DNA of 64,000 nucleotides, taken from the NCBI GenBank assembly GCA_965263355.1, contig CBDHHL010000032.1, forward strand, positions 32,001-96,000, written 5' to 3'. The notes beneath the pieces were generated by a model that saw only the letters and a list, made by a program, of their open reading frames with translations, had not been told where the DNA came from and ran no database searches. The DNA is from Leptolyngbyaceae cyanobacterium (lineage in GTDB: Bacteria; Cyanobacteriota; Cyanobacteriia; Phormidesmidales; Phormidesmidaceae). The number at the start of each line of letters is the position of its first letter. Positions within the stretch are counted from its first letter, which is position 1. The translations under genes and the position numbers were made by a program. Shown piece after piece: positions 1 to 64,000 of the stretch.

Positions 1-12
1 GCCCAGCAGCTG

Positions 13-1254
13 ATGCGTATGCAAACCATGGAGCAACAGGGGGAAGTGATTTTAGCAAACCTGGTGGAACGTCTGAGTAATCAGCTGGGCGGTCATCAAT
101 TGGGTCAGGCACCTACACCTACGGGTACGCCATTGTCCAGCGCTTTGGATAATCGTCCCCTGAAGGATGGGGGGACGGTGGCAGACAGTCGTGCTTATGT
201 GGAGCGTCCCCGTCCTGACCAGGTAGCTGGAGCTACTCGTCGGGTAGTGCCCTCCTACGGTGGCCAAACTGTTGGTGGCCAAACCGTTAATCCATCACCT
301 GTATTGGTAAGTGAGCCAAGGCGAGATCGCAACTTGAAAAAAGGAATGGTACTTTCTGCCATTGCTACCCTTGGTTTTGCTGTCATTACAGTACTTGTCG
401 GGGGACTAAGTCTGGGCAGTAATGTCTTTGGCTTACCATTAAACGGTCTCGATAGCTTTAGTTTCTTTAATGCCAACGCCTTGCTATGGCTACAGCTAGT
501 GATGCTAATACCGGCTCTGGCAGTGATGGCTCCACAGCTCTATCGTTCGGTATGGCGAGATATGGGGCAGTCGGTGCGCTCTACACCTCGGCTATTTGCT
601 CTGATTGGTAGCGGCGTATTTTACTTTTTTGCGCAGGTTTTGTTATTTCAAGCGGCTGGCACTCTAGGGCCCTCTGTTGCAGCCCCCTTACTGTTTACCT
701 ATCCGTTATTAGTGGTGCCCCTATTGTGGTGGCTCAATGGTGATCGGCCCAATCTTTTGAGGGGTTTGGTGATGTTGGCCATCGCTATGGGGGGAGTTTT
801 AATTTTACGACCCCTATCGTTATCGAGTGCTGGGGCTGCGCTTTTGTCAGCGGTAGCGTTTGCCCTATATGTCGTGACCAATAATCTTAACAGCCGACAG
901 AGTCATCCTATTGCAGCTGGACTAATTCAGCACTGCATAATGGCGCTTCTCAGTAGCGTTATTCTGTTGATCCGGCCCCTGGTCGTGACCCAGGATCTTA
1001 CCGGGCAATTTGTTGTAGGCGGGCTGTCCCTTGGGTTAGTCGCTAGTATTAGCTACTTTTTCTATTACACAGGTCTACGGTTGGTGGGTGGCCTACGCAC
1101 AGCCCTGATTGCATCGGCAACACCGTTAGTAACTGCTCTATTGGCTATTTTTTTACTGCCCAATCAGCCCATTTTGCAACTGATTCAGTGGCCTGGGATT
1201 ATTCTTATTAGCCTGGGCGGTATGGCGTTAGCACTTGATCGCCTCAATCGATAA
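13..1254 (+). CDS. EamA/DMT family transporter with long soluble N-terminal region (probably 5'-partial, frame open to window edge)
   Basis: About 10 hydrophobic helices in two EamA-like repeats (LLFTYPLL; ASATPLVTALLA) after a P/Q-rich linker. Confidence 0.75.
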   Translation: MRMQTMEQQGEVILANLVERLSNQLGGHQLGQAPTPTGTPLSSALDNRPLKDGGTVADSRAYVERPRPDQVAGATRRVVPSYGGQTVGGQTVNPSPVLVSEPRRDRNLKKGMVLSAIATLGFAVITVLVGGLSLGSNVFGLPLNGLDSFSFFNANALLWLQLVMLIPALAVMAPQLYRSVWRDMGQSVRSTPRLFALIGSGVFYFFAQVLLFQAAGTLGPSVAAPLLFTYPLLVVPLLWWLNGDRPNLLRGLVMLAIAMGGVLILRPLSLSSAGAALLSAVAFALYVVTNNLNSRQSHPIAAGLIQHCIMALLSSVILLIRPLVVTQDLTGQFVVGGLSLGLVASISYFFYYTGLRLVGGLRTALIASATPLVTALLAIFLLPNQPILQLIQWPGIILISLGGMALALDRLNR

Positions 1255-1283
1255 AATCGCTCACAAGTAACAGGTTTTAAGAA

Positions 1284-1370
1284 CGGAGAGAGAGGGATTC
1301 GAACCCTCGAATGAGTCACCCCATTACAGCATTTCCAGTGCTGCGCCTTCGACCACTCGGCCATCTCTCC
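1284..1370 (-). tRNA. trnS: tRNA-Ser(GGA)
   Basis: Reverse complement GGAGAGATGGCCGAGTGGTCGAAGGCG-CAGCA CT GGA AA TGCTG-long variable arm-GAGGGTTCGAATCCCTC-TCTCTCCG; 87 nt. Confidence 0.97.
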
Positions 1371-1498
1371 AGGGACATATTTGCTAGAGAATTAAATCCT
1401 ATAGCCAAAATATCCTAGCAGAAAGTGGAACGTATTTCATGGGACCATCGCATTTCATGCGACTATTGCAGGGCAATGCTGCTTTTTAACTTGTTTTT

Positions 1499-1867
1499 AT
1501 GACCCAAACTCATACTATTCATATTCATCATCGTCAAAGAAATTGTCACTACACAGCTCAGGTCCCTGAAGATCGGTATATATTGCACACGGCAGAAAAC
1601 CAAGGGGCTGATTTGCCCTTTGCCTGTCGCAATGGGGCATGCACTACCTGTGCTGTACGTATTTTGTCGGGTGACGTTGAGCAACCGGAAGCCATGGGAT
1701 TGTCCCCTGCCCTACGGGAAAAGGGCTATGCGCTTCTCTGTGTTAGCTATCCTCGCACTGATTTATATGTTGAAACCCAGGACGAAGATGAAGTCTACGA
1801 GCAGCAATTTGGCCGTTACTTCGGCAAAGGTAAAGTACGGTTTGGTTTACCCCTCGATGAGGATTAA
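1499..1867 (+). CDS. 2Fe-2S ferredoxin with C-terminal extension (Fed2/FdC2-like)
   Basis: CRNGACTTC...C motif; tail YEQQFGRYFGKGKVRFGLPLDED. Confidence 0.9.
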   Translation: MTQTHTIHIHHRQRNCHYTAQVPEDRYILHTAENQGADLPFACRNGACTTCAVRILSGDVEQPEAMGLSPALREKGYALLCVSYPRTDLYVETQDEDEVYEQQFGRYFGKGKVRFGLPLDED

Positions 1868-1911
1868 ACGGTAGGGTGGGCATGGCCCACTTTGCATAAT
1901 TGTGGTTATAC

Positions 1912-2745
1912 ATGAATAACACACCCACCACCGAAGATTTACAGCGTTTTTTAGACGTAGCCACCGAAGCCGCCATGGCCGGAGGGGCTGTGCTGCAAAA
2001 CTATTGGGGAAACCTATCGTCGATTCAAGAAAAAGGGCGATCTGGTGATTTGGTTACCGAGGCCGATCGCGCCTCTGAGGTAGCAGTCTTGGATGTGATC
2101 AAGCGTCATTTTCCTGACCATGCCATTTTGGCCGAAGAATCTGGGCAATTAGGGCAGAGTGGTAGCCCATTGCTCTGGGCCATTGATCCGTTGGATGGGA
2201 CTACCAACTATGCCCATGGGTATCCCCTTTGTGCGGTTTCCATTGGGTTACTAGTGGCTGGGGTGCCCATGGTAGGGGTGGTTTATAACCCAATTTTGGC
2301 TGATCTCTATCGGGCGGCTAAAGGCTTGGGAGCGACTCATAACCGTCAACCCATTCAGGTTTCAACGACGGCGCATCTATCTGAGAGCCTATTGGTGACA
2401 GGGTTTGCCTATGACCGTCGTGAAACCATTGATAATAACTATGCTGAATTTTGTCATTTTACCCATTTGACCCAAGGGGTACGACGAGGTGGGTCAGCGT
2501 CTGTTGACTTAGCCCATGTGGCCTGTGGTTGTTTGGACGGCTATTGGGAACGGGGGTTATCGCCTTGGGACCTGGCGGCAGGTGTGGTGTTGGTGGAAGA
2601 AGCAGGGGGGCAGATTAGTGCCTATGATGGCAGTCCCTTTGATATATACTCTGGCAGACTGGTGGCGACCAATGGCCCATTGCATCAGTCTATTGTGCAA
2701 AACCTAGGACAAGTGCAGCCTTTCCCCCAATTTAAGCCTATTTAG
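1912..2745 (+). CDS. suhB: Inositol monophosphatase family protein
   Basis: DLVTEAD, ILAEE, WAIDPLDGTTNY, WDLAAG motifs. Confidence 0.92.
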   Translation: MNNTPTTEDLQRFLDVATEAAMAGGAVLQNYWGNLSSIQEKGRSGDLVTEADRASEVAVLDVIKRHFPDHAILAEESGQLGQSGSPLLWAIDPLDGTTNYAHGYPLCAVSIGLLVAGVPMVGVVYNPILADLYRAAKGLGATHNRQPIQVSTTAHLSESLLVTGFAYDRRETIDNNYAEFCHFTHLTQGVRRGGSASVDLAHVACGCLDGYWERGLSPWDLAAGVVLVEEAGGQISAYDGSPFDIYSGRLVATNGPLHQSIVQNLGQVQPFPQFKPI

Positions 2746-2857
2746 GCTATGTTCATACGTTTTTTTATTTCCAAGGCGGGCTAGACACAATCTATGTGTG
2801 TTTGGCGTCACTCCTATGACAGGTATTAAATGATAATACGGATAAACTAAGATTAGG

Positions 2858-3901
2858 TTGTCACAAACAGCGATCGCAAAGATGCAGGTTAACAGCGGAT
2901 TATTCAAGTTAGATCTAGTCGATCACCATGCAATTTTGGGAGTCCCTCTAGATGCTGATGCGAAACAAGTCAGGAAGCGTTATCTGAAGATTGCCCGGAA
3001 GCTGCATCCTGATAGTCTGCGAACGGCGACTGACGAACAAAAGCAGCAGGCCAGTGAGTTACTGTCTAAGTTGGTTAACCCAGCTTACGAAACCTTGAGT
3101 CAGGAAAGATTATCAGTTGAGCATAAGTTTAGCCTGAAACTTAAGGGTGAGCAGCTACAAGCCCAACCGTCGTTGCTGCCGTTTTCTACAGAACATGCCA
3201 AGAAAGTTGCCAATAGCAACAATGTAGACTATACGTACAACAATGCCTTGAAGGTTTTGGTGTTGGAACAGTATGAATCGCTAGATGATGTGCTTGATAT
3301 CATTGGTGCGATTAGCGAACTCAATGCAGCCTACGTTATGCGTCAAGGCGGAGCCCTAGCTCCAGATGATAAAAACGATGCCCAGCCGTCATCCGTTGAA
3401 GATAATGGCGCAGTCGCAGCAGAGAGCGAAGACAAGGTAACGGTACCGTCTCACCGTGAACGTCGGGCCCAGCTGATTGAAAGCTTTATCAAGCGAGCCA
3501 AAGAGTTTGAGTACAAGGGTAACTTCTCTCGGGCTATTGTCGAGCTGCGAGAAGCTGTTAAAGCCCATCCTCAAAATCCGCAATGCCATGCTGAGTTAGG
3601 CCGCCTATATATGCGGAGTAAGCAATTTAAGCTAGCCAGTATTCACACTAAGCAGGCCTTAAAGGTTGATCCTGAGAATCAGACTGCTACGGAGGTCAAG
3701 CAAAAGCTGGATGCTTATGCCAGGCGAATGTCAAAGGATACTTCCACGGCTCCGTCAAAAACTAGCAAGCCTTCTGCGAGTCCGTCCGTTAAGCGGGCCA
3801 GCGGTAAGTCTGGCGCTAAATCTGGCGGTTTACTTGATTCTCTACGCAATTTGCTGACTGGTTTACGTAACTGGTTTGTACGTTTGTTCGCTAACAAATA
3901 A
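2858..3901 (+). CDS. DnaJ (J-domain) protein with C-terminal TPRs
   Basis: KIARKLHPD J-domain HPD motif; TPR helices at about aa 205-280. Confidence 0.85.
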   Translation: MSQTAIAKMQVNSGLFKLDLVDHHAILGVPLDADAKQVRKRYLKIARKLHPDSLRTATDEQKQQASELLSKLVNPAYETLSQERLSVEHKFSLKLKGEQLQAQPSLLPFSTEHAKKVANSNNVDYTYNNALKVLVLEQYESLDDVLDIIGAISELNAAYVMRQGGALAPDDKNDAQPSSVEDNGAVAAESEDKVTVPSHRERRAQLIESFIKRAKEFEYKGNFSRAIVELREAVKAHPQNPQCHAELGRLYMRSKQFKLASIHTKQALKVDPENQTATEVKQKLDAYARRMSKDTSTAPSKTSKPSASPSVKRASGKSGAKSGGLLDSLRNLLTGLRNWFVRLFANK

Positions 3902-4065
3902 AGTTGACAGTTTTAAACCTTGTCCATAGTCAGAATGGTATCCAGAACGGTTATTTTTCCGGTGAAGAAGCCATCGGTTTCACTTGGACGTGGTTTAGAT
4001 TGCTAGTCGGTCATCCCCTAAAGCTTTAAGCTGGTATAAACGTAGAAACCGCAGCTAGTATAGCT

Positions 4066-5277
4066 ATGACCTACCAACCCCCAACGGGTGGACGCGATCT
4101 CTTCCCGGTAGATGTGGCGCAAAAGCGCTGGATTGAAGATCGCATTGAAGCCGTTTTCCAACGGTGGAGCTACCAAAGAATTATTACGTCCACCGTCGAA
4201 AGCATGGAGACGCTAATGGCGGGCGGTGCCATTCGACAATCTGAGGTGCTTGAACTCAACAGTCGAGGCGAACGTTTGGGACTGCGACCGGAACTCACGG
4301 CCTCTATCGCCCGTGCCGCTGTCACCCGTATTAGCAATTATCCCCAGCGGCTTTATTATCATGCCAATGTTTTTCGCCGGTCCTCCACCGGTAGTCAGGG
4401 CGGCCAGCAAGAGGCTTACCAGGCCGGTGTGGAGCTGTTAGGTGCTAGCGGTGCGTTGGCGGATGTTGAAGTCCTGTTAATTATGGCTGATTGCCTCCAG
4501 GCCTTAGGATTAGAAAACTGGCATTTGCTGTTGAGTGAGGCCAGTTTGACCGATTCTTTGTTAGCCCCGTTTCCGTCTGGAATTAGGGCGCAGGTCAAGG
4601 TGGCGATCGCAAATCTTGACCGTGTCACCCTGGAAACCCTGCCGCTGTCTGACGAATTGCAGACATTAGCGCTGACCATCATGGATTTACGGGGGCAGCC
4701 ACGTTCTGTGCTCACCCAAGTCAGTCAGCTTGAGTTGAGCGCTCAGCAACGGCAGAGCGTTAACGATCTTAAAAATCTAGTTGATTTGTTAGAGAACACC
4801 TTAACTGAAAACTCACCCCAATTAGTGCTTGATCTGAGCCTGATGCAAACCTTCGAATATTACACAGGCGTTGTTTTTGAAGCTGTAGTACGCACCGAGC
4901 ATACCTGTGAAGTTGTTGGCCAGGGCGGTCGTTATGACAATTTACTGAGCCTTTTCCATCCTGAGCACAAATCCTATCCAGGTGTGGGGTTTGTGCTTAA
5001 TGGTGAAACCTTGCAGCAGATTTTGTTGCCACACCTGCCGACCATGGTGTCTGCGAGTGATTGGCTAGTAGTTCCTGTCACCGCCGCCGCTGCCGCCGCC
5101 GCCATCACCCATGCCCAAACTCTGCGTCAGGCAGATGCCCTGACTCGAGTTGAACTCAGTCTGGACTCGTGCTTATCAGAAGATAGTCTGCGTCAGTTTG
5201 CGACTGAACGGAAAATAGCCAAAATAGCCTGGGTGTCAGACCAGGGAGAGGTCAGCGTAGAAAGCCTAACCGACTAG
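4066..5277 (+). CDS. hisZ: ATP phosphoribosyltransferase regulatory subunit
   Basis: PTGGRD, LRPELTASIAR, QAGVELLG, YYTGVVF, GGRYDNL; HisRS-like fold. Confidence 0.92.
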   Translation: MTYQPPTGGRDLFPVDVAQKRWIEDRIEAVFQRWSYQRIITSTVESMETLMAGGAIRQSEVLELNSRGERLGLRPELTASIARAAVTRISNYPQRLYYHANVFRRSSTGSQGGQQEAYQAGVELLGASGALADVEVLLIMADCLQALGLENWHLLLSEASLTDSLLAPFPSGIRAQVKVAIANLDRVTLETLPLSDELQTLALTIMDLRGQPRSVLTQVSQLELSAQQRQSVNDLKNLVDLLENTLTENSPQLVLDLSLMQTFEYYTGVVFEAVVRTEHTCEVVGQGGRYDNLLSLFHPEHKSYPGVGFVLNGETLQQILLPHLPTMVSASDWLVVPVTAAAAAAAITHAQTLRQADALTRVELSLDSCLSEDSLRQFATERKIAKIAWVSDQGEVSVESLTD

Positions 5278-5330
5278 CTATTGGTAGGGTACCAACACAA
5301 AGCAGGACGATTTATCGAGGGAGTTAGAGG

Positions 5331-5368
5331 TCGGAATGTGGAATTCGGAGGTCGGAATTCCGAATTCC
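5331..5368. repeat. Short tandem heptamer repeats (TCGGAAT family) with inverted copies
   Basis: tcggaat gtggaat tcggagg tcggaat tccgaat tcc. Confidence 0.7.
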
Positions 5369-5516
5369 AATCTAATCAAGACCTCCCAGTCAAAGCCGGT
5401 CTCTTATCCTTTAATCGCCCTTTAAGATAAACAAATGTAACTATTGCTCGTATATCTTTTGGGTGCGTAGCCTCGATAGATATACGTGTTGACGAACATT
5501 AAACCTAAGGAGCGCT

Positions 5517-5744
5517 GTGGCCCACTCTATTGTTACCGACGTTTGTGAAGGTGTTGCGGATTGCGTTGACGCCTGCCCTGTGGCCTGTATTCATGAGGGT
5601 CCCAAGAAAAACAAGAAAGGCACCGACTGGTATTGGATCGACTTCGATGTGTGTATTGATTGTGGCATTTGTCTACAGGTATGTCCGGTAGAAGGCGCGA
5701 TATTACCTGAAGAAAAACCTGATTTACAGAAAACACCGGTTTAA
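5517..5744 (+). CDS. Small bacterial-type 4Fe-4S dicluster ferredoxin
   Basis: CEGVADCVDACP and CIDCGICLQVCP; GTG start after aaggag RBS. Confidence 0.92.
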   Translation: MAHSIVTDVCEGVADCVDACPVACIHEGPKKNKKGTDWYWIDFDVCIDCGICLQVCPVEGAILPEEKPDLQKTPV

Positions 5745-5889
5745 TTTGAGCTAATCTAGGCTCAGTTTTAAAGACGAAAGGCGTTCGTGATGCGGAAACC
5801 TCTGCAATATGGCCGTTTTAGTTGGTTTAGTACTTGCGTCCTATATGGACCTGTGCTAAAAATACCTCGAAGTATTGATTTCTCTTGCT

Positions 5890-6165
5890 ATGAACAAAGG
5901 TGAATTGCTAGATACTGTGGCTGAGAAGGCCGGTGTTTCTAAGAAAGTTGCAGATGCTGTAGTGTCGGCAACCATTGAGTCCATTATGGAGGCTGTTTCC
6001 AGCGGTGATAAAGTGACCCTAGTGGGGTTTGGTAGTTTTGAACCTCGCGATCGCAAAGAGCGGGAAGGTCGCAATCCAAAGACGGGTGAGACGATGACAA
6101 TTCCAGCAACAACTGTACCTGCATTCTCCGCAGGTAAAGCATTCAAAGAAAAAGTTGCTGCTTAA
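5890..6165 (+). CDS. hup: DNA-binding protein HU
   Basis: MNKGEL..., GFGSF, GRNPKTGE, PAFSAGK. Confidence 0.96.
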   Translation: MNKGELLDTVAEKAGVSKKVADAVVSATIESIMEAVSSGDKVTLVGFGSFEPRDRKEREGRNPKTGETMTIPATTVPAFSAGKAFKEKVAA

Positions 6166-6222
6166 GATCAATTTCTCAATTTAGGTTAAAGGCATTAGGC
6201 TCAGACCAAAGCTTCAGTGACT

Positions 6223-6259
6223 ACGGCGTAGTTGTGCATCAGCCAACTGCGCCGTTTTA
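6223..6259 (+). terminator. Probable intrinsic terminator after HU
   Basis: Stem ACGGCGTAGTTG / CAACTGCGCCGT followed by T run. Confidence 0.6.
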
Positions 6260-6429
6260 CTGTTGCAATCGGAAGTAAATCTTTAGATCTGCTGTTCATT
6301 TATATCAAGTTGTGATGTTTTGAAGCTTTTTGGGCACTTTGAGGCGAACAGTGAGGTAACTCAAGTAGCTGCCCTGTCTGGTTTGTCTAATATTGGCTCA
6401 AGCCGATTGACTCGACGTTCACGATTCCC

Positions 6430-6870
6430 ATGCAACAGCTAGATTATTTTCAAGTGTTCCAGAATGATAAATCCATCGCAGCAGGCGTAAAATTGCCGTC
6501 GGGGCAGTTTGCTTTGAGCTGGTATGGTCTCTGTCATAGTCATGGTGTGTTTCCTAGTTTTGAAGTCTTTAAGGGAATGCAGGACAAACGTTCTGGGCGC
6601 ACGGTTCAAAATATGGATGCACCTTTGACGGCAACTGGTTGCTCAAGAACGTTTTATCTACAGCGCCATGAAGATTGGAGTGGTATTAGTGGCACAGGCC
6701 TAGTAGCAGTTGGGTTTGAGTTTGACCAATGGACCATGCTCCACTGGTTAGACCCCCATGGCTCTACGTTTTGGTATGAAAGTGTTGCGATGGTAGAGCG
6801 GGTTCATGGGCACGAAGGACGTACAGTTATTGCCCGATGTTTAACCCCTAGCGTTAGCTATGCCGTTTAG
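6430..6870 (+). CDS. Hypothetical protein (R-x-ED-x-SGISGTG...HGH motif, apparent internal duplication)
   Basis: 146-aa ORF; two halves with a similar A-x-G ... W ... S-x-E/M pattern. Confidence 0.65.
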   Translation: MQQLDYFQVFQNDKSIAAGVKLPSGQFALSWYGLCHSHGVFPSFEVFKGMQDKRSGRTVQNMDAPLTATGCSRTFYLQRHEDWSGISGTGLVAVGFEFDQWTMLHWLDPHGSTFWYESVAMVERVHGHEGRTVIARCLTPSVSYAV

Positions 6871-6896
6871 TTTTTCGTTTATATGCCTATCAACGA

Positions 6897-7661
6897 TTAC
6901 ATCGCTATACGATTGCGACCATCCTGCTTAGCAGAATACAGCCTACGATCAGCGCAGGCTAATAATTCAGGCCATGTCTTGCCATCCTTACCATAGGAGG
7001 CAATGCCAATAGAAACCGTTATACCTAAAGTCCCAAATACGCTTTGAACAGTTTTTGCAATAGCTACTGCAGCAATTGGGTTGTGGTTTGGGAGTACAGC
7101 AACAAACTCTTCACCACCACATCTAGCAATGCAATTATCAGACGTTTGAACAACAGAAAATAAGTACTCCCCAATTTTCTGAAGCAACTGGTCTCCCGCC
7201 AGATGGCCATAGGTATCGTTGTATTGCTTAAAATGATCAATATCAATTACCAAGAGCGATAGCTCATGCCCCAATGAAGAAGCCGTTGTACAGGCTTTCT
7301 CAATATAAGTTTTGAGGTATCTTCGATTATAGAGCCCCGTCAAAGCATCATGATTTACTTCATAAATTAATCGTTGATTCTCTCTTTGTAATTCTTCATG
7401 CTTCTTTTGAAGTAGCTGATTCTCTCTTTTTAACTCTTTATACTTTTTCTGAAGCAGTTGATGTGCTGTCTTTAGACTTTGATGCTCTTGGTTTAATAGT
7501 TTCCAAAACGACCTAAATACATTTAGCAAACCCAGGGCATAGCAATTCTTCGACTGACAACAACTTTGACTTTGCGGGGTTAAAGATTGTTTGTTTTCTG
7601 ACCACCTAAGTTGTATTGCTATTTGATGCGTAACTAGTGATAAAGCCATCTTCAAATTCAC
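6897..7661 (-). CDS. Diguanylate cyclase (GGDEF) with coiled coil; start uncertain
   Basis: DALTGLYNRR, DIDHFKQYNDTYGHLAGD, ARCGGEEF, SIGIA, AD..LY.AK..GRN. Confidence 0.9.
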   Translation of the reverse strand: MNLKMALSLVTHQIAIQLRWSENKQSLTPQSQSCCQSKNCYALGLLNVFRSFWKLLNQEHQSLKTAHQLLQKKYKELKRENQLLQKKHEELQRENQRLIYEVNHDALTGLYNRRYLKTYIEKACTTASSLGHELSLLVIDIDHFKQYNDTYGHLAGDQLLQKIGEYLFSVVQTSDNCIARCGGEEFVAVLPNHNPIAAVAIAKTVQSVFGTLGITVSIGIASYGKDGKTWPELLACADRRLYSAKQDGRNRIAM

Positions 7662-7720
7662 TTTCAGAAATCTTGATATAGAAACTTACTGTGATAAACC
7701 AAGTTGAATTCTAACCACTG

Positions 7721-7945
7721 TCATAGGTATAGACGCCTAGATTGCAACTTTCGATATAGTCTTCTAAAGACTGCTCTAAAGACCCTTAAAATACGCTGGA
7801 CTAGAGGACTTAACTCTTGACTCAGAATGTTAGCCAGAACTGAGACACACAGCTCAAAAAGAAACTCATACATCCGGAATGTCACCTTTGTTACGAAAAT
7901 GAATATTTTCTGCACAAATATCTTGAACTGAGTAATTTCGTTCAA
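7721..7945 (-). CDS. Small hypothetical protein
   Basis: 74-aa ORF with hydrophobic N-terminus and basic C-terminus, co-oriented with the GGDEF gene; no motif. Confidence 0.35.
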   Translation of the reverse strand: MNEITQFKIFVQKIFIFVTKVTFRMYEFLFELCVSVLANILSQELSPLVQRILRVFRAVFRRLYRKLQSRRLYL

Positions 7946-8059
7946 GTTGAATCCATTACCCTACAGAATGATCAAGATCACGTTTAAACACAAGACAATG
8001 TGTTAAACGCTCTCTCTAATTTAAGATTCTATAAAGTTGAAGCCCTCCGAGGAAATACC

Positions 8060-8099
8060 GGTTTTACGGTTTTCTGGTTTTTTGGTTTTCTGGCTTTTG
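8060..8099. repeat. Five tandem 8-bp repeats GG(T/C)TTTNN
   Basis: GGTTTTAC GGTTTTCT GGTTTTTT GGTTTTCT GGCTTTTG. Confidence 0.75.
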
Positions 8100-8578
8100 A
8101 CTGCTATCGGTTTTTACGTATAACAAAAATGGCGAAGGAGAAGACGACAAAGTATTTTTCCAAAAATCGTATAAACAGATACAAAAAAACGATGAGAGAT
8201 AACTACGTTCTTTCTCACAAAAGAAACACCGATAACAAGTAAATATACGTAAAAAGACTAGTATGCCTTTAGGTTAAATACGAAAACTTACGGTGTCTAA
8301 AAAGCTAAACAACCGGGTAATATCAATCCTACTTTTTCTCTATAAGCCCCTACTGTATTAGCCATATAGCTAATTTCAAAAAATAGAAAAATAAGTTTGT
8401 CAAAGCCAGTTCATTTTTGAAGATCTTTCAAAACCTATGATTTTCTTCAGTATTTTTACTGTTCCATGTATAAAATCAGTCACTTATTATCTGTGATTTT
8501 GCTCAAGAACCAGTTATTCGGCTTGCCAAATAACCAGATTGCTGGCCCATCTACACGAAGTTTTACGTAATCCATAAG

Positions 8579-8770
8579 ATGAGTAGACCAAAAAAGATAT
8601 CTAAGAACCAATCAGAAGCTCCCGAGGAAAAGCAAGTAAATTTATGTGTAAAGGTACCTCTGAGCTGGCGTCAGTGGTGGGTGGCTCACTCTAAGTTACA
8701 TGGAGTCACTATTACTGATGTCATCATTGAGTCACTAGCTGAAAAGTTTGGAGTTCCTGAAGAGCAGTAA
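8579..8770 (+). CDS. Small ribbon-helix-helix-like DNA-binding protein
   Basis: 63 aa; alternating strand QVNLCVKV, helix, G-turn (HGVTITDVIIESL), helix. Confidence 0.6.
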   Translation: MSRPKKISKNQSEAPEEKQVNLCVKVPLSWRQWWVAHSKLHGVTITDVIIESLAEKFGVPEEQ

Positions 8771-9054
8771 TGCGATGAGTGACATCGCTGGTTGCCTGGG
8801 CTGAGTAGGGCGGACAGGCTAATTGGCCACTGAAGATGGCGATGGTTTATTTGCGAACTTCTGGCAGGGTAGATGATGAAGAGGGGTGCCCTTGTGGGGA
8901 GCAGTGGTTTGGGTGGCCAGCCTCTAGCTGGCCACTAGATAGTACGAAATCCTGCTTGATAGCGCCCGGTATCGAAGGGCATCCACAAGGGAGTGCCCCT
9001 ACAGGCTTGTCCATTTTTAATCGGGTTTAATGAATTCGGATTTGTACAAGATGG

Positions 9055-9534
9055 CTAGGACTGAAAACGACGCCAGAGACCTAAGGTGATTAATGTGCCG
9101 AGGGATAATGCCCAGCCTAAATGGGAGGCGGTGCCGTAGTGGATGTCAGTGTTATGGCCATGGCTAATCAAGTCAGATGCCACACCGGCTTCATTCACTG
9201 GTACCGTCAAAATATCTCCGTGGCCCTGCTGTTCAATTTTTACTTCCCACTCTCCGGTCAGAGCCTGATCCGGACTAAAGCTAAACCGACCTTCATTATC
9301 CGTGACCCCTTGGGTCCAGGGTGAAACCGGATTATTAGGAGAATACACATTTACCTTAGCGCCCTTGAGGGGAGCCCCATTGCTAAAGGTGCTCTGCATC
9401 GTTAACACCTGTTGCGCTTGATTGTTAGACAGCTGGTCTAGCACATAGTTTGTCTCAACCATGTGAGCTGAAGATTTCCCAGCGACTGTAAGCAGCCCGA
9501 GTACTACAAAGGGGGTTAGTTTTCGAAGAGTCAT
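9055..9534 (-). CDS. Secreted/membrane-anchored carboxypeptidase-regulatory-like domain protein (NikL/CbiL-like metal-uptake accessory)
   Basis: Signal peptide ending SSA-H, FSNGAPLKGAKVNVYSP, G.TD.EGRFSF.P, GHGD, C-terminal TM helix. Confidence 0.6.
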   Translation of the reverse strand: MTLRKLTPFVVLGLLTVAGKSSAHMVETNYVLDQLSNNQAQQVLTMQSTFSNGAPLKGAKVNVYSPNNPVSPWTQGVTDNEGRFSFSPDQALTGEWEVKIEQQGHGDILTVPVNEAGVASDLISHGHNTDIHYGTASHLGWALSLGTLITLGLWRRFQS

Positions 9535-9670
9535 CTCACAAATTCCTAAAAAAAATTGACGCCTGGACCAGCTACTAGCGGAGCTAGCTAACAAAACATC
9601 CTAATGCTACCCTGCCAACCCTATAAATGTGTATTCAACGATGGCATATTGCTACTCCCTACTCCCCTAC

Positions 9671-11467
9671 TCAGGGCCGAATCAAGCTTCTTTCCACGTT
9701 ACGACGATAAAGGGCAATGGCCTGGGCTCGCTGAATCGGTAGGTAGGTCAACATGGTGCCGATACCAATACCGTTAGCAATTAGGCCAAGGGTAATCCAG
9801 GGATTGCTAATCGCTAATCCCTTAACCAGACCTAGACCAGTGCCCATTAACCCCGTCAATAACGATAGACATAGGGCAAAGCGTGGTCTAAAGCCCCGTT
9901 GCCAGAATCGGTCGATGGTTAGCCCGTCCATCGTACCGACAACAGTGCCGCCAATGATACCTAGACCAATGGTAATCATGGCGGTGATGCCATCGGTGGC
10001 CGTAACCCTCAACAACAGACATAGCGGTGCCACCAAAGCAACAGCAACAGCGCCCAAAATGCTCATAATACGAGCTGCTGGAGACCCGAGTCTGATCTCA
10101 TATAATATCCAGCCAGCGATTTGCATCCCCAGGCTATTGCCAAATATTGCCAGTAATATCAAAGCGTTTCTGACCTCAGATAATTGAGGATCGTACTCTG
10201 GTGCCAGGGTCGATAAGACCCAGACGGTTACCCAACAGGTGGTTAATAAAACCAGTAACGATGGATAGGGTGAGCCTTCATGAACAAGCAGAGGCATGGG
10301 CGCTGTCTGTACATTTAAGGTTAGGGAATGAACCTCTTGTTGGGCATTGCTTTTTAGCAATAGAGTGCGCTGGTAAGTTTGCCCTGCCATTAACTGGCCC
10401 GTGTCAATCTGAAGTTTAGTCGTAATGTCATTGTTCTGGAAATCAATAGGAGAAAATTGAATCCAGCTATGATACTGATTGCTCAACGTCGGGTCGCTGT
10501 TGTGGGTAGCCACCTGCCAATGACCAGTTAACGTGGTATCGGGGACAGTGTTATTTAATGTGATCGCCGTTGTTAGTAGTTCCCCTCGCTCATGCGCGAC
10601 CAAGTCTATGGTGGCCCGACTAAACTTTACCTGGGGCTGGCGCAGACCATGATCTGGAATATGTTCCAAGGCGACACTGGCATTTGCAAACCGTTCGTTC
10701 AGTCGTGGTTGCACCATTCTTTGCAGCCATGTTACCCATTCAGAGCTTAAATCAGCCTTGAGCTGTGTGAAATCAACTTGATACGTCACATCGACTAGCT
10801 TGCCTACATTATTGGCTGGTGTATTAGTCAATAGACAGAGCAGGGTCATGCCTAGGCCATAAAGGTCCGATGCTTCGGTTAATTGTCGATTAAAAATTTG
10901 TTCTGGCGGCATAAAGCCCAGGGTGCCTTTGACCACGCTGCTCATGCCCACTTCACCATCGCCGATGCGAGCAAATCCAAAGTCTACAAGATAGACTTTT
11001 AAGTCATCGCTGACCAAAATGTTGGCGGGTTTAAAGTCGCGATGAATAATTGGTGGAATCCGAGTTTGTAGATAGATTAAAATTTCTAGACATGAAATGG
11101 CGATCTGACGAATAGCATCTGGGCTAAAGCTACGGGGGTCAGCAAGGCTTTTAGCCCGCTTATATTCCTGTACCATGCAAAAGCCATCGGGGGATTTAAA
11201 GACTCCCAAATATCTAGGAATGCCCCTATGCTTTAAACTTTTGAGGACCTGACCCTCCTGCATCAAAGCGTCGTATCCCCCCCAATCAGACGACTTAGCA
11301 AATTGGAATTGTTTAATAACTACCCGTTGATTAGTTTTGAGGTGGGTGGCTAAATAGGTAACACGTCCTCCAGCCCGATTAACTCCCAGTTCAGCCTCTA
11401 TTTGAAAACCATAGTTAGAAAAGTCGGGTAGGTCAGATGCCAGAGATGAACCTGTAAGGTCTGTCAT
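9671..11467 (-). CDS. Hanks-type Ser/Thr protein kinase with C-terminal membrane domain
   Basis: VVIK, HRDFKPANIL, DFG, GTLGFMPPE; multiple C-terminal TM helices. Confidence 0.92.
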   Translation of the reverse strand: MTDLTGSSLASDLPDFSNYGFQIEAELGVNRAGGRVTYLATHLKTNQRVVIKQFQFAKSSDWGGYDALMQEGQVLKSLKHRGIPRYLGVFKSPDGFCMVQEYKRAKSLADPRSFSPDAIRQIAISCLEILIYLQTRIPPIIHRDFKPANILVSDDLKVYLVDFGFARIGDGEVGMSSVVKGTLGFMPPEQIFNRQLTEASDLYGLGMTLLCLLTNTPANNVGKLVDVTYQVDFTQLKADLSSEWVTWLQRMVQPRLNERFANASVALEHIPDHGLRQPQVKFSRATIDLVAHERGELLTTAITLNNTVPDTTLTGHWQVATHNSDPTLSNQYHSWIQFSPIDFQNNDITTKLQIDTGQLMAGQTYQRTLLLKSNAQQEVHSLTLNVQTAPMPLLVHEGSPYPSLLVLLTTCWVTVWVLSTLAPEYDPQLSEVRNALILLAIFGNSLGMQIAGWILYEIRLGSPAARIMSILGAVAVALVAPLCLLLRVTATDGITAMITIGLGIIGGTVVGTMDGLTIDRFWQRGFRPRFALCLSLLTGLMGTGLGLVKGLAISNPWITLGLIANGIGIGTMLTYLPIQRAQAIALYRRNVERSLIRP

Positions 11468-11655
11468 TCTTACAATTGCTGGGGGATTTTATCTTTTACC
11501 CATATCGCACAGCTTACCCGTAATCTAGAAAAAGTAGGGTGTCTTTAAGATGAAAACATCTGTCAAGCTAATAATGTGTAGGATGTACCCCAATGCATAG
11601 CGAATTGATACTCATTATGCATTGGGAAATACGTAGACAGTAGCGATCCCTCACG

Positions 11656-12996
11656 TTACTCTCCTGTAATTGAAAGCTCATCGATCCATACGTGGGGAGC
11701 AACACCGCTGGGGGTAATTTTTTCGTCAGGGGAAACGTAGATAATAGATTGCAGCAGCTGACGAAAATCTCCAGCAACGGTGGCTGACTCAATGCTTGTG
11801 CGTTTGCCTTTTTGGAGCAGCCAACCGTCAAAGGGAAGCGAGAAGGCTCCTTGCAGCGCATTCACACCGGCATGGAGAGCCTGGAGGTCATCGATCAAAA
11901 CAACATTTTCGGCATCGTCTAAGCTGTAGCTGGTTTCTGCAGGCTGACCCTGGGTGATATGGAGAAAGTTGCTGCCGACGCTAACTTTGGCACCGATGCT
12001 GGCATGGCCTGTAGGTTTTGTGCCCATGCGCTTGGCGGTACCGGCGCTGTGGAGAAAATTTGTCAGAACACCATTTTCAATAATGGGTAGACGCCGGGTG
12101 GGTGTGCCTTCTCCGTCAAAGGTTTCAGGACTGATATTACCTGGGTGAAGGGCATCATCGTAAACCGATAATAGGGGTGATGCAACAGTAGTATTGAGAC
12201 TCTCGGCAGTGGATAGACTACGTTTGTCTAGAATGCTTTGGGCGTTGTAAAGGTTGCCAAATGCCCGGATCAGGCTCAAAAATGCGTCTGGTGAAAAGAC
12301 GACGCGATATTTACCCGATTCAATTTTTTCGTAGTCGAGATGGCTGAGGGTTTTTTCAGTGGCTTCCTGAAGACAGCCTTCAATGTCGAGGGTATCGGTG
12401 CCTACTCCCACCCGGACAGCGTGGCCAGAACGTGGTTTACGGCCTTCCTGTTCGGTCTTGGTGTACAGATAAACGGAGGCGGAGGTACGCTCAGCACTGC
12501 GCTGGGCACCGTCGCTATTGACATAAAACTCCTCGCTAGTGTTTTGGGCAAGACCGTTGTAAGGGACACTTGCGATCGCATCATGGGCACCTAATAACGC
12601 CTGTTCTACCGTCACTAACCGCTCAATCAACGTGTTCACAGGAGCCGGGTCTGCCAGGGTAATCTCCACCTCTGGCAACGGAGCCGTCGCTTCGGGGCTA
12701 AAGTCAGGAATATGTTCGGTGGCCCCAAAGGCACTGGCCTCAGCCGCTGTTTTTAAGGCAAGTTCTAGACCCCGCTCATCCACATCGGTGGTGGAGGTAA
12801 TCCCCAAGCGCCCCTGGTCGTTCCATACTCGTACCGTAATACTGGCCCGGTTCGAAGCTTTGACTTGTTTAGGTTCACCTTTATCTACCTGCACACTAGT
12901 GCTATCGGTGGTGGCACCGTAGATGTCGTATTTAGTGATGCCGAGGCGTTGGGCAATGGCTTGGGCGTTAGTAGAAATTTCGGTGACTTTCGACAT
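11656..12996 (-). CDS. pmbA: TldE/PmbA family protein
   Basis: FDGEGTPT, IENGVL, TGHA; no HExxH; directly downstream of tldD. Confidence 0.9.
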   Translation of the reverse strand: MSKVTEISTNAQAIAQRLGITKYDIYGATTDSTSVQVDKGEPKQVKASNRASITVRVWNDQGRLGITSTTDVDERGLELALKTAAEASAFGATEHIPDFSPEATAPLPEVEITLADPAPVNTLIERLVTVEQALLGAHDAIASVPYNGLAQNTSEEFYVNSDGAQRSAERTSASVYLYTKTEQEGRKPRSGHAVRVGVGTDTLDIEGCLQEATEKTLSHLDYEKIESGKYRVVFSPDAFLSLIRAFGNLYNAQSILDKRSLSTAESLNTTVASPLLSVYDDALHPGNISPETFDGEGTPTRRLPIIENGVLTNFLHSAGTAKRMGTKPTGHASIGAKVSVGSNFLHITQGQPAETSYSLDDAENVVLIDDLQALHAGVNALQGAFSLPFDGWLLQKGKRTSIESATVAGDFRQLLQSIIYVSPDEKITPSGVAPHVWIDELSITGE

Positions 12997-13060
12997 GGGT
13001 TAACAATATGGGTTAACAATAACGACAAGATGGTTGAAGGGAATGTCGTGGGATTTGGTA

Positions 13061-13085
13061 GTAGGGTGGGCAATGCCCACCCTAC
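13061..13085. repeat. GTAG-type REP-like palindrome
   Basis: GTAGGGTGGGCAATGCCCACCCTAC between tldD and pmbA. Confidence 0.8.
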
Positions 13086-13111
13086 CGGCCCTCTGGAGAG
13101 GAAGTCGTAGT

Positions 13112-14590
13112 TTAACGGCCACCAACGGTGATACTGTCGACCTTCAAATGAGGTTGACCAACGGTGACATAAACATTGCCGCTAATAGAACCACAAAAGC
13201 CAGGGGCCAGACTCAAATCTTGGGAACACATGGAAATCTTTTGCATGATGTCCACAGCTTCGCCAATTAACGTAGCCCCCTTAAGCGGGCGAGTAACCTT
13301 ACCATTTTCAACCAGATAGGCTTCATCCACTGCAAAGTTAAACTTGCCAGTGGGACCAACGCTGCCGCCCCCCATCTTCTTGCAGTAGATGCCTCTATCT
13401 ACAGAAGCAAATAGATCGTCCATACTGTAATCACCTGTATCAATAAAGGTGTTACGCATGCGAGAAGCAGCAGAAAATGTATAGTTCTGACGGCGACCAC
13501 TACCAGTACGGGGATGTCCAGTGCGCACTGACCCAGCCCGATCAGACAGGAAGTTTTTCAACACACCGTTTTCAATTAACAAGGTGCGCTGGGCCGGCAT
13601 CCCTTCATCGTCCATATCAATGGTGCCAAAGGATTCAGTAGACCGTCCCTCGTCCCATGCAGTCAAATTCTCATGGGCAATTTTTTCACCTTTTTTGTCG
13701 ATAAACGGTGTGGTACCCCGCTCAATCTGAGTGGTCTCTAACAGGTGACCACAGGCTTCATGGAAAATCACACCACCGAAGTGATTGGCCATAATAATGG
13801 GATAGTTACCTGATTCGACGTAGTCTGCATAGAGCATTTTGCCAGCAGACTCAGCCAGTGCTTCTGCCGTACTACCATAATCCCAAGCCGTTAGAAAACT
13901 AGGATCGCTGGTATTGCCCAGTCGCTGCCCAATGGAGGAACGATGTTCGCCATCGGCACAGAGCACATTAGCGCCCACGGACTGAGTCAGGCGAATATCA
14001 CGGGCAAAGGTGCCATCGCTGCTAGCAACCAGGATTTCTTGCCAGTCCCTAAAGTAAGCCGTGCGCCGTGCCTGTAAATGTTTAGCTACTTTCTCAACAG
14101 AGGCATTAGCACCTAGCAGAACATCGCCCATTACCTGCATAGAACTACAGTTAGCCAGCCAGTTTTCCTTGGTGGCAGCATAGTCCCGAAACATTTCCAG
14201 GGTGACTTCTGGCACATAGGCTGAGGTGGCTGGCAGCAGCAGACCCATGATGGATAGTCCCTTCTCAAGGGCAGCTTTGAGACCATGGAAACTAACGTCG
14301 TTGGTACTGACGTAGCAGTCGGCTTTACCCTTAAATACCCGTACCCCTGCGCCCGTGATCAGACTGGGAGAGATGCTAGTAATGGCATCGTCTTCTGCTA
14401 AACAACTGATGTAATTACGCCGCTCCAGAAAAAATTCAATAAAATCGGCTCCAGCTGCTCGTCCCAACCCCAATAATGTTGAGAGGGGAGCAGCCCAAGT
14501 AGCATCAAAACGATCGGTGGCCGCCTGATAGGTTTGATTTGGGATTTCCTGCAGGCGTAGGGACGACAGGGGCGGAGCAGCAAGGGTCAT
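13112..14590 (-). CDS. tldD: TldD metalloprotease
   Basis: HEACGH zinc motif, DDEG, SRMRNT, C-terminal GFCGS...V.VGQPH. Confidence 0.93.
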
Positions 14591-14940
14591 AGCGGTTGCC
14601 TAGTCTCTCAAAACATGGATTAATCTCCACTAGTTTAGCGCATGGGTTTAGTTAGCGCTCTTAAGGGTCACCTTAAGTCATTCCTCATAGGATCCTCTGC
14701 TAATTTTCAGGATGGAGTCAGGGGAATTTTATATGATGGATGGGGGGGCTAACCCAGTATGGGTCCGCCATAACATCAGCGAGCGTCTGTCCTTATCGAT
14801 GGGTATTACATCTATATAGATAAATCGTATCCAAGTTGAAACCTGTAGATTCTTCTACGGAAAAACTACGGGTCTGGACGTGGACAAAGTTTATTTAAGG
14901 CTATGTCTTGTTCTCAAGTTGTGGTGGTTGACCAGTAACC

Positions 14941-16383
14941 ATGGTGAGTGTTTTACAGACGTCTTTAGGGTTATTAAAATCTCGACTGTCTCGGAAAATT
15001 GTTACGTCGATTTTTCTGAGCCTGGTGGCGATTGAATTTGTTGTTTTTATTCCGTCCTATCGTCAGCGACGGGCAGATAAACTGAGGGAGCTAGAGACGC
15101 TTTCGCAGGAGGTGATCGCGACGATTAAGGCCAACGCGATGCTGGATATGTTGTCCACGTCGCTGTTAGCCGAGGCTCAGACGGCACTGAAGACGGACTC
15201 AATTATTCTTGGGGCCGCTCTCTACGATGAGACGGGACAGTTGATTGATACGTTTGGAGAAACGCCTACGTTAGGGATTCCAGCCAGTGGATTAACTCGG
15301 ATTAAAACAAGGTTAACAGAGTCTGGCACTCGCTATGATGTGGCCTGGCCCAGTCAACAGTTTCAGGATCGCTATATATTGGTCATTCGCCATGATGCGA
15401 ATTCTGTTAAACGCTACATGGTGCAATATTCTATTCTGATCTTTTTTATCGTTGTTATTATTGCGGCCTTTGTCACCCTGGTGACAATTTTTATGCTGGA
15501 GCGGATGTTGATTAACCCGCTGCTGTTGTTACGGGATGATTTATGTCAAGCGGCAGATGTGGTAGATAGGCCCCAGCTAGCTGAGTTTAAAAGTCTCAAA
15601 CAAGCTCAACAGGATGAACTGGGAGATGTGATTCGGGCGTTTGCTTCGATGTTTGGCCAAATCTCTCAAGAGGTACAGGAGCGTCAGCAGGTAGAGTTAG
15701 CCCTACGAAGCGAACAGGTGAAAACAGAGGCGCTGTTACAAAATGTGTTACCGGTTGCGATCGCAAACAAACTCAAAAACGATCTCTCAAACCGTACAGT
15801 TATTGCCTCCCGGTTTGAGAACGTCACGATTCTGTTTGCCGATATTGTTGGCTTTACCCAGCTGGCGGCTAAGACGGCCCCCACTAAACTTGTATGCCAG
15901 CTAAATGACATTTTTTCCATTTTTGATACTTTAGCTGAACGTCACGGGCTAGAAAAGATTAAAACCATTGGCGATGCCTACATGGTAGTGGGGGGCGTCC
16001 CTACACCGATGGCCAATCATGCCGAAGCGGTCATGGCCATGGCCATTGATATGCAGGCAGCGGTAAAGCAACACCCTTTTAAGCTCAGGATTGGAATTAA
16101 TACAGGGCCGGTGGTGGCTGGTGTGATCGGCAAAAAGAAATTTAGTTATGACCTCTGGGGAGACGCTGTCAATATTGCTAGCCGCATGGAGTCCCATGGT
16201 GTAGTCGATCGCATTCAGGTGAGTGCCGATACCTATGACCTGCTCAAAGATAAATTCCAGTTTGAAGATCGAGGATGTATTGCCATCAAAGGACGGGGAC
16301 AGGCCCGAACGTATCTGTGGGTGCCAGCATCATCTGTAGGGGCGTTGCATGCAACACCCCTACAGATGAGCCAAAAGGGTTAG
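14941..16383 (+). CDS. Membrane-bound class III adenylate/guanylate cyclase (2 TM, HAMP-like)
   Basis: ILFADIVGFT, KIKTIGDAYM, YDLWGDAVNIASRMES (adenylate-type K/D residues). Confidence 0.92.
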   Translation: MVSVLQTSLGLLKSRLSRKIVTSIFLSLVAIEFVVFIPSYRQRRADKLRELETLSQEVIATIKANAMLDMLSTSLLAEAQTALKTDSIILGAALYDETGQLIDTFGETPTLGIPASGLTRIKTRLTESGTRYDVAWPSQQFQDRYILVIRHDANSVKRYMVQYSILIFFIVVIIAAFVTLVTIFMLERMLINPLLLLRDDLCQAADVVDRPQLAEFKSLKQAQQDELGDVIRAFASMFGQISQEVQERQQVELALRSEQVKTEALLQNVLPVAIANKLKNDLSNRTVIASRFENVTILFADIVGFTQLAAKTAPTKLVCQLNDIFSIFDTLAERHGLEKIKTIGDAYMVVGGVPTPMANHAEAVMAMAIDMQAAVKQHPFKLRIGINTGPVVAGVIGKKKFSYDLWGDAVNIASRMESHGVVDRIQVSADTYDLLKDKFQFEDRGCIAIKGRGQARTYLWVPASSVGALHATPLQMSQKG

Positions 16384-16403
16384 TCAAATTTTGTTAGTAG
16401 AAA

Positions 16404-16553
16404 CTACCCCACAGCATAATCTGTAAATTTTCTAAACTCAGGAGCTTGCAGCCTAAGGACAATATCTTCCTTATCACCATGGGCAAGATTAATGTTGCCT
16501 CGTTTCAAGAGCATGTCTTGAACTGTTTTACGATATTGTTCTAGCTTTTCCAC
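16404..16553 (-). pseudogene. xisI: XisI remnant with in-frame internal deletion (49 aa)
   Basis: Manual translation: MEKLEQYRKTVQDMLLKRGNINLAHGD/KEDIVLRLQAPEFRKFTDYAVG*, i.e. XisI N- and C-termini joined; overlaps the xisH stop. Confidence 0.8.
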
Positions 16554-16880
16554 AGCACAATGACCTCCTGTTGCACATCATAAACAATGAGTTTCACCTG
16601 GTTTTCTTCTATGATGGCTTTAGGAAACTCTAGCTGAAAAAATGATTCAAATGTTCGATTAGGAATTGCTAAGAATAGGATTATGTCGGGCTCTCGACGT
16701 TTTAAAGCCCCCCGATAATTAATAAATTGTCCTAGGGCTGTATGAAACTCTGAAATCGCAGAAGCTGTTACTAAAAAGCTTTTAATCTCAATCACTATTT
16801 TCTCTCCATTCCGTTCTGCAGCGACTAGGCGTTCTGCACCTAGATCAATAGCCATTTCTACTGAACCTCCGCCATACCCA
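16541..16880 (-). pseudogene. xisH: XisH family protein, 5'-truncated
   Basis: IDLGAERLVAAER...IEIKSF...FHTALGQFINYR; usual N-terminal AKD.FH..V..AL..DGW segment absent. Confidence 0.85.
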
Positions 16881-16938
16881 GATTCAATATTTCTCTGCAA
16901 GAGAGTTTATGTTTTCACCCTGGCCATGGTGTAGCGCC

Positions 16939-16982
16939 TTTGATGACATTTTGATGACATTTTGATGACATTTTGATGGCAT
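16939..16982. repeat. Four tandem 11-bp repeats TTTGATG(A/G)CAT
   Basis: Three perfect copies plus one with one mismatch. Confidence 0.9.
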
Positions 16983-17021
16983 TTTAACTTAATTTAGTTT
17001 TATTACATAGACGAATGATTG

Positions 17022-17035
17022 GTAGTTAAACATAC
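17022..17035. promoter_or_regulatory. Candidate NtcA box upstream of the nitrile hydratase operon
   Basis: GTA-GTTAAACA-TAC matches GTA-N8-TAC, about 170 bp before the first gene. Confidence 0.45.
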
Positions 17036-17207
17036 AACTGTTATCAGTATCTTTCGCTTTACTAATTAAGCAATTACTAAGTAGATGCTTTAGCAAATTA
17101 GTAAATACTTTGGCATTTATATTGCTTTTTGCGTGATTTGTGTCTTCAAATTTACTTTTCCTGAAAACTGTTCTCTCGGTGCCTACATACACTAAGGATT
17201 AAATGGG

Positions 17208-18167
17208 GTGATGAAACGGCGAAGATTCTTTCAATATACAGGGTTAGGCGGTTTAAGCCTTGTGCTGGCAACCCGAAACGGTGCATTCGCTTCAGCGCTT
17301 TCTAACCCCATAGATTCCCAAAAACTAGGGTTAGAAACATTTTCTTTTCAGGTCACTACGGTTGATAAAACAGGAAAAACGCAGTATCCACATACCCATA
17401 CTGCAAAGTATTTCCCAGAGTCGCTCAATCATGTTGAACGACTAGATATGGTCGAGATCACACCGGGTAAATTTTTGATGGGCTCCACTCGATCTGAAGC
17501 CTACGCTAAGGGGAGTGAATTTCCTCGCCATCGTGTGAGCCTGTCGTCTTTTTTCTTGAGTAAATATCCCATTACCCAGGCGCAGTGGGCTGCTGTTGCC
17601 GCATTGCCCAAGGTGAATCGAGACTTATCCCTTGATCCTTCCCACTTTCAAGGTGGTGCTCGTCCCGTAGAAAGTGTTTCCTGGTTGGAAGCAACTGAGT
17701 TTTGCGATCGCTTAAGCAAGCATACTGGTCGTCAGTACCAGCTTCCCAGTGAGGCTCAGTGGGAATATGCCTGTCGTGCTGGCAGCAAGACTCCTTTTAG
17801 TACAGGAGATACAATAATCAGTCAGCTGGCTGATTATCGCGCCAATGTCACTTACAAGGCTGAATCTCCTGGAGACTATCGACAAGCAACCATGCCGGTC
17901 GGCAGCTTTTCTGCCAATGGATTTGGATTACATGATATGCATGGGAATGTCTGGGAATGGTGTGCCGATGGCTGGCATCGCAATTATCGCAGTGCTGCAA
18001 CCAATGGCAGGGCACGTAGACAGGTGTCAGGTAAGCTAGCCCAGCTAAGAACAATTCGTGGTGGTAGCTGGTTAGATTCCCCTGACAAAGTGCGTTCTGC
18101 CAGTCGGTCTGGTTATGCTGAGACAGCCTTGAACCGTACGATTGGCTTTCGCGTGATGATGGCATAG
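17208..18167 (+). CDS. Tat-exported FGE-sulfatase (SUMF1-like) domain protein
   Basis: KRRRFFQ twin-arginine signal; [43 protein letters not shown]. Confidence 0.9.
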
Positions 18168-18178
18168 GGAGAAGGCGC

Positions 18179-19162
18179 ATGGTATTGATTCAAAAAGTCC
18201 CCGTTACTGTATTAACTGGCTATCTGGGGGCTGGCAAAACCACATTACTCAATCGGATTCTCACAGAAGAGCATAATCAACGGGTTGCCGTTATTGTCAA
18301 TGAATTTGGCGAAGTTGGTATTGACCATCAGTTAGTGATGGATGCCGACGAAGAAATTTTTGAAATGAATAATGGCTGCATTTGTTGTACGGTGCGGGGA
18401 GATTTAATTCGGATTATTAATGATCTGATGACCCGGCGAGATCGGTTTGATCATTTGGTGATTGAAACCACTGGGTTAGCCGATCCGGCTCCGGTTATTC
18501 AATCCTTCTTTGTGGACGAGGTAATGCTGCGTCAGACCCAGCTGGATGCGGTGGTGACTGTGGTGGACGCCAAGCACATTTGGGCTCATTGGGACAGTAG
18601 TGAGGCTCAAGAACAGATTGCCTTTGCCGATGTGATTTTGCTTAACAAAACTGATTTGGTGTCTGCTGAGATTTTGGAGGCGTTAATGCAGAAGGTAAGG
18701 GGGATGAATGCGATCGCAAAAATCCACACCACCCAAAACTGTGACATTGACCTCAGTCTTTTGTTGGGAGTTCAAGCCTTTGACCTCAAAAATGCCCTGA
18801 GTATTGATCCTACCTTTTTAGACGAAGATGCCCATGAGCATGACAATTCTGTCTTTTCTATAGCGATTAAAAATGCAGAAGCCATTGATATTGATGAGCT
18901 AAATCGCTGGCTCTATCGGCTGGTACAGGCAAAAGGCCCCGATATCTTTCGCATGAAAGGGATTTTGAATGTGGCTAATGCTGAACGACGGTTTGTATTT
19001 CAAGGTGTACACATGACCTTAGATGGTCGGCCTGGTAAACCATGGCGACCAGGGGAGACTCGTCAAAATGAGCTGGTTTTTATTGGTCGCAATTTAGATG
19101 AGGCAGAGCTTCGAACTGGATTTGAGAATTGTTTTGCAAAAGCCTATGCCCATTCAATGTGA
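18179..19162 (+). CDS. COG0523/CobW-P47K family metallochaperone GTPase
   Basis: [26 protein letters not shown], CobW_C domain. Confidence 0.93.
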
Positions 19163-19281
19163 GGCTGACCCACCCCGGAGCCCCTCCCAGGAGGGGCTAG
19201 GGTATCGGTTCTTGCGTTAAGTATTGCATTTTACTAAATCTTTTTTCGACTTTTTCATCCTACTGAGAACAAGACAAACCT

Positions 19282-20028
19282 ATGAAACTACAACATGCCC
19301 TTGGCGGGCTGCAAGGATTAGACACCATTACCCCAGAAATAGAGGTATTTGTTGAGCCTTGGGAAAAGCGAATCTTTGGCATTCATACGGCGATGATGGC
19401 CCTTAGTAACCATCTTGATACAGCCTTACCGGGCTATGCCATTGATGAGGTGCCTACCACCTTTAAGAGCTTTTGGACCTGGGGCCATTTGCGCATGGGA
19501 GCAGAGGGAATGCATCCCTTTGAGTACTTCCGATTACGGTATTACGAGAAATGGCTGGGGGGTATTTCAGGCTTCTTTGTTAGCGAAGGTTACATTACCC
19601 AGGAAGAGCTAGATGCGCGCACCGCTGAGTATTTAGAGGACAGCGAAGCCGCAGCAGCCCCTTTGCCCAGTGGAGGCGACGCAGCCATTGATGATCAGGT
19701 GGTGAAATACTTGAGAGAAGGGGATTCTCCCATGCGTCCCTTGGTAGCTCCACCCAAATTTAGTTTGGGTGATCAGGTCAAGATCAAGATTGTCTCTCCT
19801 GGTGCCCATAGCCGCTTGCCTGGTAATTTGCAAGGCCGCGTAGCCACAGTGGTCAAGGTGTATGAAGGGGCGTTTACCTACTTCTTTCCCACCGCCGATG
19901 GCATTGGTGTTCCCATGCCGGTTTATAGTCTGGCTTTTCAAGTAGAAGACCTGTGGGATGAATCGTTGACTGAGCCGAATACGGTTTACTACAACGACAT
20001 TTTTGAAGTGTACATAGAAGCCGCGTAA
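19282..20028 (+). CDS. nthB: Nitrile hydratase beta subunit (divergent N-terminus)
   Basis: F.EPWEKR, LR..AE.M, YYEKW, HSRLP, VYSLAF...LW, IFE.YI. Confidence 0.88.
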   Translation: MKLQHALGGLQGLDTITPEIEVFVEPWEKRIFGIHTAMMALSNHLDTALPGYAIDEVPTTFKSFWTWGHLRMGAEGMHPFEYFRLRYYEKWLGGISGFFVSEGYITQEELDARTAEYLEDSEAAAAPLPSGGDAAIDDQVVKYLREGDSPMRPLVAPPKFSLGDQVKIKIVSPGAHSRLPGNLQGRVATVVKVYEGAFTYFFPTADGIGVPMPVYSLAFQVEDLWDESLTEPNTVYYNDIFEVYIEAA

Positions 20029-20052
20029 ACAAGGTGATTGAAGGAGTCTATT

Positions 20053-20676
20053 ATGCCAAGTAATTACCCAGGATTTAGATACGGTGCTGATCGAGAAACC
20101 TTTAGTGCTGCTAAAGTCAAAGCCCTAGAGTCTCTTCTAATCGAAAAAGGAATTATCACCGGGAATACGGTAGATACGATTCTCAGTTATTTTGAAACTG
20201 AGATGGGTCCCTTTAATGGCGCTAAAGTGGTGGCAAAAGCATGGGTTGATCCTGATTTTAAGAAGCTGTTGCTAGAAGACTGTAATGCGGCCTGTGAAGC
20301 CATGGACTTTCCTGAAGGAATGTCGGGGGCAGAGGGGGAACACATGCGCATTGTGGAGAATACGCCCGAGGTGCATAACGTAATCGTGTGTACCCTATGT
20401 TCTTGTTATCCCTGGCCTACATTAGGCTTACCCCCCTACTGGTTTAAGGATCCTACGTTTAGAGCAAGAGTCGTTCGAGAACCTCGCGTTGTTTTGTCTG
20501 AATTTGGCGTAGAGTTAGATGACTCTGTAAAAGTTCTCGTGTGGGATAGCAGTGCTCAGATTCGCTGGTGGGTGTTGCCTATGCGTCCTCCTGGCACAGA
20601 AGCCATGAGTGAGACAGAGCTAGCGAGCTTACTAACACCTGAAGCCATGATGGGCGTTGCTACCGTCTCAGTTTAA
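20053..20676 (+). CDS. nthA: Cobalt-type nitrile hydratase alpha subunit
   Basis: GAKVVAKAWVDP.FK, VCTLCSCYPW (Thr/Tyr indicates Co-type), R.R.VREPR. Confidence 0.95.
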   Translation: MPSNYPGFRYGADRETFSAAKVKALESLLIEKGIITGNTVDTILSYFETEMGPFNGAKVVAKAWVDPDFKKLLLEDCNAACEAMDFPEGMSGAEGEHMRIVENTPEVHNVIVCTLCSCYPWPTLGLPPYWFKDPTFRARVVREPRVVLSEFGVELDDSVKVLVWDSSAQIRWWVLPMRPPGTEAMSETELASLLTPEAMMGVATVSV

Positions 20677-20801
20677 ATGCTAACCCACCCCGTTGCCCCT
20701 CCCAGGAGGGGATGAAGTCTCGGTCTTTGCATTTGAGCACTGCATTAGATTCTCGACTCTTATGTAGCCCAAATGTATTCATTTCCCTCAGGTTCCTTGA
20801 T

Positions 20802-21167
20802 ATGTTTACACAATTCGAACATTTTGCGGCGACTAGCTTAATGGGTTCGCCTGAAGAAGCACCACCCCGGAGCAATGGTCATCTCCAGTTTGATCGTGAC
20901 TGGGAAAAGATGGCCTTTGGTGTGGCCATTGCCCTCTCAAAGCAGGGTTATTATGAGTGGGAAGAATTTCGTCAAACATTGATTGCAACGATTGGTGAGT
21001 GGGAAGCTACCCACGATCTAGACGATCCAGAATGGGATTATTACCAATGTTGGTTAACTGCCCTAGAGAAATTGGTCGTTGCCTCAGGTGTACTCAAAGC
21101 AGGTGAATTGGAATCACAACTATCTCAGTTGTTGAACTGCAAAGCAACGACTGAGATGAAATGCTGA
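20802..21167 (+). CDS. Nitrile hydratase accessory/activator protein (beta-like, P14K/NhlE type)
   Basis: PPRSNG.L.F..DWE..AFG.A, WEEFRQ.LI, YYQCWL.ALE. Confidence 0.88.
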   Translation: MFTQFEHFAATSLMGSPEEAPPRSNGHLQFDRDWEKMAFGVAIALSKQGYYEWEEFRQTLIATIGEWEATHDLDDPEWDYYQCWLTALEKLVVASGVLKAGELESQLSQLLNCKATTEMKC

Positions 21168-21336
21168 TTATTTGACCTTATACCCGTGGACTACCATGAA
21201 ATAGCGATTTTTGATGCTAATTCAACTATTACAGTGAATTACATCAGGCTCGATTAGTTGCCCGTAGTGTTAGTGTCGTATTTCTTTCTTCAGCAGGTTA
21301 AGAGTAATCTCTTCAACAGTTTTCTATCCGTGCTCT

Positions 21337-21369
21337 AAATACCCTGATTTTAGTATCAGGGTATTTTTT
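21337..21369 (+). terminator. Intrinsic terminator of the nitrile hydratase operon
   Basis: Perfect 12-bp stem AAATACCCTGAT/ATCAGGGTATTT, 6-nt loop, T tail. Confidence 0.75.
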
Positions 21370-21390
21370 ATACCAATACTCCGGACAGAA

Positions 21391-21692
21391 TTAGGAGACT
21401 AGAACCCCATAGTCACAAAGACTCGAATAGTTGGGATGTGATTTAATCAAAGTCTCGTCTAAGTCTAAGTTGCGAATAAACCTGTCCATCAGATGTTGAT
21501 TGAGTTTGCGACGTTTGTAGGAGGCCATGGAAAAGACAAAGGGTTCCCACGGTCTCGCTGCTGATACTGTTCCCATTTGGCGATATTCAAAGCGGTTAGC
21601 GAGGCATTGAAATGGAAATCGAGTTTCTGTTCATCCCTGGCTTGGCAGTCCGTTAAGCCGGTGAACTGTTTTGCATCTCTAAAAATAAATTC
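21391..21692 (-). pseudogene. Transposase C-terminal fragment
   Basis: Manual translation EFIFRDAKQFTGLTDCQARDEQKLDFHFNASL..., then FSMASYKRR...YGVLVS* after a frameshift. Confidence 0.85.
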
Positions 21693-21866
21693 AATGTGCC
21701 AGCCATAACACCCCCATAAGAACGAAATCTACTTCGTGCCCAACGATTGGATTAACAGGCCTATTGCGATTAGTAAAGACGATCGCGAAAATGAAAACTC
21801 ATTCCCTGTTGTCAATAGAGGAAGAGCCTTCATGCCAAAGTGTCCTGAGCCCCCCCGTCAATTCGT

Positions 21867-22001
21867 GTGCAACCCAAGCACCTATGGCAAACACTGCCGG
21901 AGCCACAGCGGCAACGGCTAATGAGCATCCTCAGTCAGATGCTAGAGAGTCATCTGAGCGCCTCTGTGGCAAAGGAGGCGAGCAATGAGCCTGAAAACTG
22001 A
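21867..22001 (+). CDS. Small helical accessory protein overlapping the recombinase start (not in ORF track)
   Basis: GTG-start 44 aa VQPKHLWQTLPEPQRQRLMSILSQMLESHLSASVAKEASNEPEN*; amphipathic; true start may be ATG 21832 across a C7 run. Confidence 0.45.
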   Translation: MQPKHLWQTLPEPQRQRLMSILSQMLESHLSASVAKEASNEPEN

Positions 22002-24141
22002 ACTCAGCTGGGTTTCCGAAAAGCTTCAAGCGCATCACCTAGAGCGATTGGCTATCGTGTACGTACGCCAGTCCACCTTGCAACAAGTGCTAGACCATCA
22101 AGAATCGACGCGAATTCAGTACAGCTTGGTAGATCGTGCCCAAGCGCTGGGCTGGCAACCAGGCCGCATTCTGACGATAGATGAAGACTTGGGTAAGTCG
22201 GGTAGCAGCGCCGAAGGCCGTTTAGGCTTTCAGCGTCTGGTCACTGAAGTCGGTCTCAACCATGTGGGCCTGATATTAGGTGTAGAAATGTCCCGTCTGG
22301 CTCGCTGCTCTAAAGATTGGCATCAATTGCTGGAAATCTGTGCACTGTTCGGTACGCTAATAGCAGACCTCGATGGCATTTATGACCCCAGCGGGTATAA
22401 CGACCGCTTACTGTTGGGCTTAAAAGGCACCATGAGCGAAGCCGAACTCCATATCCTCAAACAGCGCATGGTTCAAGGGAAGCGCAACAAAGCCAAGCGA
22501 GGCGAACTAGGCTTCAGCGTCCCGATAGGCTATGTTCGTCGCCCCTCGGGAGAGATTCGCTTTGACCCAGACGAACAGGCCCAACAAGTGGTCAAGCTCA
22601 TCTTTCGTAAGTTTGAGGAGCTAGGTACGCTGAACGCGGTACTGCGCTATCTTGTTAGCAATCACATCCAAGTCGGTGTCAGGGTTCTATCGGGTCTTAA
22701 CAAAGGAGATTTAGAGTGGCGCAGGCCGAATCGGCCCACCTTACAGAATCTGCTGAGAAGCCCAGTCTATGCAGGTGCTTACGCTTATGGCCGCAAGCAG
22801 ATGGATGCGAGACGAAAAAAGGTTGAACACCCTCATGGCGGCTTAGTCGTGAAACCAATGGACGAGTGGCTCGTGTTGATTAAAGACCATCATCCTGCTT
22901 ACATTTCCTGGGCGCAATATGAACAACATCTGGCCCAACTCAAATCGAATCGAGCCAGAGCTGATGAATGTGGCCATGCCCGCTCAGGCGCAGCTTTGTT
23001 ATCAGGGCTGCTGACCTGCGGTCGCTGTGGCGCTCGCATGACGGTTCGCTACCATCGAGGGCCAGCCTCTCATTGCTATGTCTGCAACCGTGAGATGGCA
23101 GACTATGGTGGAGAACTTTGTCAGCAGTTGGCAGGGGTGTGTTTAGATGAATCTGTCACCGAACAAGTTCTACGAGCATTAAAACCAGCGGCATTGGAGC
23201 TATCGTTAACGGCTGCAACCCACATCGAACAAGACCGTGCCGAATTAGACAAGTTATGGCATCAGCGATTAGAACGTGCCCGTTTTGAGTCAGAGCGTGC
23301 TGGTCGGCATTATCATCTTATAGAGCCCGAAAATCGTCTCGTTGCTAGGCAACTAGCTCAGGAATGGGAGCATGCCTTACAAGCAGAGCAACAGCTCAAA
23401 GAAGAGTATAAGAGATTCTCTCATGAACAACCTAGGCAGCTCACAGATGAAGAAAAGAAACAGATTCGTCAACTCTCAGAATGCCTGCCTAACTTGTGGT
23501 TTGCTGAAACAACGACCCATGCACAGCGAAAAGAAATTGTTCGTCAAATAATTCAGAAGATTGTTGTAAATATTGAAGGTGAAAGTGAACAAGTTCAGGT
23601 TAGTATTGAGTGGAGTGGTGGTTTTATTGGAAAAGCGAGTGTCATTCGCCCCGTGGCCAAATGGACTCAGCTAAGCAACTACTCACAACTTTGTGAGCGC
23701 CTTAGACAAATGGCCGAAGCACAGTTAAGCACTGATGAAATGATTGCGCGACTCCACCAAGAAGGCTTTCATCCACCGAAGCGTCGCAAAACGTTCAACC
23801 GAGAGATTTTGCGGTCATTAATGCGGCGACTCGGACTCGGTACTCGCCGTAGCCCAAAATCTAGAAAACCCTTGGCTACGCATGAGTGGTGGTTGCCTGA
23901 TTTAGCGCTGGCTTTAGAGATGCCGGAGGTAACCCTTTATAATTGGGTGCAACGAGGCTGGGTCAATGGACGACAACTGCCTGAACCACCTAAACACTGG
24001 GTGATCTGGGCGGATGAAGCCGAGCTAGGACGACTCCGTGCCCATCGAGCACGCCCTGTCGGTGACGTGCGACGACAGCTGTGGCAGGGAGAAGTGCTTG
24101 ACATCACTGTTCCGCCTACAATACCCCAAACCAATGAGTGA
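21985..24141 (+). CDS. Large serine recombinase (resolvase, recombinase, Zn-ribbon/coiled-coil, C-terminal HTH)
   Basis: IVYVRQST catalytic Ser, DEDLGKSGS, SRLAR, PIGY, LLSGLLTCGRCG...YVC...C, C-terminal LA..LEMPEVTLYNWV.RG; aaggagg RBS. Confidence 0.95.
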   Translation: MSLKTELSWVSEKLQAHHLERLAIVYVRQSTLQQVLDHQESTRIQYSLVDRAQALGWQPGRILTIDEDLGKSGSSAEGRLGFQRLVTEVGLNHVGLILGVEMSRLARCSKDWHQLLEICALFGTLIADLDGIYDPSGYNDRLLLGLKGTMSEAELHILKQRMVQGKRNKAKRGELGFSVPIGYVRRPSGEIRFDPDEQAQQVVKLIFRKFEELGTLNAVLRYLVSNHIQVGVRVLSGLNKGDLEWRRPNRPTLQNLLRSPVYAGAYAYGRKQMDARRKKVEHPHGGLVVKPMDEWLVLIKDHHPAYISWAQYEQHLAQLKSNRARADECGHARSGAALLSGLLTCGRCGARMTVRYHRGPASHCYVCNREMADYGGELCQQLAGVCLDESVTEQVLRALKPAALELSLTAATHIEQDRAELDKLWHQRLERARFESERAGRHYHLIEPENRLVARQLAQEWEHALQAEQQLKEEYKRFSHEQPRQLTDEEKKQIRQLSECLPNLWFAETTTHAQRKEIVRQIIQKIVVNIEGESEQVQVSIEWSGGFIGKASVIRPVAKWTQLSNYSQLCERLRQMAEAQLSTDEMIARLHQEGFHPPKRRKTFNREILRSLMRRLGLGTRRSPKSRKPLATHEWWLPDLALALEMPEVTLYNWVQRGWVNGRQLPEPPKHWVIWADEAELGRLRAHRARPVGDVRRQLWQGEVLDITVPPTIPQTNE

Positions 24142-24253
24142 CAACTATTTGAATCGTCTGTAGGAGAAGATATATGCTCAAAAAACAGCCTCTGGAAAAC
24201 CTACCTCGGCAGAATCAACTAAATGCCTATGGGGGTAATGAGGCTGGCACATC

Positions 24254-25166
24254 TCGATTTGGAAGCGCGCTCGGTACGCCTCGACTAGTTGCATCGGGTC
24301 GAGGTCAATATCGGTGGAGAATAGCAATGCATAGCATAGCCGTTCGGGATGCTTGCGATTGAGCAGATACACCACTCGAATCTTGTGCTTGAGGTAAACG
24401 GACCAGACCACAGCTGTGTAGAGTTCGGTTTCGGGGTCGACCTCACCGAGTGCTGCCAGCGAGTGAGGTCAGTCAAATCAACCTTACCGTCATATTTACG
24501 GCGCGCGCCACGAGGCTTTTGCGGACCGTCATAGAGATAGTTCAAGTTGGCATCGCAACGGAGCTTACCAATCGTGTCTAGCCCCAACTCAACCACACCA
24601 TTCACCCACTTTTGCTTGCTGTAGAAGCCATCCCCCACCAAGTATCGAACGGCTGCTGGGAAGGTATCTCGGGTAGCCTGCAAGTGGTCTAGATAGTCAT
24701 CAACCCGTGTGTCCGGTCTGTGTCCACTTCATCGACGGGCTCAAGTGACGGTGGGGTCTGTTGCACCGATAGCGTGTAGCCAATGAGTTGTTCGACGTCT
24801 ACCACCGCGATCATCGAGATCTCTAACCCCCGTTCGGTCCGACTGGCTTTGCCATTGTAGAAACGGTCTACGCCGTAGGTGGCTTTCCCACTTTTGGGCA
24901 CAAACGACGCATCCACCACCCCCACCTGGAAATGGGTTGGCACAATGGCGGCCTCAATCACGACTTGAGTGAAGCTCATGAATTCATAAGGCTGCTCAAA
25001 GTGACGACGATAGGTCCGCTCCGACAGGTCGCTATAACGACTCAGATTGGTGAAGTTTACCTTGCCACACATCACATAGATGGTCGTAAACAGGGTGATT
25101 AAAAACTGGCGACGAGGTTTGCTAAATGGCCCACTTTACGCAGTAGACCCGGTATCATGCATAGCA
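24254..25166 (-). pseudogene. DDE transposase N-terminal part, with several frameshifts/stop
   Basis: VNFTNLSRYS, VDASF.PKSGK.TYG, GLEIS, VGDGFYSK, KLRCDANL, LFSTD, YRARFQIE spread over several frames. Confidence 0.88.
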
Positions 25167-25467
25167 TAGCTATTCAGGTTGGTTTGTCTGTTAACAAAAC
25201 CTTAGAGCCTGGATAGCTTTTCTGTCTATTTCTCTCGCTTTTCTGTCCGGACTATTGTTATACAAGATACATATCTCTGCGTCGTCTTCAATACATTCGT
25301 TGCTCTAATAAAGGCCTGACATTTCTTAAGCTTGTATTGCTTGTCGGGTAAAATCATTAACTGCTCTGGTATACTAATCTCAAGAAAGAAATAATGTTTT
25401 TAGTGATTGAGATATCTGAAATGCTGCATTATCTTATGATTATGTAAATAATGCTACTTTCTTCTCA

Positions 25468-26535
25468 TTGTTTTGTCCCTTCTTCCCGATGGTAAAGCTA
25501 GTCGTTACTCAAATGCACAAAATTCTTATTTCTCATTCCATTGATCCATACACTATTCATGATCTAGGGTTACGCCAAATAGACTATCCGGCAAATGAGA
25601 AATTTACTGGTGTAAATGAGCAGACATTTTATGCCTCTAACTCTTTTGAAGAGTTGCTTTACATGCCGAGCATAGCTGCAAAACAACGTCCTCAGGAGGA
25701 GTGCGATCCAACCCTCGAGGTGCTTCGACGCGTACTGATAACATTTCAGCCTGATGTTCTGATTGTGGGTAATAATGCTGTGCCTGGTAGGGCAATTCGT
25801 GCCTGGCGACAGGCTGTTGGTCCTAGCCGTGATTTACTTATTATTCGGCGAGGCGTTGATAAACGTGCAATTGATTGTAAAGTAGCGGCTGAGGAATCGG
25901 TGAGAGTTGGTAATTTGCCAGGGATCAATTCTCCTTTTGTTGCTAAATTTCAAGTCGAATGGTTGAAGCTCAGTGAAGATCGAGCCAACAGTAAGATAGC
26001 GATCATTGGCGTTGGCAACATTGGTAAAAATATTGCCTTAAGGGCTTTAGATTTTGGTCTTGATGTTCATCTTTTTAGTCCATCTTTACAGGATATAGAA
26101 AAGCGAGATCGTACATTAAGAGAACGCTCAATTCCACCTGATCTTGTAACCTGTGCAACTTCGTTGGAAGCAGCGTTTGAGAATGCTAAGTACATTGCTA
26201 TTTCTGTGCCCTGGCTTGATAGTTATGGTAATCCTCATAGGGGACTTTTGACTCGAGATTATGTTGAAAACGTTCAAAATAACGCCAAGATTAGCTCTGT
26301 CTCCCCCCCGCGAATGTTTTCCGATCAAGCTCTGGCTTGGATGAATCGACAAGTTAAGCAGGGCCATCTTGCTGTTCGAATTGATTCAGCCAAGCGTCTT
26401 GTTAAAGAAATCAGTTCTGATTACTCCCACCTCGAATTAGGTCATGATGTAGCATTTGCTGATAGTGCTTGTCAGCAAGCTCTTGATAGGGCTATGTTGA
26501 ACCAAGCTAGAGATTTTGCTGCGGTGCCAGTATAA
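25468..26535 (+). CDS. Divergent D-isomer-specific 2-hydroxyacid dehydrogenase-like NAD(P)-binding protein; start uncertain
   Basis: RRGVD..AID...V.NLPGINS..VA and Rossmann IAIIGVGNIG. Confidence 0.6.
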   Translation: MFCPFFPMVKLVVTQMHKILISHSIDPYTIHDLGLRQIDYPANEKFTGVNEQTFYASNSFEELLYMPSIAAKQRPQEECDPTLEVLRRVLITFQPDVLIVGNNAVPGRAIRAWRQAVGPSRDLLIIRRGVDKRAIDCKVAAEESVRVGNLPGINSPFVAKFQVEWLKLSEDRANSKIAIIGVGNIGKNIALRALDFGLDVHLFSPSLQDIEKRDRTLRERSIPPDLVTCATSLEAAFENAKYIAISVPWLDSYGNPHRGLLTRDYVENVQNNAKISSVSPPRMFSDQALAWMNRQVKQGHLAVRIDSAKRLVKEISSDYSHLELGHDVAFADSACQQALDRAMLNQARDFAAVPV

Positions 26536-26579
26536 TTTCCTTGAAATTGGAAAACCTGGGCACCTCGTTTTAGGGGTGC

Positions 26580-27482
26580 TTGATTTTCAATTTTTTTATG
26601 GCTTACAATTGTACTGATGCACACGGAGTCATTGAAGACACCATGCTACTACTACTGTTGATACTGTCAAGCATTTTTGGATGGTTTGTCAGTATGATTG
26701 TTGGTGGGGGAAGCTCTCTTATTCTGATGCCAGCTATAGGTATTTTATTGGGGGCTTCAGCTATACCCCCAGTGATTACTATTGGCGGTATTTTTGGCAA
26801 TGCAGAGCGCACTTACTCCTATTGGAGCAACATAAACAGGCAAATTCTATGGTGGGAACTTCCTGGTGCTTTAGTTGGGGCAATCTTAGGGTCTTTTGTT
26901 CTTAGTACGCTAGATCTAGAATGGGTAGTTGTCATTGTTGCAGTTTTTTTAATAGGTTCTGCCCTCAGTTCCTTCTTACAGAAAAGTGAGCAATCTTTTA
27001 CAGTAAAGCTTTGGTATTTTCTGGTAGGCGGTTTTGTCTATGCTTTCCTGTCAGGGTTAATTGGTAGCATGGGGCCCATCATTGCTCCTTTTTATATCAA
27101 TTATGGTCTTAAAAAAGAGGAATTATTAGGAACTCAAGCATTTGTTCGTTGTTTTGTTCATTCTGTCAAACTTGTGGCTTATTTTGCCTTTGGCACCTTA
27201 CAACTACCCTATGTTGGTTATGGTATTGCAATTGGCCTCGCTTCTTTCCCAGGTAATTTTCTTGGGGGATTGGTGTTGGAGAAAATTAGTGAAAAATTAT
27301 TTAGGCAGCTTGTATTTACCTTCGTGATGTTCAGTGGCTTTTGGCTCCTATGGGAACATCACGACTTGTTTGCTTTTAATGTTCTACAGGGTAAGAGTTT
27401 ACCATTCTGGTTCTGGTTTTTTCAGGATGAACAAAGTGTAGGTGTTTTGCACTTAATATCTAATCTACCGTCCGCTTGCTAA
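26580..27482 (+). CDS. TauE/SafE (sulfite exporter) family membrane protein; start likely near 26643
   Basis: GGGSSLILMP, SGLIGSMGP repeats, about 8 TM helices. Confidence 0.85.
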   Translation: MIFNFFMAYNCTDAHGVIEDTMLLLLLILSSIFGWFVSMIVGGGSSLILMPAIGILLGASAIPPVITIGGIFGNAERTYSYWSNINRQILWWELPGALVGAILGSFVLSTLDLEWVVVIVAVFLIGSALSSFLQKSEQSFTVKLWYFLVGGFVYAFLSGLIGSMGPIIAPFYINYGLKKEELLGTQAFVRCFVHSVKLVAYFAFGTLQLPYVGYGIAIGLASFPGNFLGGLVLEKISEKLFRQLVFTFVMFSGFWLLWEHHDLFAFNVLQGKSLPFWFWFFQDEQSVGVLHLISNLPSAC

Positions 27483-27582
27483 AAATAAAGTTCCCAGATT
27501 GAAAAAGAGAGAAGGTAAGGGGATATTTTATTTACCTGCGGGCCCCTTAAAACAGTAGGATCTGTCAAAATTCTTTGGAGTG

Positions 27583-28284
27583 CTAATTTGCAAATAACCT
27601 TTGTGTCAGGGCAGAATGAGTCATTTGGGCAATATCAATAAATGGAGTGCAGGACCACATATCGTCAAGGTCCATAGAAATCGGTTTTTGGGCAATGGTT
27701 TCAAGCTGAGGGACCATCTCTTTTAGCAAAATTTGAGCATTGATATGGCCAATAAGACCCAATCTTAAGGCAGCTCCACATAATCCAGTGAGAAAACTAT
27801 GCAGAAAAGCAAAGACCGTATTGTGTTCGTCCAATCCTATAGATTGTCCCACCACCCCAAAAATTATCGGATGTAAACCATGCATTTTATCTGTCTGAAT
27901 GCATGTGTGAATTGCATCCAGTTTGGGGTTGCTCCATGTAGAGCGGGCAACCATTAAGAGGGCTCGACCGCTTTTGCATTGGCTTTCTCGATTTGTTTGT
28001 AACAGAGTTTGGGCCAACAATCGTGCATCGATCGCTTGAATTTTTTGATCATCATTGCAGGTACTGGCCGCATGGGACTGGCGCAGTGCGACTAAATCCA
28101 TTGAACCGATTTTATTATGGAGAATTAACTCTAAATAATTGCGTAAATCTTGGGTAGAACGAATTTGTTGAGATTGGATCAGGCTTTCTAAACCGTGGGA
28201 TAAGGTAAAACTACCGCTTGGGAAAAATGAATCAGATAGTTGCATTAGAGACCATCGCTGGTCTGAAAGCAGAGAAGTATTCAT
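27583..28284 (-). CDS. ureF: Urease accessory protein UreF
   Basis: LSDSFFPSGSFTLSHGLE; C-terminal H....RLFAN. Confidence 0.92.
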   Translation of the reverse strand: MNTSLLSDQRWSLMQLSDSFFPSGSFTLSHGLESLIQSQQIRSTQDLRNYLELILHNKIGSMDLVALRQSHAASTCNDDQKIQAIDARLLAQTLLQTNRESQCKSGRALLMVARSTWSNPKLDAIHTCIQTDKMHGLHPIIFGVVGQSIGLDEHNTVFAFLHSFLTGLCGAALRLGLIGHINAQILLKEMVPQLETIAQKPISMDLDDMWSCTPFIDIAQMTHSALTQRLFAN

Positions 28285-28333
28285 AGGGAGAATTTCCACA
28301 AAATATTGCTTAGGAGCATTGTATGCAATGCCC

Positions 28334-28852
28334 CTAAGCGTGTTGGTGATATGTAAACGTTAGCGTTTGGTCGTGAGATCGCATTTCATATCCAATCTTC
28401 AACCCTGCAATGTCGAAGGACCTAATAACAGATTCGAGGGTGGCAACATTTTCACTGATTTGGATATAGATCTTATCGTCAGTGACCAAAATAGGATAAT
28501 GATGATTGCCCAAGGTATGACCAAGATGGATCAGTTTAAAAACATCAACCGAATGGTGGGCATCAAAACTTAAGGTCATCAACGATTGAGACTTGAAATG
28601 GATTAATAGGAATCTATCATTCTCAAGTTGAAACACATCCCCATCAGTTAATTGCTTATCTCGTTGTTTCAACAGTCCAATGGCATTACCAGCATTAGTT
28701 TTGGTATAAATTCGGCTTTTCTTTTGATCAGTCTGGGTCAACTCAACCTCCATTAATCGATGGTTGGACCTTGCTCTCTCCAAGTTATGTTGTAGTTTCG
28801 GCATAGCAAAATAGTTGCCGAGATAATTTTGAATGCAGTCAACGCTTATCAT
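28334..28852 (-). CDS. ureE: Urease accessory protein UreE
   Basis: KSR....T..G, L.DGD, LGH.LGNHH; short His tail. Confidence 0.85.
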   Translation of the reverse strand: MISVDCIQNYLGNYFAMPKLQHNLERARSNHRLMEVELTQTDQKKSRIYTKTNAGNAIGLLKQRDKQLTDGDVFQLENDRFLLIHFKSQSLMTLSFDAHHSVDVFKLIHLGHTLGNHHYPILVTDDKIYIQISENVATLESVIRSFDIAGLKIGYEMRSHDQTLTFTYHQHA

Positions 28853-28863
28853 CTCTCTATTGC

Positions 28864-29811
28864 TTATTTAGGAATATAAGGTAAATTTGGCTCGTTGCTC
28901 ATGGTTCTTACACAAGATAAAATTTCAAAAATATAGGATTGAATATGTTCAACACGATTGCCCATGATTTTAATCAACAACCCATTACAATTGGGTAATG
29001 GAGACAAACCTGTTAACAAATGAGCCAATTGTAATCGAGGATGTATTGCTAATTCGTGACTTAATTTGTCTAAATCAAAATTTGGTAAAACAGTAAAAAC
29101 ATTGGCGATCAAGGGATATTTAGCGAAGAATAAACTGTCTTTGAAAGGATTAGATTGCCCCATCAGCCTGATGGCATCACCAAATAATAAGTTGCCATCA
29201 GGCGATAAAACCTGAAGACGATTTTGATATTCTCGAAATTGATAATATTCTGATCGGGCCAAGCGACCAGGTACAATAATTTCGCTAAGGAAAAGGTTGC
29301 TGGTAGGTTCGAGTGTAATAGTAGTGCTCTGGTAAAGCTGAGCATCTGCGTACAGCATCAAAGGTTCAGGAACAAACTCTAAGCTGGCTCCAGTCCCAAC
29401 AGTAATCTGCCACGATAGCTGGGCGCGGGCGGCAGCAGCATCAGTGACGGGCATTTTATGGACTTTGGTGGCTGCTTGATCCGTCAGATAGAGTTGGGCA
29501 TTAGGGTCTACTGTCAGGCCAAGGGTTAGGCGATCGCCCCCAAATAGGCCAGGGGCTGAATTCATCAGATAAAGGTAGGCACGCCTATTGTTGTCCTGAT
29601 CTAAACGAAAGGTGTGGGATAAACGAAAGGGATAGGCCATGTATTGTTGGGCTACAAAGGTTTGATTGTTGCGATCGCACCCCATCCGAGCATAAAAATC
29701 AAAGTCCTTAACCGCAATATTGTTGCTAATTCGACTGGTTGTAAAGTTTGTAATCCCCCTACTAAGTTTCTGGTGGTCCGCAGGAGATATCGGGAACAAC
29801 GTCATGCCCAT
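28864..29811 (-). CDS. ureD: Urease accessory protein UreD/UreH
   Basis: YP...., NSAPGLFGGD, TDQAATKVH, LEFVPEP, GRLAR.E. Confidence 0.9.
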   Translation of the reverse strand: MGMTLFPISPADHQKLSRGITNFTTSRISNNIAVKDFDFYARMGCDRNNQTFVAQQYMAYPFRLSHTFRLDQDNNRRAYLYLMNSAPGLFGGDRLTLGLTVDPNAQLYLTDQAATKVHKMPVTDAAAARAQLSWQITVGTGASLEFVPEPLMLYADAQLYQSTTITLEPTSNLFLSEIIVPGRLARSEYYQFREYQNRLQVLSPDGNLLFGDAIRLMGQSNPFKDSLFFAKYPLIANVFTVLPNFDLDKLSHELAIHPRLQLAHLLTGLSPLPNCNGLLIKIMGNRVEHIQSYIFEILSCVRTMSNEPNLPYIPK

Positions 29812-30458
29812 GGTTGTACTCCTGATAGGACAACCGCATCAGGAGAGACCGGTTGAAAAAGAACCGTTTCCTCAATAAATTTGACTACCTCGTCCAGCCC
29901 GTCTCCTGTTTTGCAGTTGGTGTAGGCAATTGCTTTTTGCCCTCGCCGTTCAGCTGCATCTTTACGAATGATGTCTAAGTTGGCTCCCACATAGGGGGCG
30001 ATATCAATTTTGTTAATAATCGCCAAATCCGCCTGCATAAATCCTGGCCCATTTTTACGGGGAATATCGTCTCCGGCACCGACATCAATCACAAACAGAT
30101 AGGAGTCCACCAGGTCATAGCTAAAGGTAGAGGCCAAGTTATCGCCACCGCTTTCGATAAAGACAATATCTAAACCAGGAAACTGTTGTTCCAGACCTTG
30201 AACGGCCAGCAGGTTCATGGTGGGGTCTTCCCGAATGGCGGTATGGGGACAACTGCCGGTTTCCACACCAATGATACGTTCTGTCGGTAGAAATCCCTTT
30301 TGTTTAATGCGTTTTGCATCTTCTTGAGTGAGCAGATCATTAGTGACAACGGCCACCTCAATGCCCCGTGCCATCAAACGCGGCACCAAACATTCTAATA
30401 AGGCTGTTTTACCACTGCCGACGGGACCGCCAATGCCTATGCGTGCTGCTTGTTTCAT
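29802..30458 (-). CDS. ureG: Urease accessory GTPase UreG
   Basis: GGPVGSGKT, ETGSCPH, ESGGDNL, NKID. Confidence 0.96.
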   Translation of the reverse strand: MKQAARIGIGGPVGSGKTALLECLVPRLMARGIEVAVVTNDLLTQEDAKRIKQKGFLPTERIIGVETGSCPHTAIREDPTMNLLAVQGLEQQFPGLDIVFIESGGDNLASTFSYDLVDSYLFVIDVGAGDDIPRKNGPGFMQADLAIINKIDIAPYVGANLDIIRKDAAERRGQKAIAYTNCKTGDGLDEVVKFIEETVLFQPVSPDAVVLSGVQPWA

Positions 30459-30469
30459 GGGATTCTCCT

Positions 30470-32176
30470 TTACCGAAACATGTAAAGCCGCCCAAGGGGA
30501 ACTTCTGTAACCGGATCACAGGTGGCTAACTCCCCGTCTACTCTCACCTGGAAGGTGTCAGGATCCACCTCTATTTCAGGACAGGCGTCATTGTGTACCA
30601 TATCTGCCTTAGAGACCGATCGCGTATCCTGCACCGGTAACAATTCTTTTTTCAACCCCAGCCGATCTGGCAATCCCTTCTCCAATGCTGCTTTGGTAAC
30701 AAATCCCACCGATGTAGCCTGGGGTGCGGTGCCAAAGCTACTCCACTGGGGACGATACAGAATGGGTTCACAGGTCATCAGAGACGCATTGGACTCTCCC
30801 ATGGCGGCCCAGGCAATAAAGCCCCCCTTAAATACCACCTCCGGCTTGATGCCAAAGAAACCAGGCTTCCATAGAACAATGTCCGCGAGCTTTCCTGGTT
30901 CGATGGAGCCAACGTAGGCAGAAATTCCCCCGGTTTTGGCTACGTTGATTGTATATTTGGCCAGATAGCGCAAAATACGCTGATTGTCGTTGCGATCGCT
31001 ATCCTCCGGCAATGCCCCCCGCTGGTCCTTCATTTTCGAGGCCAGTTGCCAGGTGCGACAAATCACCTCACCAATGCGGCCCATGCCCTGGCTGTCCGAG
31101 CCCAACATGCTGATCGCTCCCATATCATGGAGAACATCTTCCGCCGCAATGGTTTCCGCCCGAATGCGAGACTCGGCAAAGGCGACATCTTCCGGCACCT
31201 TAGGATTCAGGTGGTGACACACCATCACCATATCCAGATGTTCATCAAAGGTATTGACCGTATAGGGATTGGTAGGATTAGTAGACGACGGCAAACAATG
31301 GTTATAGGCGGCCACTTTAATGATATCTGGGGCATGGCCCCCACCCGCTCCCTCTGTGTGGTACATGTGGATGGTACGGCCTGCGATCGCAGCCATCGTA
31401 TCTTCCACATACCCCGATTCATTCAAGGTATCCGTGTGGATTTGCACCTGAAAATCGTAGCTATCGGCCACCGACAAACAGGTATCAATTAAGGCGGGCA
31501 TGGCTCCCCAGTCTTCGTGAATTTTGAGACCGTAAGCCCCATTTTCCACCTGTTCAACCAAACTTTCTGGCAAGCTGGAACTGCCTTTGCCTAAAAAGCC
31601 AAAGTTAATGGGGAATGCCTCCGCTGCCTGTAGCATAATTCCCAGATTATGCACTCCGCTAGTGCAAATACCCACGGTGACAGGCCCTAAGCCGCCCCCC
31701 AACATTGTTGTAATGCCGCTGGATAACGCTTCGGCACACAGACCGGCACTGTCAAAGTGGACGTGGCAGTCCAGGCCCCCCGGCGTAGCAATCAACCCTT
31801 CCCCAGCCCGGACATCGGTATTGGCACCAATGAGTAAATTGGGCAATACCCCATCCATGATGCCGGGATTTCCTGCTTTGCCGATGCCAACAATTTTGCC
31901 ATCCTTAATGCCGATATCCGTTTTCACGACACCCTGAACCGGGTCAATCAGCACCACATTGGTAATCACCATATCCAGGGCACCTGCCGCCGCTGTGGCC
32001 TCAGCTGCCATTCCCAAGCCATCCCGCAGGGTTTTACCCCCACCAAACACACATTCGTCGCCATAGACGGTGGTATCCCGTTCGACCTCCACTATCAGAG
32101 AGGTGTCTCCCAGGCGGATGCGATCGCCCACCGTCGGACCAAATAGCTCGGCGTACCGTTCACGACTAATTTCCAT
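30470..32176 (-). CDS. ureC: Urease subunit alpha (divergent active-site loops)
   Basis: [37 protein letters not shown] nickel ligands all present. Confidence 0.95.
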
Positions 32177-32187
32177 AGGTAGTGCCC

Positions 32188-32574
32188 TTACTTGCTTTCA
32201 AATCCAGCAGTATGTAATCGGTCTAATGCTTCTTGTTTACAGGTGGCGTCATCTAGTGCTCCATCCACCAGGCTGTTGAGCCCCCGCACCTGGCGAGTGC
32301 CCCCTAAGGCCACCAGCGTCACCGATTTGGTATCGCCTGGTTCAAACCGCACCGCCGTACCTGCAGGGATATCTAAACGAAAGCCAAAGGTCTCTGCTCG
32401 ATCAAACTGAAGCGCTCGATTTACTTCAAAAAAGTGGTAGTGAGACCCCACCTGGATTGGTCGATCACCTCCATTGGCTACGGTAATAGTCTTGGTTTCC
32501 CGATCGGCATTCAGCGACAGCATCCCTTCAGCACACATAATTCCACCGGGCGGTAAAGCAACATGATTAGACAT
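32188..32574 (-). CDS. ureB: Urease subunit beta
   Basis: [33 protein letters not shown]. Confidence 0.96.
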
Positions 32575-32914
32575 TGGCAGTTTCCCCTTGGATGGCATCT
32601 GTCTGAACCATTGGACGAATGGGATTATGGATACTGACTAATTTAGTCCCATCGAGAAAATGGGCTTCCACCTGAATCAACGGAATCAATTCTGCCACAT
32701 TGGGCAAAACATCCTCAGTGGTCAACAACATCGCCCCTTCTGACATCAGTTCTGCCACCGATTTATCCTCACGTGCCCCTTCAATAATGTAGTCAGTAAT
32801 ATAGGCAATCGCCTCCGGCACATTTAGCTTGATGCCACGCTCTTTGCGCCTTCGAGCAATTTCTGCAGCGGTAAATATGGTGAGTCGTTCAAACTCTTTT
32901 GGAGTGAGATACAT
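32567..32914 (-). CDS. ureA: Urease subunit gamma
   Basis: MYLTPKE.ERL, LN.PEA, QVEA.F.DGTKLV.IH.PI. Confidence 0.96.
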
Positions 32915-33000
32915 GGAGTGCCCCTTATATGGGAGTGCTCGTCAGTTAAAGACATGGATAATGCCACTTGTTATAGTTAAAGCTCTTGCCCCATATCATT

Positions 33001-33014
33001 GTGATTATTGTTAC
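33001..33014. promoter_or_regulatory. Candidate variant NtcA box upstream of ureA
   Basis: GTG-ATTATTGT-TAC (one mismatch to GTA-N8-TAC), 86 bp before the ureA ATG. Confidence 0.3.
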
Positions 33015-33549
33015 TGTTTTTCCAACGAAGACCAGTAAAACACGAAAATTTTGACATAAATACGCTTTTGGGAATAGCAGTATTGAGATCATCAGAATAA
33101 GGAGTGAAATTATACGAGTATCATCACTTTCTTCATGATTTTTTGGGTTCTGCCTTATGTGAAAAATACTAATTGCATAATTGCACTCAGTGTATGCACT
33201 AACGCAATAATAGAAGTATTAATACAGGTAATCTGTTAAGCTGCGTAAATCTGTAATAAATGTAACCGTTTAGCCTGGAAATATTAATAACCTTGTTTTA
33301 TAAGAATTACATGGCTTCATTAGATGGATATCCACTCAAGCAGAGAAATTCTGGTTAATTAGGAATCTAAAATCCAGGAGCCAGAATGGAGAAGGGATAG
33401 GTGACTAGTCTCCTGAAAGATTACTAGATCGCAGCTTCTAAAATCTCTTGCCGCTTAGCCGCCTTATCTACAATCTTAGGCATCAGGTATAGGGATAGAG
33501 TCCGCTTTATACTTTACACCCTAACCTGAAAATTTATCAATTTACCACC

Positions 33550-33765
33550 GTGGGAATGTTAGAAATAGGGGTTGATCACCGTCAGCCCAAGACTCTCATG
33601 GTAGCCTATGCTAGGGGTCTGAAAATGCCATTTAACCTGTTAGATCCAGGTTGGGACTTTAAGGCAGTTTTAGACCAACCTATTGATAAACTGCGTCAAC
33701 AATATCAACTGCTCCCTCAACCCCAAATATCGCTAACTGAGTACGCACAAGATTTAGATTCCTAA
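33550..33765 (+). pseudogene. Possible C-terminal remnant of a Coq4-like protein
   Basis: AY.RG...., DF...LDQPI..LRQ.Y.L resembles Coq4-family C-termini; no N-terminal part visible. Confidence 0.3.
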
Positions 33766-34166
33766 AACAGTTTTTTAGACAACAGACTTCGTATGCCACC
33801 TTCTTTTACAGCCGCCTTGATTTGTTGACGTTTGACATGGTCAGGCTTATGTTTGGCCAACTTCTGTTGAATCTTTATAGCCAGTTGATTGGTTGGATCC
33901 AATGCTAACGTCCGCTTAGCATGGATGCCTGCCATTGTATTCTGTTTTGTTTGGAAATATAAGACAGACAACGTACTATGGCACAGGGGACTCTCGGGAT
34001 GAAATTTAATGGCCTGTCGCAATTCAAAAATTGCACTTGAATAGTCTTGATTTTTAGCAAACTTTTGTGCTCGTATTAGATAGCTCTCAATTGTCATAGA
34101 ACAATTAGCAAAGGACGTTTTTTGCCCTCGAGCAGAGGCTTTAACTTGAGACACTTGACTCGTCAT
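33762..34166 (-). CDS. Stand-alone TPR protein, paralog of the C-terminus of 2858..3901
   Basis: IESYLIRA...AIFELRQAIKFHP.SPLCH..L..LY...A.IH.K..L.LDP.NQ aligns with the J-protein tail. Confidence 0.8.
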   Translation of the reverse strand: MTSQVSQVKASARGQKTSFANCSMTIESYLIRAQKFAKNQDYSSAIFELRQAIKFHPESPLCHSTLSVLYFQTKQNTMAGIHAKRTLALDPTNQLAIKIQQKLAKHKPDHVKRQQIKAAVKEGGIRSLLSKKLF

Positions 34167-34835
34167 ACCATTCACCTTAAAAACAACTTGATCAGCCTGA
34201 TGCTGTTAGTTTGGCTCTATACGAGAATTACACGCAGGAATTTAAGAGCCTTTTTCTGGCTTGTTTGTTAACGCTATCCTAGATAAAATTACCCAAATAA
34301 AAACTCCGTTTTTACACTGAACTGCTTGATAAGAAACTGTGAACCTATTCTCAACATAGGTACTTATATCAGCAACAAACCCATATCGTTTTGACGCAAC
34401 TTTATCAATGGTTAAGATATTTGCAATCGCTGTCCAGGGCACCCTGGGTAATTACAGAGCGTCCCCTAGGAACCATTCTTAGTCTTTTGACTGGGGCTTT
34501 GCCATCAGTTTCAACAATGCTGCGATGGGCTAGAATAACGGGATCACAATCCCACGTCAAGACTTTATAGGTAGAGTTTGCTATGGGTTATTGATCGCGT
34601 TATTCTATCTTTTCTGAGCGAGGTGGCTGAAGTTTGTTATAGCTTTCTAAAGCATGAGTAGTGAATTGAAGGGATAAACTTCTTATCGGTAGAACCATGG
34701 CTGGTCTGAATTAGACCACTTATGATGCTTTTCAAGTAGTTCTTTGAAGCCTTCTAACTTTTTGGGAATACTGAGATATGGGGGCATGAGCCTTGTCCAT
34801 TACTGGGAAGCATATCGATTGGAACCATAGATAAA

Positions 34836-35411
34836 ATGACCCACGATTTAGATTTAATTTCTACCTTTTTGGACAAGTCTTTAAGCAAAGAGCCCATAAT
34901 TATTACAAGCAATTACCTCAGAGCGCATACTATTTGCGATAACAATCAACTTTTTGTAAAAAACGAAGGGTTACTGGCATCTATCCATCTGACTCAAGAT
35001 CCTTGCTGCTTTTTAGTTAAACTGCGTTCTCCCTATTGGCAACTGGTTAATAACATTCTCTTAGAAAAGGGATTTATCCCCAACGAGAGTCAGGGAAACA
35101 TTGAATTCTATACCTATCAATATAGTGAGCTGCCAAAAGCTTACGAAATTAATTGTACCAGTCCCACTGAGCTGTGGCGTAAATGGTGGACCCAGAGCCG
35201 TCAGAAAAACGTATCCATCTGGAACCTTGACTTTTTAATTCGAACTCGTAGTAAATGGTATCCGGTGCGAAACATTGAGATTCTTAACCATTCCATCTTT
35301 ATTCAAACTTTGGGTAAACGAATTCGCCTAACTGAGAATGATGTAGCTGTGTGGCTGCAAAAGGCAAGGAATCAAATAAATCTCCAGCGTCATGTTTCTC
35401 CATTTTTGTAA
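34836..35411 (+). CDS. Hypothetical protein
   Basis: 191-aa ORF with globular composition (ELWRKWW, WYPVRNI); no function recognised. Confidence 0.65.
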   Translation: MTHDLDLISTFLDKSLSKEPIIITSNYLRAHTICDNNQLFVKNEGLLASIHLTQDPCCFLVKLRSPYWQLVNNILLEKGFIPNESQGNIEFYTYQYSELPKAYEINCTSPTELWRKWWTQSRQKNVSIWNLDFLIRTRSKWYPVRNIEILNHSIFIQTLGKRIRLTENDVAVWLQKARNQINLQRHVSPFL

Positions 35412-35586
35412 GACGGTGAGTTGGCTTCGGCAAGCTCAGTCGTCAGGGAATGGTTGATTAAGGCATGGGAGGAGTCCCACAATTAGGATGGTTAACATAA
35501 GTTAAGTGAAAAAATTGAGTAGTATTTGTATGTTACTCATTGGCGGCTGATATACTTGCCCTCAGGTTTTGATTTCAGCGTTTGCC

Positions 35587-36357
35587 ATGAATCCACTCCA
35601 GGATGCGTTTATTTCCTATGGTCGTGCCGACAGTAGACAATTCGCCCAGGAGCTTAGCAAACGCCTCAAAAGGTTAGGCTACACTGTCTGGTTTGATTGT
35701 AACGATATTCCCCTGGGGATAGATTACCAGAAGCAAATCGATGACGGTATTGAAAAAGCGGATGATTGTTTGTTTCTGATTTCGCCCCATTCGGTTAACT
35801 CGGCCTATTGCGGTTTGGAAGTTGAGCTGGCGCTAAAGCACAATAAGCGGATTATCCCGCTGCTGCATGTGGAGGAGATTAGCTACGAAACCTGGCAGCA
35901 GCGAAATCCGGATGGCACAAAGGACTAATGGGAGGCATATAAGGCAGCGGGTAAGCATTGCCATTTTGATAATATGCACCCGGAAATTCGCAAGATCAAC
36001 TGGGTGTATTTTCGCGATGGCCTTGACGACTATAGGGACTCGTTTGAAGGGCTGCTGGGGCTACTGGGTCGAGAAAAGGACTATGTGCATCAGCATACGG
36101 TGCTGCTAAACGATGCTCTGGAGTGGGAGCGTAACCAGAAGCAAACGCGCTATTTGCTGCCTCGGGAAGACCGACAGCAGGCGGAGGCATGGCTGGCCAC
36201 TCGGTTTAAGGAGAGTCAGCCGCCGGTAGTGCCTACGGATTTGCGCTATGAGTACATTACCGAGAGCATTAAAAACGGCGATAACCTGATGACCCGGGTG
36301 TTTTTATCCCATGGGTCGGAAGATGCTGAGGTAACAGAGCAGGTGCGGCGGACGTTG
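35587..36357 (+). pseudogene. TIR-domain protein pseudogene (premature stop, truncated in second TIR)
   Basis: DAFISYGRADS...VWFD...SPHSVNS.YC..E; in-frame TAA at 35926-28; second TIR start VFLSHGSED then homology lost. Confidence 0.85.
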
Positions 36358-36568
36358 AACCTTTACTCAGAAAGATACTCATCGAATCACAAAAAAATAC
36401 ACGACCAAAATTGTTGCGCTAAATATTGTCTTAGTAACCGTTGCAACGATATCGTTATATCTTCACTATGGAGTATTTTTAGGACAATCTCGAACCCTGG
36501 AGTTTATAGAGTGTCAAAACTGCTTAAATAATCCAGGACTGGTTGAATTTTTCAGGATTATCATCCTA

Positions 36569-36886
36569 TTGTCCGGTACATCTTACATGACAGATTTCCA
36601 TTGGCAAGATCAAGCTAATGAGCTGATACGGGGTAAATCCAAAAAAGCAAGATTTTTTAGGCTATTAATCTTAGCTATTTTTATCATTCTATTTGCGGCA
36701 TTGATCTGGCATATTTTTTTTAATGCACCACAGTACTTACAGGAAAAATGTCCCTCGATTGATCAACAGCTGACCGATCCATTTGAGAGATTTAAAGAAT
36801 ATCAATTCCCTTCATTAGTTTATGTGTCCTATGGATTTATCGTTTATTTCCTAATCGCACTCAAGTTCACTGATTCAAGAAACTGA
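36569..36886 (+). CDS. Small two-TM membrane protein
   Basis: Two hydrophobic helices; no motif. Confidence 0.45.
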   Translation: MSGTSYMTDFHWQDQANELIRGKSKKARFFRLLILAIFIILFAALIWHIFFNAPQYLQEKCPSIDQQLTDPFERFKEYQFPSLVYVSYGFIVYFLIALKFTDSRN

Positions 36887-37007
36887 TGATAAAGCTAGAA
36901 AAGAAGAACGCCAGCAAATTGCTCAACGATTGAAAGGGCTGGGTCTTTCTGTACAAGATATTGTGCAGTCCACTGGTTTGAGTGAAGATGAAAGTCAAAA
37001 TCTTTGA
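36871..37007 (+). pseudogene. C-terminal fragment of an Rpn/PD-(D/E)XK-type protein
   Basis: Manual translation KARKEERQQIAQRLKGLGLSVQDIVQSTGLSEDESQNL*. Confidence 0.6.
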
Positions 37008-37365
37008 AAGCTCTATTCACCACAAAGGTTCAAGGCCATATGCTTACGCGTACTACCACTCACTATTTCCCTTTAAAAGAAAAATGTCTGACCCCATAAA
37101 GCCCCCAGGGTCAGACAGCTCACCTGTAAAACGTGTCTAAACAAGTATTAACTGTCATCCAAATGCCCCCTCGGATGATAGTTGCCTTGTGCACGTTCTT
37201 CAGAATTAACTACATTTTCACCCGTACTTCTGGTAAAAAGCTTCCTCGTAAACACGTAAATCTGAACAGAAATAGTCCGAAAACCTGGGCCATTGTACGT
37301 ATATTTACCGCTAATTCCTTTCTATCCAGTGCCAGAAATATGACATTGATGACATCAGGGTTATC

Positions 37366-38919
37366 TTATTCTGCCGTCATCACAACGTTCTCTTTGTAAA
37401 GTATCATTAGCTTCTCTAATACGCTTTCAATGGTGAGAGAATCTGTAACAACTTCAATGGCATCGTCTGCCTGACGCAGGGGAGAAATCTCTCGGTTGCT
37501 GTCTTTATAATCCCGTTCGCTAATCGTTTGGACAAGTTCAGCTAGCTCGGGAACGGGCTGATTACGATTGGCTAAATCTTTCTGACGACGACGGGCACGC
37601 TCCTCTACCGATGCTGTCAAAAAAATCTTAAGCTCAGCATTGGGAAAGACCTGGGTGCCAATGTCGCGGCCATCGGCTACTACACCACCGGATACACCAT
37701 ATTGCATCTGCTGCTTTACAAGGGCCTGCCGTACGGTAGCCTGGGCTGCAATGGTGGATACTTGTGCCGTTACTTCCGAGGTGCGAATGGCCTGGGTGAC
37801 TGGGGTGTCGTTAACCCAAACTTCGGGAGGTTGAGGTTCGCCATCTGAATTGGGGACAGCGACCAGCTTAATGTCACATTTTGGTAACAAGTCAGCAACA
37901 GCGATGTCATCGGCTGGATCATAACCCTGGGAGAGGACATACCAGGTAAAGGCACGGTACATGGCTCCAGTGTCTAAGTAAAGTAGCCCTAACTGATGGG
38001 CTAGCTGCCTTGCCACAGTGGACTTTCCAGCTCCGGCAGGCCCGTCAATGGCAATGATCGGTCGCCTTGCCCGTAAAACAATGTTATCGATTAATCGGGT
38101 AGTTCCTACAAATGCTGCTACTGCCAACATACCAACTGTTTCCACTCTTTCTAAGGAGGACAATGTATAGGGATGTACCAGTTCTATATACTGGACATCA
38201 ATAGCAGGTTCCGGTTCTAAATACTGGGAGACGATGCGAGCGAGTGACTGTTGCGATCGCATGCCTACTTTAAATTCTTCCTCAGCTCTCTTTAACCCCC
38301 GATAGAGTATAACTGCTTGTTGACGTTCTTGCCCGCTTAAATACTTATTTCGAGAACTTAGGGCGAGTCCATCCGTTTCTCGAACAATCGGACAGCCAAT
38401 TACAGTTCCTGGCAGATTCAAGTCCTCAACCAATCGTCGAATAATCGCTAGCTGTTGGCCATCCTTTTGGCCAAAATAGGAGCGCTGGGGACGCACTAAA
38501 CTAATTAGCTTAGTGACTACCGTAGCTACCCCCTCGAAGTGTCCAGGTCTGAATTTTCCACACAAATGACTGGCTAAGGCCAGTGGTGGAACAACCTTAA
38601 CCAGGGTATTTGTATCCTTAAAATCAGGCCCATAGAGGGCTGAGGCGGTAGGGGCAAAAATGCAGTCCACACCAGCGTTGTCACACAATTGTGCATCTGA
38701 ATCTAGGGTGCGGGGATAGGCCTCTAAATCTTCATTAGGCCCAAATTGCAGCGGATTAACAAAAATACTGACGACAACCAAATCATTGTCACGACGAGCC
38801 CGACGAATTAAACTAAGATGCCCTTCATGCAATGCTCCCATGGTGGGAACCAGGCCAATAGAACCCGACTGCTTTTCTCGCCAACACCGTAGTCCTTCTA
38901 TCGTTTTTAGTAACCGCAA
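37366..38919 (-). CDS. panC/cmk: Bifunctional pantoate-beta-alanine ligase / cytidylate kinase
   Basis: PTMGALHEGH, RPGHF.GV, FGQKD, LALSSRN; IDGPAGAGKST, DGRDIGT. Confidence 0.96.
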   Translation of the reverse strand: MRLLKTIEGLRCWREKQSGSIGLVPTMGALHEGHLSLIRRARRDNDLVVVSIFVNPLQFGPNEDLEAYPRTLDSDAQLCDNAGVDCIFAPTASALYGPDFKDTNTLVKVVPPLALASHLCGKFRPGHFEGVATVVTKLISLVRPQRSYFGQKDGQQLAIIRRLVEDLNLPGTVIGCPIVRETDGLALSSRNKYLSGQERQQAVILYRGLKRAEEEFKVGMRSQQSLARIVSQYLEPEPAIDVQYIELVHPYTLSSLERVETVGMLAVAAFVGTTRLIDNIVLRARRPIIAIDGPAGAGKSTVARQLAHQLGLLYLDTGAMYRAFTWYVLSQGYDPADDIAVADLLPKCDIKLVAVPNSDGEPQPPEVWVNDTPVTQAIRTSEVTAQVSTIAAQATVRQALVKQQMQYGVSGGVVADGRDIGTQVFPNAELKIFLTASVEERARRRQKDLANRNQPVPELAELVQTISERDYKDSNREISPLRQADDAIEVVTDSLTIESVLEKLMILYKENVVMTAE

Positions 38920-39043
38920 AACAGACTTTGACCACCCTCGCTAAACACAAGGTTTAACGATAACAGACGGTAGGGGCATTGCATGCAATGCCCCTGGATG
39001 TGTTAATACGTGGTGATTAATTAATAGGTAGGTCTACGGTACC

Positions 39044-39964
39044 CTAACGCAATATCTCAATTTGTACGGGACCCACCCCCGCTGACTGCAAACCAATAGC
39101 ATTGGCTGCTCCGGCGGACAGGTCAATAATACGTCCATGGCTGTAGGGACCCCGATCATTAATACGTACAACCACCTGACGACCATTGTTCAGATTGGTT
39201 ACCCGTACCTGGGTACCAAATGGCAGAGTGCGATGGGCAGCGGTCAGAGCATACTGGTTGAACGCTTCACCGCTAGCACTAGTGCGACCATGAAACCCTG
39301 GACCATACCAGGAGGCCATACCGCTGTAGCTAGAGCGGACAGCAGCCACTCGCTGGGGCGGTGGTGTGGGTCTGCCAATTACTTCAGTAACGGGCTCAGC
39401 TACGTCATTGCCCAGCAGACGCCGTAAACGGTTAGTAACCTGCAACACGTTTTCAGCAGCGTTGTCTGTCGCATCAGGCAGCTGTACCGTATCGCCCAGG
39501 GTAACTAATGTACGATCCCCTGACATTACCACATAGCTACCGTCATCCCAATGGGCGGTAAAGTCCATGTCATCAGTGCTCAATTGCTCCAATTGAGCGG
39601 CCATCTGAGTGGCATCAGCAATGGCTCCACCAGTGGCGGAAATTTCTGGGGTTAACCAACCAGAAACAACATCGCTGGTTTCCAATGCATCAACGTAGGT
39701 CAAGACAGGAATATTTTTGATGTAAACTGTTGCAGCCTGCCGGTTCTCATGGGCATGGGCATTAACTCGTACAGCAGCAGTCGACCTGAGATATTTCTGA
39801 AGCGTATGGGCCGACGATGATTCTAAAGACTGGTCAGTTACTGAAACTTGAACAGTTTCGTCGTAATCCGTATCAAACGATTGGGCAGAAACCCGCTCAG
39901 CTATGGGAACAAACGTAGCGAACAACGTTGCAGTTGCTACACGACCAAAAAAATTTCTGTTCAT
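39044..39964 (-). CDS. rlpA: Septal ring lytic transglycosylase RlpA family
   Basis: [10 protein letters not shown].., [23 protein letters not shown]. Confidence 0.92.
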
Positions 39965-40502
39965 AAACTAGATTGCACCAGGCGTAAGCGTCTACATCGC
40001 AGAGCAAGAAGTGGCGAATTCAAAGCACTGAACAAGGCGACCTCAAGATGACAATGCATCGCGGATAAATTAAAAAAATGGCAACGCGAGCTAATCTATC
40101 ACGAAGGATTTGGGATTAAACTCCGCATTTTTGCCCGCAAAAACAGACAATGGGCCAGGGGAAAAACTTTATACTTTCTTCATCGATTAGTGCGATTCGT
40201 CGATGGGTAAGGTTTATAGACAGTTACCGAGCTGTCCTAGTAAGCTAATTAGTTTTTGAATAATTATGTATAGCTTTGCAAGTATTACAGATTATTAATA
40301 GATACTGAACCACTTTTTAGGGTGATTTAGCATCCAGCCTGTCACTGATGTCTAGTTTCCATGACCAATAATGTTCCTGTCAACGAACATTCGGTCAATA
40401 GCTATGTGGAAACCGATATTCGTTTACCAGCATTTGGGGTGGCAATGCCTACCAGCACCGCCCACCAGCCAACAGGTATTCTAGGGGATGCTATTTCTGG
40501 GG

Positions 40503-41579
40503 ATGTCTATGGATTATCGGCAAGCAGGAGTGGATGTTGAAGCCGGTCGCGCATTTGTGCAAACTATTCGCAGCTTGGTGGAAGGAACCTACAGGCCTGA
40601 AGTTTTAGGGGGTTTGGGTGGATTTGGCGGTTATTTTGAATTGCCTGCAGGGTATCGGCAGCCTGTTCTGGTGTCAGGCACAGATGGTGTAGGCACCAAA
40701 CTTAAGCTGGCCCACAGGCTGAATTGTCACGATACGGTAGGGATTGATCTGGTGGCCATGTGTGTCAATGATGTGTTGACCTCGGGGGCAGAACCGCTCT
40801 ACTTTTTGGATTATTTGGCTACCGGCCAGTTGCAACCTGAGCAGTTGGCCCAGGTGGTAGCAGGAGTGGCTGCAGGCTGTCGTCAGTCGGGCTGTGCGCT
40901 ATTGGGGGGTGAAACCGCTGAAATGCCTGGTTTTTATGGTCCAGGTGAGTATGACATGGCTGGGTTTTGTGTTGGCATTGTTGAGAAAAGTGCCATTCTG
41001 GATAGTTCCCAGGTGCGTACGGGGGATGTCTTAATTGGTTTGCCTAGCAGTGGTGTACATAGTAATGGTTACAGTCTGGTGCGCAAAATTATGGCAGAGG
41101 CCCCTCGGCAAGAGACGTTAGCGGGGCTGGGGCAAGTGGTTGAGCGCTCGGTGGGCTATGGCTGGGCGGAGTGCCCAGAATTGCTGGCGGGACAGTCCCT
41201 TGGGGAAGTTTTGCTGACACCGACTGAACTCTACGTACAATCTGTGCTAAGTGCTCTTAGACGTGGTTTAGAGATCCATGCCATGGCCCATATTACAGGG
41301 GGAGGTTTTTTTGAAAATTTGCCCCGTTGTTTGGGTGAAAATCAATCTATATATATAGAGGCTGATGGTTGGCCGATACTGCCAATTTTTAAGTGGCTAG
41401 AGGCTGCTGGCAATGTGCCTCGGGCTGAAATGTTTAAGACGTTTAATATGGGTATCGGTTTTGTGGTGGTCGTACCTGCTGATCAGGCTGAAGCCGCCCT
41501 TGCCCATTTTCAACCGGCTTATCAAATTGGTACTGTGATTGATGGCAATGGAGTGGTCACTGGGTTGCCGGAAGGTTAG
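40503..41579 (+). CDS. purM: Phosphoribosylformylglycinamidine cyclo-ligase
   Basis: [39 protein letters not shown]. Confidence 0.97.
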
Positions 41580-41611
41580 GATACGTTGGAAAACATTTGG
41601 AGGCATAAATT

Positions 41612-42442
41612 TTGAGCGCTCGGACGGGTAGCTGGCAGCCAGCTGCGATCGCACTTTTGGCCATCATTATCGGCCTGACTCTAACCAGCACCTTGGTTAT
41701 CATTAATCCTGGCCAAGCTGGTGTCTTAAGCATTCTGGGAAAAGCCCAGGATAATCCCCTATTAGAAGGTATTCACCTGAAGCCACCTTTAATTTCATTT
41801 GTGGATATCTATGATGTAACGGTGCAAAAATTTGAAGTGCCGGCTGAAAGTTCTACCAAGGACCTTCAGGATTTACGGGCTCGATTTGCCATCAACTTTC
41901 GGTTGGATCCTGCCAACATTGTGGATATTCGTCGTAAGCAGGGGACGCTAGCTAATATTGTCACCAAGATTATTGCCCCCCAGACCCAGGAATCTTTTAA
42001 GATTGCGGCTGCTCGCCGTACTGTAGAAGAAGCAATTACGCAACGAACTCAGCTGAAAGAAGATTTTGATAATGCCTTAAGCAGTCGCCTGGAAAATTAC
42101 GGCATTATTGTTCTCGACACGAGTGTTGTGGACCTCACATTTTCAAAAGAGTTTGCTAAAGCGGTGGAAGAGAAACAAATTGCTGAACAAAGTGCTCGCC
42201 GTGCGGTGTACGTTGCTCAACAGGCTGAACAAGAAGCCCAGGCAGAAGTTAATCGTGCCAAAGGCCGAGCTGAAGCCCAGCGTTTGTTAGCGGAAACGCT
42301 CAAGGCTCAAGGGGGGGAACTGGTGCTAGAGAAAGAAGCCATTGAGGCTTGGAGAGCGGGTGGCTCCCAGATGCCTAGGGTATTGGTTATGGGTGATAAG
42401 GGCGGTCAGGTGCCCTTTATTTTCAACCTGGAACAGGAATAA
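41612..42442 (+). CDS. Prohibitin/SPFH family protein
   Basis: N-terminal TM, TKDLQ, F..AVE.KQIAEQ coiled coil. Confidence 0.92.
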   Translation: MSARTGSWQPAAIALLAIIIGLTLTSTLVIINPGQAGVLSILGKAQDNPLLEGIHLKPPLISFVDIYDVTVQKFEVPAESSTKDLQDLRARFAINFRLDPANIVDIRRKQGTLANIVTKIIAPQTQESFKIAAARRTVEEAITQRTQLKEDFDNALSSRLENYGIIVLDTSVVDLTFSKEFAKAVEEKQIAEQSARRAVYVAQQAEQEAQAEVNRAKGRAEAQRLLAETLKAQGGELVLEKEAIEAWRAGGSQMPRVLVMGDKGGQVPFIFNLEQE

Positions 42443-42473
42443 ACAATCTCTCACCTGCGTTGATCGCATCCGT

Positions 42474-42501
42474 GTAGGGACATTCCATGGAACGTCCCTA
42501 C
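42474..42501. repeat. GTAG-type REP-like palindrome between convergent genes
   Basis: GTAGGGACATTCCATGGAACGTCCCTAC with extended ATCCGT/ACGGAT stem. Confidence 0.8.
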
Positions 42502-42515
42502 ACGGATTGTTTTTT

Positions 42516-44231
42516 TTAGCGCACGTAAATATGGATAAAACCATTGTTATTACGCTCAATACTGCCAGTTAACCCATTGTGCTCAAAGGGAAACTGATTC
42601 ACCTGACCCGTACGCACCTGTTCTAGACCAGCTTCAATTTCTCGGGTTGACTGACCATCCAGCATACCGGTCAGGGCTGTTCTCATAATCAGACGATCAT
42701 AGGACGGGGCAAAGGCAGCTTCAGTTTGTTGAATTGTATTGCCAGCGTCATAACTATAGGCGACAGTGGCGCGGTTAGGGGCAAGCTCGTATACGACGGT
42801 GGTGGCTAATGGGGAAATGGATTGTCTTGTAGGCTCCCCTAAACGATTAGTCACGGTGGTGGCAGTGGTACCAGGGGCAAACCCAGGAACAGAGACAATG
42901 TTACCACCACCAGGAGTAGCATTGTTAGGATTGCCGCTGTTCCCTAAGACTAATGGCGGCGCTGTTGTGGGTTCTACTACCGTCGTTGCTGGCGTTTCGG
43001 GTGGCTCAATCTCGCTGTTTTCTGGTGTTGTCGGTAGGTCTGGCAAGACCTCTTCTAACGTTGGCAGCTCAACCTCAGGTAGACTAACCTCGGGAACGGA
43101 GACCTCAGGCAGTTCTGCTGTTTTTTCCTTGACATTGTTGACAGTTTGCTGGGCCGTTCTATATAACCAGTATCCAGCCAACCCTAGCCCTGTTAACAGG
43201 CCTAATATAAACAGCGATAAGACTGCTTTAAACAGGCTCATAAAGAAACCGGACCCCTGTTTTTTGGGACGTTCTGGTTGTTGTTGGAGGCGTTCTTGCG
43301 ACTGTTGTTGTTGAGGAATGTCTGTACCGTCTGGCACAAGGTAGCTATTGTGTCCGTAAGCTGAGGGACCTCTGGGGGCAACAACCTGGGTGGGTTGGGT
43401 GGTGCTCTGGTGTTGTCTGCCGCGTCTGCCCCTGGCAGACAATAGCGTTAACCAGGTGGCAATGGATTGGGGACGCTGAGCAAGGTCTAGGGCCATACCT
43501 TGCAAAATTGCTTGCTCTGTATCAGGACTCAGGTTCGGGGTGAGTTGTCTGGGCGGTGTGAGTGGGTGGTGCGATCGCAAGACAGAGGCCACCGGGACCT
43601 CACCCGTCACGGCAGCATAAAGGGTAGCAGCCAAACCATACACATCTGAGGCTGCTGAGCGTCGTGCTTTCGACAAATATTGCTCCAAGGGGGCATAGCC
43701 TTCAGATACCAAATTCGTATGGGTTTGCGTTTGGCCCACAGCCAGCTCTCGAGCAATGCCAAAATCAATCAAAATCGCACTATCTTGATTAATCATGATA
43801 TTTTGAGGCTTTACATCCCGATGGAGTAGCCCTTGATTGTGAACCGTCTGTAAGGCACTGGCAATTTGTCTGATGTACTTGACGGCCAACTCTTCTGCCA
43901 GTGGTCGGTGAGGAAAAATCATCGCTGACAGCGGTTGCCCTGGAATAAAATCCATCACCAGATACGGTTGTCTCGACTCGATAAAAAAGTCAGTGACATT
44001 GACGATATTTGGATGTTGGCATTGGGCTAACCGGCGGGCCTCTGCCTGAAACTGCTGTAGCTGTTGCTCTGAGTCAGTGGCTGACCAGCGCAAGGTTTTA
44101 ATCACCACCACTTGATTGAGGGTTTTGTGCACAGCCCGATAGGTCACGCCAAAACCACCGCGCCCCAGCTCATTCTCGATAACATATTTGCCGTTTTGGA
44201 GACTGGTGCCCACCAAGTTTATGCTATTCAC
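42516..44231 (-). CDS. Hanks-type Ser/Thr kinase with TM helix and extracytoplasmic domain
   Basis: LGRGGFG, HRDVKPQN, DFG, GYAPLE; TM at about aa 335-357. Confidence 0.93.
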   Translation of the reverse strand: MNSINLVGTSLQNGKYVIENELGRGGFGVTYRAVHKTLNQVVVIKTLRWSATDSEQQLQQFQAEARRLAQCQHPNIVNVTDFFIESRQPYLVMDFIPGQPLSAMIFPHRPLAEELAVKYIRQIASALQTVHNQGLLHRDVKPQNIMINQDSAILIDFGIARELAVGQTQTHTNLVSEGYAPLEQYLSKARRSAASDVYGLAATLYAAVTGEVPVASVLRSHHPLTPPRQLTPNLSPDTEQAILQGMALDLAQRPQSIATWLTLLSARGRRGRQHQSTTQPTQVVAPRGPSAYGHNSYLVPDGTDIPQQQQSQERLQQQPERPKKQGSGFFMSLFKAVLSLFILGLLTGLGLAGYWLYRTAQQTVNNVKEKTAELPEVSVPEVSLPEVELPTLEEVLPDLPTTPENSEIEPPETPATTVVEPTTAPPLVLGNSGNPNNATPGGGNIVSVPGFAPGTTATTVTNRLGEPTRQSISPLATTVVYELAPNRATVAYSYDAGNTIQQTEAAFAPSYDRLIMRTALTGMLDGQSTREIEAGLEQVRTGQVNQFPFEHNGLTGSIERNNNGFIHIYVR

Positions 44232-44534
44232 CCGTTGCCTCTGCGTCGTTTCACAGCCTCACGTTTAACATAAAATCTCCTTTCTTGCATGACATTAGCG
44301 ACAGCCTGAAAACTGTGCCACGACCTTTAAGACGAATGTGGCCGAAAAATATATATTGCTGAACAGGTAGATCGTTACAATCACCTATGGCTAGGGGATT
44401 AGCCCTGAAAAGGGCAGCAGGTGTCTAAACGTGATGCCGTAATCTTCTTTAAAGTATCTTTATGATTAGGATAAATTTGTGCTTTAATGTCCGCTGGGAC
44501 GGATATTTTTCAGAGTTTTCCGGAGTTCTTGTTC

Positions 44535-44963
44535 ATGAAGTCTGAGCAAAAGCAACGTCTTTCTAATGCCAAAGAAAATATTAAAGCAGCTCAGTTACTT
44601 GCCCATAGTCAGTTTTACGATATTGCGATTTCCCGTGCTTACTACGCAATGCTGTACGTGGCAGAAGCTTTGCTTTTAGATCAGATGTCTACCATACCTA
44701 CGCAGCATGAAGCTGTTAATAGTCTATTTTTGGCACAGTTTTCTGCGAAGATACCCCTGTTTCAGCCCTATGGCACTTACTTAAATGATGGCTTAAAGGC
44801 CAGGTTGCGGGCGGACTATTCCCATACTGATAAGGCAACGTTGGCGGTTGCTAAACAGCATATTAACCGTGCTAAAGCATGTTTAGATTTGGCCAAGCAT
44901 TACCTGAGCACAGAGCTAGTATCAGCAGCACCAGCCGGGGTAGGTACTGGGCAACGCAGTTAA
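44535..44963 (+). CDS. HEPN domain protein (UPF0332-like)
   Basis: AISRAYYAM, H..V...F, RLRADY. Confidence 0.8.
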   Translation: MKSEQKQRLSNAKENIKAAQLLAHSQFYDIAISRAYYAMLYVAEALLLDQMSTIPTQHEAVNSLFLAQFSAKIPLFQPYGTYLNDGLKARLRADYSHTDKATLAVAKQHINRAKACLDLAKHYLSTELVSAAPAGVGTGQRS

Positions 44964-45055
44964 GCCACCTTAGAAATTAGGGGCTAAACCACATCCAAGT
45001 TGTAATCTAGAGTTTCCTCTACGGCAAAATTGCAGTTCTGGAGGTGGGGCAAGGT

Positions 45056-46465
45056 TTATTTATATTGGGCTTGCTGACGCCGCTCGGCAAGTTTGAGTAA
45101 CGTTTCAGCATGGGTTGCTTTAGTAATTGGATAAAAGTAGGCCAATGCCATGCCACCCAGCAGTAAAAACAGGGGCACAGGGCCGATAAATATGCGAATA
45201 GCCAGCAACGCAGAATCCGTTTGGATGGCTAGATCTTGATCAAAGCCTGAATAGGCTAAGGCCAGACCAAAAAGGGCAATCCCCCCAGCTAGACCCAACT
45301 TTTGTAGTAAGGTCATAAATGCATAAAAAGCACCTTCACTTCGTCGTCCGGTTTTAAGTTCGTTGAGTTCAATGACGTCTGGCAAAATTGACCAGGGAAC
45401 GACATAGGCCGTGGCCACACCAAAACTTGCCACCAGACACAATAGATACATGATGCCTAGTTGACCCGGTTGGAGGAAAAATAAGCCGATCTGCACCAGG
45501 ATCCAAACGCCACCCCCTAAAAAATAAACGCCTTTTTTACCAATACGTCTAGCCAGAAAGTTGCAGACGAACAGCATAATGATGGCTGTGCCCTGCACAA
45601 ACAGTAGCGCTAAAAAATAATTTTGATTACCCATCCAAAAAGTTACATAGTAGGGTAATACAGCGGCTGTAATCTGTAATGCCAACCAAGAAAATAGATA
45701 AATGCCAACAACAAACAGGAAAGGGCGATTGCTAAAAACAACCTTAAGTTGTTCTAAAAATGAGTCGTCATCGCCCTCTTGTCTACTATTGAGTGAACGC
45801 CCCAAATAAGCAGCGTGCCGTTGGTAGTGACCAAAGGTACCAAAAACACACCAGTAGGTTGTTGCGATGACAATTAATCCTCCCAAAATACTCAGTATTT
45901 GATATTGCAGTTGGAGGCTTTCAGTCCGTTCGCTAACAACAGCCCCTAACGCTAAAATCAGTACGGCTCCAACCAAAGAAAATGCCAACCGAAACGATGT
46001 TAGTTCCGTACGGCTGTCATAATCTTCAGTCATTTCAGCAGTTAACGTGGAGTAGGGCAGATTTGTAGTGGTGAAAAAAGACTGAAACACCATAAACGCA
46101 AAAACGTAGTACCAAAATAGTGCTGTTTGGCTCCTTAACTCCGGTACAATCCAGACAAAATAAAACGTGACTCCAAAGGGGATAGCAGTTAATGTAATCC
46201 ATGGATAACGTCGACCCCAGCGACTCTTCGTCCGGTCACTCAGCATCCCTACGAGGGGATCGTTTATGAGGTCCCAGATTTTGCCAATAGTGACTACGCC
46301 GCTAGCTAACCATGGCTCTAACCCAGCGACATTCGTTAAAAAGATCAAAAACGAAACGGCCAGCAGGTTAGATGTGAGGCCTGAGCCCATATCCCCTGCG
46401 CCATAGGCCAACTTGGTAGACCAGCTCAGTTTGGGAGGATGTGATGGTTTGCCTGAAGTTTCCAT
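45056..46465 (-). CDS. MFS glycoside-pentoside-hexuronide (MelB-like) symporter
   Basis: KLAYGAGD, WDLINDPLVG.LSDRT.SRWGRR, D..E...G.R.EG. Confidence 0.92.
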   Translation of the reverse strand: METSGKPSHPPKLSWSTKLAYGAGDMGSGLTSNLLAVSFLIFLTNVAGLEPWLASGVVTIGKIWDLINDPLVGMLSDRTKSRWGRRYPWITLTAIPFGVTFYFVWIVPELRSQTALFWYYVFAFMVFQSFFTTTNLPYSTLTAEMTEDYDSRTELTSFRLAFSLVGAVLILALGAVVSERTESLQLQYQILSILGGLIVIATTYWCVFGTFGHYQRHAAYLGRSLNSRQEGDDDSFLEQLKVVFSNRPFLFVVGIYLFSWLALQITAAVLPYYVTFWMGNQNYFLALLFVQGTAIIMLFVCNFLARRIGKKGVYFLGGGVWILVQIGLFFLQPGQLGIMYLLCLVASFGVATAYVVPWSILPDVIELNELKTGRRSEGAFYAFMTLLQKLGLAGGIALFGLALAYSGFDQDLAIQTDSALLAIRIFIGPVPLFLLLGGMALAYFYPITKATHAETLLKLAERRQQAQYK

Positions 46466-46668
46466 AGTGCGCGCGATTGCTAGAAATTATTAAATCATCT
46501 GTAGAATGAGGCTCAACCCTGACTGTACTGTCACACCAAGCGTCACACTAGACTCTTTGTACGTTGCCACAATTTAGAACAGTAATCTCAAGCAAGATGT
46601 CTGTCCTAATGACTATGGCAACGCTATATTATTGCCCTATTTGTGTCATCCTTTCCTTTTAATTACCG

Positions 46669-47223
46669 ATGTCAGCCACTTTTGATCTATCAGCTTCGAA
46701 CGTTTCCACCGACGCCGATCTGTATGTTTCCTGGGCAGATTACTATCAGGCCATTGAAAATTTAGCGATCGCAGTTCATACATCAGGATGGCAATTTAAT
46801 CAGATTGTCTGTTTAGCCAAAGGCGGTCTAAGGATTGGCGACATCCTCTGCCGTATTTATGAGCAACCCCTGGCTATTCTCTCAACGTCATCCTACGGCG
46901 GCGAAGGTAATCGTACCCGTGGGGCAATTACGTTTTCTAGAGACCTCAGTATGACGACGACTAATCTTGGCACCCATGTTCTTTTAGTCGATGATTTAGT
47001 GGATTCAGGCCAAAGTTTACAACGCAGTATTCGTTGGTTAGAACACCGTTATGGATTCTACATTGATGAGATTAAAACTGCCGTACTTTGGTACAAAGCC
47101 TGCTCAGCGATTAAGCCTGATTATTATGTTGAGTATTTAGAAACCAATCCTTGGATTCATCAACCATTTGAAAAGTATGAAGAGATGACTATTGATACCC
47201 TTGTTCAAGATAGAGCAGGTTAG
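46669..47223 (+). CDS. Purine phosphoribosyltransferase family protein
   Basis: LAKGG, VLLVDDLVDSG PRPP motif, WIHQPFE. Confidence 0.9.
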   Translation: MSATFDLSASNVSTDADLYVSWADYYQAIENLAIAVHTSGWQFNQIVCLAKGGLRIGDILCRIYEQPLAILSTSSYGGEGNRTRGAITFSRDLSMTTTNLGTHVLLVDDLVDSGQSLQRSIRWLEHRYGFYIDEIKTAVLWYKACSAIKPDYYVEYLETNPWIHQPFEKYEEMTIDTLVQDRAG

Positions 47224-47346
47224 GCTGAACCAGCATGGTGCAATCAATTCTATTAGTTATTGAAAGGCAATTATCTACTCTTAAAACCTATGTCTTTACT
47301 AACGGGATTTTCTCTTTCCCGGCTCTGTTGAATTAAGATAAAAACT

Positions 47347-48414
47347 ATGGTGCAAAAAAATCAGTTCCTGGCTCCATTTATGATGGTGTTAGTAGCACTT
47401 GGAATAATTGGTGCAGCGTTTGGATTTATTTCAAATAGTATGAATCCAAACGCTAGTGACTCTCAAGTAAATATAAACCTTGAGGAACCCCCAAAAACAA
47501 CGACGACGCTAGCACAACGTTCTCTAGCACAGCATACCGGCACCGTACTAAGTGTTGCGATTCACCCAGATACTTCTCTATTGGCTAGCGGTAGCTATGA
47601 CCAAACAATGAAGCTATGGGATCTAAACACAGGTAAAGTACAACGTACCTTCAACCATGCAGGGCGAGTGAATAGTGTGGTGTTCACCCCAAATGGACGA
47701 TATTTGCTCACAGGTAGTGGTGATGGTGACATTATTGTTTGGAATCCTGAAACTGGTGCAGAAGAACATCGCTTTTCAGGACGTTCCGGTAGAATTTTGA
47801 GTCTGGCGGTTAATGCTGATAGCTCTCTCATAGCCAGTGGCAGTAGTAACGGCACTATTCGTCTGTGGGATCTTGAAAAAAGACGTGAAGATACCACCAT
47901 ATTGGAGTCTGGCGCATCGATTAACAGTTTGACATTTTCTCCAATAAATTCTCAAGAATTAGTCAGCGGTGATCAAGATGGTGTTGTTACCCTCTGGGAT
48001 GTTGAAACTGAACAGTCTGTGCGCACTTACAAATCGGGGACAGACCGCATAACGGGTGTTGCTGTGAGTCCCGATGGCCAATATATTGCCAGCAGCAGTT
48101 ATGATACCAACGTACAAATTTGGAATTTGACAACAGGCACTACCGAACAAACCTTAAGTGGACATGACTTTGTTGTTGCCAATGTCGCGTTTAGTGTCGA
48201 TGGAGAAACCTTAGCCAGCAGCAGCTTTGATGAAACTATTAAAGTATGGAACTGGCAGCAAGCCTCAGAACGCTGTACTTTACGCGGACATTCTGGGTTT
48301 GTTTATGGTCTTGCCTTTAACCAACAAGGAACTGTATTAGCCACTGGTGGCTATGATGGTTTGGTAAAAACTTGGCCCCTGACAGATAAACAGACGGGAT
48401 GTTCGGCTGGTTAA
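47347..48414 (+). CDS. Membrane-anchored 7-bladed WD40 protein
   Basis: N-terminal TM; seven divergent GH...WD repeats. Confidence 0.9.
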   Translation: MVQKNQFLAPFMMVLVALGIIGAAFGFISNSMNPNASDSQVNINLEEPPKTTTTLAQRSLAQHTGTVLSVAIHPDTSLLASGSYDQTMKLWDLNTGKVQRTFNHAGRVNSVVFTPNGRYLLTGSGDGDIIVWNPETGAEEHRFSGRSGRILSLAVNADSSLIASGSSNGTIRLWDLEKRREDTTILESGASINSLTFSPINSQELVSGDQDGVVTLWDVETEQSVRTYKSGTDRITGVAVSPDGQYIASSSYDTNVQIWNLTTGTTEQTLSGHDFVVANVAFSVDGETLASSSFDETIKVWNWQQASERCTLRGHSGFVYGLAFNQQGTVLATGGYDGLVKTWPLTDKQTGCSAG

Positions 48415-48427
48415 GGGTTGAACTCAT

Positions 48428-48480
48428 CTTAAGTTCTAAGTTTTAAGCTATAAGGCTAACTCAAAACTTAGAACTTAAGA
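48428..48480. repeat. Inverted heptamer repeat array (TAAGTT/AACTTA), hairpin or terminator-like
   Basis: cttaagttctaagttttaag ... ctcaaaacttagaacttaag. Confidence 0.65.
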
Positions 48481-48736
48481 TTGTAACTTGACGCACAAAG
48501 TGTACAACCCGCTTTAAGTTACTACCCATGTATTCAGCAGATTGCGATAAAGACTCTTCTTATAACAAATTTGAGTTCATTAAGCCTGATTACTCATGGT
48601 TCGCTCAAAATAGAGAGGAGTTGAAAAGTTATCCTGTTAGCGCAAGATAAATATCATCAGATACCCCCAACAGCAGTAAGATAGGGTGTTGTATCTCAGA
48701 TAAAGTAGAGAGGAACCTTTGGACCACACCATTAAT

Positions 48737-48920
48737 CTCCATGATGGTTAGAGTAATCCCCCGAAAAGCCCGTAGTAGTTCAGACGTCGGTTGGCTGGTT
48801 GCCCGTTTTGGATTCCCCGCATAAAGACGGCACTGGTTCCGTCAGGTGGGAAGCCTATATCCTTTGCGTGAGAATAGTTAAACGGCATATCGAATCGATA
48901 ACAACTGTGACCATGAGAGT
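48737..48920 (+). ncRNA. ssrS: 6S RNA
   Basis: Cyanobacterial 6S core GGTTGGCTG...GGATTCC..AAAGACGGCACTGGTTCCGTCAGGTGGGAAGCC...CGGCATATC; closing stem ATGGTTA/TGACCAT; about 184 nt; ends approximate. Confidence 0.8.
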
Positions 48921-49102
48921 CCCTTGTCCAAAATCCCTATGCGGACAGCAGGCACCTGTTTTGTGGTGAAATGAACCCGCTAACATTGCCAACCATGGTT
49001 TGTGGTCAATCAATGTCGGATTTGTTGGGTTGATATAGGGTAGTCAAAAGCAGAGTTTTTGGCGGGGTTGCAACCCAATCTACGCGGGATTTTCTATGGT
49101 TT

Positions 49103-49140
49103 CCCCTGTAGGGTCATTGCATGCAATGACCCTACAGGGG
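49103..49140. repeat. GTAG-type REP-like perfect palindrome
   Basis: CCCCTGTAGGGTCATTGCATGCAATGACCCTACAGGGG. Confidence 0.85.
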
Positions 49141-49629
49141 GGATGCCAAAGGTCCAAGTTAGGTTATTCAACGCGGATGCGTTTGGTCAAAATTGCCATT
49201 AGTTCATTGGGGCGTCCGGTGGGTAGGGGGTTGCTCCAATCGTTGGGTTCGGCGGAGTTGAGTTTGTGCTTGGAATCTCCGGGGTCAGTCATCGGTACGG
49301 TGTTGGTAGCACTTGCCGATGGCGCAAAAGCAAACTGAGTTAATTAGGGTGTCGCAATTGGTGATAATGATTGGGTTATAGTTGAAACGGTGAACCATAG
49401 CCTATACCTCGTAGGTTGGGTTGATACCCCTATGATCTCTCCATCAACCGTCTTGCACCCATAAAACCCAACAAATTCAACATTGATGATATTCCATATC
49501 CATAATGATTGGGTTACGGGTGTGGAATGTAAAAATGTTGGCAATGTTGGGTTAATTAGGGTGTCGCAATTGGTGATGATGATTGGGTTACGGGTGTGGA
49601 ATATAAAAATGTTGGCTTGATGCGAGAGA

Positions 49630-52600
49630 TTAGTCTTGTTGCAAGGGTGGGACTCCGCAAAGGGCGCGATCTTCATCGTTGTATTTCGGATCAGGATTGT
49701 TGGTCAGAAAAGGTCTAAGATGCTCACAGGCACTGGCCAAAAGCTCATCTAGCCTATCCCAGGCATACAGAGGCCAAAGTGTCATCACATTGTCCTCTGT
49801 TAGAGCGATATATCGCCAATCACCACGAATATCAAAATTTGTACCCTCATATTGTGCAATTTGATTGCCGTTGAGGTCCCACAGACGCGCCGTGCCATCC
49901 TCCCCGCTCGTGGCGATCTGCTGACCATCCGGACTGAACGTCACCTGCAAAACACTCCCCTGATGGCCATCAAACTGCTGGATTTGATTGCCGTTGAGGT
50001 CCCACAGACGCGCCGTGCCATCCTCCCCGCTCGTGGCGATCTGCTGACCATCCGGACTGAACGTCACCTGCAAAACACTCCCCTGATGGCCATCAAACTG
50101 CTGGATTTGATTGCCGTTGAGGTCCCACAGACGCGCCGTGCCATCCGCCCCGCTCGTGGCGATTTGCTGACCATCCGGACTGAACGTCACCTGCCAAACA
50201 CTCCCCTGATGGCCCTCCAAACTGCTGGAGTTTGATTGCCGTTGAGGTCCCACAGACGCGCCGTGCCATCCTCGTGGCGATCTGCTGACCATCCGGACTG
50301 AACGTCACCTGCCAAACACTCCCCTGATGGCCATCAAACTGCTGGATTTGATTGCCGTTGAGGTCCCACAGACGCGCCGTGCCATCCGCCCCGCTCGTGG
50401 CGATCTGCTGACCATCCGGACTGAACGTCACCTGCCAAACACTCCCCTGATGGCCATCAAACTGCTGGATTTGATTGCCGTTGAGGTCCCACAGACGCGC
50501 CGTGCCATCCGCCCCGCTCGTGGCGATCTGCTGACCATCCGGACTGAACGTCACCTGCAAAACACTCCCCTGATGGCCCGTCAAAACAAGGGGCGTGTTT
50601 TCAGTATTAACAGAAATTGAATATTCTCCAATTGCTCCTTCAGCATATGTTGTTGCTATGACCTGATAAGAACCATCATTAGGTAACTGAAAAACAATTG
50701 CTGAATTGAGTTCTGAACCACCATCATCATCACGTGCAAGAATATTACCTTTGCTATCGACTAAGAAAAGAAAAGGATCAAACGAATCACTAGTGAGAGA
50801 GATGGAAACTATCTGATGTGCTTTTCCTGAGAATTTATGGCTTGCGTAATGTCTGCCTTCCCGTTCAGAGAAGAAATCAGACTCCGTAATGAGTTCACCG
50901 TCATCACTAAATATGGATTTTGATTTATATGTCTCTAATCTACTCAGATTCCACAGCCTTACTGCACCGCCGCCGCTTGTTAGAGCAATTTGCTCGGTTA
51001 TGGGATTAAACAATATAGATAGAACACTGTACATACTGTTGATTTGATTGCCGTTGAGGTCCCACAGACGCGCCGTGCCATCCTCCCCGCGCGTGGCGAT
51101 CTGCTGACCATCCGGACTGAACGTCACCTGCAAAACACTCCCCTGATGGCCATCAAACTGCTGGATTTGATTGCCGTTGAGGTCCCACAGACGCGCCGTG
51201 CCATCCGCCCCGCTCGTGGCGATCTGCTGACCATCCGGACTGAACGTCACCTGCAAAACACTCCCCTGATGGCCATCAAACTGCTGGATTTGATTGCCGT
51301 TGAGGTCCCACAGACGCGCCGTGCCATCCTCCCCGCTCGTGGCGATCTGCTGACCATCCGGACTGAACGTCACCTGCAAACACTCCCCTGATGGCCATCA
51401 AACTGCTGGATTTGATTGCCGTTGAGGTCCCACAGACGCGCCGTGCCATCCTCCCCGCTCGTGGCGATCTGCTGACCATCCGGACTGAACGTCACCTGCA
51501 AACACGCCCCTGATGGCCATCAAACTGCTGGATTTGATTGCCGTTGAGGTCCCACAGACGCGCCGTGCCATCCTCCCCGCTCGTGGCGATCTGCTGACCA
51601 TCCGGACTGAACGTCACCTGCAAAACACGCCCCTGATGGCCATCAAACTGCTGGATTTGATTGCCGTTGAGGTCCCACAGACGCGCCGTGCCATCCTCCC
51701 CGCTCGTGGCGATCTGCTGACCATCCGGACTGAACGTCACCTGCAAAACACTCCCCTGATGGCCATCAAACTGCTGGATTTGATTGCCGTTGAGGTCCCA
51801 CAGACGCGCCGTGCCATCCTCCCCGCTCGTGGCGATCTGCTGACCATCCGGACTGAACGTCACCTGCAAAACACGCCCCTGATGGCCATCAAACTGCTGG
51901 ATTTGATTGCCGTTGAGGTCCCACAGACGCGCCGTGCCATCCTCCCCGCTCGTGGCGATCTGCTGACCATCCGGACTGAACGTCACCTGCATCCGGAAAC
52001 ATGCCCCTGATGGCCCGTCAATTGAGTTTCACGAACATTATTTAAACCTGTTTGTAATGCTAATAGGGGACTCGCTGCCAGGTAATTTATTCCATTCGCC
52101 TTAATTATGTCATTGGCTTCTTTGGATAGCTTAAATGCCACAAATAAACTTTCTGACTGCTGGGCCTCAAACTTTCGAGATGCATTTACACCAGCCCTCT
52201 CCAAATTAGTCACCCGTCTTACCAATGTGGCCTCAAGTCTTGCGCTCTCCCGTTCTTCAAGGGCCGCAACCTCTGCCAATCTAGCAACCTCTAAATCTCT
52301 CTCAGCTTGCTGACTCGCAATTTCAGCTTCTGTTACTTTTGCCTGAGCACTTTCAATTGCTGCCTGGGCCTCCTGTTGTTCCGCTTTGGTCCGCCGATCA
52401 ATCTCTTTCAGACGAGTATTAGCCTCTTCAACTGATTTCTCAGCCTTTTTTACCTTTTTATCAGCTGCCTGCGCTCTCCTGCTAGCAATGTTTTGCCGAA
52501 ACTCTGCCACTTCAACATCGAAACCGGCTTTCCGTTGTTTCAAATTAGCCCAAATTTCTTGCCTATTTGCTTTCCATGTAGTGAGCCCAGCGTCCAAAGT

Positions 52601-55558
52601 GGACCTATCGGCGTTTTTAGTCGCTGCAATAGCTACCCCAACCGTGACAAAAGCAACTGCAGCGGCAGCGGCAATAGTTCCAGTTAATCCCCGCCGTGCC
52701 TGCCGATTCCTCGCCCGCAAATTCTCTCTTTCATCCTGTATCAGCCCCAACTCCTGACGAGCTTTCGCATTCGCCGCTTCCAGATCCGCCTTCTCACTTT
52801 CCAACAGCAACCGCTTCCGCTTCTCCTCCTCCAGCTCCGCCACCAGTTTCTCCAACTGCGGAGCCTGCGACGCCCGGATCACCCCCGCCAAATAATCATG
52901 CACCAACTGATACCGATCATCCGGCGTATCCGGCAGATACACCACAATGCCCGACCCAGTCAACACCCGTAACACCAGGTCCAGCCCCTGAACCTCTACC
53001 TCAGCCTCCAGACGTACCCCCAACGCCTCCAACTCCCGCACCAACTCCGGCCCCGTCTTTAACGGACGAGTCCCCCGCTCATCCGTCAACAAAAACAACA
53101 CCAGCGACGCCAGCCGTTGATTTTCCTCCCCACAATCCTCCACCACATCATCCAGGTAGCGCTGCACCAACGTCTCCTTTGGCTGTGCCCCCAACTGCCG
53201 ATACTCCCCCAGAGTCTGGATGCCATTTGTCTGCAGCTGCGCCCCCACCACCTGCATCTCGATGGGTCGCACCTCCCGCAACGGCCCCGCCAGATCCCTC
53301 ACCAGCGCATCCACCAGCTCCGGCTCCAAATACATCCGCGACCCCGACGCCAGATTTTCAATAATCGACTTCGTATCCTCCGGGCTAAAATTCCCAATCT
53401 CATAGAGAATCTGTTTCCCCAGAATATCCTCCAGCTGTGCCCGTGCCATCGACCCCGGCTCCAGCTGATTTTGCTTTACCAGCTGTCGCGCCTCTAGCAA
53501 ATAATGCAGATAATCCTCCCGAATCGAAAACACAATCTTTAACGCACCAGGCAGATCCAAACAACGCGCAACAAACTCAAAAAACACCCGCCGCCTCAAC
53601 GGATCAGGATTCGCAAAGAAAAACTCCTCAAACTGATCAAATAACAAAACCGGACGTAACGTTCTATCCTCACAAATTCGCAAAACATCAAGAATCTTGC
53701 TCTCCACCCGCATCTCAAAGTCCCCCAAACTTGGGGGATTTAGGGGGCCACCAACACTACTCACCTCCTCACCATCAGCCCCCCCATCCAAGTCTCCCCC
53801 CAGCAGCTTCAGACCCTCCAGCGCCTTCACCAACTCCTGCTGCCAATCCGTATACTTCCGCACCAATACCGGCACATTTTTCCGATTCTCCAGGGTCCGT
53901 CCCCTCAGCGCCGGCAACAGCCCCCCATTGATCAGCGAACTCTTCCCCACCCCCGATGTTCCATGGACCACCACCAGCTTATGGGTCTTCCCCGCAATCC
54001 GGTTTAAAAGTTCTGTCAGATCCCGCTTTCGCCCCGATGCCTCAATCTCTGGCGCAATCTCCTCCAACGTTTCCCGCTCAGACCGCACCGTCATTCGTTG
54101 TTCTATCCGTTGAGAGCGTAATCGTCCTGCCCCAATGAAGGCCCGTAGGCCGTACTGCTTCTCAATCGCTAACCGCTCTCGCTTAATCTTAAACGCCCTT
54201 AAATAATCTCCCTGCTCCCGCAAACATTGTTGTAACCCTAACAATATGCCACTATATAACGTTGGGTGCTCCATCACCCCCAGGGCCTGGGCTGCTTGTA
54301 AATGGGCGATGGCCGTTGCCCGCTCCCCCAGTCGATGCTTAGCTTCTGCCAACATTTTTAGATACAGCAGCCGCCACCAGCTATCTTGCTTTTTGAGCGT
54401 ATCTAAGGCTGTTTGGGCTAGCTCAGCGCCCCGTTGCCACTGCTGTCGATGCAAGGCCACATCGGCTAAAAAGCCATAGTCCTGGGCTTGTTTACTCGTG
54501 CCTGAATACCGCTGATGCAGCGCTAACGCTTGCTGCGCGGTGGCTTCTAGCTCGTCCCATCGCTCTAACCGATGCAGTACTCGCTCCAGCTGATTAATGC
54601 ATTTTGCCATCAGGTCGGGGCGCTCAGCCTGTTCAAACACAGCTAAAGAGTCCTGCAACGGTGGTACCACCCCTTCCCAGTCTGCACTGCGATACTTTGT
54701 ACTATCCACCACATAGTACCGAGCCCGCCCTAAATAAAACAGCGATAGCCCATATCGCAGCTGTTTATCGGCCTGGGTACGCCAGTAGTTAGCACTCTGC
54801 TGAAATAACTCAATCGCCACCTGGTTGGGCACATCCAGACCCCGCGCAAAGGCCACACTCGCCTGCAAATCTGGCTCTAGCGCGATGCCTTGTGCCTGTA
54901 AAGCTGTCAGGGCTAATGACAACTCATGGGGTTGCAAATAGCCAAAGGCATTGAGCTGTCTTAACTGTTTATTAAATGAAGCGGGGATATCGGGGGCTAA
55001 CAGCGTTTCAAACAAATGATCGCTGGCCAGCTGTAGCCCATGGGTCAGGGCCTCGATGGACAGGGTAAATTCAATGGTTTCACCCCCGGCAATACTTTCA
55101 AAATCGTTGGCATGCTTTGACAGCAGCCGATATCCCTGATCCGTAAACCACAATACCAACGGAAATGGAAACTCCCGCCGAAATTCTTCCCGTCGTTTAT
55201 TTAGCTCTACTAAAAAGACTTCTAAGGAGCCCAGTCGCTCCATGCCTAGCACCAGCACTGCCCCCGGCGGGCTATCCCCTCGCTGCATCATCTGCAGCTG
55301 CGCATACAGGTTGTAGTCATCTGTGCCTAATTGCAACACTTGCACCGGCCCCTGCAGGTCTTCCCCAGCCAGCCGTTGCCCCAGCTGCTCTACCATCTGG
55401 TCCCGCAGACGACCATAGTTGCACCGTGCTAACAGCAACGTAATCGTATCTGCCCCCTGGCCAAAGGCAATGGCACTGGTTAATTCCTCCAGCGCCGCCT
55501 GATTCTGCGCTGAATTCCCAGCAAATTCAAAATTGTCGGTAGGGGGCACAGTATTCAT
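49630..55558 (-). CDS. NLR-like protein: degenerate NTPase-like N-terminus, TPR, STAND NTPase (nSTAND1-like), coiled coil/TM, WD40 repeats with inserted PPC domain; frameshifted in the repeats (assembly error or pseudogene)
   Basis: GTSGVGKSS Walker A, LLFDQFEE, SIREDY, YQLVHDYL; WD40 frames continue through 51492, 50093 and 49630 ORFs. Confidence 0.85.
49858..50580 (-). repeat. Six near-identical about 123-bp WD40-coding repeats
   Basis: Unit GHQGSV(L/W)QVTFSPDGQQIATSG(E/A)DGTARLWDLNGNQIQQFD; one unit damaged at 50215-50275. Confidence 0.95.
51041..52020 (-). repeat. Eight near-identical about 123-bp WD40-coding repeats
   Basis: ttgattgccgttgaggtcccacagacgcg recurs every 122-123 bp from about 51044 to about 51903. 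Confidence 0.95.
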
Positions 55559-55738
55559 CAGATCATGCCTCCTGGGTGGGGCTCCTGGGTGGGTCTAACG
55601 TGCCTATAAAATAGCGAATCTTGGTTAATTGCAACAGGGGGGATGGATTATATATACCGGTGGGGGCGGTGGGTTGTGCTTTGTTGGGAGATACCTTCGT
55701 ATAAATGGTTTGTAAGCACAACCTACCCTACGTCGCAA

Positions 55739-57151
55739 TTATCCCATTATCCCGCTATCGTCCTTTAATTCCTCGGCTTCTAGCAAAATTGGGTTTACGT
55801 CAAACCAGGATTCTCCCTGGTTGCGATATTCAAATACCAGACGACTGTGGATTAATCGCTGATAGTCGTCGTCGCCACCGACTTTTTTTTGCTGCTGTCT
55901 TACTTGCCGTAATAACGCCCATTCATCTGTCGATAGCTGCAGGGTCATCTCATTGCGTCGGGCGCGAATCACTTCTTCTAATTTCGCTTGCTTGAGGGGA
56001 AAATTACGTCCCTTGCGCACCCAGCCGTTGAGCAACCGCAACAGGTCTCGCACATGACCACCACTGGCCATACAAAGACGATCCAAAGATTCTGGCTGCT
56101 CGAACAATGTCATTAGTTGCTCTAACCGTTCGGTTTCTGACTGGGCTGGCATGGCTCGCGCTAGCACTAGCTGCCTGAGCAGCCGCATGCCTTCTTCACA
56201 CAGCTGGCCATTGCGCAACTTTACTGGCACCATGGGCAGCACCTTCGGGTCATCTGTGTACCGTGCCGTCAGCAGCCCATATTCACTGGAAAACTTCAGC
56301 GCCAGGGGAATGGTATACACCTTATGGCAGTGCAGCTTTTGCAAACATTCGTGCTGATCAATAAATAGGTATTCCTGCTGGGACCGGCCAAAGGCTTTGG
56401 GGCGATTGTCAATCCGGTCTAGATTGTCCACAATCACCACCAGCCCTTTTTTGCCCTGTTGCTTAAGCTGTTCGATGGCAGGCTTGAGCAACTCTTCGTT
56501 AATGGCCTCCACCAGCTGATTTTTTTGGGGACCTAAAAACTGATTTAATCGGTCCCGTAGGGTGGCGTCATTCTTCGCTCGGGCGGTGATTTTACCAATC
56601 CCTGCTGCCAGGGAAAATTCGCCGTTGGTATTGGCACTGGCGCTTAGGTCTGATATGCCCGGTGTCTTGATTGGCAACGGCACCGATGCTTCAGCCTCTA
56701 GCTCAATCTCGGTCATCAAGACCTTGGCGGCCTTTTGTAATAACCCCCGCAGGCCCTTCGCATCACCAATGTCGATGCCTTCTAGACTTTGGCTAATGCG
56801 TCGGGCAATGGCCAGCAACACATCGCCAATGTCCACATCGGCCATCTCCAGGTCTTCTGTGGATTCAAAATAAACGACGTGGAACCCCTCTACTTCTAGT
56901 TCTGCCCGCAGTTTTAGCAATTCCGTTGATTTACCACAGCCGATATGGCCGGTAAACAGAGTACAGGTAGGATTCTCGGGTTCGTAAAAGGTGATCAGGT
57001 CTTTGATTTCGGTAATAATCTGCTCCCCACGCACCTCGGAAAAGTCGATATACAGCTGCCGGTCGTCCTCGTTTTGCGGATCAAGGGTGCGGGCAGGGTT
57101 GGTGGCTTGAAAAAACTGACGAACATCTAGCACGGGCTTACCAGGGGGCAT
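55739..57151 (-). CDS. P-loop ATPase (AAA/KAP-like), partner of the downstream STAND gene
   Basis: GHIGCGKST Walker A, VIVDNLDR Walker B, SGGHVRDL, WFDVNP. Confidence 0.88.
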   Translation of the reverse strand: MPPGKPVLDVRQFFQATNPARTLDPQNEDDRQLYIDFSEVRGEQIITEIKDLITFYEPENPTCTLFTGHIGCGKSTELLKLRAELEVEGFHVVYFESTEDLEMADVDIGDVLLAIARRISQSLEGIDIGDAKGLRGLLQKAAKVLMTEIELEAEASVPLPIKTPGISDLSASANTNGEFSLAAGIGKITARAKNDATLRDRLNQFLGPQKNQLVEAINEELLKPAIEQLKQQGKKGLVVIVDNLDRIDNRPKAFGRSQQEYLFIDQHECLQKLHCHKVYTIPLALKFSSEYGLLTARYTDDPKVLPMVPVKLRNGQLCEEGMRLLRQLVLARAMPAQSETERLEQLMTLFEQPESLDRLCMASGGHVRDLLRLLNGWVRKGRNFPLKQAKLEEVIRARRNEMTLQLSTDEWALLRQVRQQQKKVGGDDDYQRLIHSRLVFEYRNQGESWFDVNPILLEAEELKDDSGIMG

Positions 57152-57290
57152 GGCGACGGTAATCGAGGTCTATGTCCCTATAGCTTCAGGTATCGCACAT
57201 TTTTCTCCCAGGGGATGCCCTGACATCGTAATAGTGCTTAACAAAGAAACCTTGATGACTCAATGCGGGATGATCTCCCAGGGGGTTAGA

Positions 57291-57346
57291 GTTCGGAATT
57301 CGGAATTTGGAATTCGGAAGGGAAGCGCATTCTGAACTCCGAATTA
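57291..57346. repeat. Heptamer repeats (TTCGGAA) with inverted copies
   Basis: ttcggaa ttcggaa tttggaa ttcggaa ... ttctgaa ctccgaa tt. Confidence 0.7.
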
Positions 57347-57374
57347 AGTTCTTTCAACGATTGAATTCACCGAC

Positions 57375-58115
57375 TCAGGTAAAATCTACTCGTATAGTCA
57401 GGTTGGCCTTGACCCGACGACCGCCATCAACAATAAATAGAATTTCGGCAAATCCTCCAGGGCCGGGTTCTTTAACTGTATATAGACGAGTTACGGACCC
57501 AAATCGGGTTTCATAGGTAGTGACGCTACTCGGCCCCAAATATTGTCCCGTATTGGGATCCACATCCCCTTCCCAGGTGCCCCAGTCCTCAAATCGATTA
57601 CGGGTAGGGACCAGGGCACCATCTAGCTCCAGGGCATCTAAATGTTCATCACCGCCTAATACTGTCATGCCCCGATCTACGCCCGCTGTCGTTGAGCCGG
57701 TAAATGTAATGGGGCTAACAAAGTTGTTTGCAATTTGAATTGTTCCAAACCCTGGATTAGGTCCCAGGCGCTCATTACGTTGTCTACCCCAGAGAGGATT
57801 GTCCACATTGCCTAAACGTTTGGCAAACGGGGTGGCGTTGTCTATATAATTGCGGTTTGTAAACTCCTGTTGAACCGATTGCACGACGTCCGCAATGACC
57901 GGATCCGTTTCAGGCGGTAGGTTTTCCGATTCTCCTCGGGCGATATTAACCTGACGAAAGGTTCTAAAGACAGCATCGGCCCGACCATCTTGACTCAGAC
58001 GATAGTCCAGAGAGTAGGCATTAGCGGGTTTAGGAAAGAAGAAACTAGAGGTTCCAACAAAGGAAAGTCCTCCCAGGGTACTTGTCTGAATAAACCGACG
58101 TCGGTTTAAGCTCAT
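57375..58115 (-). CDS. Tat-exported hypothetical protein
   Basis: LNRRRFIQ twin-arginine signal with ANA cleavage site. Confidence 0.75.
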   Translation of the reverse strand: MSLNRRRFIQTSTLGGLSFVGTSSFFFPKPANAYSLDYRLSQDGRADAVFRTFRQVNIARGESENLPPETDPVIADVVQSVQQEFTNRNYIDNATPFAKRLGNVDNPLWGRQRNERLGPNPGFGTIQIANNFVSPITFTGSTTAGVDRGMTVLGGDEHLDALELDGALVPTRNRFEDWGTWEGDVDPNTGQYLGPSSVTTYETRFGSVTRLYTVKEPGPGGFAEILFIVDGGRRVKANLTIRVDFT

Positions 58116-58291
58116 AGAATTGGATATTGATACTCAGGTCTACGAATGAGAAAAAAGAGAGCACACACCTGACTTGAAGAGTCTATCTCAAGTTTGAATT
58201 ACCCAATCCCGATTCGAAATGAATAATTCTGTAGGGGCTGTAGCTTATGTCAGCCCTAAGGATATCAGGGGATATCAGTTAGGATTTCGGA

Positions 58292-59113
58292 TTAGAGAAG
58301 ATCTAAAATCCTCTCGATTGTATTCTCGAATTTTTCAATGTCGTCTAATACAGTGCCTGCATCCTCAACTACATCACCAGAATCGTTAGGACGTGTATGC
58401 CCCTCAGACCGTTCAGAATCTGTAGCCGTTGGATTATTTGTAGGCTCCTCACTTGTGCTTACGGTATCTCCCCTTAAGACTGCACCACTAGTACTGGGAC
58501 TGCTGTGCGTACTACTACCTCCGCCAGTATGGAGTTTGGCCTCTAAAAAATGAAGATTACAGTTGCTACTCTTCCCGCCGGGACCTGAGCGATGACAAAT
58601 TAGTTCGACTGAAAAATCTTCGCCATTGCCCAGTATCAAGGTTGTGTTGATTAAGCTCCCTGGAACAATGTTGTCATAGGAATGAATTATATTACCGCTT
58701 TGGTAAACATTAACGGTGGCTAAGGAATCTCTAGCTGCATCCTCATCAGGTACTCCCATCTGTAAAACTAACAATGGAAAGGTACTAGAGTCTGCCAAAC
58801 AAGTAAGCGCAGCTTCATAGGTAGCCCGAATCGGCATAAAAAACTGTGATTCATAGGGGCGTCTATTTACTGCAACTAGCGATGACCCGGTACTTAAACG
58901 ATCGTATGTTGAGCGCGATGTGTTGTACGTACATTGGGCACCATCTAGCAACGGCATTTCTTGTTCAGGTCCCACACGACCTCTGGCGTTGGGGTCCGAC
59001 TGACCGAAAGCGGGGGTAAGGGAGCAAAGCCACACGAGTGGCAAAATCAACGCGACAGCGTTTGCGTTTGAGTACAGATAAGACATGGCTATTAGTTGCT
59101 CAGGAATGCCCAC
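58292..59113 (-). CDS. Secreted hypothetical protein (beta-sandwich-like core, low-complexity tail)
   Basis: Signal-like LILPLVWLCSLTPAFG; four Cys in the mature region; S/T-rich linker. Confidence 0.65.
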   Translation of the reverse strand: MGIPEQLIAMSYLYSNANAVALILPLVWLCSLTPAFGQSDPNARGRVGPEQEMPLLDGAQCTYNTSRSTYDRLSTGSSLVAVNRRPYESQFFMPIRATYEAALTCLADSSTFPLLVLQMGVPDEDAARDSLATVNVYQSGNIIHSYDNIVPGSLINTTLILGNGEDFSVELICHRSGPGGKSSNCNLHFLEAKLHTGGGSSTHSSPSTSGAVLRGDTVSTSEEPTNNPTATDSERSEGHTRPNDSGDVVEDAGTVLDDIEKFENTIERILDLL

Positions 59114-59255
59114 GGTTAACGTCTTGATTATCTAAGGTCTTATCACCAAAAGGCATTGATTGATGACTAACAAGAGGACCGATGTGTAAAAGTTCACCCT
59201 GCCCTGTTAACCGTTAAATATTGGTTAAAGATGCAGCGAAGACTATTAAATCAAG

Positions 59256-61943
59256 CTATAGCCAATTACCGATCAGCACAAACGGTGCCCAAAAGTAGGG
59301 ATGTTTTTGATATTGGTCATTTTCTATCAGCGCGACCTGGGCTTTTTGTAAAATCTCAGCTTTTGTCAGCGTACTATCAGCCAGTTGTTGGTAGAAATTG
59401 GTCATTAGGTCAGAGGTGCCCTGATCATCTACTTTCCACAGGGTGGCTAGGGTACTGCGAGCCCCCGAACGTACTGCAATCCCTGCTAACCCCAGGGCTG
59501 CTTGCTGGTCATCCCCTGAGGCTGTTTCACAGGCGCTAAGTACAAGTAATTCTAAGGCGGCATCGCGACTAATTTCACCTGCCTGTAGCATGGAACTGAG
59601 CTGATTAGCGTTAATCCTACCGTCAAAGGCCTGGATAAATGTTTTGTCTAAGTCGGAGCTAAACTCTCCATGGGTCGCTAAGTGAACAACCGGAAACGGT
59701 AAAGACGTTAGCTTATCTTGGAAAATGTCAATCTTAAACGCTTCATTTTCTAAAACCTCACTTGGGACCTGTGCCTCAATGGCATCAACTTCTACTTCTA
59801 CAGCTGGTAATTCGGGTAGCCCGCCTACTGACTCTGATAATCCGGCAACCAGTGCCTTTATTTGGCCTCTAGCTAGGGGTTGTGGGTCAATGAGTTCTAA
59901 CCCTGGGGTGAGTGCGATCGCATATTGCTCAATCAAATACTGCGATTGTTCCCGGTCGTAGAGGACTGACATCGGCACATTTCGTAAGGCCCCATCGAGG
60001 ACAAAGGCCAACACTTTTGTATCACCAATCGCTGGATCTTCGGTAATCGGGCGAATTAGCCAATCATAAAGCTGAGCAGCGGGGGCAATAAAATTAGCAT
60101 TTAAGTCAAGGGATGTATCGTCGGGTACTACCGCAACTGTGGCACGAGCAGCAGACCTGGCAGACGATACCCATTCGTCAATCTTATCAGTGGCCTCATT
60201 GAAGGGACGCAAAGAAATGATTCGTTGCAGCCGCTCAAGCTGAGCTTCAAAATCATCTTTGTCTACGTCAACTGTGTAATGCTTAAACGAGTTTTCACGA
60301 GATTCACTTGGAAAACCAACAATTACCTCGATACTGTTGTCCAGAATAATCGGATAAACAATGGCGGCATCGGCATCGATTTTATCAATGTCAGTGGTAC
60401 TCGTAACCACACAATCAGCCCGAAAGAAGTTAACCAGTTCTGCTACCTGCAAGTCTTCAATAACATTTCTGGCCTTAAATAAGTTTTCAGACGATTTTCC
60501 TGCAATACCACTCTCTGATTTCAATAAAAGACCCACCAATTCGCGATAGATAGGCTCGACCTCCCCACGGAATGAGAATTGTAGGTCCGTATTGGTGGAA
60601 ACCAGATCCCGTCTTAATTTTTCTAAGGTGCTCAGAGCTTGTTCGTAAGCATTGATCGCCTCATCTATGTTTCCTTGAGCGGCTAAAATCCGACCTAACT
60701 GCCACTGCCATTGATAAAGTGCAATGGCCGAATTGCTAGTCTCTGCAAGAATCCGTGCTTTTTGAGTGGCTTCTGCCGCTGCGTCCCATTGCTGGTTGAT
60801 TTCATACAAATGGCCCCAGTAGCCCCAAGCATAGGACTGACTCTGGCTATCTCCCTCGGCCTGTTGCAGGGTATCGGCCAAGTATTCTGCCAGCGCTTTG
60901 GCGGACCAGACTGATTTTGCTTCAATCAAATGGTTGGCCAGGTTCAGGCGAATCAGATTAGCCGTACGACCTGACCCCAGTTGGGGCAGTTGACCCTGTA
61001 TCTCTTTGAGCAGGTCTGGGTCTAGCGTAGCTTGACTAAGCTGTACCCCTAGCAAATTAACCTGTGCCTGTAGACGAAGCGACAGGGTGGGTGCAATGTC
61101 TGCGGCTTGTTGATAATAGGCGTTGATGCGACCATATGGAGACCCCTGCAATAGGCTATCGCCAGATTCAGCCAACAAATTCCCCAGGCTCAACAGGGTA
61201 CTACTTAATTCTGTTGTGTTACCACTGGCTTCGGCGAGTTGTCGACTCGCGTCCAAACTCTTTAGGGCATCGTCTATTTTACCATTTAACCGTTGGGTAT
61301 TTGCCAAGCGTCTTAGCCCCGCTGCTTTGATGGCCGGGTCTGACACGGTGTCTAGGGTCTCAGCAATGGTCTCAAGCTGTTGTGAGGCTTCCCGATAACG
61401 GCCCTGTACCTGAAGAATTTGGGCACGGTTGAGCTGTGTCCGCAATAGCCCGGTGGTATCGTCTAAATCTTGATAAATGTTTGCTGTTTGGTCTAACTGG
61501 GTCAGGGCATCGTTGAGTTGTCCCTGGGCCATACTGAGCTGGGCGTCGGCGTTAATTACCTGGGCGAATACTCGCTGACCATAGGAACTGTTGGGACTGT
61601 TGTTTAATTGATTGCGGGCAGTTGCGATCGCATCCTCAACTTCTTCGTAGTTACCCAAACGCAGGTGGGCCAGACCCATATTGCTGAGAATACTGGCTTG
61701 GTTGATGGTATCGCCTTGGGTTTCATAGCGTTGGGCGGCTTGTTGCCAGGTTGCGATCGCAGCGACATATTGCCCCGCTGCATACTGCTCCCGCCCCTGC
61801 TGTACCAACTGAGCAGGTGTTACCTGGGCTAATCGCTGTTCAACCCTGACTGCCTGGGGGAGTTGTGCCAGACTTGGCAGTCCTTGACCACAAAGACAGG
61901 CTGTTAAGCCAGCAATAATTAGAAACCGGAGCCATTTAACCAT
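59256..61943 (-). CDS. Secreted TPR-CHAT (caspase-like) domain protein
   Basis: Signal peptide, TPRs, VHLATHG and LLVLSACET His/Cys dyad, HPYFWAPFVLIGNW. Confidence 0.93.
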   Translation of the reverse strand: MVKWLRFLIIAGLTACLCGQGLPSLAQLPQAVRVEQRLAQVTPAQLVQQGREQYAAGQYVAAIATWQQAAQRYETQGDTINQASILSNMGLAHLRLGNYEEVEDAIATARNQLNNSPNSSYGQRVFAQVINADAQLSMAQGQLNDALTQLDQTANIYQDLDDTTGLLRTQLNRAQILQVQGRYREASQQLETIAETLDTVSDPAIKAAGLRRLANTQRLNGKIDDALKSLDASRQLAEASGNTTELSSTLLSLGNLLAESGDSLLQGSPYGRINAYYQQAADIAPTLSLRLQAQVNLLGVQLSQATLDPDLLKEIQGQLPQLGSGRTANLIRLNLANHLIEAKSVWSAKALAEYLADTLQQAEGDSQSQSYAWGYWGHLYEINQQWDAAAEATQKARILAETSNSAIALYQWQWQLGRILAAQGNIDEAINAYEQALSTLEKLRRDLVSTNTDLQFSFRGEVEPIYRELVGLLLKSESGIAGKSSENLFKARNVIEDLQVAELVNFFRADCVVTSTTDIDKIDADAAIVYPIILDNSIEVIVGFPSESRENSFKHYTVDVDKDDFEAQLERLQRIISLRPFNEATDKIDEWVSSARSAARATVAVVPDDTSLDLNANFIAPAAQLYDWLIRPITEDPAIGDTKVLAFVLDGALRNVPMSVLYDREQSQYLIEQYAIALTPGLELIDPQPLARGQIKALVAGLSESVGGLPELPAVEVEVDAIEAQVPSEVLENEAFKIDIFQDKLTSLPFPVVHLATHGEFSSDLDKTFIQAFDGRINANQLSSMLQAGEISRDAALELLVLSACETASGDDQQAALGLAGIAVRSGARSTLATLWKVDDQGTSDLMTNFYQQLADSTLTKAEILQKAQVALIENDQYQKHPYFWAPFVLIGNWL

Positions 61944-61952
61944 TTTACCGAC

Positions 61953-64000
61953 CTATCTAGAAACAGTAGAAGAAAGATTTGCTTGAGAAGGTACGCCACA
62001 TTGTTGAACCAGGGAGCTGTCAGCAGTTTCTAACCTTGATGAGGCATATAGATAAAGCCGACCATCAGCGTCTCGTCGCCAACCTCTAGGTTCAACAATG
62101 GTCTCGGTAGATACATCAGGCTGAGTCGGGGTAAGTATTTCATCAGTTAAATCATTGATAACATTCTCGGCAACGGGCTGTATCTCTTGAGGGCCTAAGT
62201 CATCTAATAAATGTGTTGCATCTAATGATTGCCTTGGGGTTACTGGTAATCCGCCTCGTCCAACCACTGTGAATTGGCTGGTTTCGCTATCATCCTGTCG
62301 TTGCTGACTGGCCAATAGGTCACACCGTTGATCAATCAGGCTAGTCGGATCGATCAGGTTAGTCGGCAACTCATTTAAACCTTCATCGGTGACTAAGCTA
62401 GAGAAAGAAACAGTCCCCGATGAGCCCTGGGCAGAATCAGCAGAGATATCGACTCGGTTATTGCCGCGAAATTGGGCAAAGCTACCTGGATTGCGACCTA
62501 CAGGAGTTGTCTGACCACTTTCAAAGAGGGTGGCTAAAAAGGCAGGGGAGTTAATGGTAATAATGCCCCCTGGCCCCAGTTCTGCATTGGCCAAAATATC
62601 ACTGTCTTCAATCAACACCAGCGCATCGGCATTGATGGTAATGTTGCCGCCACCGCCAGTACTATCGAAGACGCTCGTACTCAAAAGGCTACCCTGATTA
62701 AAAAATGTAATACCTGCATCAATTTCAACATTGCCGCCCCCAGCAGCATCTGCACTGGCTGAGATTTCTCCTACACTAATGGTCAGACGGTCGTCAGCAA
62801 GAATATCAATTTCACCAGCTGCTCCAGGTCCTTCGGCTCGGCTCAACAAACTAGACCCTTGTTGCAAGGTTACTCGATCGGAGATTACTTGAATATCACC
62901 ACCGGGGCTTTCGTTGAAAGTAATAGTTGCTACTGCTGAAGAACTATCAACAACTAGATTAGGTGTTTCAAAAATAATATTACCTGCTGGTCCTACAGTA
63001 TCTTCTCCAGCAACAGATTGTAGGCTACCTTGTGATATGGTGATAGAATCACGACCCTTGAGAAAAATATCACCACCAGTGCCTTGCCCACCCGGAAAAC
63101 CTCGCCTACTAGGAGCAATAGTAGAGCTAATTGCTGCGCCATTGTCTACAACAATATTTTGGGCATCGACAATAATATCTCCAGCGTTACCAACTCCTCC
63201 TTCTCTTAGGTCTGTTGCAATAGTACTATTGCCTGACAAAATAAAAGACTCATCCAGTTGAATTTCAATATTACCCGAATCTCCTATTCCTAAGACATCT
63301 GTACGAATAGCCGGGAATTTAGCATTCTGAACAAAAAGATTTCGGGCTTCAATGTTAATATCACCTGAGCTTCCGGCAGTTCCTTCTGCCAATCCTGTAT
63401 CAAATCCCGTATTGGCAGGTGCATCAAGGCTGGTTAGAAGGATATCTCCCTCTACGATGACATTAATATCACCGCTATTACCCTGCCCTGCTGGCAGACC
63501 ATCTTCAGCAGCACGGATAAATGTCCCCACAATTGCCCCCTGTGTTATGGTTAGTGAGCCTGCTTTAATCGTAATCTCACCGCCATCCGCATTGGCTCCG
63601 GCTCTAATGGTTGAAAGAATGCCCGTATTGGCACTTCCCGGAATTTCAGAGGCTGGAACATCACCAATAATTTCTAAGGAGTCAGTAACCTCAATATAGA
63701 TGTCTCCGCCTTTCTCCTGGGACGCTGTACTAGTAACAATCTGAGCAACCTCAGTCATACGCAGGTTATTGGCTAGAATATCCACCCGTCCACCTTGGCC
63801 AGTCCCTTGCGTTTCGCTAAGCAGAGCAGAGTCTTTGAGTAGAGCCACTTCACCCTCTGCAATTAGCGCTATACGCCCTGTCTTCCCCGTTAAACTGACA
63901 GTTTGAATTCTGCCTGGGGTTAGACCAGTGGAAAATATCTCTATATTACCTCGGGAATCGATAAAAACATCTCCACCATTACCGATAAAGGGCAAAAAAG
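61953..64000 (-). CDS. Filamentous hemagglutinin/TpsA-like beta-helical exoprotein (5'-partial)
   Basis: Repeated G.GG.I.I.A..L motifs; C-terminal C...SQFTVVGRGGLP..P and IVEPRGW..DADG.L.L. Confidence 0.9.
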   Translation of the reverse strand, partial: FLPFIGNGGDVFIDSRGNIEIFSTGLTPGRIQTVSLTGKTGRIALIAEGEVALLKDSALLSETQGTGQGGRVDILANNLRMTEVAQIVTSTASQEKGGDIYIEVTDSLEIIGDVPASEIPGSANTGILSTIRAGANADGGEITIKAGSLTITQGAIVGTFIRAAEDGLPAGQGNSGDINVIVEGDILLTSLDAPANTGFDTGLAEGTAGSSGDINIEARNLFVQNAKFPAIRTDVLGIGDSGNIEIQLDESFILSGNSTIATDLREGGVGNAGDIIVDAQNIVVDNGAAISSTIAPSRRGFPGGQGTGGDIFLKGRDSITISQGSLQSVAGEDTVGPAGNIIFETPNLVVDSSSAVATITFNESPGGDIQVISDRVTLQQGSSLLSRAEGPGAAGEIDILADDRLTISVGEISASADAAGGGNVEIDAGITFFNQGSLLSTSVFDSTGGGGNITINADALVLIEDSDILANAELGPGGIITINSPAFLATLFESGQTTPVGRNPGSFAQFRGNNRVDISADSAQGSSGTVSFSSLVTDEGLNELPTNLIDPTSLIDQRCDLLASQQRQDDSETSQFTVVGRGGLPVTPRQSLDATHLLDDLGPQEIQPVAENVINDLTDEILTPTQPDVSTETIVEPRGWRRDADGRLYLYASSRLETADSSLVQQCGVPSQANLSSTVSR

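Follow-up and report, generated by a model that had tools for sequence, protein, structure and literature searches.

Boundaries and gene content of the element

The stretch of DNA analyzed here (hereafter "the window", 64 kb in length, positions within which serve as coordinates throughout) carries, between the two halves of an insertion sequence (IS) transposase gene, a large serine recombinase (LSR) gene enclosed by inverted ends, the features of the locus being as follows:

21366..21390: left terminal inverted repeat of the host IS (approximate); 21371-21390 and 25241-25260 match at 18 of 20 positions, and contigs break at 21374
21492..21692, minus strand: host IS701/IS4-like DDE transposase, C-terminal fragment, beginning with the Glu codon (E-FIFRDAKQFTG...)
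21691..21692: attL crossover dinucleotide TC, which is GA on the transposase coding strand, i.e., bases 1-2 of the Glu codon
21693..21718, plus strand: left arm (P'), consisting of AA, a 10-bp inner motif, a 5-bp spacer and a 9-bp outer motif; kept in relatives
21985..24141, plus strand: LSR, 718 aa (Pfam), with catalytic Ser30 in VYVRQS and two extra C-terminal helix-turn-helix-like modules (from a structure model)
24228..24253, minus strand: right arm (P), consisting of a 9-bp outer motif, a 5-bp spacer and a 10-bp inner motif, then TC
24254..24255: attR crossover dinucleotide TC
24256..25075, minus strand: host transposase, N-terminal part, ending ..YRARFQI just before the Glu codon; DDE_5 matches
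25241..25265: right terminal inverted repeat of the host IS (approximate); contigs break at 25259

The left end reads TGTGCCAGCC-ATAAC-ACCCCCATA (21695-21718, plus strand) and the right one TGTGCCAGCC-TCATT-ACCCCCATA (24228-24251, minus strand), just as a first-pass annotation, made from the letters alone, had claimed. The pattern TGTGCCAGCC-N5-ACCCCCATA, with up to three mismatches allowed, occurs at two places in the 64 kb, both of them element ends, and none of 100 shuffles contained two matches; a repeat search returned the same pair as the window's longest inverted repeat (25 nt, 84% complementary). The 5-bp spacer, earlier described as variable, does differ between the two ends but is not free, as each side's own form is kept in relatives (left A[TCG]AA[CT], right TCA[ATG][TA]). 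The layout of the arms would fit an assignment of the inner motif to the recombinase domain and of the outer motif to the zinc ribbon.

The flanks read AAAT-TC-AA and then the arm on the left, and the arm followed by TC-TC-GATT on the right, so that the letters they have in common are TC alone; no target duplication longer than TC is present at the element flanks as read from the window sequence, which is what the first reading of the edges had maintained. Imperfect inverted repeats about a 2-bp crossover, with no duplication beyond it, are what LSR att sites look like, and this is the arrangement found. The unit is 2563 bp long (21693-24255), whereas the span 21691-24255 includes both TC copies. 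No DDE domain of its own was detected inside the element by Pfam, and its 2563 bp hold no genes other than the LSR and a split small gene; the LSR is, as proposed earlier, the sole enzyme. A classical DDE insertion sequence was rejected on the same grounds (no DDE inside, flanks sharing the 2-bp core only).

The LSR shows the domain order of its class, i.e., an N-terminal catalytic domain with a nucleophilic serine, a recombinase domain and then a zinc ribbon (Pfam Resolvase, E 3.2e-18, residues 23-174; Recombinase PF07508, 1.1e-12; Zn_ribbon_recom PF13408, 4.3e-8), and in an alignment of 26 LSR sequences R-Q-S-T, S-R-L-A-R and the zinc-ribbon cysteines are invariant. Its nearest PDB structure is that of the SPbeta integrase (E 9e-9, residues 70-353), and its best NCBIfam match is XisF (NF041201, E 1.8e-34), for which it was rejected as an equivalog at 119.5 bits versus a cut-off of 375. 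The approximately 160 extra C-terminal residues are modelled as two small helical modules, the second of which bears a weak and local likeness to BldC/MerR-type winged helices (Foldseek probability 0.99, TM 0.64, 58 columns, E 0.09), no Foldseek match at E 0.001 or better having been found for it. DUF4368 gave no Pfam match in the LSR at E 0.01 or better, and the C-terminal part gave none at E 5 or better. Elsewhere, one protein is 96% identical and one locus 95% identical.

The host IS and its empty site

Both minus-strand flanks are pieces of a DDE_5 transposase (Pfam), and homology to other copies of the host IS begins at 21371. The N-terminal part of this transposase is broken by frameshifts into ORF fragments (24689-25075, 24285-24683 and 24178-24411), and indels at 24453 and 24707 distinguish its paralogous copies; as the host copy carries such further frameshifts, the insertion in the window may be old.

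The first-pass annotation had reconstructed an empty site by crossover at TC, and such a site indeed exists. Uninterrupted copies of the host IS were found in two related genomes (L076 and L074), where the window's flanks abut with a 2-nt overlap, which is TC, and with the transposase frame open across the junction (RFQIE/FIFRD). L076 holds the predicted 18-mer and reads RFQIEFIFRD, and L074, an intact relative of the host transposase, reads ..YRARFQIEFIFREAKQFTG.. and has the IS701 family as its best NCBIfam match, below the cut-off of the latter. Contigs from the window's own organism join 21690 to 24254, skipping 2563 bp between TC and TC, with two ambiguous letters, and loose contig ends in runs X1, X2 and X3 spell the empty junction from both sides; record 3 differs from the window at five positions, and the empty junctions of these runs may stem from paralogous IS copies that were never invaded.

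Target of the insertion

The survey comprised 73 copies, namely that of the window and 72 related ones found in cyanobacteria, Actinomycetota and Alphaproteobacteria. In 42 of them (the window and 41 of the 72 relatives), the insertion falls on the codon for Glu in the Y-R-E-K motif, the hosts being IS4, IS5, IS6, IS701 and IS1380 transposase genes, and the crossover GA (coding strand) constitutes bases 1-2 of this codon, the window reading RFQI-E-FIFRDAK. For the IS4 family, the Glu of YREK is described as the Glu of the DDE triad (PMC2266710). The total of 42 is made up of 17 symmetry-fixed sites, 24 loci from a regex pass and the locus L004. The symmetry-fixed sites were placed by DNA symmetry and the common TC alone and translated only afterwards; all 17 antisense peptides then turned out to have Glu at the core, while 15 carry Arg at -4, 16 carry Trp or Phe at -3 and 11 carry Lys at +7. 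In 26/26 elements with both flanks, a purine follows the core.

The flanking genes tell the same: Pfam identifies DDE transposases in 15 of 25 right-flank ORFs, six of them having a DDE_Tnp_1 match that ends at profile position 162-163 out of 200 and at most one residue from the last residue of the ORF, while NCBIfam matches above cut-off among flanking ORFs comprise IS701, IS1380, IS5, IS6 and IS4, and in public annotation a "recombinase family protein" has an IS701 or IS4 family transposase after it, in antisense. Among the 73 loci, 22 were left unresolved, and 17 of the 21 of these that were screened have no transposase ORF of at least 140 aa adjoining the LSR, so the rule may fail for distant relatives (approximately 40-55% identity). 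A sister lineage sits in istA of IS21, and in one genome an IS21 element is occupied in ten copies out of ten.

The usual orientation of the element is antisense to the transposase it splits. At L004, the 6 bp in the middle run the other way round with respect to the arms and the LSR points in the same direction as the transposase, a natural variant whose sequence shows that the 2-bp core sets the orientation of insertion. Apart from a few positions, the targets have little DNA identity with one another. Between attB and the attP arms, 6.5-6.8 of 14 positions agree in the upstream half (3.7 for shuffles), as opposed to 3.4-4.0 of 14 in the downstream half. Judging from these matches, the attP arms resemble DNA encoding R-W-x-I-E, i.e., the upstream half of the target. 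In the Actinomycetota and Alphaproteobacteria lineages, each set of arms is close to the motif version of its own hosts. The question raised at first reading, site-specific or multi-target, can be answered as follows: as far as the compared insertion sites tell, the element is motif-specific, directed at a single codon within a conserved motif of transposases from at least five IS families, and the location inside a transposase gene is, on the same comparison, no accident.

Predicted circle junction and mobility

The attP junction that had been predicted for an excised form (right arm, TC, TC, AA, left arm) was encountered as natural DNA in two metagenome contigs of relatives (L092 and L093), where the C-terminus of the LSR is encoded before the junction and its N-terminus after it; these could represent a circle, a tandem dimer or an assembly join. 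The strict junction motif of the window's exact subfamily had no matches in metagenome contigs, and no circle junction of the window's own copy was seen in runs X1-X3, which were available as contigs, not reads, so that rare circles would escape notice.

The initial reading of an IS-sized mobile element is borne out by relatives that recur several times in a single genome and bring no DDE enzyme along: one genome contains at least 11 LSR loci and two MAGs contain four each, with identity stopping at the arms. Many homologues lie on contigs of approximately 2.5-2.8 kb, the element ends are joined to other flanks too in runs X1-X3, and the LSR family spans several phyla and 481 plasmid records.

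A small gene split across the ends

What had been noted as "tiny ORFs" are indeed small ORFs, but really pieces of one conserved small gene:

24174..24253, plus strand: small gene 5' part, with ATG at 24174 and AGGAG upstream, reading out through the right arm
21695..21856, plus strand: segment A (..IGLTGLLRLVKTIAKMK..SPP), having no start codon when integrated, with TAA three codons upstream of the arm
21850..21856, plus strand: conserved poly-C tract (C7), separating the small gene's two frames
21852..21998, plus strand: segment B, +1 frame (..HLWQTLPEPQRQRLMSILSQMLESHL..), with its stop shortly after the LSR start codon

As long as the element is integrated, the 5' part runs into host DNA as ORF 24174-24362. 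An ATG 28 codons before the left arm is present in the in-silico circle of 8 of 9 elements and in the natural junction contig L092, and the junction in the two metagenome contigs of relatives completes a 124-aa ORF starting in the right end. Entropy by codon position in segment A (nt 49-105) is 0.77/0.36/1.15, and the third position varies most in segment B (1.26 versus 0.93 and 0.84). In 15/15 cyanobacterial elements, a stretch of C6-C8 is found 148-157 nt away from where the arm starts, and a C run of at least six precedes the LSR start in 36 of 60 loci; the length of the poly-C differs among copies in one genome, which could be a matter of homopolymer sequencing errors.

No family match was found for the small protein, and its predicted fold is uncertain. 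A predicted complex of the LSR with the small protein scored 0.58 (best of three controls 0.00). The mark that this passes is attained by 116 of 157 solved complexes and by 2 of 215 mismatched pairs, but the score is in the weak range, as scores up to 0.60 include only 18 of the 157 solved complexes and both passing mismatches. At least 62% of contacts recur between runs, the partner pLDDT is at least 44, and the modelled pairing is weakly supported.

Discussion

Very probably, 21693-24255 is a 2563-bp element whose only enzyme is an LSR, which moves by conservative site-specific recombination and homes into the Glu codon of a transposase, i.e., a hyperparasite of insertion sequences. As far as DNA comparison goes, the element's ends and core, its empty site and target rule, and the attP junction of relatives have all been demonstrated. 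The circular form would carry attP, two near-symmetric arms about a central TC, and the LSR would swap strands at the 2-bp core with a target having TC at the matching place, namely the DNA for (R)-W/F-x-I/V-E within the DDE transposase signature Y-(2)-R-(3)-E-(6)-K. The products would be attL and attR, nothing but the core being duplicated, the transposase would be split at an active-site codon, normally in antisense, and excision would restore the target exactly. The LSR alone probably catalyzes both integration and excision, and the small conserved gene presumably acts with the LSR or controls it; as its start lies in the right end, the full frame exists only in a circular or tandem form.

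The same mechanism might also be put to use as a reversible genetic switch, comparable to the interruption elements that cyanobacteria excise during development, with the element keeping the IS transposase off and excision restoring it to the benefit of the host or the IS. The nearest named family being XisF, the excision recombinase of the fdxN element, the exact restoration of the transposase frame that excision at the 2-bp core would bring and the complete occupancy of the IS21 copies in one genome all speak for such a role, which nevertheless seems improbable given how far the XisF match falls below its cut-off, the spread of the LSR family over several phyla and hundreds of plasmid records, the decay of host IS copies after invasion (the window copy with its extra frameshifts included) and no regulated excision having been seen. 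An inert relic, whose LSR gene and arms would be intact merely by the chance of recent arrival while the copy or lineage here is immobile, is rather unlikely as well: the LSR reading frame is complete and retains the residues invariant in 26 homologues, nearly identical counterparts exist elsewhere (the 96% identical protein and the 95% identical locus) and the element ends are joined to other flanks in X1-X3, against which stand the decayed host IS copy and the lack of a circle junction in the contigs of these runs.

Very improbable indeed is a classical single-site integrative element with an attB present by chance in one IS, the wider pattern merely reflecting the survival of insertions in dispensable multi-copy genes. 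Survival alone cannot account for the same codon being hit in IS4, IS5, IS6, IS701 and IS1380 genes (42 of 73 copies), with an invariable purine after the core and six DDE_Tnp_1 matches ending at profile position 162-163; the attP arms, moreover, are like the upstream half-site and unlike the downstream one, and those of Actinomycetota and Alphaproteobacteria each follow their own hosts' motif. It is true that an insertion into a transposase gene does no harm and can be expected to last, and that the targets have little DNA identity outside a few positions.

Beyond the transposase-homing LSR element itself, a wider reading is tentatively offered, with a likelihood that is put slightly short of even: that of a large family of obligate IS hyperparasites, whose attP arms have come to imitate the DNA for the best-conserved active-site motif of DDE transposases and whose junction-completed, frameshift-dependent small gene provides self-control. 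One LSR lineage would home to the catalytic Glu codon of at least five IS families across several phyla, its sister having switched to IS21 istA; the host IS would be disabled reversibly, and the element would ride on IS copies. The small gene would be complete only with joined ends, the poly-C then requiring a +1 frameshift or slippage, the full small protein would be made just upstream of the LSR start codon, and recombinase expression or the direction of recombination might in this way be tied to the excised state.

Transposase genes are among the most abundant genes known, and a dedicated parasite of them is seemingly undescribed, no published description of such transposase-homing LSR mini-elements having been found in a literature search. 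If the reading is true, these elements would naturally curb IS activity, and might act as a switch; the recombinase target would be held constant by selection on a protein active site, so that one enzyme lineage could find targets in unrelated hosts; many annotated split transposase genes with a "recombinase family protein" between the halves may be explained; and compact LSRs with att sites readable from the genome, as well as an orientation set by the core, could serve as an integration tool. A junction-completed, frame-split small gene would, in turn, be a new way for a mobile element to sense excision.

Comparison with known systems

The IS607 family resembles the element in being IS-sized and moved by a serine recombinase, and its transposases are described as small, their domain order being inverted and their target specificity minimal (PMC4058570); membership was rejected for an LSR of 718 aa with an N-terminal catalytic domain (residues 23-174) and a strict target. 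In the multi-targeting LSR clade, DUF4368 is reported to be common (PMC10083194), from which the LSR of the element differs in having no such domain by Pfam. The four-gene repeat of pNGR234a from Sinorhizobium fredii NGR234 (NC_000914.2, 33989-37258) contains a recombinase 40% identical to the LSR over 676 aligned residues (E 4e-142), the C-terminal part included, but the organization of this approximately 3.3-kb repeat (DUF5372, HTH, a small "transposase" and the recombinase) is lacking in the element, and its small upstream protein has no detectable likeness to the element's small gene (hhalign probability 0.7%).

Phage serine integrases, such as the SPbeta integrase YokA (PDB 9dxh), have the same domain order (resolvase, recombinase, zinc ribbon) and att sites that are likewise imperfect inverted repeats about a 2-bp core, whereas here there is no phage and the LSR bears the approximately 160 additional C-terminal residues. 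With the XisF/fdxN interruption element of heterocystous cyanobacteria, the element has in common the interruption of a gene that precise excision restores; the fdxN element is large, single-copy and excised during development, whereas the present one is IS-sized, multi-copy and found in several phyla.

The clostridial transposons Tn4451/Tn4453 (TnpX) and Tn5397 (TndX) are alike in using an LSR as the transposase and in having 2-bp identical sequences in their att sites. The core dinucleotide of TnpX/Tn4451 is GA, which the TC core of the element becomes when read on the other strand, and the joint of the Tn4451 circle forms a promoter for tnpX, to which the junction-completed small gene would be a parallel. 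The LSR of Tn4451 is described as both excising and integrating without a directionality factor, and transposons of the Tn4451/Tn5397 type as being several kb in size, with cargo and mobilization genes and a low integration specificity (PMC5704250); the element, in contrast, consists of 2.56 kb with an LSR and a small gene only, and is directed at a single transposase codon.

Organization of the element and of its host IS

The insertion at 21693-24255 of the window is a member of a widespread family of minimal large serine recombinase (LSR) elements, which home into the active-site codon of the transposase genes of other mobile elements; the first-pass annotation, which had proposed an excisable LSR element with a TC core, was right in its model of a real feature, with the ends, enzyme, core and predicted empty site all being confirmed. 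The parts of the element and of the IS interrupted by it are as follows:

21695-21718, inverted relative to the right arm: left arm (P'), 24 nt, TGTGCCAGCC + 5 nt + ACCCCCATA
24228-24251, inverted relative to the left arm: right arm (P), 24 nt, TGTGCCAGCC + 5 nt + ACCCCCATA
21985-24141, plus strand: LSR ORF, 718 aa, Pfam Resolvase, Recombinase and Zn_ribbon_recom
~21366-21390 and ~25241-25265: terminal inverted repeats bounding the host IS

The inverted ends, the LSR and the TC flanks could all be re-read in the window sequence as originally described, and the three Pfam domains of the ORF follow the domain order of an LSR. With up to three mismatches allowed, the arm motif is seen nowhere else in the 64-kb window (two matches were obtained in 0 of 100 shuffles), and the arm pair is the longest inverted repeat reported for the region by a repeat search (25 nt, 84% complementary). 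The 10 bp/5 bp/9 bp layout of the arms presumably corresponds to the recombinase-domain and zinc-ribbon motifs, to which the first-pass annotation had assigned it. About 160 additional C-terminal LSR residues are conserved across the LSR family, and the structure model of the last 175 residues depicts two small helical modules (mean pLDDT 78.7), for which Foldseek found no PDB match at an E-value of 0.001 or better; the rows returned (winged-helix, MarR, MerR, BldC) were weak only, and the BldC-like winged-helix likeness suggested by the model for the second module is both weak and local. A scan for promoters and terminators found three of each, versus 2.9 and 3.1 expected.

DDE_5 transposase pieces lie on the minus strand on both sides of the arms (ORFs, Pfam), the one left of the element beginning with E-FIFRDAKQ.. 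and the one right of it finishing with ..YRARFQI, and TC represents the sole letters that the flanks have in common (..AAAT-TC-AA-arm on the left, arm-TC-TC-GATT.. on the right). The host IS minus its insert would span ~1.34 kb, contigs from public sequencing runs of the same organism break near its ends (at 21374 and 25259), and its transposase is IS701/IS4-like (Pfam, NCBIfam). This transposase shows further frameshifts when compared to its paralogues (with indels at 24453 and 24707); the invaded IS copy is dead either way, and its invasion may be old. A region immediately to the left of this IS, at 17208-21167, looks from its translations like a nitrile hydratase cluster, presumably consisting of a CobW-like GTPase (18179-19162), beta (19282-20028) and alpha (20038-20676) subunits and an activator-like ORF (20712-21167).

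Empty sites and the point of strand exchange

The empty site was sought both in relatives and in contigs assembled from three public runs of the window's own organism (X1, X2 and X3). With the right part of the host IS as query, a DNA search returned copies from four of five related genomes, and in two of these (L076 and L074) the left and right flanks of the element in the window align adjacently, overlapping by exactly two letters, TC. Locus L076 reads ..RFQIEFIFRD.. across the site and holds, in natural DNA, the very 18-mer that had been predicted for the unoccupied state and was not found in the window itself; L074 has the same empty site inside a 341-aa open transposase frame, and L073 represents the same IS with an LSR element at the same position. 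A contig of X3 connects 21690 directly with 24254 and so leaves out 2563 bp (ends TC..TC, two ambiguous letters); in all three runs, contigs ending at 21692 carry on with the right flank's first 15 letters, and in X1 and X2 the left flank's last 13 letters stand ahead of contigs starting at 24254. Since one empty-junction contig differs from the window at five positions, at least some of these junctions stem from other, uninvaded IS copies, and not from excision of the window copy.

As the occupied junctions (attL and attR) and the empty site (attB) agree in TC alone, strand exchange must fall within those two bp, which is a mark of serine recombinases. The intact IS copies neither contain the extra 6 bp nor differ at the site, which favours the excision model. 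Two other readings of the locus were considered and rejected. That the inverted ends are those of an IS moved by a DDE enzyme in trans is at odds with the exact joints and with the lack of any duplication longer than 2 bp. That the LSR is an accessory resolvase of the host IS is at odds with the intact copies of this IS having no LSR and with hosts that span different IS families. An orientation variant was also seen: at locus L004, the arms and the LSR are arranged as usual with the central 6 bp inverted (the LSR strand has GA as its core), and LSR and transposase (..YQKRFDI-E-EMFRDFK..) point the same way, this combination of an inverted core and a flipped orientation indicating that the asymmetric core sets the orientation, just as it does for characterised serine integrases.

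Target specificity

For each locus, the best inverted repeat around the LSR was chosen first and the symmetric shared dinucleotide second, the translation of the rejoined flanks being consulted last; 17 elements passed (inverted repeat of at least 18 of 24, plus a shared TC). All 17 have a Glu codon opposite the LSR strand, the first two bases of which are the core, with Arg at -4 (15 elements), Trp or Phe at -3 (16) and Lys at +7 (11), a residue pattern that matches the Y-(2)-R-(3)-E-(6)-K signature. When the remaining loci were scanned by a regex anchored on recognisable end motifs, 24 further loci, each having one or both flanks, joined those at this codon, and, as a purine follows the core in 26/26 elements having both flanks, the codon is always Glu. 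Flanking ORFs were recognised by Pfam as DDE transposases in 15 of 25 cases (DDE_5, DDE_Tnp_1, DDE_Tnp_1_4, DDE_Tnp_IS240), the DDE_Tnp_1 match of six ORFs stopping at profile position 162-163 of 200, at most one residue from the ORF end, and NCBIfam matches above cut-offs indicated IS701, IS1380, IS5, IS6 and IS4 hosts, two of these loci having been missed by Pfam. In the public annotation of two plasmid copies, a “recombinase family protein” likewise comes before a transposase in antisense, labelled “IS701 family” or “IS4 family transposase”. A phmmer search meant to map the target Glu onto a solved Tn5-type transposase matched no transposase chain, so the assignment of this residue follows the published YREK definition, which equates, for the IS4 family, the Glu of the signature with the Glu of the DDE triad (PMC2266710).

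The window and 72 related loci together comprise 42 insertions at the Glu codon, 8 members of an IS21-associated sister lineage, 1 locus (L009) adjoining IS21 and 22 unplaced loci, most of which are more distant relatives or cut contigs. One of the 22 (L003) is a contig holding the element only; a screen of the other 21 (90 ORFs of at least 140 aa beside the LSR) revealed a DDE or rve transposase next to the LSR in L043, L050, L070 and L071, and none in 17. The target rule is firm for the clades with recognisable ends, and a possibility beyond them.

The joined ends of the element (attP) bear a resemblance to this target. Read in the coding direction, the attP half bordering the core is ..GGC TGG CAC ATT GA in cyanobacteria, ..CGG TGG CTG ACT GA in Actinomycetota and ..A TGG GAT ATC GA in Alphaproteobacteria, each of these closely resembling how (R)-W-x-I/V-E is written locally. 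Among the 26 elements, the attP arms agree with the upstream attB half at 6.5-6.8 of 14 positions (3.7 for shuffled sequence) and with the downstream half at 3.4-4.0 of 14; we infer that a single well-matched half-site, held constant by selection on the transposase active site, might be enough to aim the recombinase.

The sister lineage, found in a Leptolyngbya genome, has diverged arms (TCTACTAGCC..) and a GA core, and sits in istA of an IS21 element, splitting ..NRHYYS|VPYWY.. in the Mu-transposase C-terminal domain, with istB downstream. All ten copies of this IS21 segment are occupied and none are empty (L079-L088, genome G001; L012:1444-6313), the 414-nt IS21 flank searched showing 100% identity or nearly so throughout, with slightly different best E-values; either the composite spreads as a unit, with the transposase supplied in trans, or the LSR element invaded every IS21 copy. 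Two IS21 copies are rearranged (L026:163-5264, L080, L084, L009): in L080, a second LSR element type (arms TGCGCCAGCC..) starts at the TC that normally opens the left arm of the resident element, and in L026/L084, only AA separates the second element from the resident one, which is inverted. This looks like either one LSR element using the att site of another or recombination between the elements.

Distribution and mobility of the family

A search with the LSR protein gave at least 8000 candidates, the best 120 of which are full-length and 61-96% identical; many of these 120 matches come from contigs of ~2.5-2.8 kb (e.g., 2565, 2560 and 2562 nt), which is the look of a multi-copy repeat in short-read assemblies. 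Scanning one genome per species yielded the 72 related loci, distributed over cyanobacteria, Actinomycetota, Alphaproteobacteria, Planctomycetota and others, with at least 11 loci in one Leptolyngbya genome and 4 each in two MAGs, and identity between copies within a genome ends at the arms, spanning ~2417 bp in a MAG from the Alphaproteobacteria and ~2500 bp in one from the Actinomycetota. Relatives at an E-value of 1e-30 or better were also present on 481 plasmid records, mostly rhizobial. In the X1-X3 contigs, the ends of the element are joined to other flanks as well, so the organism, or its sample, holds further insertions; one other left-end flank, when rejoined in silico at the core, reads E-QFFKDCK, which is another transposase Y-R-E-K site. 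Contig depths of the element versus its unique left flank were 56 vs 16, 16 vs 8 and 39 vs 29, these depths not being copy numbers.

Some copies depart from the usual unit length of ~2540-2560 nt (L001 at 2711-6353, L011 and L015 measure 3643, 3680 and 2696 nt, respectively, and the LSR frame of L001 is cut at 660 aa), these longer copies having themselves been hit by further insertions. On a Streptomyces plasmid (L089:6374-7085), the invaded IS701 copy adjoins the reverse transcriptase gene of a group II intron, a nest of several types of mobile DNA.

The joined ends and a putative small gene

The strict circle-junction motif had no matches in metagenome contigs, and a degenerate joined-ends motif matched at 16 places, approximately the number expected by chance; 14 of these, having neither the outer arm motifs nor LSR coding sequence, look like chance matches and were discarded. 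The other two, L092 and L093, are contigs of relatives from different samples and contain the predicted junction in full (TC, TC and AA framed by two inner motifs, each followed outwards by a spacer and an outer motif), with the LSR C-terminus encoded upstream of it and the N-terminus downstream. At 3471 and 3303 nt, both contigs exceed one unit and represent either circles or head-to-tail tandems.

In L092, a 124-aa ORF crosses the junction: its ATG lies within the right end, at a distance of 28 codons from the left arm, and its TGA overlaps the LSR start codon. When the ends are joined in silico, an ATG is found 28 codons before the arm in 8/9 complete cyanobacterial elements, including that of the window (ATG at 24174, with AGGAG ahead of it), the distance in the ninth being 30 codons; in other lineages, the junction-crossing frame stops on a codon overlapping the LSR start in 18/21 elements. 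In the integrated state, the left-end frame is without a start codon and has a TAA three codons before the arm. The left-end segment (..IGLTGLLRLV..AKMKA..) is constrained as protein-coding sequence, with entropies of 0.77, 0.36 and 1.15 at codon positions 1, 2 and 3, and a conserved peptide downstream (..LWxxLPxPxRQRLxxxLSQMLE..) is encoded in the +1 frame, whose third position is the most variable (1.26 vs 0.93 and 0.84). Between the two segments, 148-157 nt from the arm, lies a poly-C tract (C6-C8) in 15/15 cyanobacterial elements; a run of at least six C upstream of the LSR is seen in 36/60 loci, planctomycete and actinobacterial ones included, and in none of the alphaproteobacterial clade. 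The segments are one base out of frame in 13 of the 15 elements and fused in 2, and one genome has eight near-identical copies, three with a C8 and five with a C9 tract, a difference that may be either real slippage or a homopolymer sequencing error.

From these frames we infer that there might be one small protein acting together with the LSR; its full-length synthesis would require both the joined form and a +1 shift, or slippage, at the C tract. Complex prediction for a naturally fused small protein and its LSR gave a score of 0.58 (best of three controls 0.00), the mark being reached by 116/157 solved complexes and 2/215 mismatches and, at scores up to 0.60, by 18 of the 157 and both passing mismatches; the runs agree in at least 62% of contacts, with partner pLDDT of at least 44, which faintly hints at a complex. 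The small protein matched no Pfam family at an E-value of 5 or better, its Atlas scores (0.82-0.83) were below the 0.9 lead level, and homology to the small upstream protein of the pNGR234a repeat was rejected (hhalign probability 0.7%). In an alphaproteobacterial copy (L031:4612-5136 plus right end), the LSR frame stays open up to the right end and would cross the junction into the small-gene frame, its relatives having a stop 18-20 codons before the end; in this lineage, the right arm seems to contain the small-gene ATG (..V-A-M-P-G-R|Y-R-Y-P-I..).

Comparison with known systems

A search of the literature outside subscription journals found no description of LSR elements targeting transposase genes, nor of a transposase-homing family of minimal LSR elements, and the accessible part of a large LSR survey names competence genes, and not transposase genes, as enriched targets (PMC10083194). 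The nearest named enzyme family to the window LSR is XisF, albeit far below the equivalog cut-off (NCBIfam), and the nearest solved structure is that of the SPbeta integrase. The window LSR shares 40% identity with the recombinase of the pNGR234a four-gene repeat, the other genes of which are absent from the window element; the small protein of that repeat is not detectably related to the one proposed here.

Mechanistically, the window element would be LSR-driven in the manner of Tn4451 and Tn5397; for Tn4451, PMC5704250 describes recombination between 2-bp identical sequences, with both excision and integration proceeding without a directionality factor. Unlike that group, however, the window element has no cargo and no DUF4368, and shows a strict target as opposed to their low specificity. 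LSR-driven mobile DNA as such is known; the niche within the transposase genes of other elements is unusual, and a gene that would be completed at the junction and is split by a frame shift might represent a new self-control device.

Follow-up and report, generated by a model that had tools for sequence, protein, structure and literature searches.

Urease is the textbook case of one enzyme for one substrate, and ureC is counted in ecology as a marker of urea use. Jack bean urease was reportedly studied with N-methylurea by Dixon in 1980, and this compound, for which methylxanthine breakdown is a natural source, is said to be a very poor substrate of that enzyme. In the urea-bound urease of Sporosarcina pasteurii, as described in the available portion of PMC7433671, the urea oxygen lies on Ni(1) with His222, the carbonyls of Ala170 and Ala366 hold the Ni(2)-bound nitrogen, the distal nitrogen is held by Gly280 and Ala366, and the C-beta of Ala366 is in packing contact with the Ni(2) water site. 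The original prediction for the DNA considered here had these two carbonyls bonding the urea amino groups, in agreement with this part of the source. Two further systems bear on the locus. The characterised DmgH produces urea and dimethylamine, and its authors credit a downstream urease with the use of the urea (accessible sections of PMC11399263). The amidase AmiE, as known from the Helicobacter pylori enzyme, covers acetamide and propionamide (accessible sections of PMC10781810). A literature search, whose wording probably missed some 'N-methylurea' papers and whose scope excluded most subscription papers, found no biochemical study of the urease clade described below, and the accessible parts of PMC10927577 and PMC7244745 contain nothing on it.

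The window, by which we mean the whole stretch of 64,000 nucleotides of cyanobacterial DNA analysed here, carries ureA-B-C-G-D-E-F contiguously on the minus strand from 32914 down to 27583, with all frames open. NCBIfam and Pfam profile matches bear out this order, which had been predicted, and the gamma and beta subunits as well as UreD, UreE, UreF and UreG are all present in the window, as in a nickel urease. The features of the cluster, including a candidate nitrogen-control site named from what we take to be the NtcA consensus (GTA-N8-CAC), are as follows.

33001..33014, minus strand: candidate NtcA site GTA-N8-CAC, 86 nt upstream of the ureA start
32567..32914, minus strand: ureA, urease gamma subunit, 115 aa (TIGR00193, 135.8 bits, cut-off 82.3)
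32188..32598, minus strand: ureB, urease beta subunit, 136 aa (TIGR00192, 148.8 bits, cut-off 90.3)
30470..32176, minus strand: ureC, catalytic subunit of the variant clade, 568 aa, stop-free (TIGR01792, 887.5 bits, cut-off 680)
31742..31765, minus strand: HVHFDSAG, UreC residues 138-145, with Asp142 in place of the canonical Ile
31655..31699, minus strand: shortened loop, UreC residues 160-174, three residues fewer, with Val168 aligned to S. pasteurii Ala170
31076..31099, minus strand: SDSQGMGR, UreC residues 360-367, with the nickel ligand Asp361 and with Gly364 aligned to S. pasteurii Ala366
29802..30458, minus strand: ureG, GTPase (TIGR00101, 259.7 bits, cut-off 204.2)
28864..29811, minus strand: ureD, real start possibly internal to the frame (PF01774, E 6e-46)
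28334..28852, minus strand: ureE, nickel chaperone (PF02814; NF009752 at E 3e-23, under its cut-off)
27583..28299, minus strand: ureF (PF01730, E 4e-34)

NtcA-like sites were also observed 60-76 nt upstream of ureA in seven relatives (L001, L003, L005-L007, L250, L251), against a background rate of 0.2 such sites per 400 nt. The candidate site would fit a role in nitrogen scavenging.

As predicted, all nickel ligands of UreC are intact (the His-x-His pair H138 and H140, K218 at the place of the carbamylated lysine of nickel ureases, H247, H273 and D361). They are identical in 79/79 variant and 33/33 canonical rows of a 122-row alignment, in which the variant was defined by Phe-Asp at residues 141-142 and 10 other divergent rows were excluded from the column count. 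The same identity throughout both groups was observed for the substrate-orienting residues H220, D222, G278 and R337, the flap Cys-His-His (C320, H321, H322) and M365. The three altered motifs and the shortening by three residues that the original prediction had reported were found at residues 138-145, 160-174 and 360-367, Asp142 lying two residues past the second Ni(2) histidine. The gap is visible against jack bean urease, pigeon pea urease and all 33 canonical rows, and the numbering offset to S. pasteurii is +1 before it (His140 = His139) and -2 after it (Lys218 = Lys220, Asp361 = Asp363), so that Val168 and Gly364 correspond to Ala170 and Ala366. Four canonical segments, HIHFIC, GTxATTC (with Ala170), TRP and SDSQA (with Ala366), are all altered in 79/79 variant rows relative to the 33/33 canonical ones, and 23 fixed columns separate the two groups, including Val168/Ala, Asn303/Arg and Gly364/Ala. 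Since the best 120 protein matches listed (79-100% identical, and cyanobacterial wherever a source is named) all carry SDSQGMGR, the short loop and H-V-H-F/Y-D, the changes are neither chance nor sequencing error.

Mapped by sequence onto what PMC7433671, in its available portion, describes for S. pasteurii, the changes cluster on the Ni(2) side, at positions around the Ni(2)-bound nitrogen, and the side of the leaving NH2 (His220, Asp222, Gly278 and the flap) is unchanged. The predicted UreC model has the urease alpha fold, its top 39 Foldseek matches all being ureases with TM values of 0.85-0.90 (about 0.89 to solved ureases). However, this AlphaFold2 model, built from a 31-row alignment, has pLDDT below 50 at residues 164-170 and 298-366 and thus carries no information on the shape of the pocket. 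Judged from its sequence, the protein is structurally a urease, and it is not an ordinary cyanobacterial UreC.

A UreC phylogeny had been proposed as a check on the idea of an altered pocket in a separate lineage. In a tree of 121 rows, supported by SH-aLRT only, a branch of 83 rows (SH-aLRT 97) stands apart from a branch of 35 rows with the canonical enzymes (SH-aLRT 99), and the cyanobacterial variants fall together (SH-aLRT 100). An AU test on 27 of the 121 rows rejected a tree that joined them to ordinary cyanobacterial UreC (lnL 256 lower, p-AU 4.4e-6). Tree, AU test and the 23 clade-specific columns together support that idea. The nearest relative of the window's UreC is a Leptothoe kymatousa protein (98% identical), and the clade spans cyanobacteria, Alpha-, Beta- and Gammaproteobacteria and Thermoleophilia among 80 loci retained from a genome scan that returned at least 542 related stretches and that was biased toward the clade by one search pattern holding HVHFD. 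Within these groups its presence is patchy: 21/150 genomes of the cyanobacterial order and 17/251 Hyphomicrobiales carry the gene, and a phylum-wide count gave 3/301 cyanobacterial genomes under a stringent threshold applied to a 144-aa fragment, which may be an undercount. The G+C content of ureC (0.535) is similar to that of the window's housekeeping genes, the accessory genes being AT-richer (0.39-0.43). A recent horizontal acquisition of the cluster was considered and rejected, being unsupported by the single cyanobacterial clade with its 98% Leptothoe match or by composition, and the suggestion of the original prediction that the cluster was 'acquired' is unsupported as regards a recent event. 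The gene appears to be an old paralogue that some lineages have kept and others have not, rather than a fresh import, and this patchiness leaves room for older loss or transfer.

Other short-loop urease paralogues with different pockets were seen at L141:4517-6439, L112, L111:4037-5755, L058:19903-21624, L149:4519-6609, L037:5664-7511 and L038:1106-2815. Pockets among these paralogues include HAHFIQ/SDAEG with the flap LCHSL, HVHFIG with SSHLL, HVHFVG with MAHNL and HVHQKS/SDSEG with VAHRL, as well as HVHFLA/SDSTG, HIHLLG/SDSMG and an archaeal HVHFNS; several are without the flap Cys or His. One genome (G042) has three divergent urease copies, with no canonical one found. In four cyanobacterial loci (L142, L145, L146 and L147, from G013-G015 and G020) the urease of canonical type belongs to a subtype on a long branch (GGGHS, ASTNP, HKDM), which in G013-G015 lies just 12-15 kb from the variant cluster.

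The ure block of the window and its nitrile hydratase block are collinear with a related locus, L008 (78-87% DNA identity), and about 6.4 kb between the two blocks (21200-27580) is absent from L008. This insert holds 2-hydroxyacid dehydrogenase-like and TauE/SafE genes and the following mobile elements.

21985-24141: large serine recombinase
24285-25075: DDE transposase (IS) fragments

Genes for amiE and an importer lie upstream in L008 and are missing from the window, in whose 64,000 nt amiE, the importer and gmaS were not found. A short frame, MPKIVDKAAKRQEILEAAI, at about 33410-33485 on the minus strand, ends in two stops; it resembles what we take to be the start of a TetR regulator and is likely a remnant at the place of amiE and the importer in relatives. 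The nitrile hydratase operon (17208-21167, plus strand) is of the cobalt type with a CTLCSC motif and comprises beta, alpha and accessory genes together with CobW/P47K-like and FGE-sulfatase-like genes. The organic-nitrogen island of L008 further holds a second nitrile-hydratase-like pair, a cyanase, FmdA, an isochorismatase-family gene and an amidase-family gene. A link of the variant urease to the nitrile hydratase operon was discarded, as the window and L008 were the sole cases of adjacency when the 80 loci and the window were compared; nitrile hydratase exceeded the cut-off in 24/50 genomes holding the variant, counted without a control group. Elsewhere in the window, a WD40 repeat array (49630-52010, minus strand, after a large NTPase gene) is split over several frames and a TIR-domain gene (35569-36531, plus strand) is in two pieces; these are frameshifted genes or assembly errors.

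Across the relatives, the commonest partners of the variant are AmiE (often encoded directly upstream of ureA), a Urt-like ABC importer, AmiC/AmiR and the formamidase FmdA, with a CbbQ/VWA pair and an alpha/beta hydrolase as further frequent neighbours. The latter, often located between amiE and ureA, is called acetyl-esterase-like on the assumption that 5e4y is an acetyl esterase. AmiE was present in 19/21 holders of the variant and 6/129 non-holders in the cyanobacterial order (Fisher p 6e-17), and in 13/17 and 9/234, respectively, in Hyphomicrobiales (p 6e-13), p values that are inflated by kinship and physical linkage; in G021, G586 and G631 amiE is unlinked to the variant cluster. Because AmiE covers acetamide and propionamide, and FmdA is encoded inside several variant clusters, these two substrates and formamide are already taken, and a role as plain acetamidase or formamidase was set aside. 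Moreover, the importers near the variant are annotated as urea transporters, and comparison with four solved urea binders indicates pockets of another type. In the solved proteins three pocket positions, which presumably contact the ligand, are occupied by Trp, Gln and Asn; the Asn of this pocket occurs in 0/61 binding proteins adjoining the variant (some of them AmiC sensors), most of which show AmiC's Cys-Tyr...Val, compared with a urea-type pocket in 4/20 canonical control loci. The gene context thus favours a niche in amides other than urea.

Our preferred reading, held tentatively and at a little under an even chance, is a broadened urease for N-methylurea, perhaps also for dimethylurea, that keeps its activity on urea. 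With an intact UreDEFG set and no change in the metal ligands, in the Cys-His-His of the flap or at His220, Asp222 and Gly278, the enzyme is expected to use di-nickel bridging-hydroxide chemistry. The changes on the Ni(2) side suggest a substrate of the form X-CO-NH2 whose larger X would sit at Ni(2), NH3 remaining the leaving group. N-methylurea would bind with its carbonyl oxygen at Ni1 and its NHCH3 at Ni2, NH3 would be released, and the N-methylcarbamate product would decay to methylamine and CO2. Being propionamide-sized, N-methylurea could enter through the amide-type ABC importer that would also feed AmiE, which in turn would handle plain amides. Methylamine would pass to the GmaS/N-methylglutamate pathway where present, and for this cyanobacterium the benefit would be ammonium under nitrogen limitation, even without GmaS. 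N-methylurea would account for the largest number of facts, matching the importer in size, falling outside the AmiE range, and yielding methylamine for GmaS as well as ammonium where GmaS is lacking. Speaking against this reading, Ala170 and Ala366 act via backbone carbonyls, and side-chain changes need not abolish these contacts. The window's own lack of amiE, importer and gmaS also counts against it.

Links between the variant and methylamine metabolism were observed in hosts that are unrelated to one another. An Acinetobacter plasmid carries gmaS-mgsABC-SBP-ureE-F-AB-C-G-D in one run, Shinella has mgs/mgd genes followed by amiCR-ure, and in the cyanobacterium G124 a gene that we call GmaS-like, taking 7cql to be GmaS, lies directly upstream of ureA. 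A DMFase-like large subunit is encoded near variant ure genes in six loci (L024, L025, L078, L079, L259, L265), in the last four of which the DMFase-like gene is followed by a Rieske-like gene, a short gene (Sel1 in L259 and L265) and the ure genes. Methylamine-related genes occurred within about 10 kb in 17/80 variant loci of at least 12 kb and in 0/20 canonical loci from holder genomes (p 0.02), the probes having been drawn from variant loci and 3/17 being self-hits. However, 63/80 variant loci have no methylamine gene nearby, and 7 of the 17 linked ones are DmgH loci, which speak for urea. At the genome level, GmaS-type genes were present in 11/17 holders and 55/234 non-holders in Hyphomicrobiales at an arbitrary E cut, a moderate link; no enrichment of the GmaS family was observed in the cyanobacterial order (16/21 holders, 92/129 non-holders, p 0.8), and co-occurrence with GmaS across genomes (44/50 holders) was dropped after the comparison with cyanobacterial non-holders had removed the signal. 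In the order to which the relative G008 belongs, 108/150 genomes of these filamentous cyanobacteria carry glutamine-synthetase-like genes of the GmaS family (TIGR03105), often two per genome. An Rfam scan of seven loci detected no guanidine riboswitch and no other regulator.

The alternative that survives best, unlikely but weighty, is an ordinary urea isoenzyme, that is, an old paralogue with a differently built pocket that sits in organic-nitrogen islands under separate regulation. Asp142 may then stand in for the lost loop contact, and a possible role is the clearing of urea that comes from DmgH, from allantoin breakdown or from a nitrile hydratase acting on cyanamide. The catalytic residues are all canonical, and plasmids of Aminobacter and Methylobacterium have allantoin/urate genes upstream. 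Furthermore, of 80 metagenome loci of DmgH-like genes (a pair scoring 601 bits to metformin hydrolase alpha) 19 reach a ureC, which is the variant in 19/19; urea is the obvious substrate at these loci, since it is what the characterised DmgH yields according to the sections cited above. Also, no canonical urease was detected in 14/49 holder assemblies (2 cyanobacterial, all 7 of the Thermoleophilia and 5 proteobacterial), DmgH-cluster genomes with incomplete assemblies among them, which leaves the variant as their sole or principal urease so far. Other divergent paralogues are carried by 4 of the 14, and urea carboxylase exceeded the cut-off in just 1/10 tested genomes of this kind, although the assemblies may be incomplete. 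On the other hand, the variant is retained alongside a canonical urease in 33/49 holder genomes, in which a further UreC with canonical motifs was verified (2/49 more have a second UreC match and are counted outside the 33). The 23 fixed changes, several of them around one substrate nitrogen, the binding-protein pockets (0/61 of urea type, as opposed to 4/20 at canonical loci) and the close association with AmiE in two phyla likewise argue against a mere isoenzyme. A more spacious site could accept urea as well, and N-methylurea as an added substrate is thereby reconciled with the DmgH and sole-urease evidence. As for the original prediction, its 'second cluster' holds in 18/21 cyanobacterial-clade relatives, and its possible non-urea substrate is favoured, indirectly, by the neighbourhood and partly opposed by the DmgH-like link, with urea as product, and by the genomes in which the variant is the only urease found.

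It is improbable that the variant acts as a nickel-dependent amidase or carbamate hydrolase on N-methylformamide, N-methylacetamide or methyl carbamate, compounds poorly handled by AmiE and FmdA, the acyl group of which would occupy the site of urea's Ni(2)-bound NH2. The AmiC-type importer with the AmiC/AmiR regulators, the DMFase-like plus Rieske operons and the acetyl-esterase-like hydrolase between amiE and ureA would suit such an enzyme, and the gmaS links suit N-methylamides equally well. Yet N-methylamides release a substituted amine, whereas the leaving-group side of the pocket is unchanged, and the DmgH link and sole-urease use are left unexplained. Moreover, G008, a cyanobacterial relative, carries the cluster but gave no GmaS-family match, so that an N-methylamide would be no easy source of nitrogen for it. 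Least probable is an amidine hydrolase that would convert acetamidine or formamidine to amide and NH3 in the step just before AmiE/FmdA and would hold its cationic substrate through Asp142: AmiE is indeed the strongest partner, often as the gene directly upstream, and the new Asp is invariant at the HxHxX position, presumably a substrate contact in other amidohydrolases, but the adjoining importer pocket is of the neutral-amide (AmiC-like) type, a source of free amidines is not evident in the clusters, the gmaS, DMFase and sole-urease cases are left unexplained, and a literature search on acetamidine, urease and amidase was empty.

Returning to N-methylurea, it is conceivable, with the chances leaning against it, that the variant ureases constitute a separate nickel enzyme family for N-methylated ureas, comprising thousands of urease-annotated genes, and that the other short-loop paralogues (HVHQKS, HAHFIQ, HVHFVG, HVHFLA) each have a substrate of their own. 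If so, nature would have turned the urease scaffold to another physiological substrate, and the enzyme would feed methylamine and ammonium into the carbon and nitrogen metabolism of cyanobacteria, Proteobacteria and Thermoleophilia, and a methylurea-tuned paralogue would fill a gap in microbial nitrogen and one-carbon recovery from methylated compounds. It would show how few changes re-aim a di-nickel site, and the clade would bias ureC surveys; its four sequence signatures make it easy to recognise.

Of the described systems nearest to the variant, one is the urease downstream of DmgH: after DmgH-like pairs the variant comes next in all 19 loci with a ureC, and the sections of Sinn et al. 2024 (PMC11399263) available here assume that the downstream urease hydrolyses urea. 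The Pseudomonas aeruginosa amiE/amiC/amiR system (AmiC PDB 1pea) recurs near the variant in relatives as AmiE (NF009802, 714.7 bits), AmiC-like pockets and AmiR/ANTAR, its components being partners of the variant urease and not homologues. The canonical nickel ureases (EC 3.5.1.5) of S. pasteurii (4ubp, 5a6t), Klebsiella aerogenes (1ejw, 2kau) and jack bean (3la4), together with ordinary cyanobacterial UreC, are about 58-63% identical to the variant and share with it the fold, the three-subunit layout, the nickel ligands, the flap and catalytic residues and the UreDEFG maturation set. The variant differs from them in Ile→Asp142, in Ala→Val168/Thr→Gly/Thr→Ile with the three-residue deletion, in Arg→Asn303, in Ala→Gly364 and in 18 further fixed columns, it forms a clade of its own, and its companions are an amidase and an amide-type importer in place of a urea-type UrtA.
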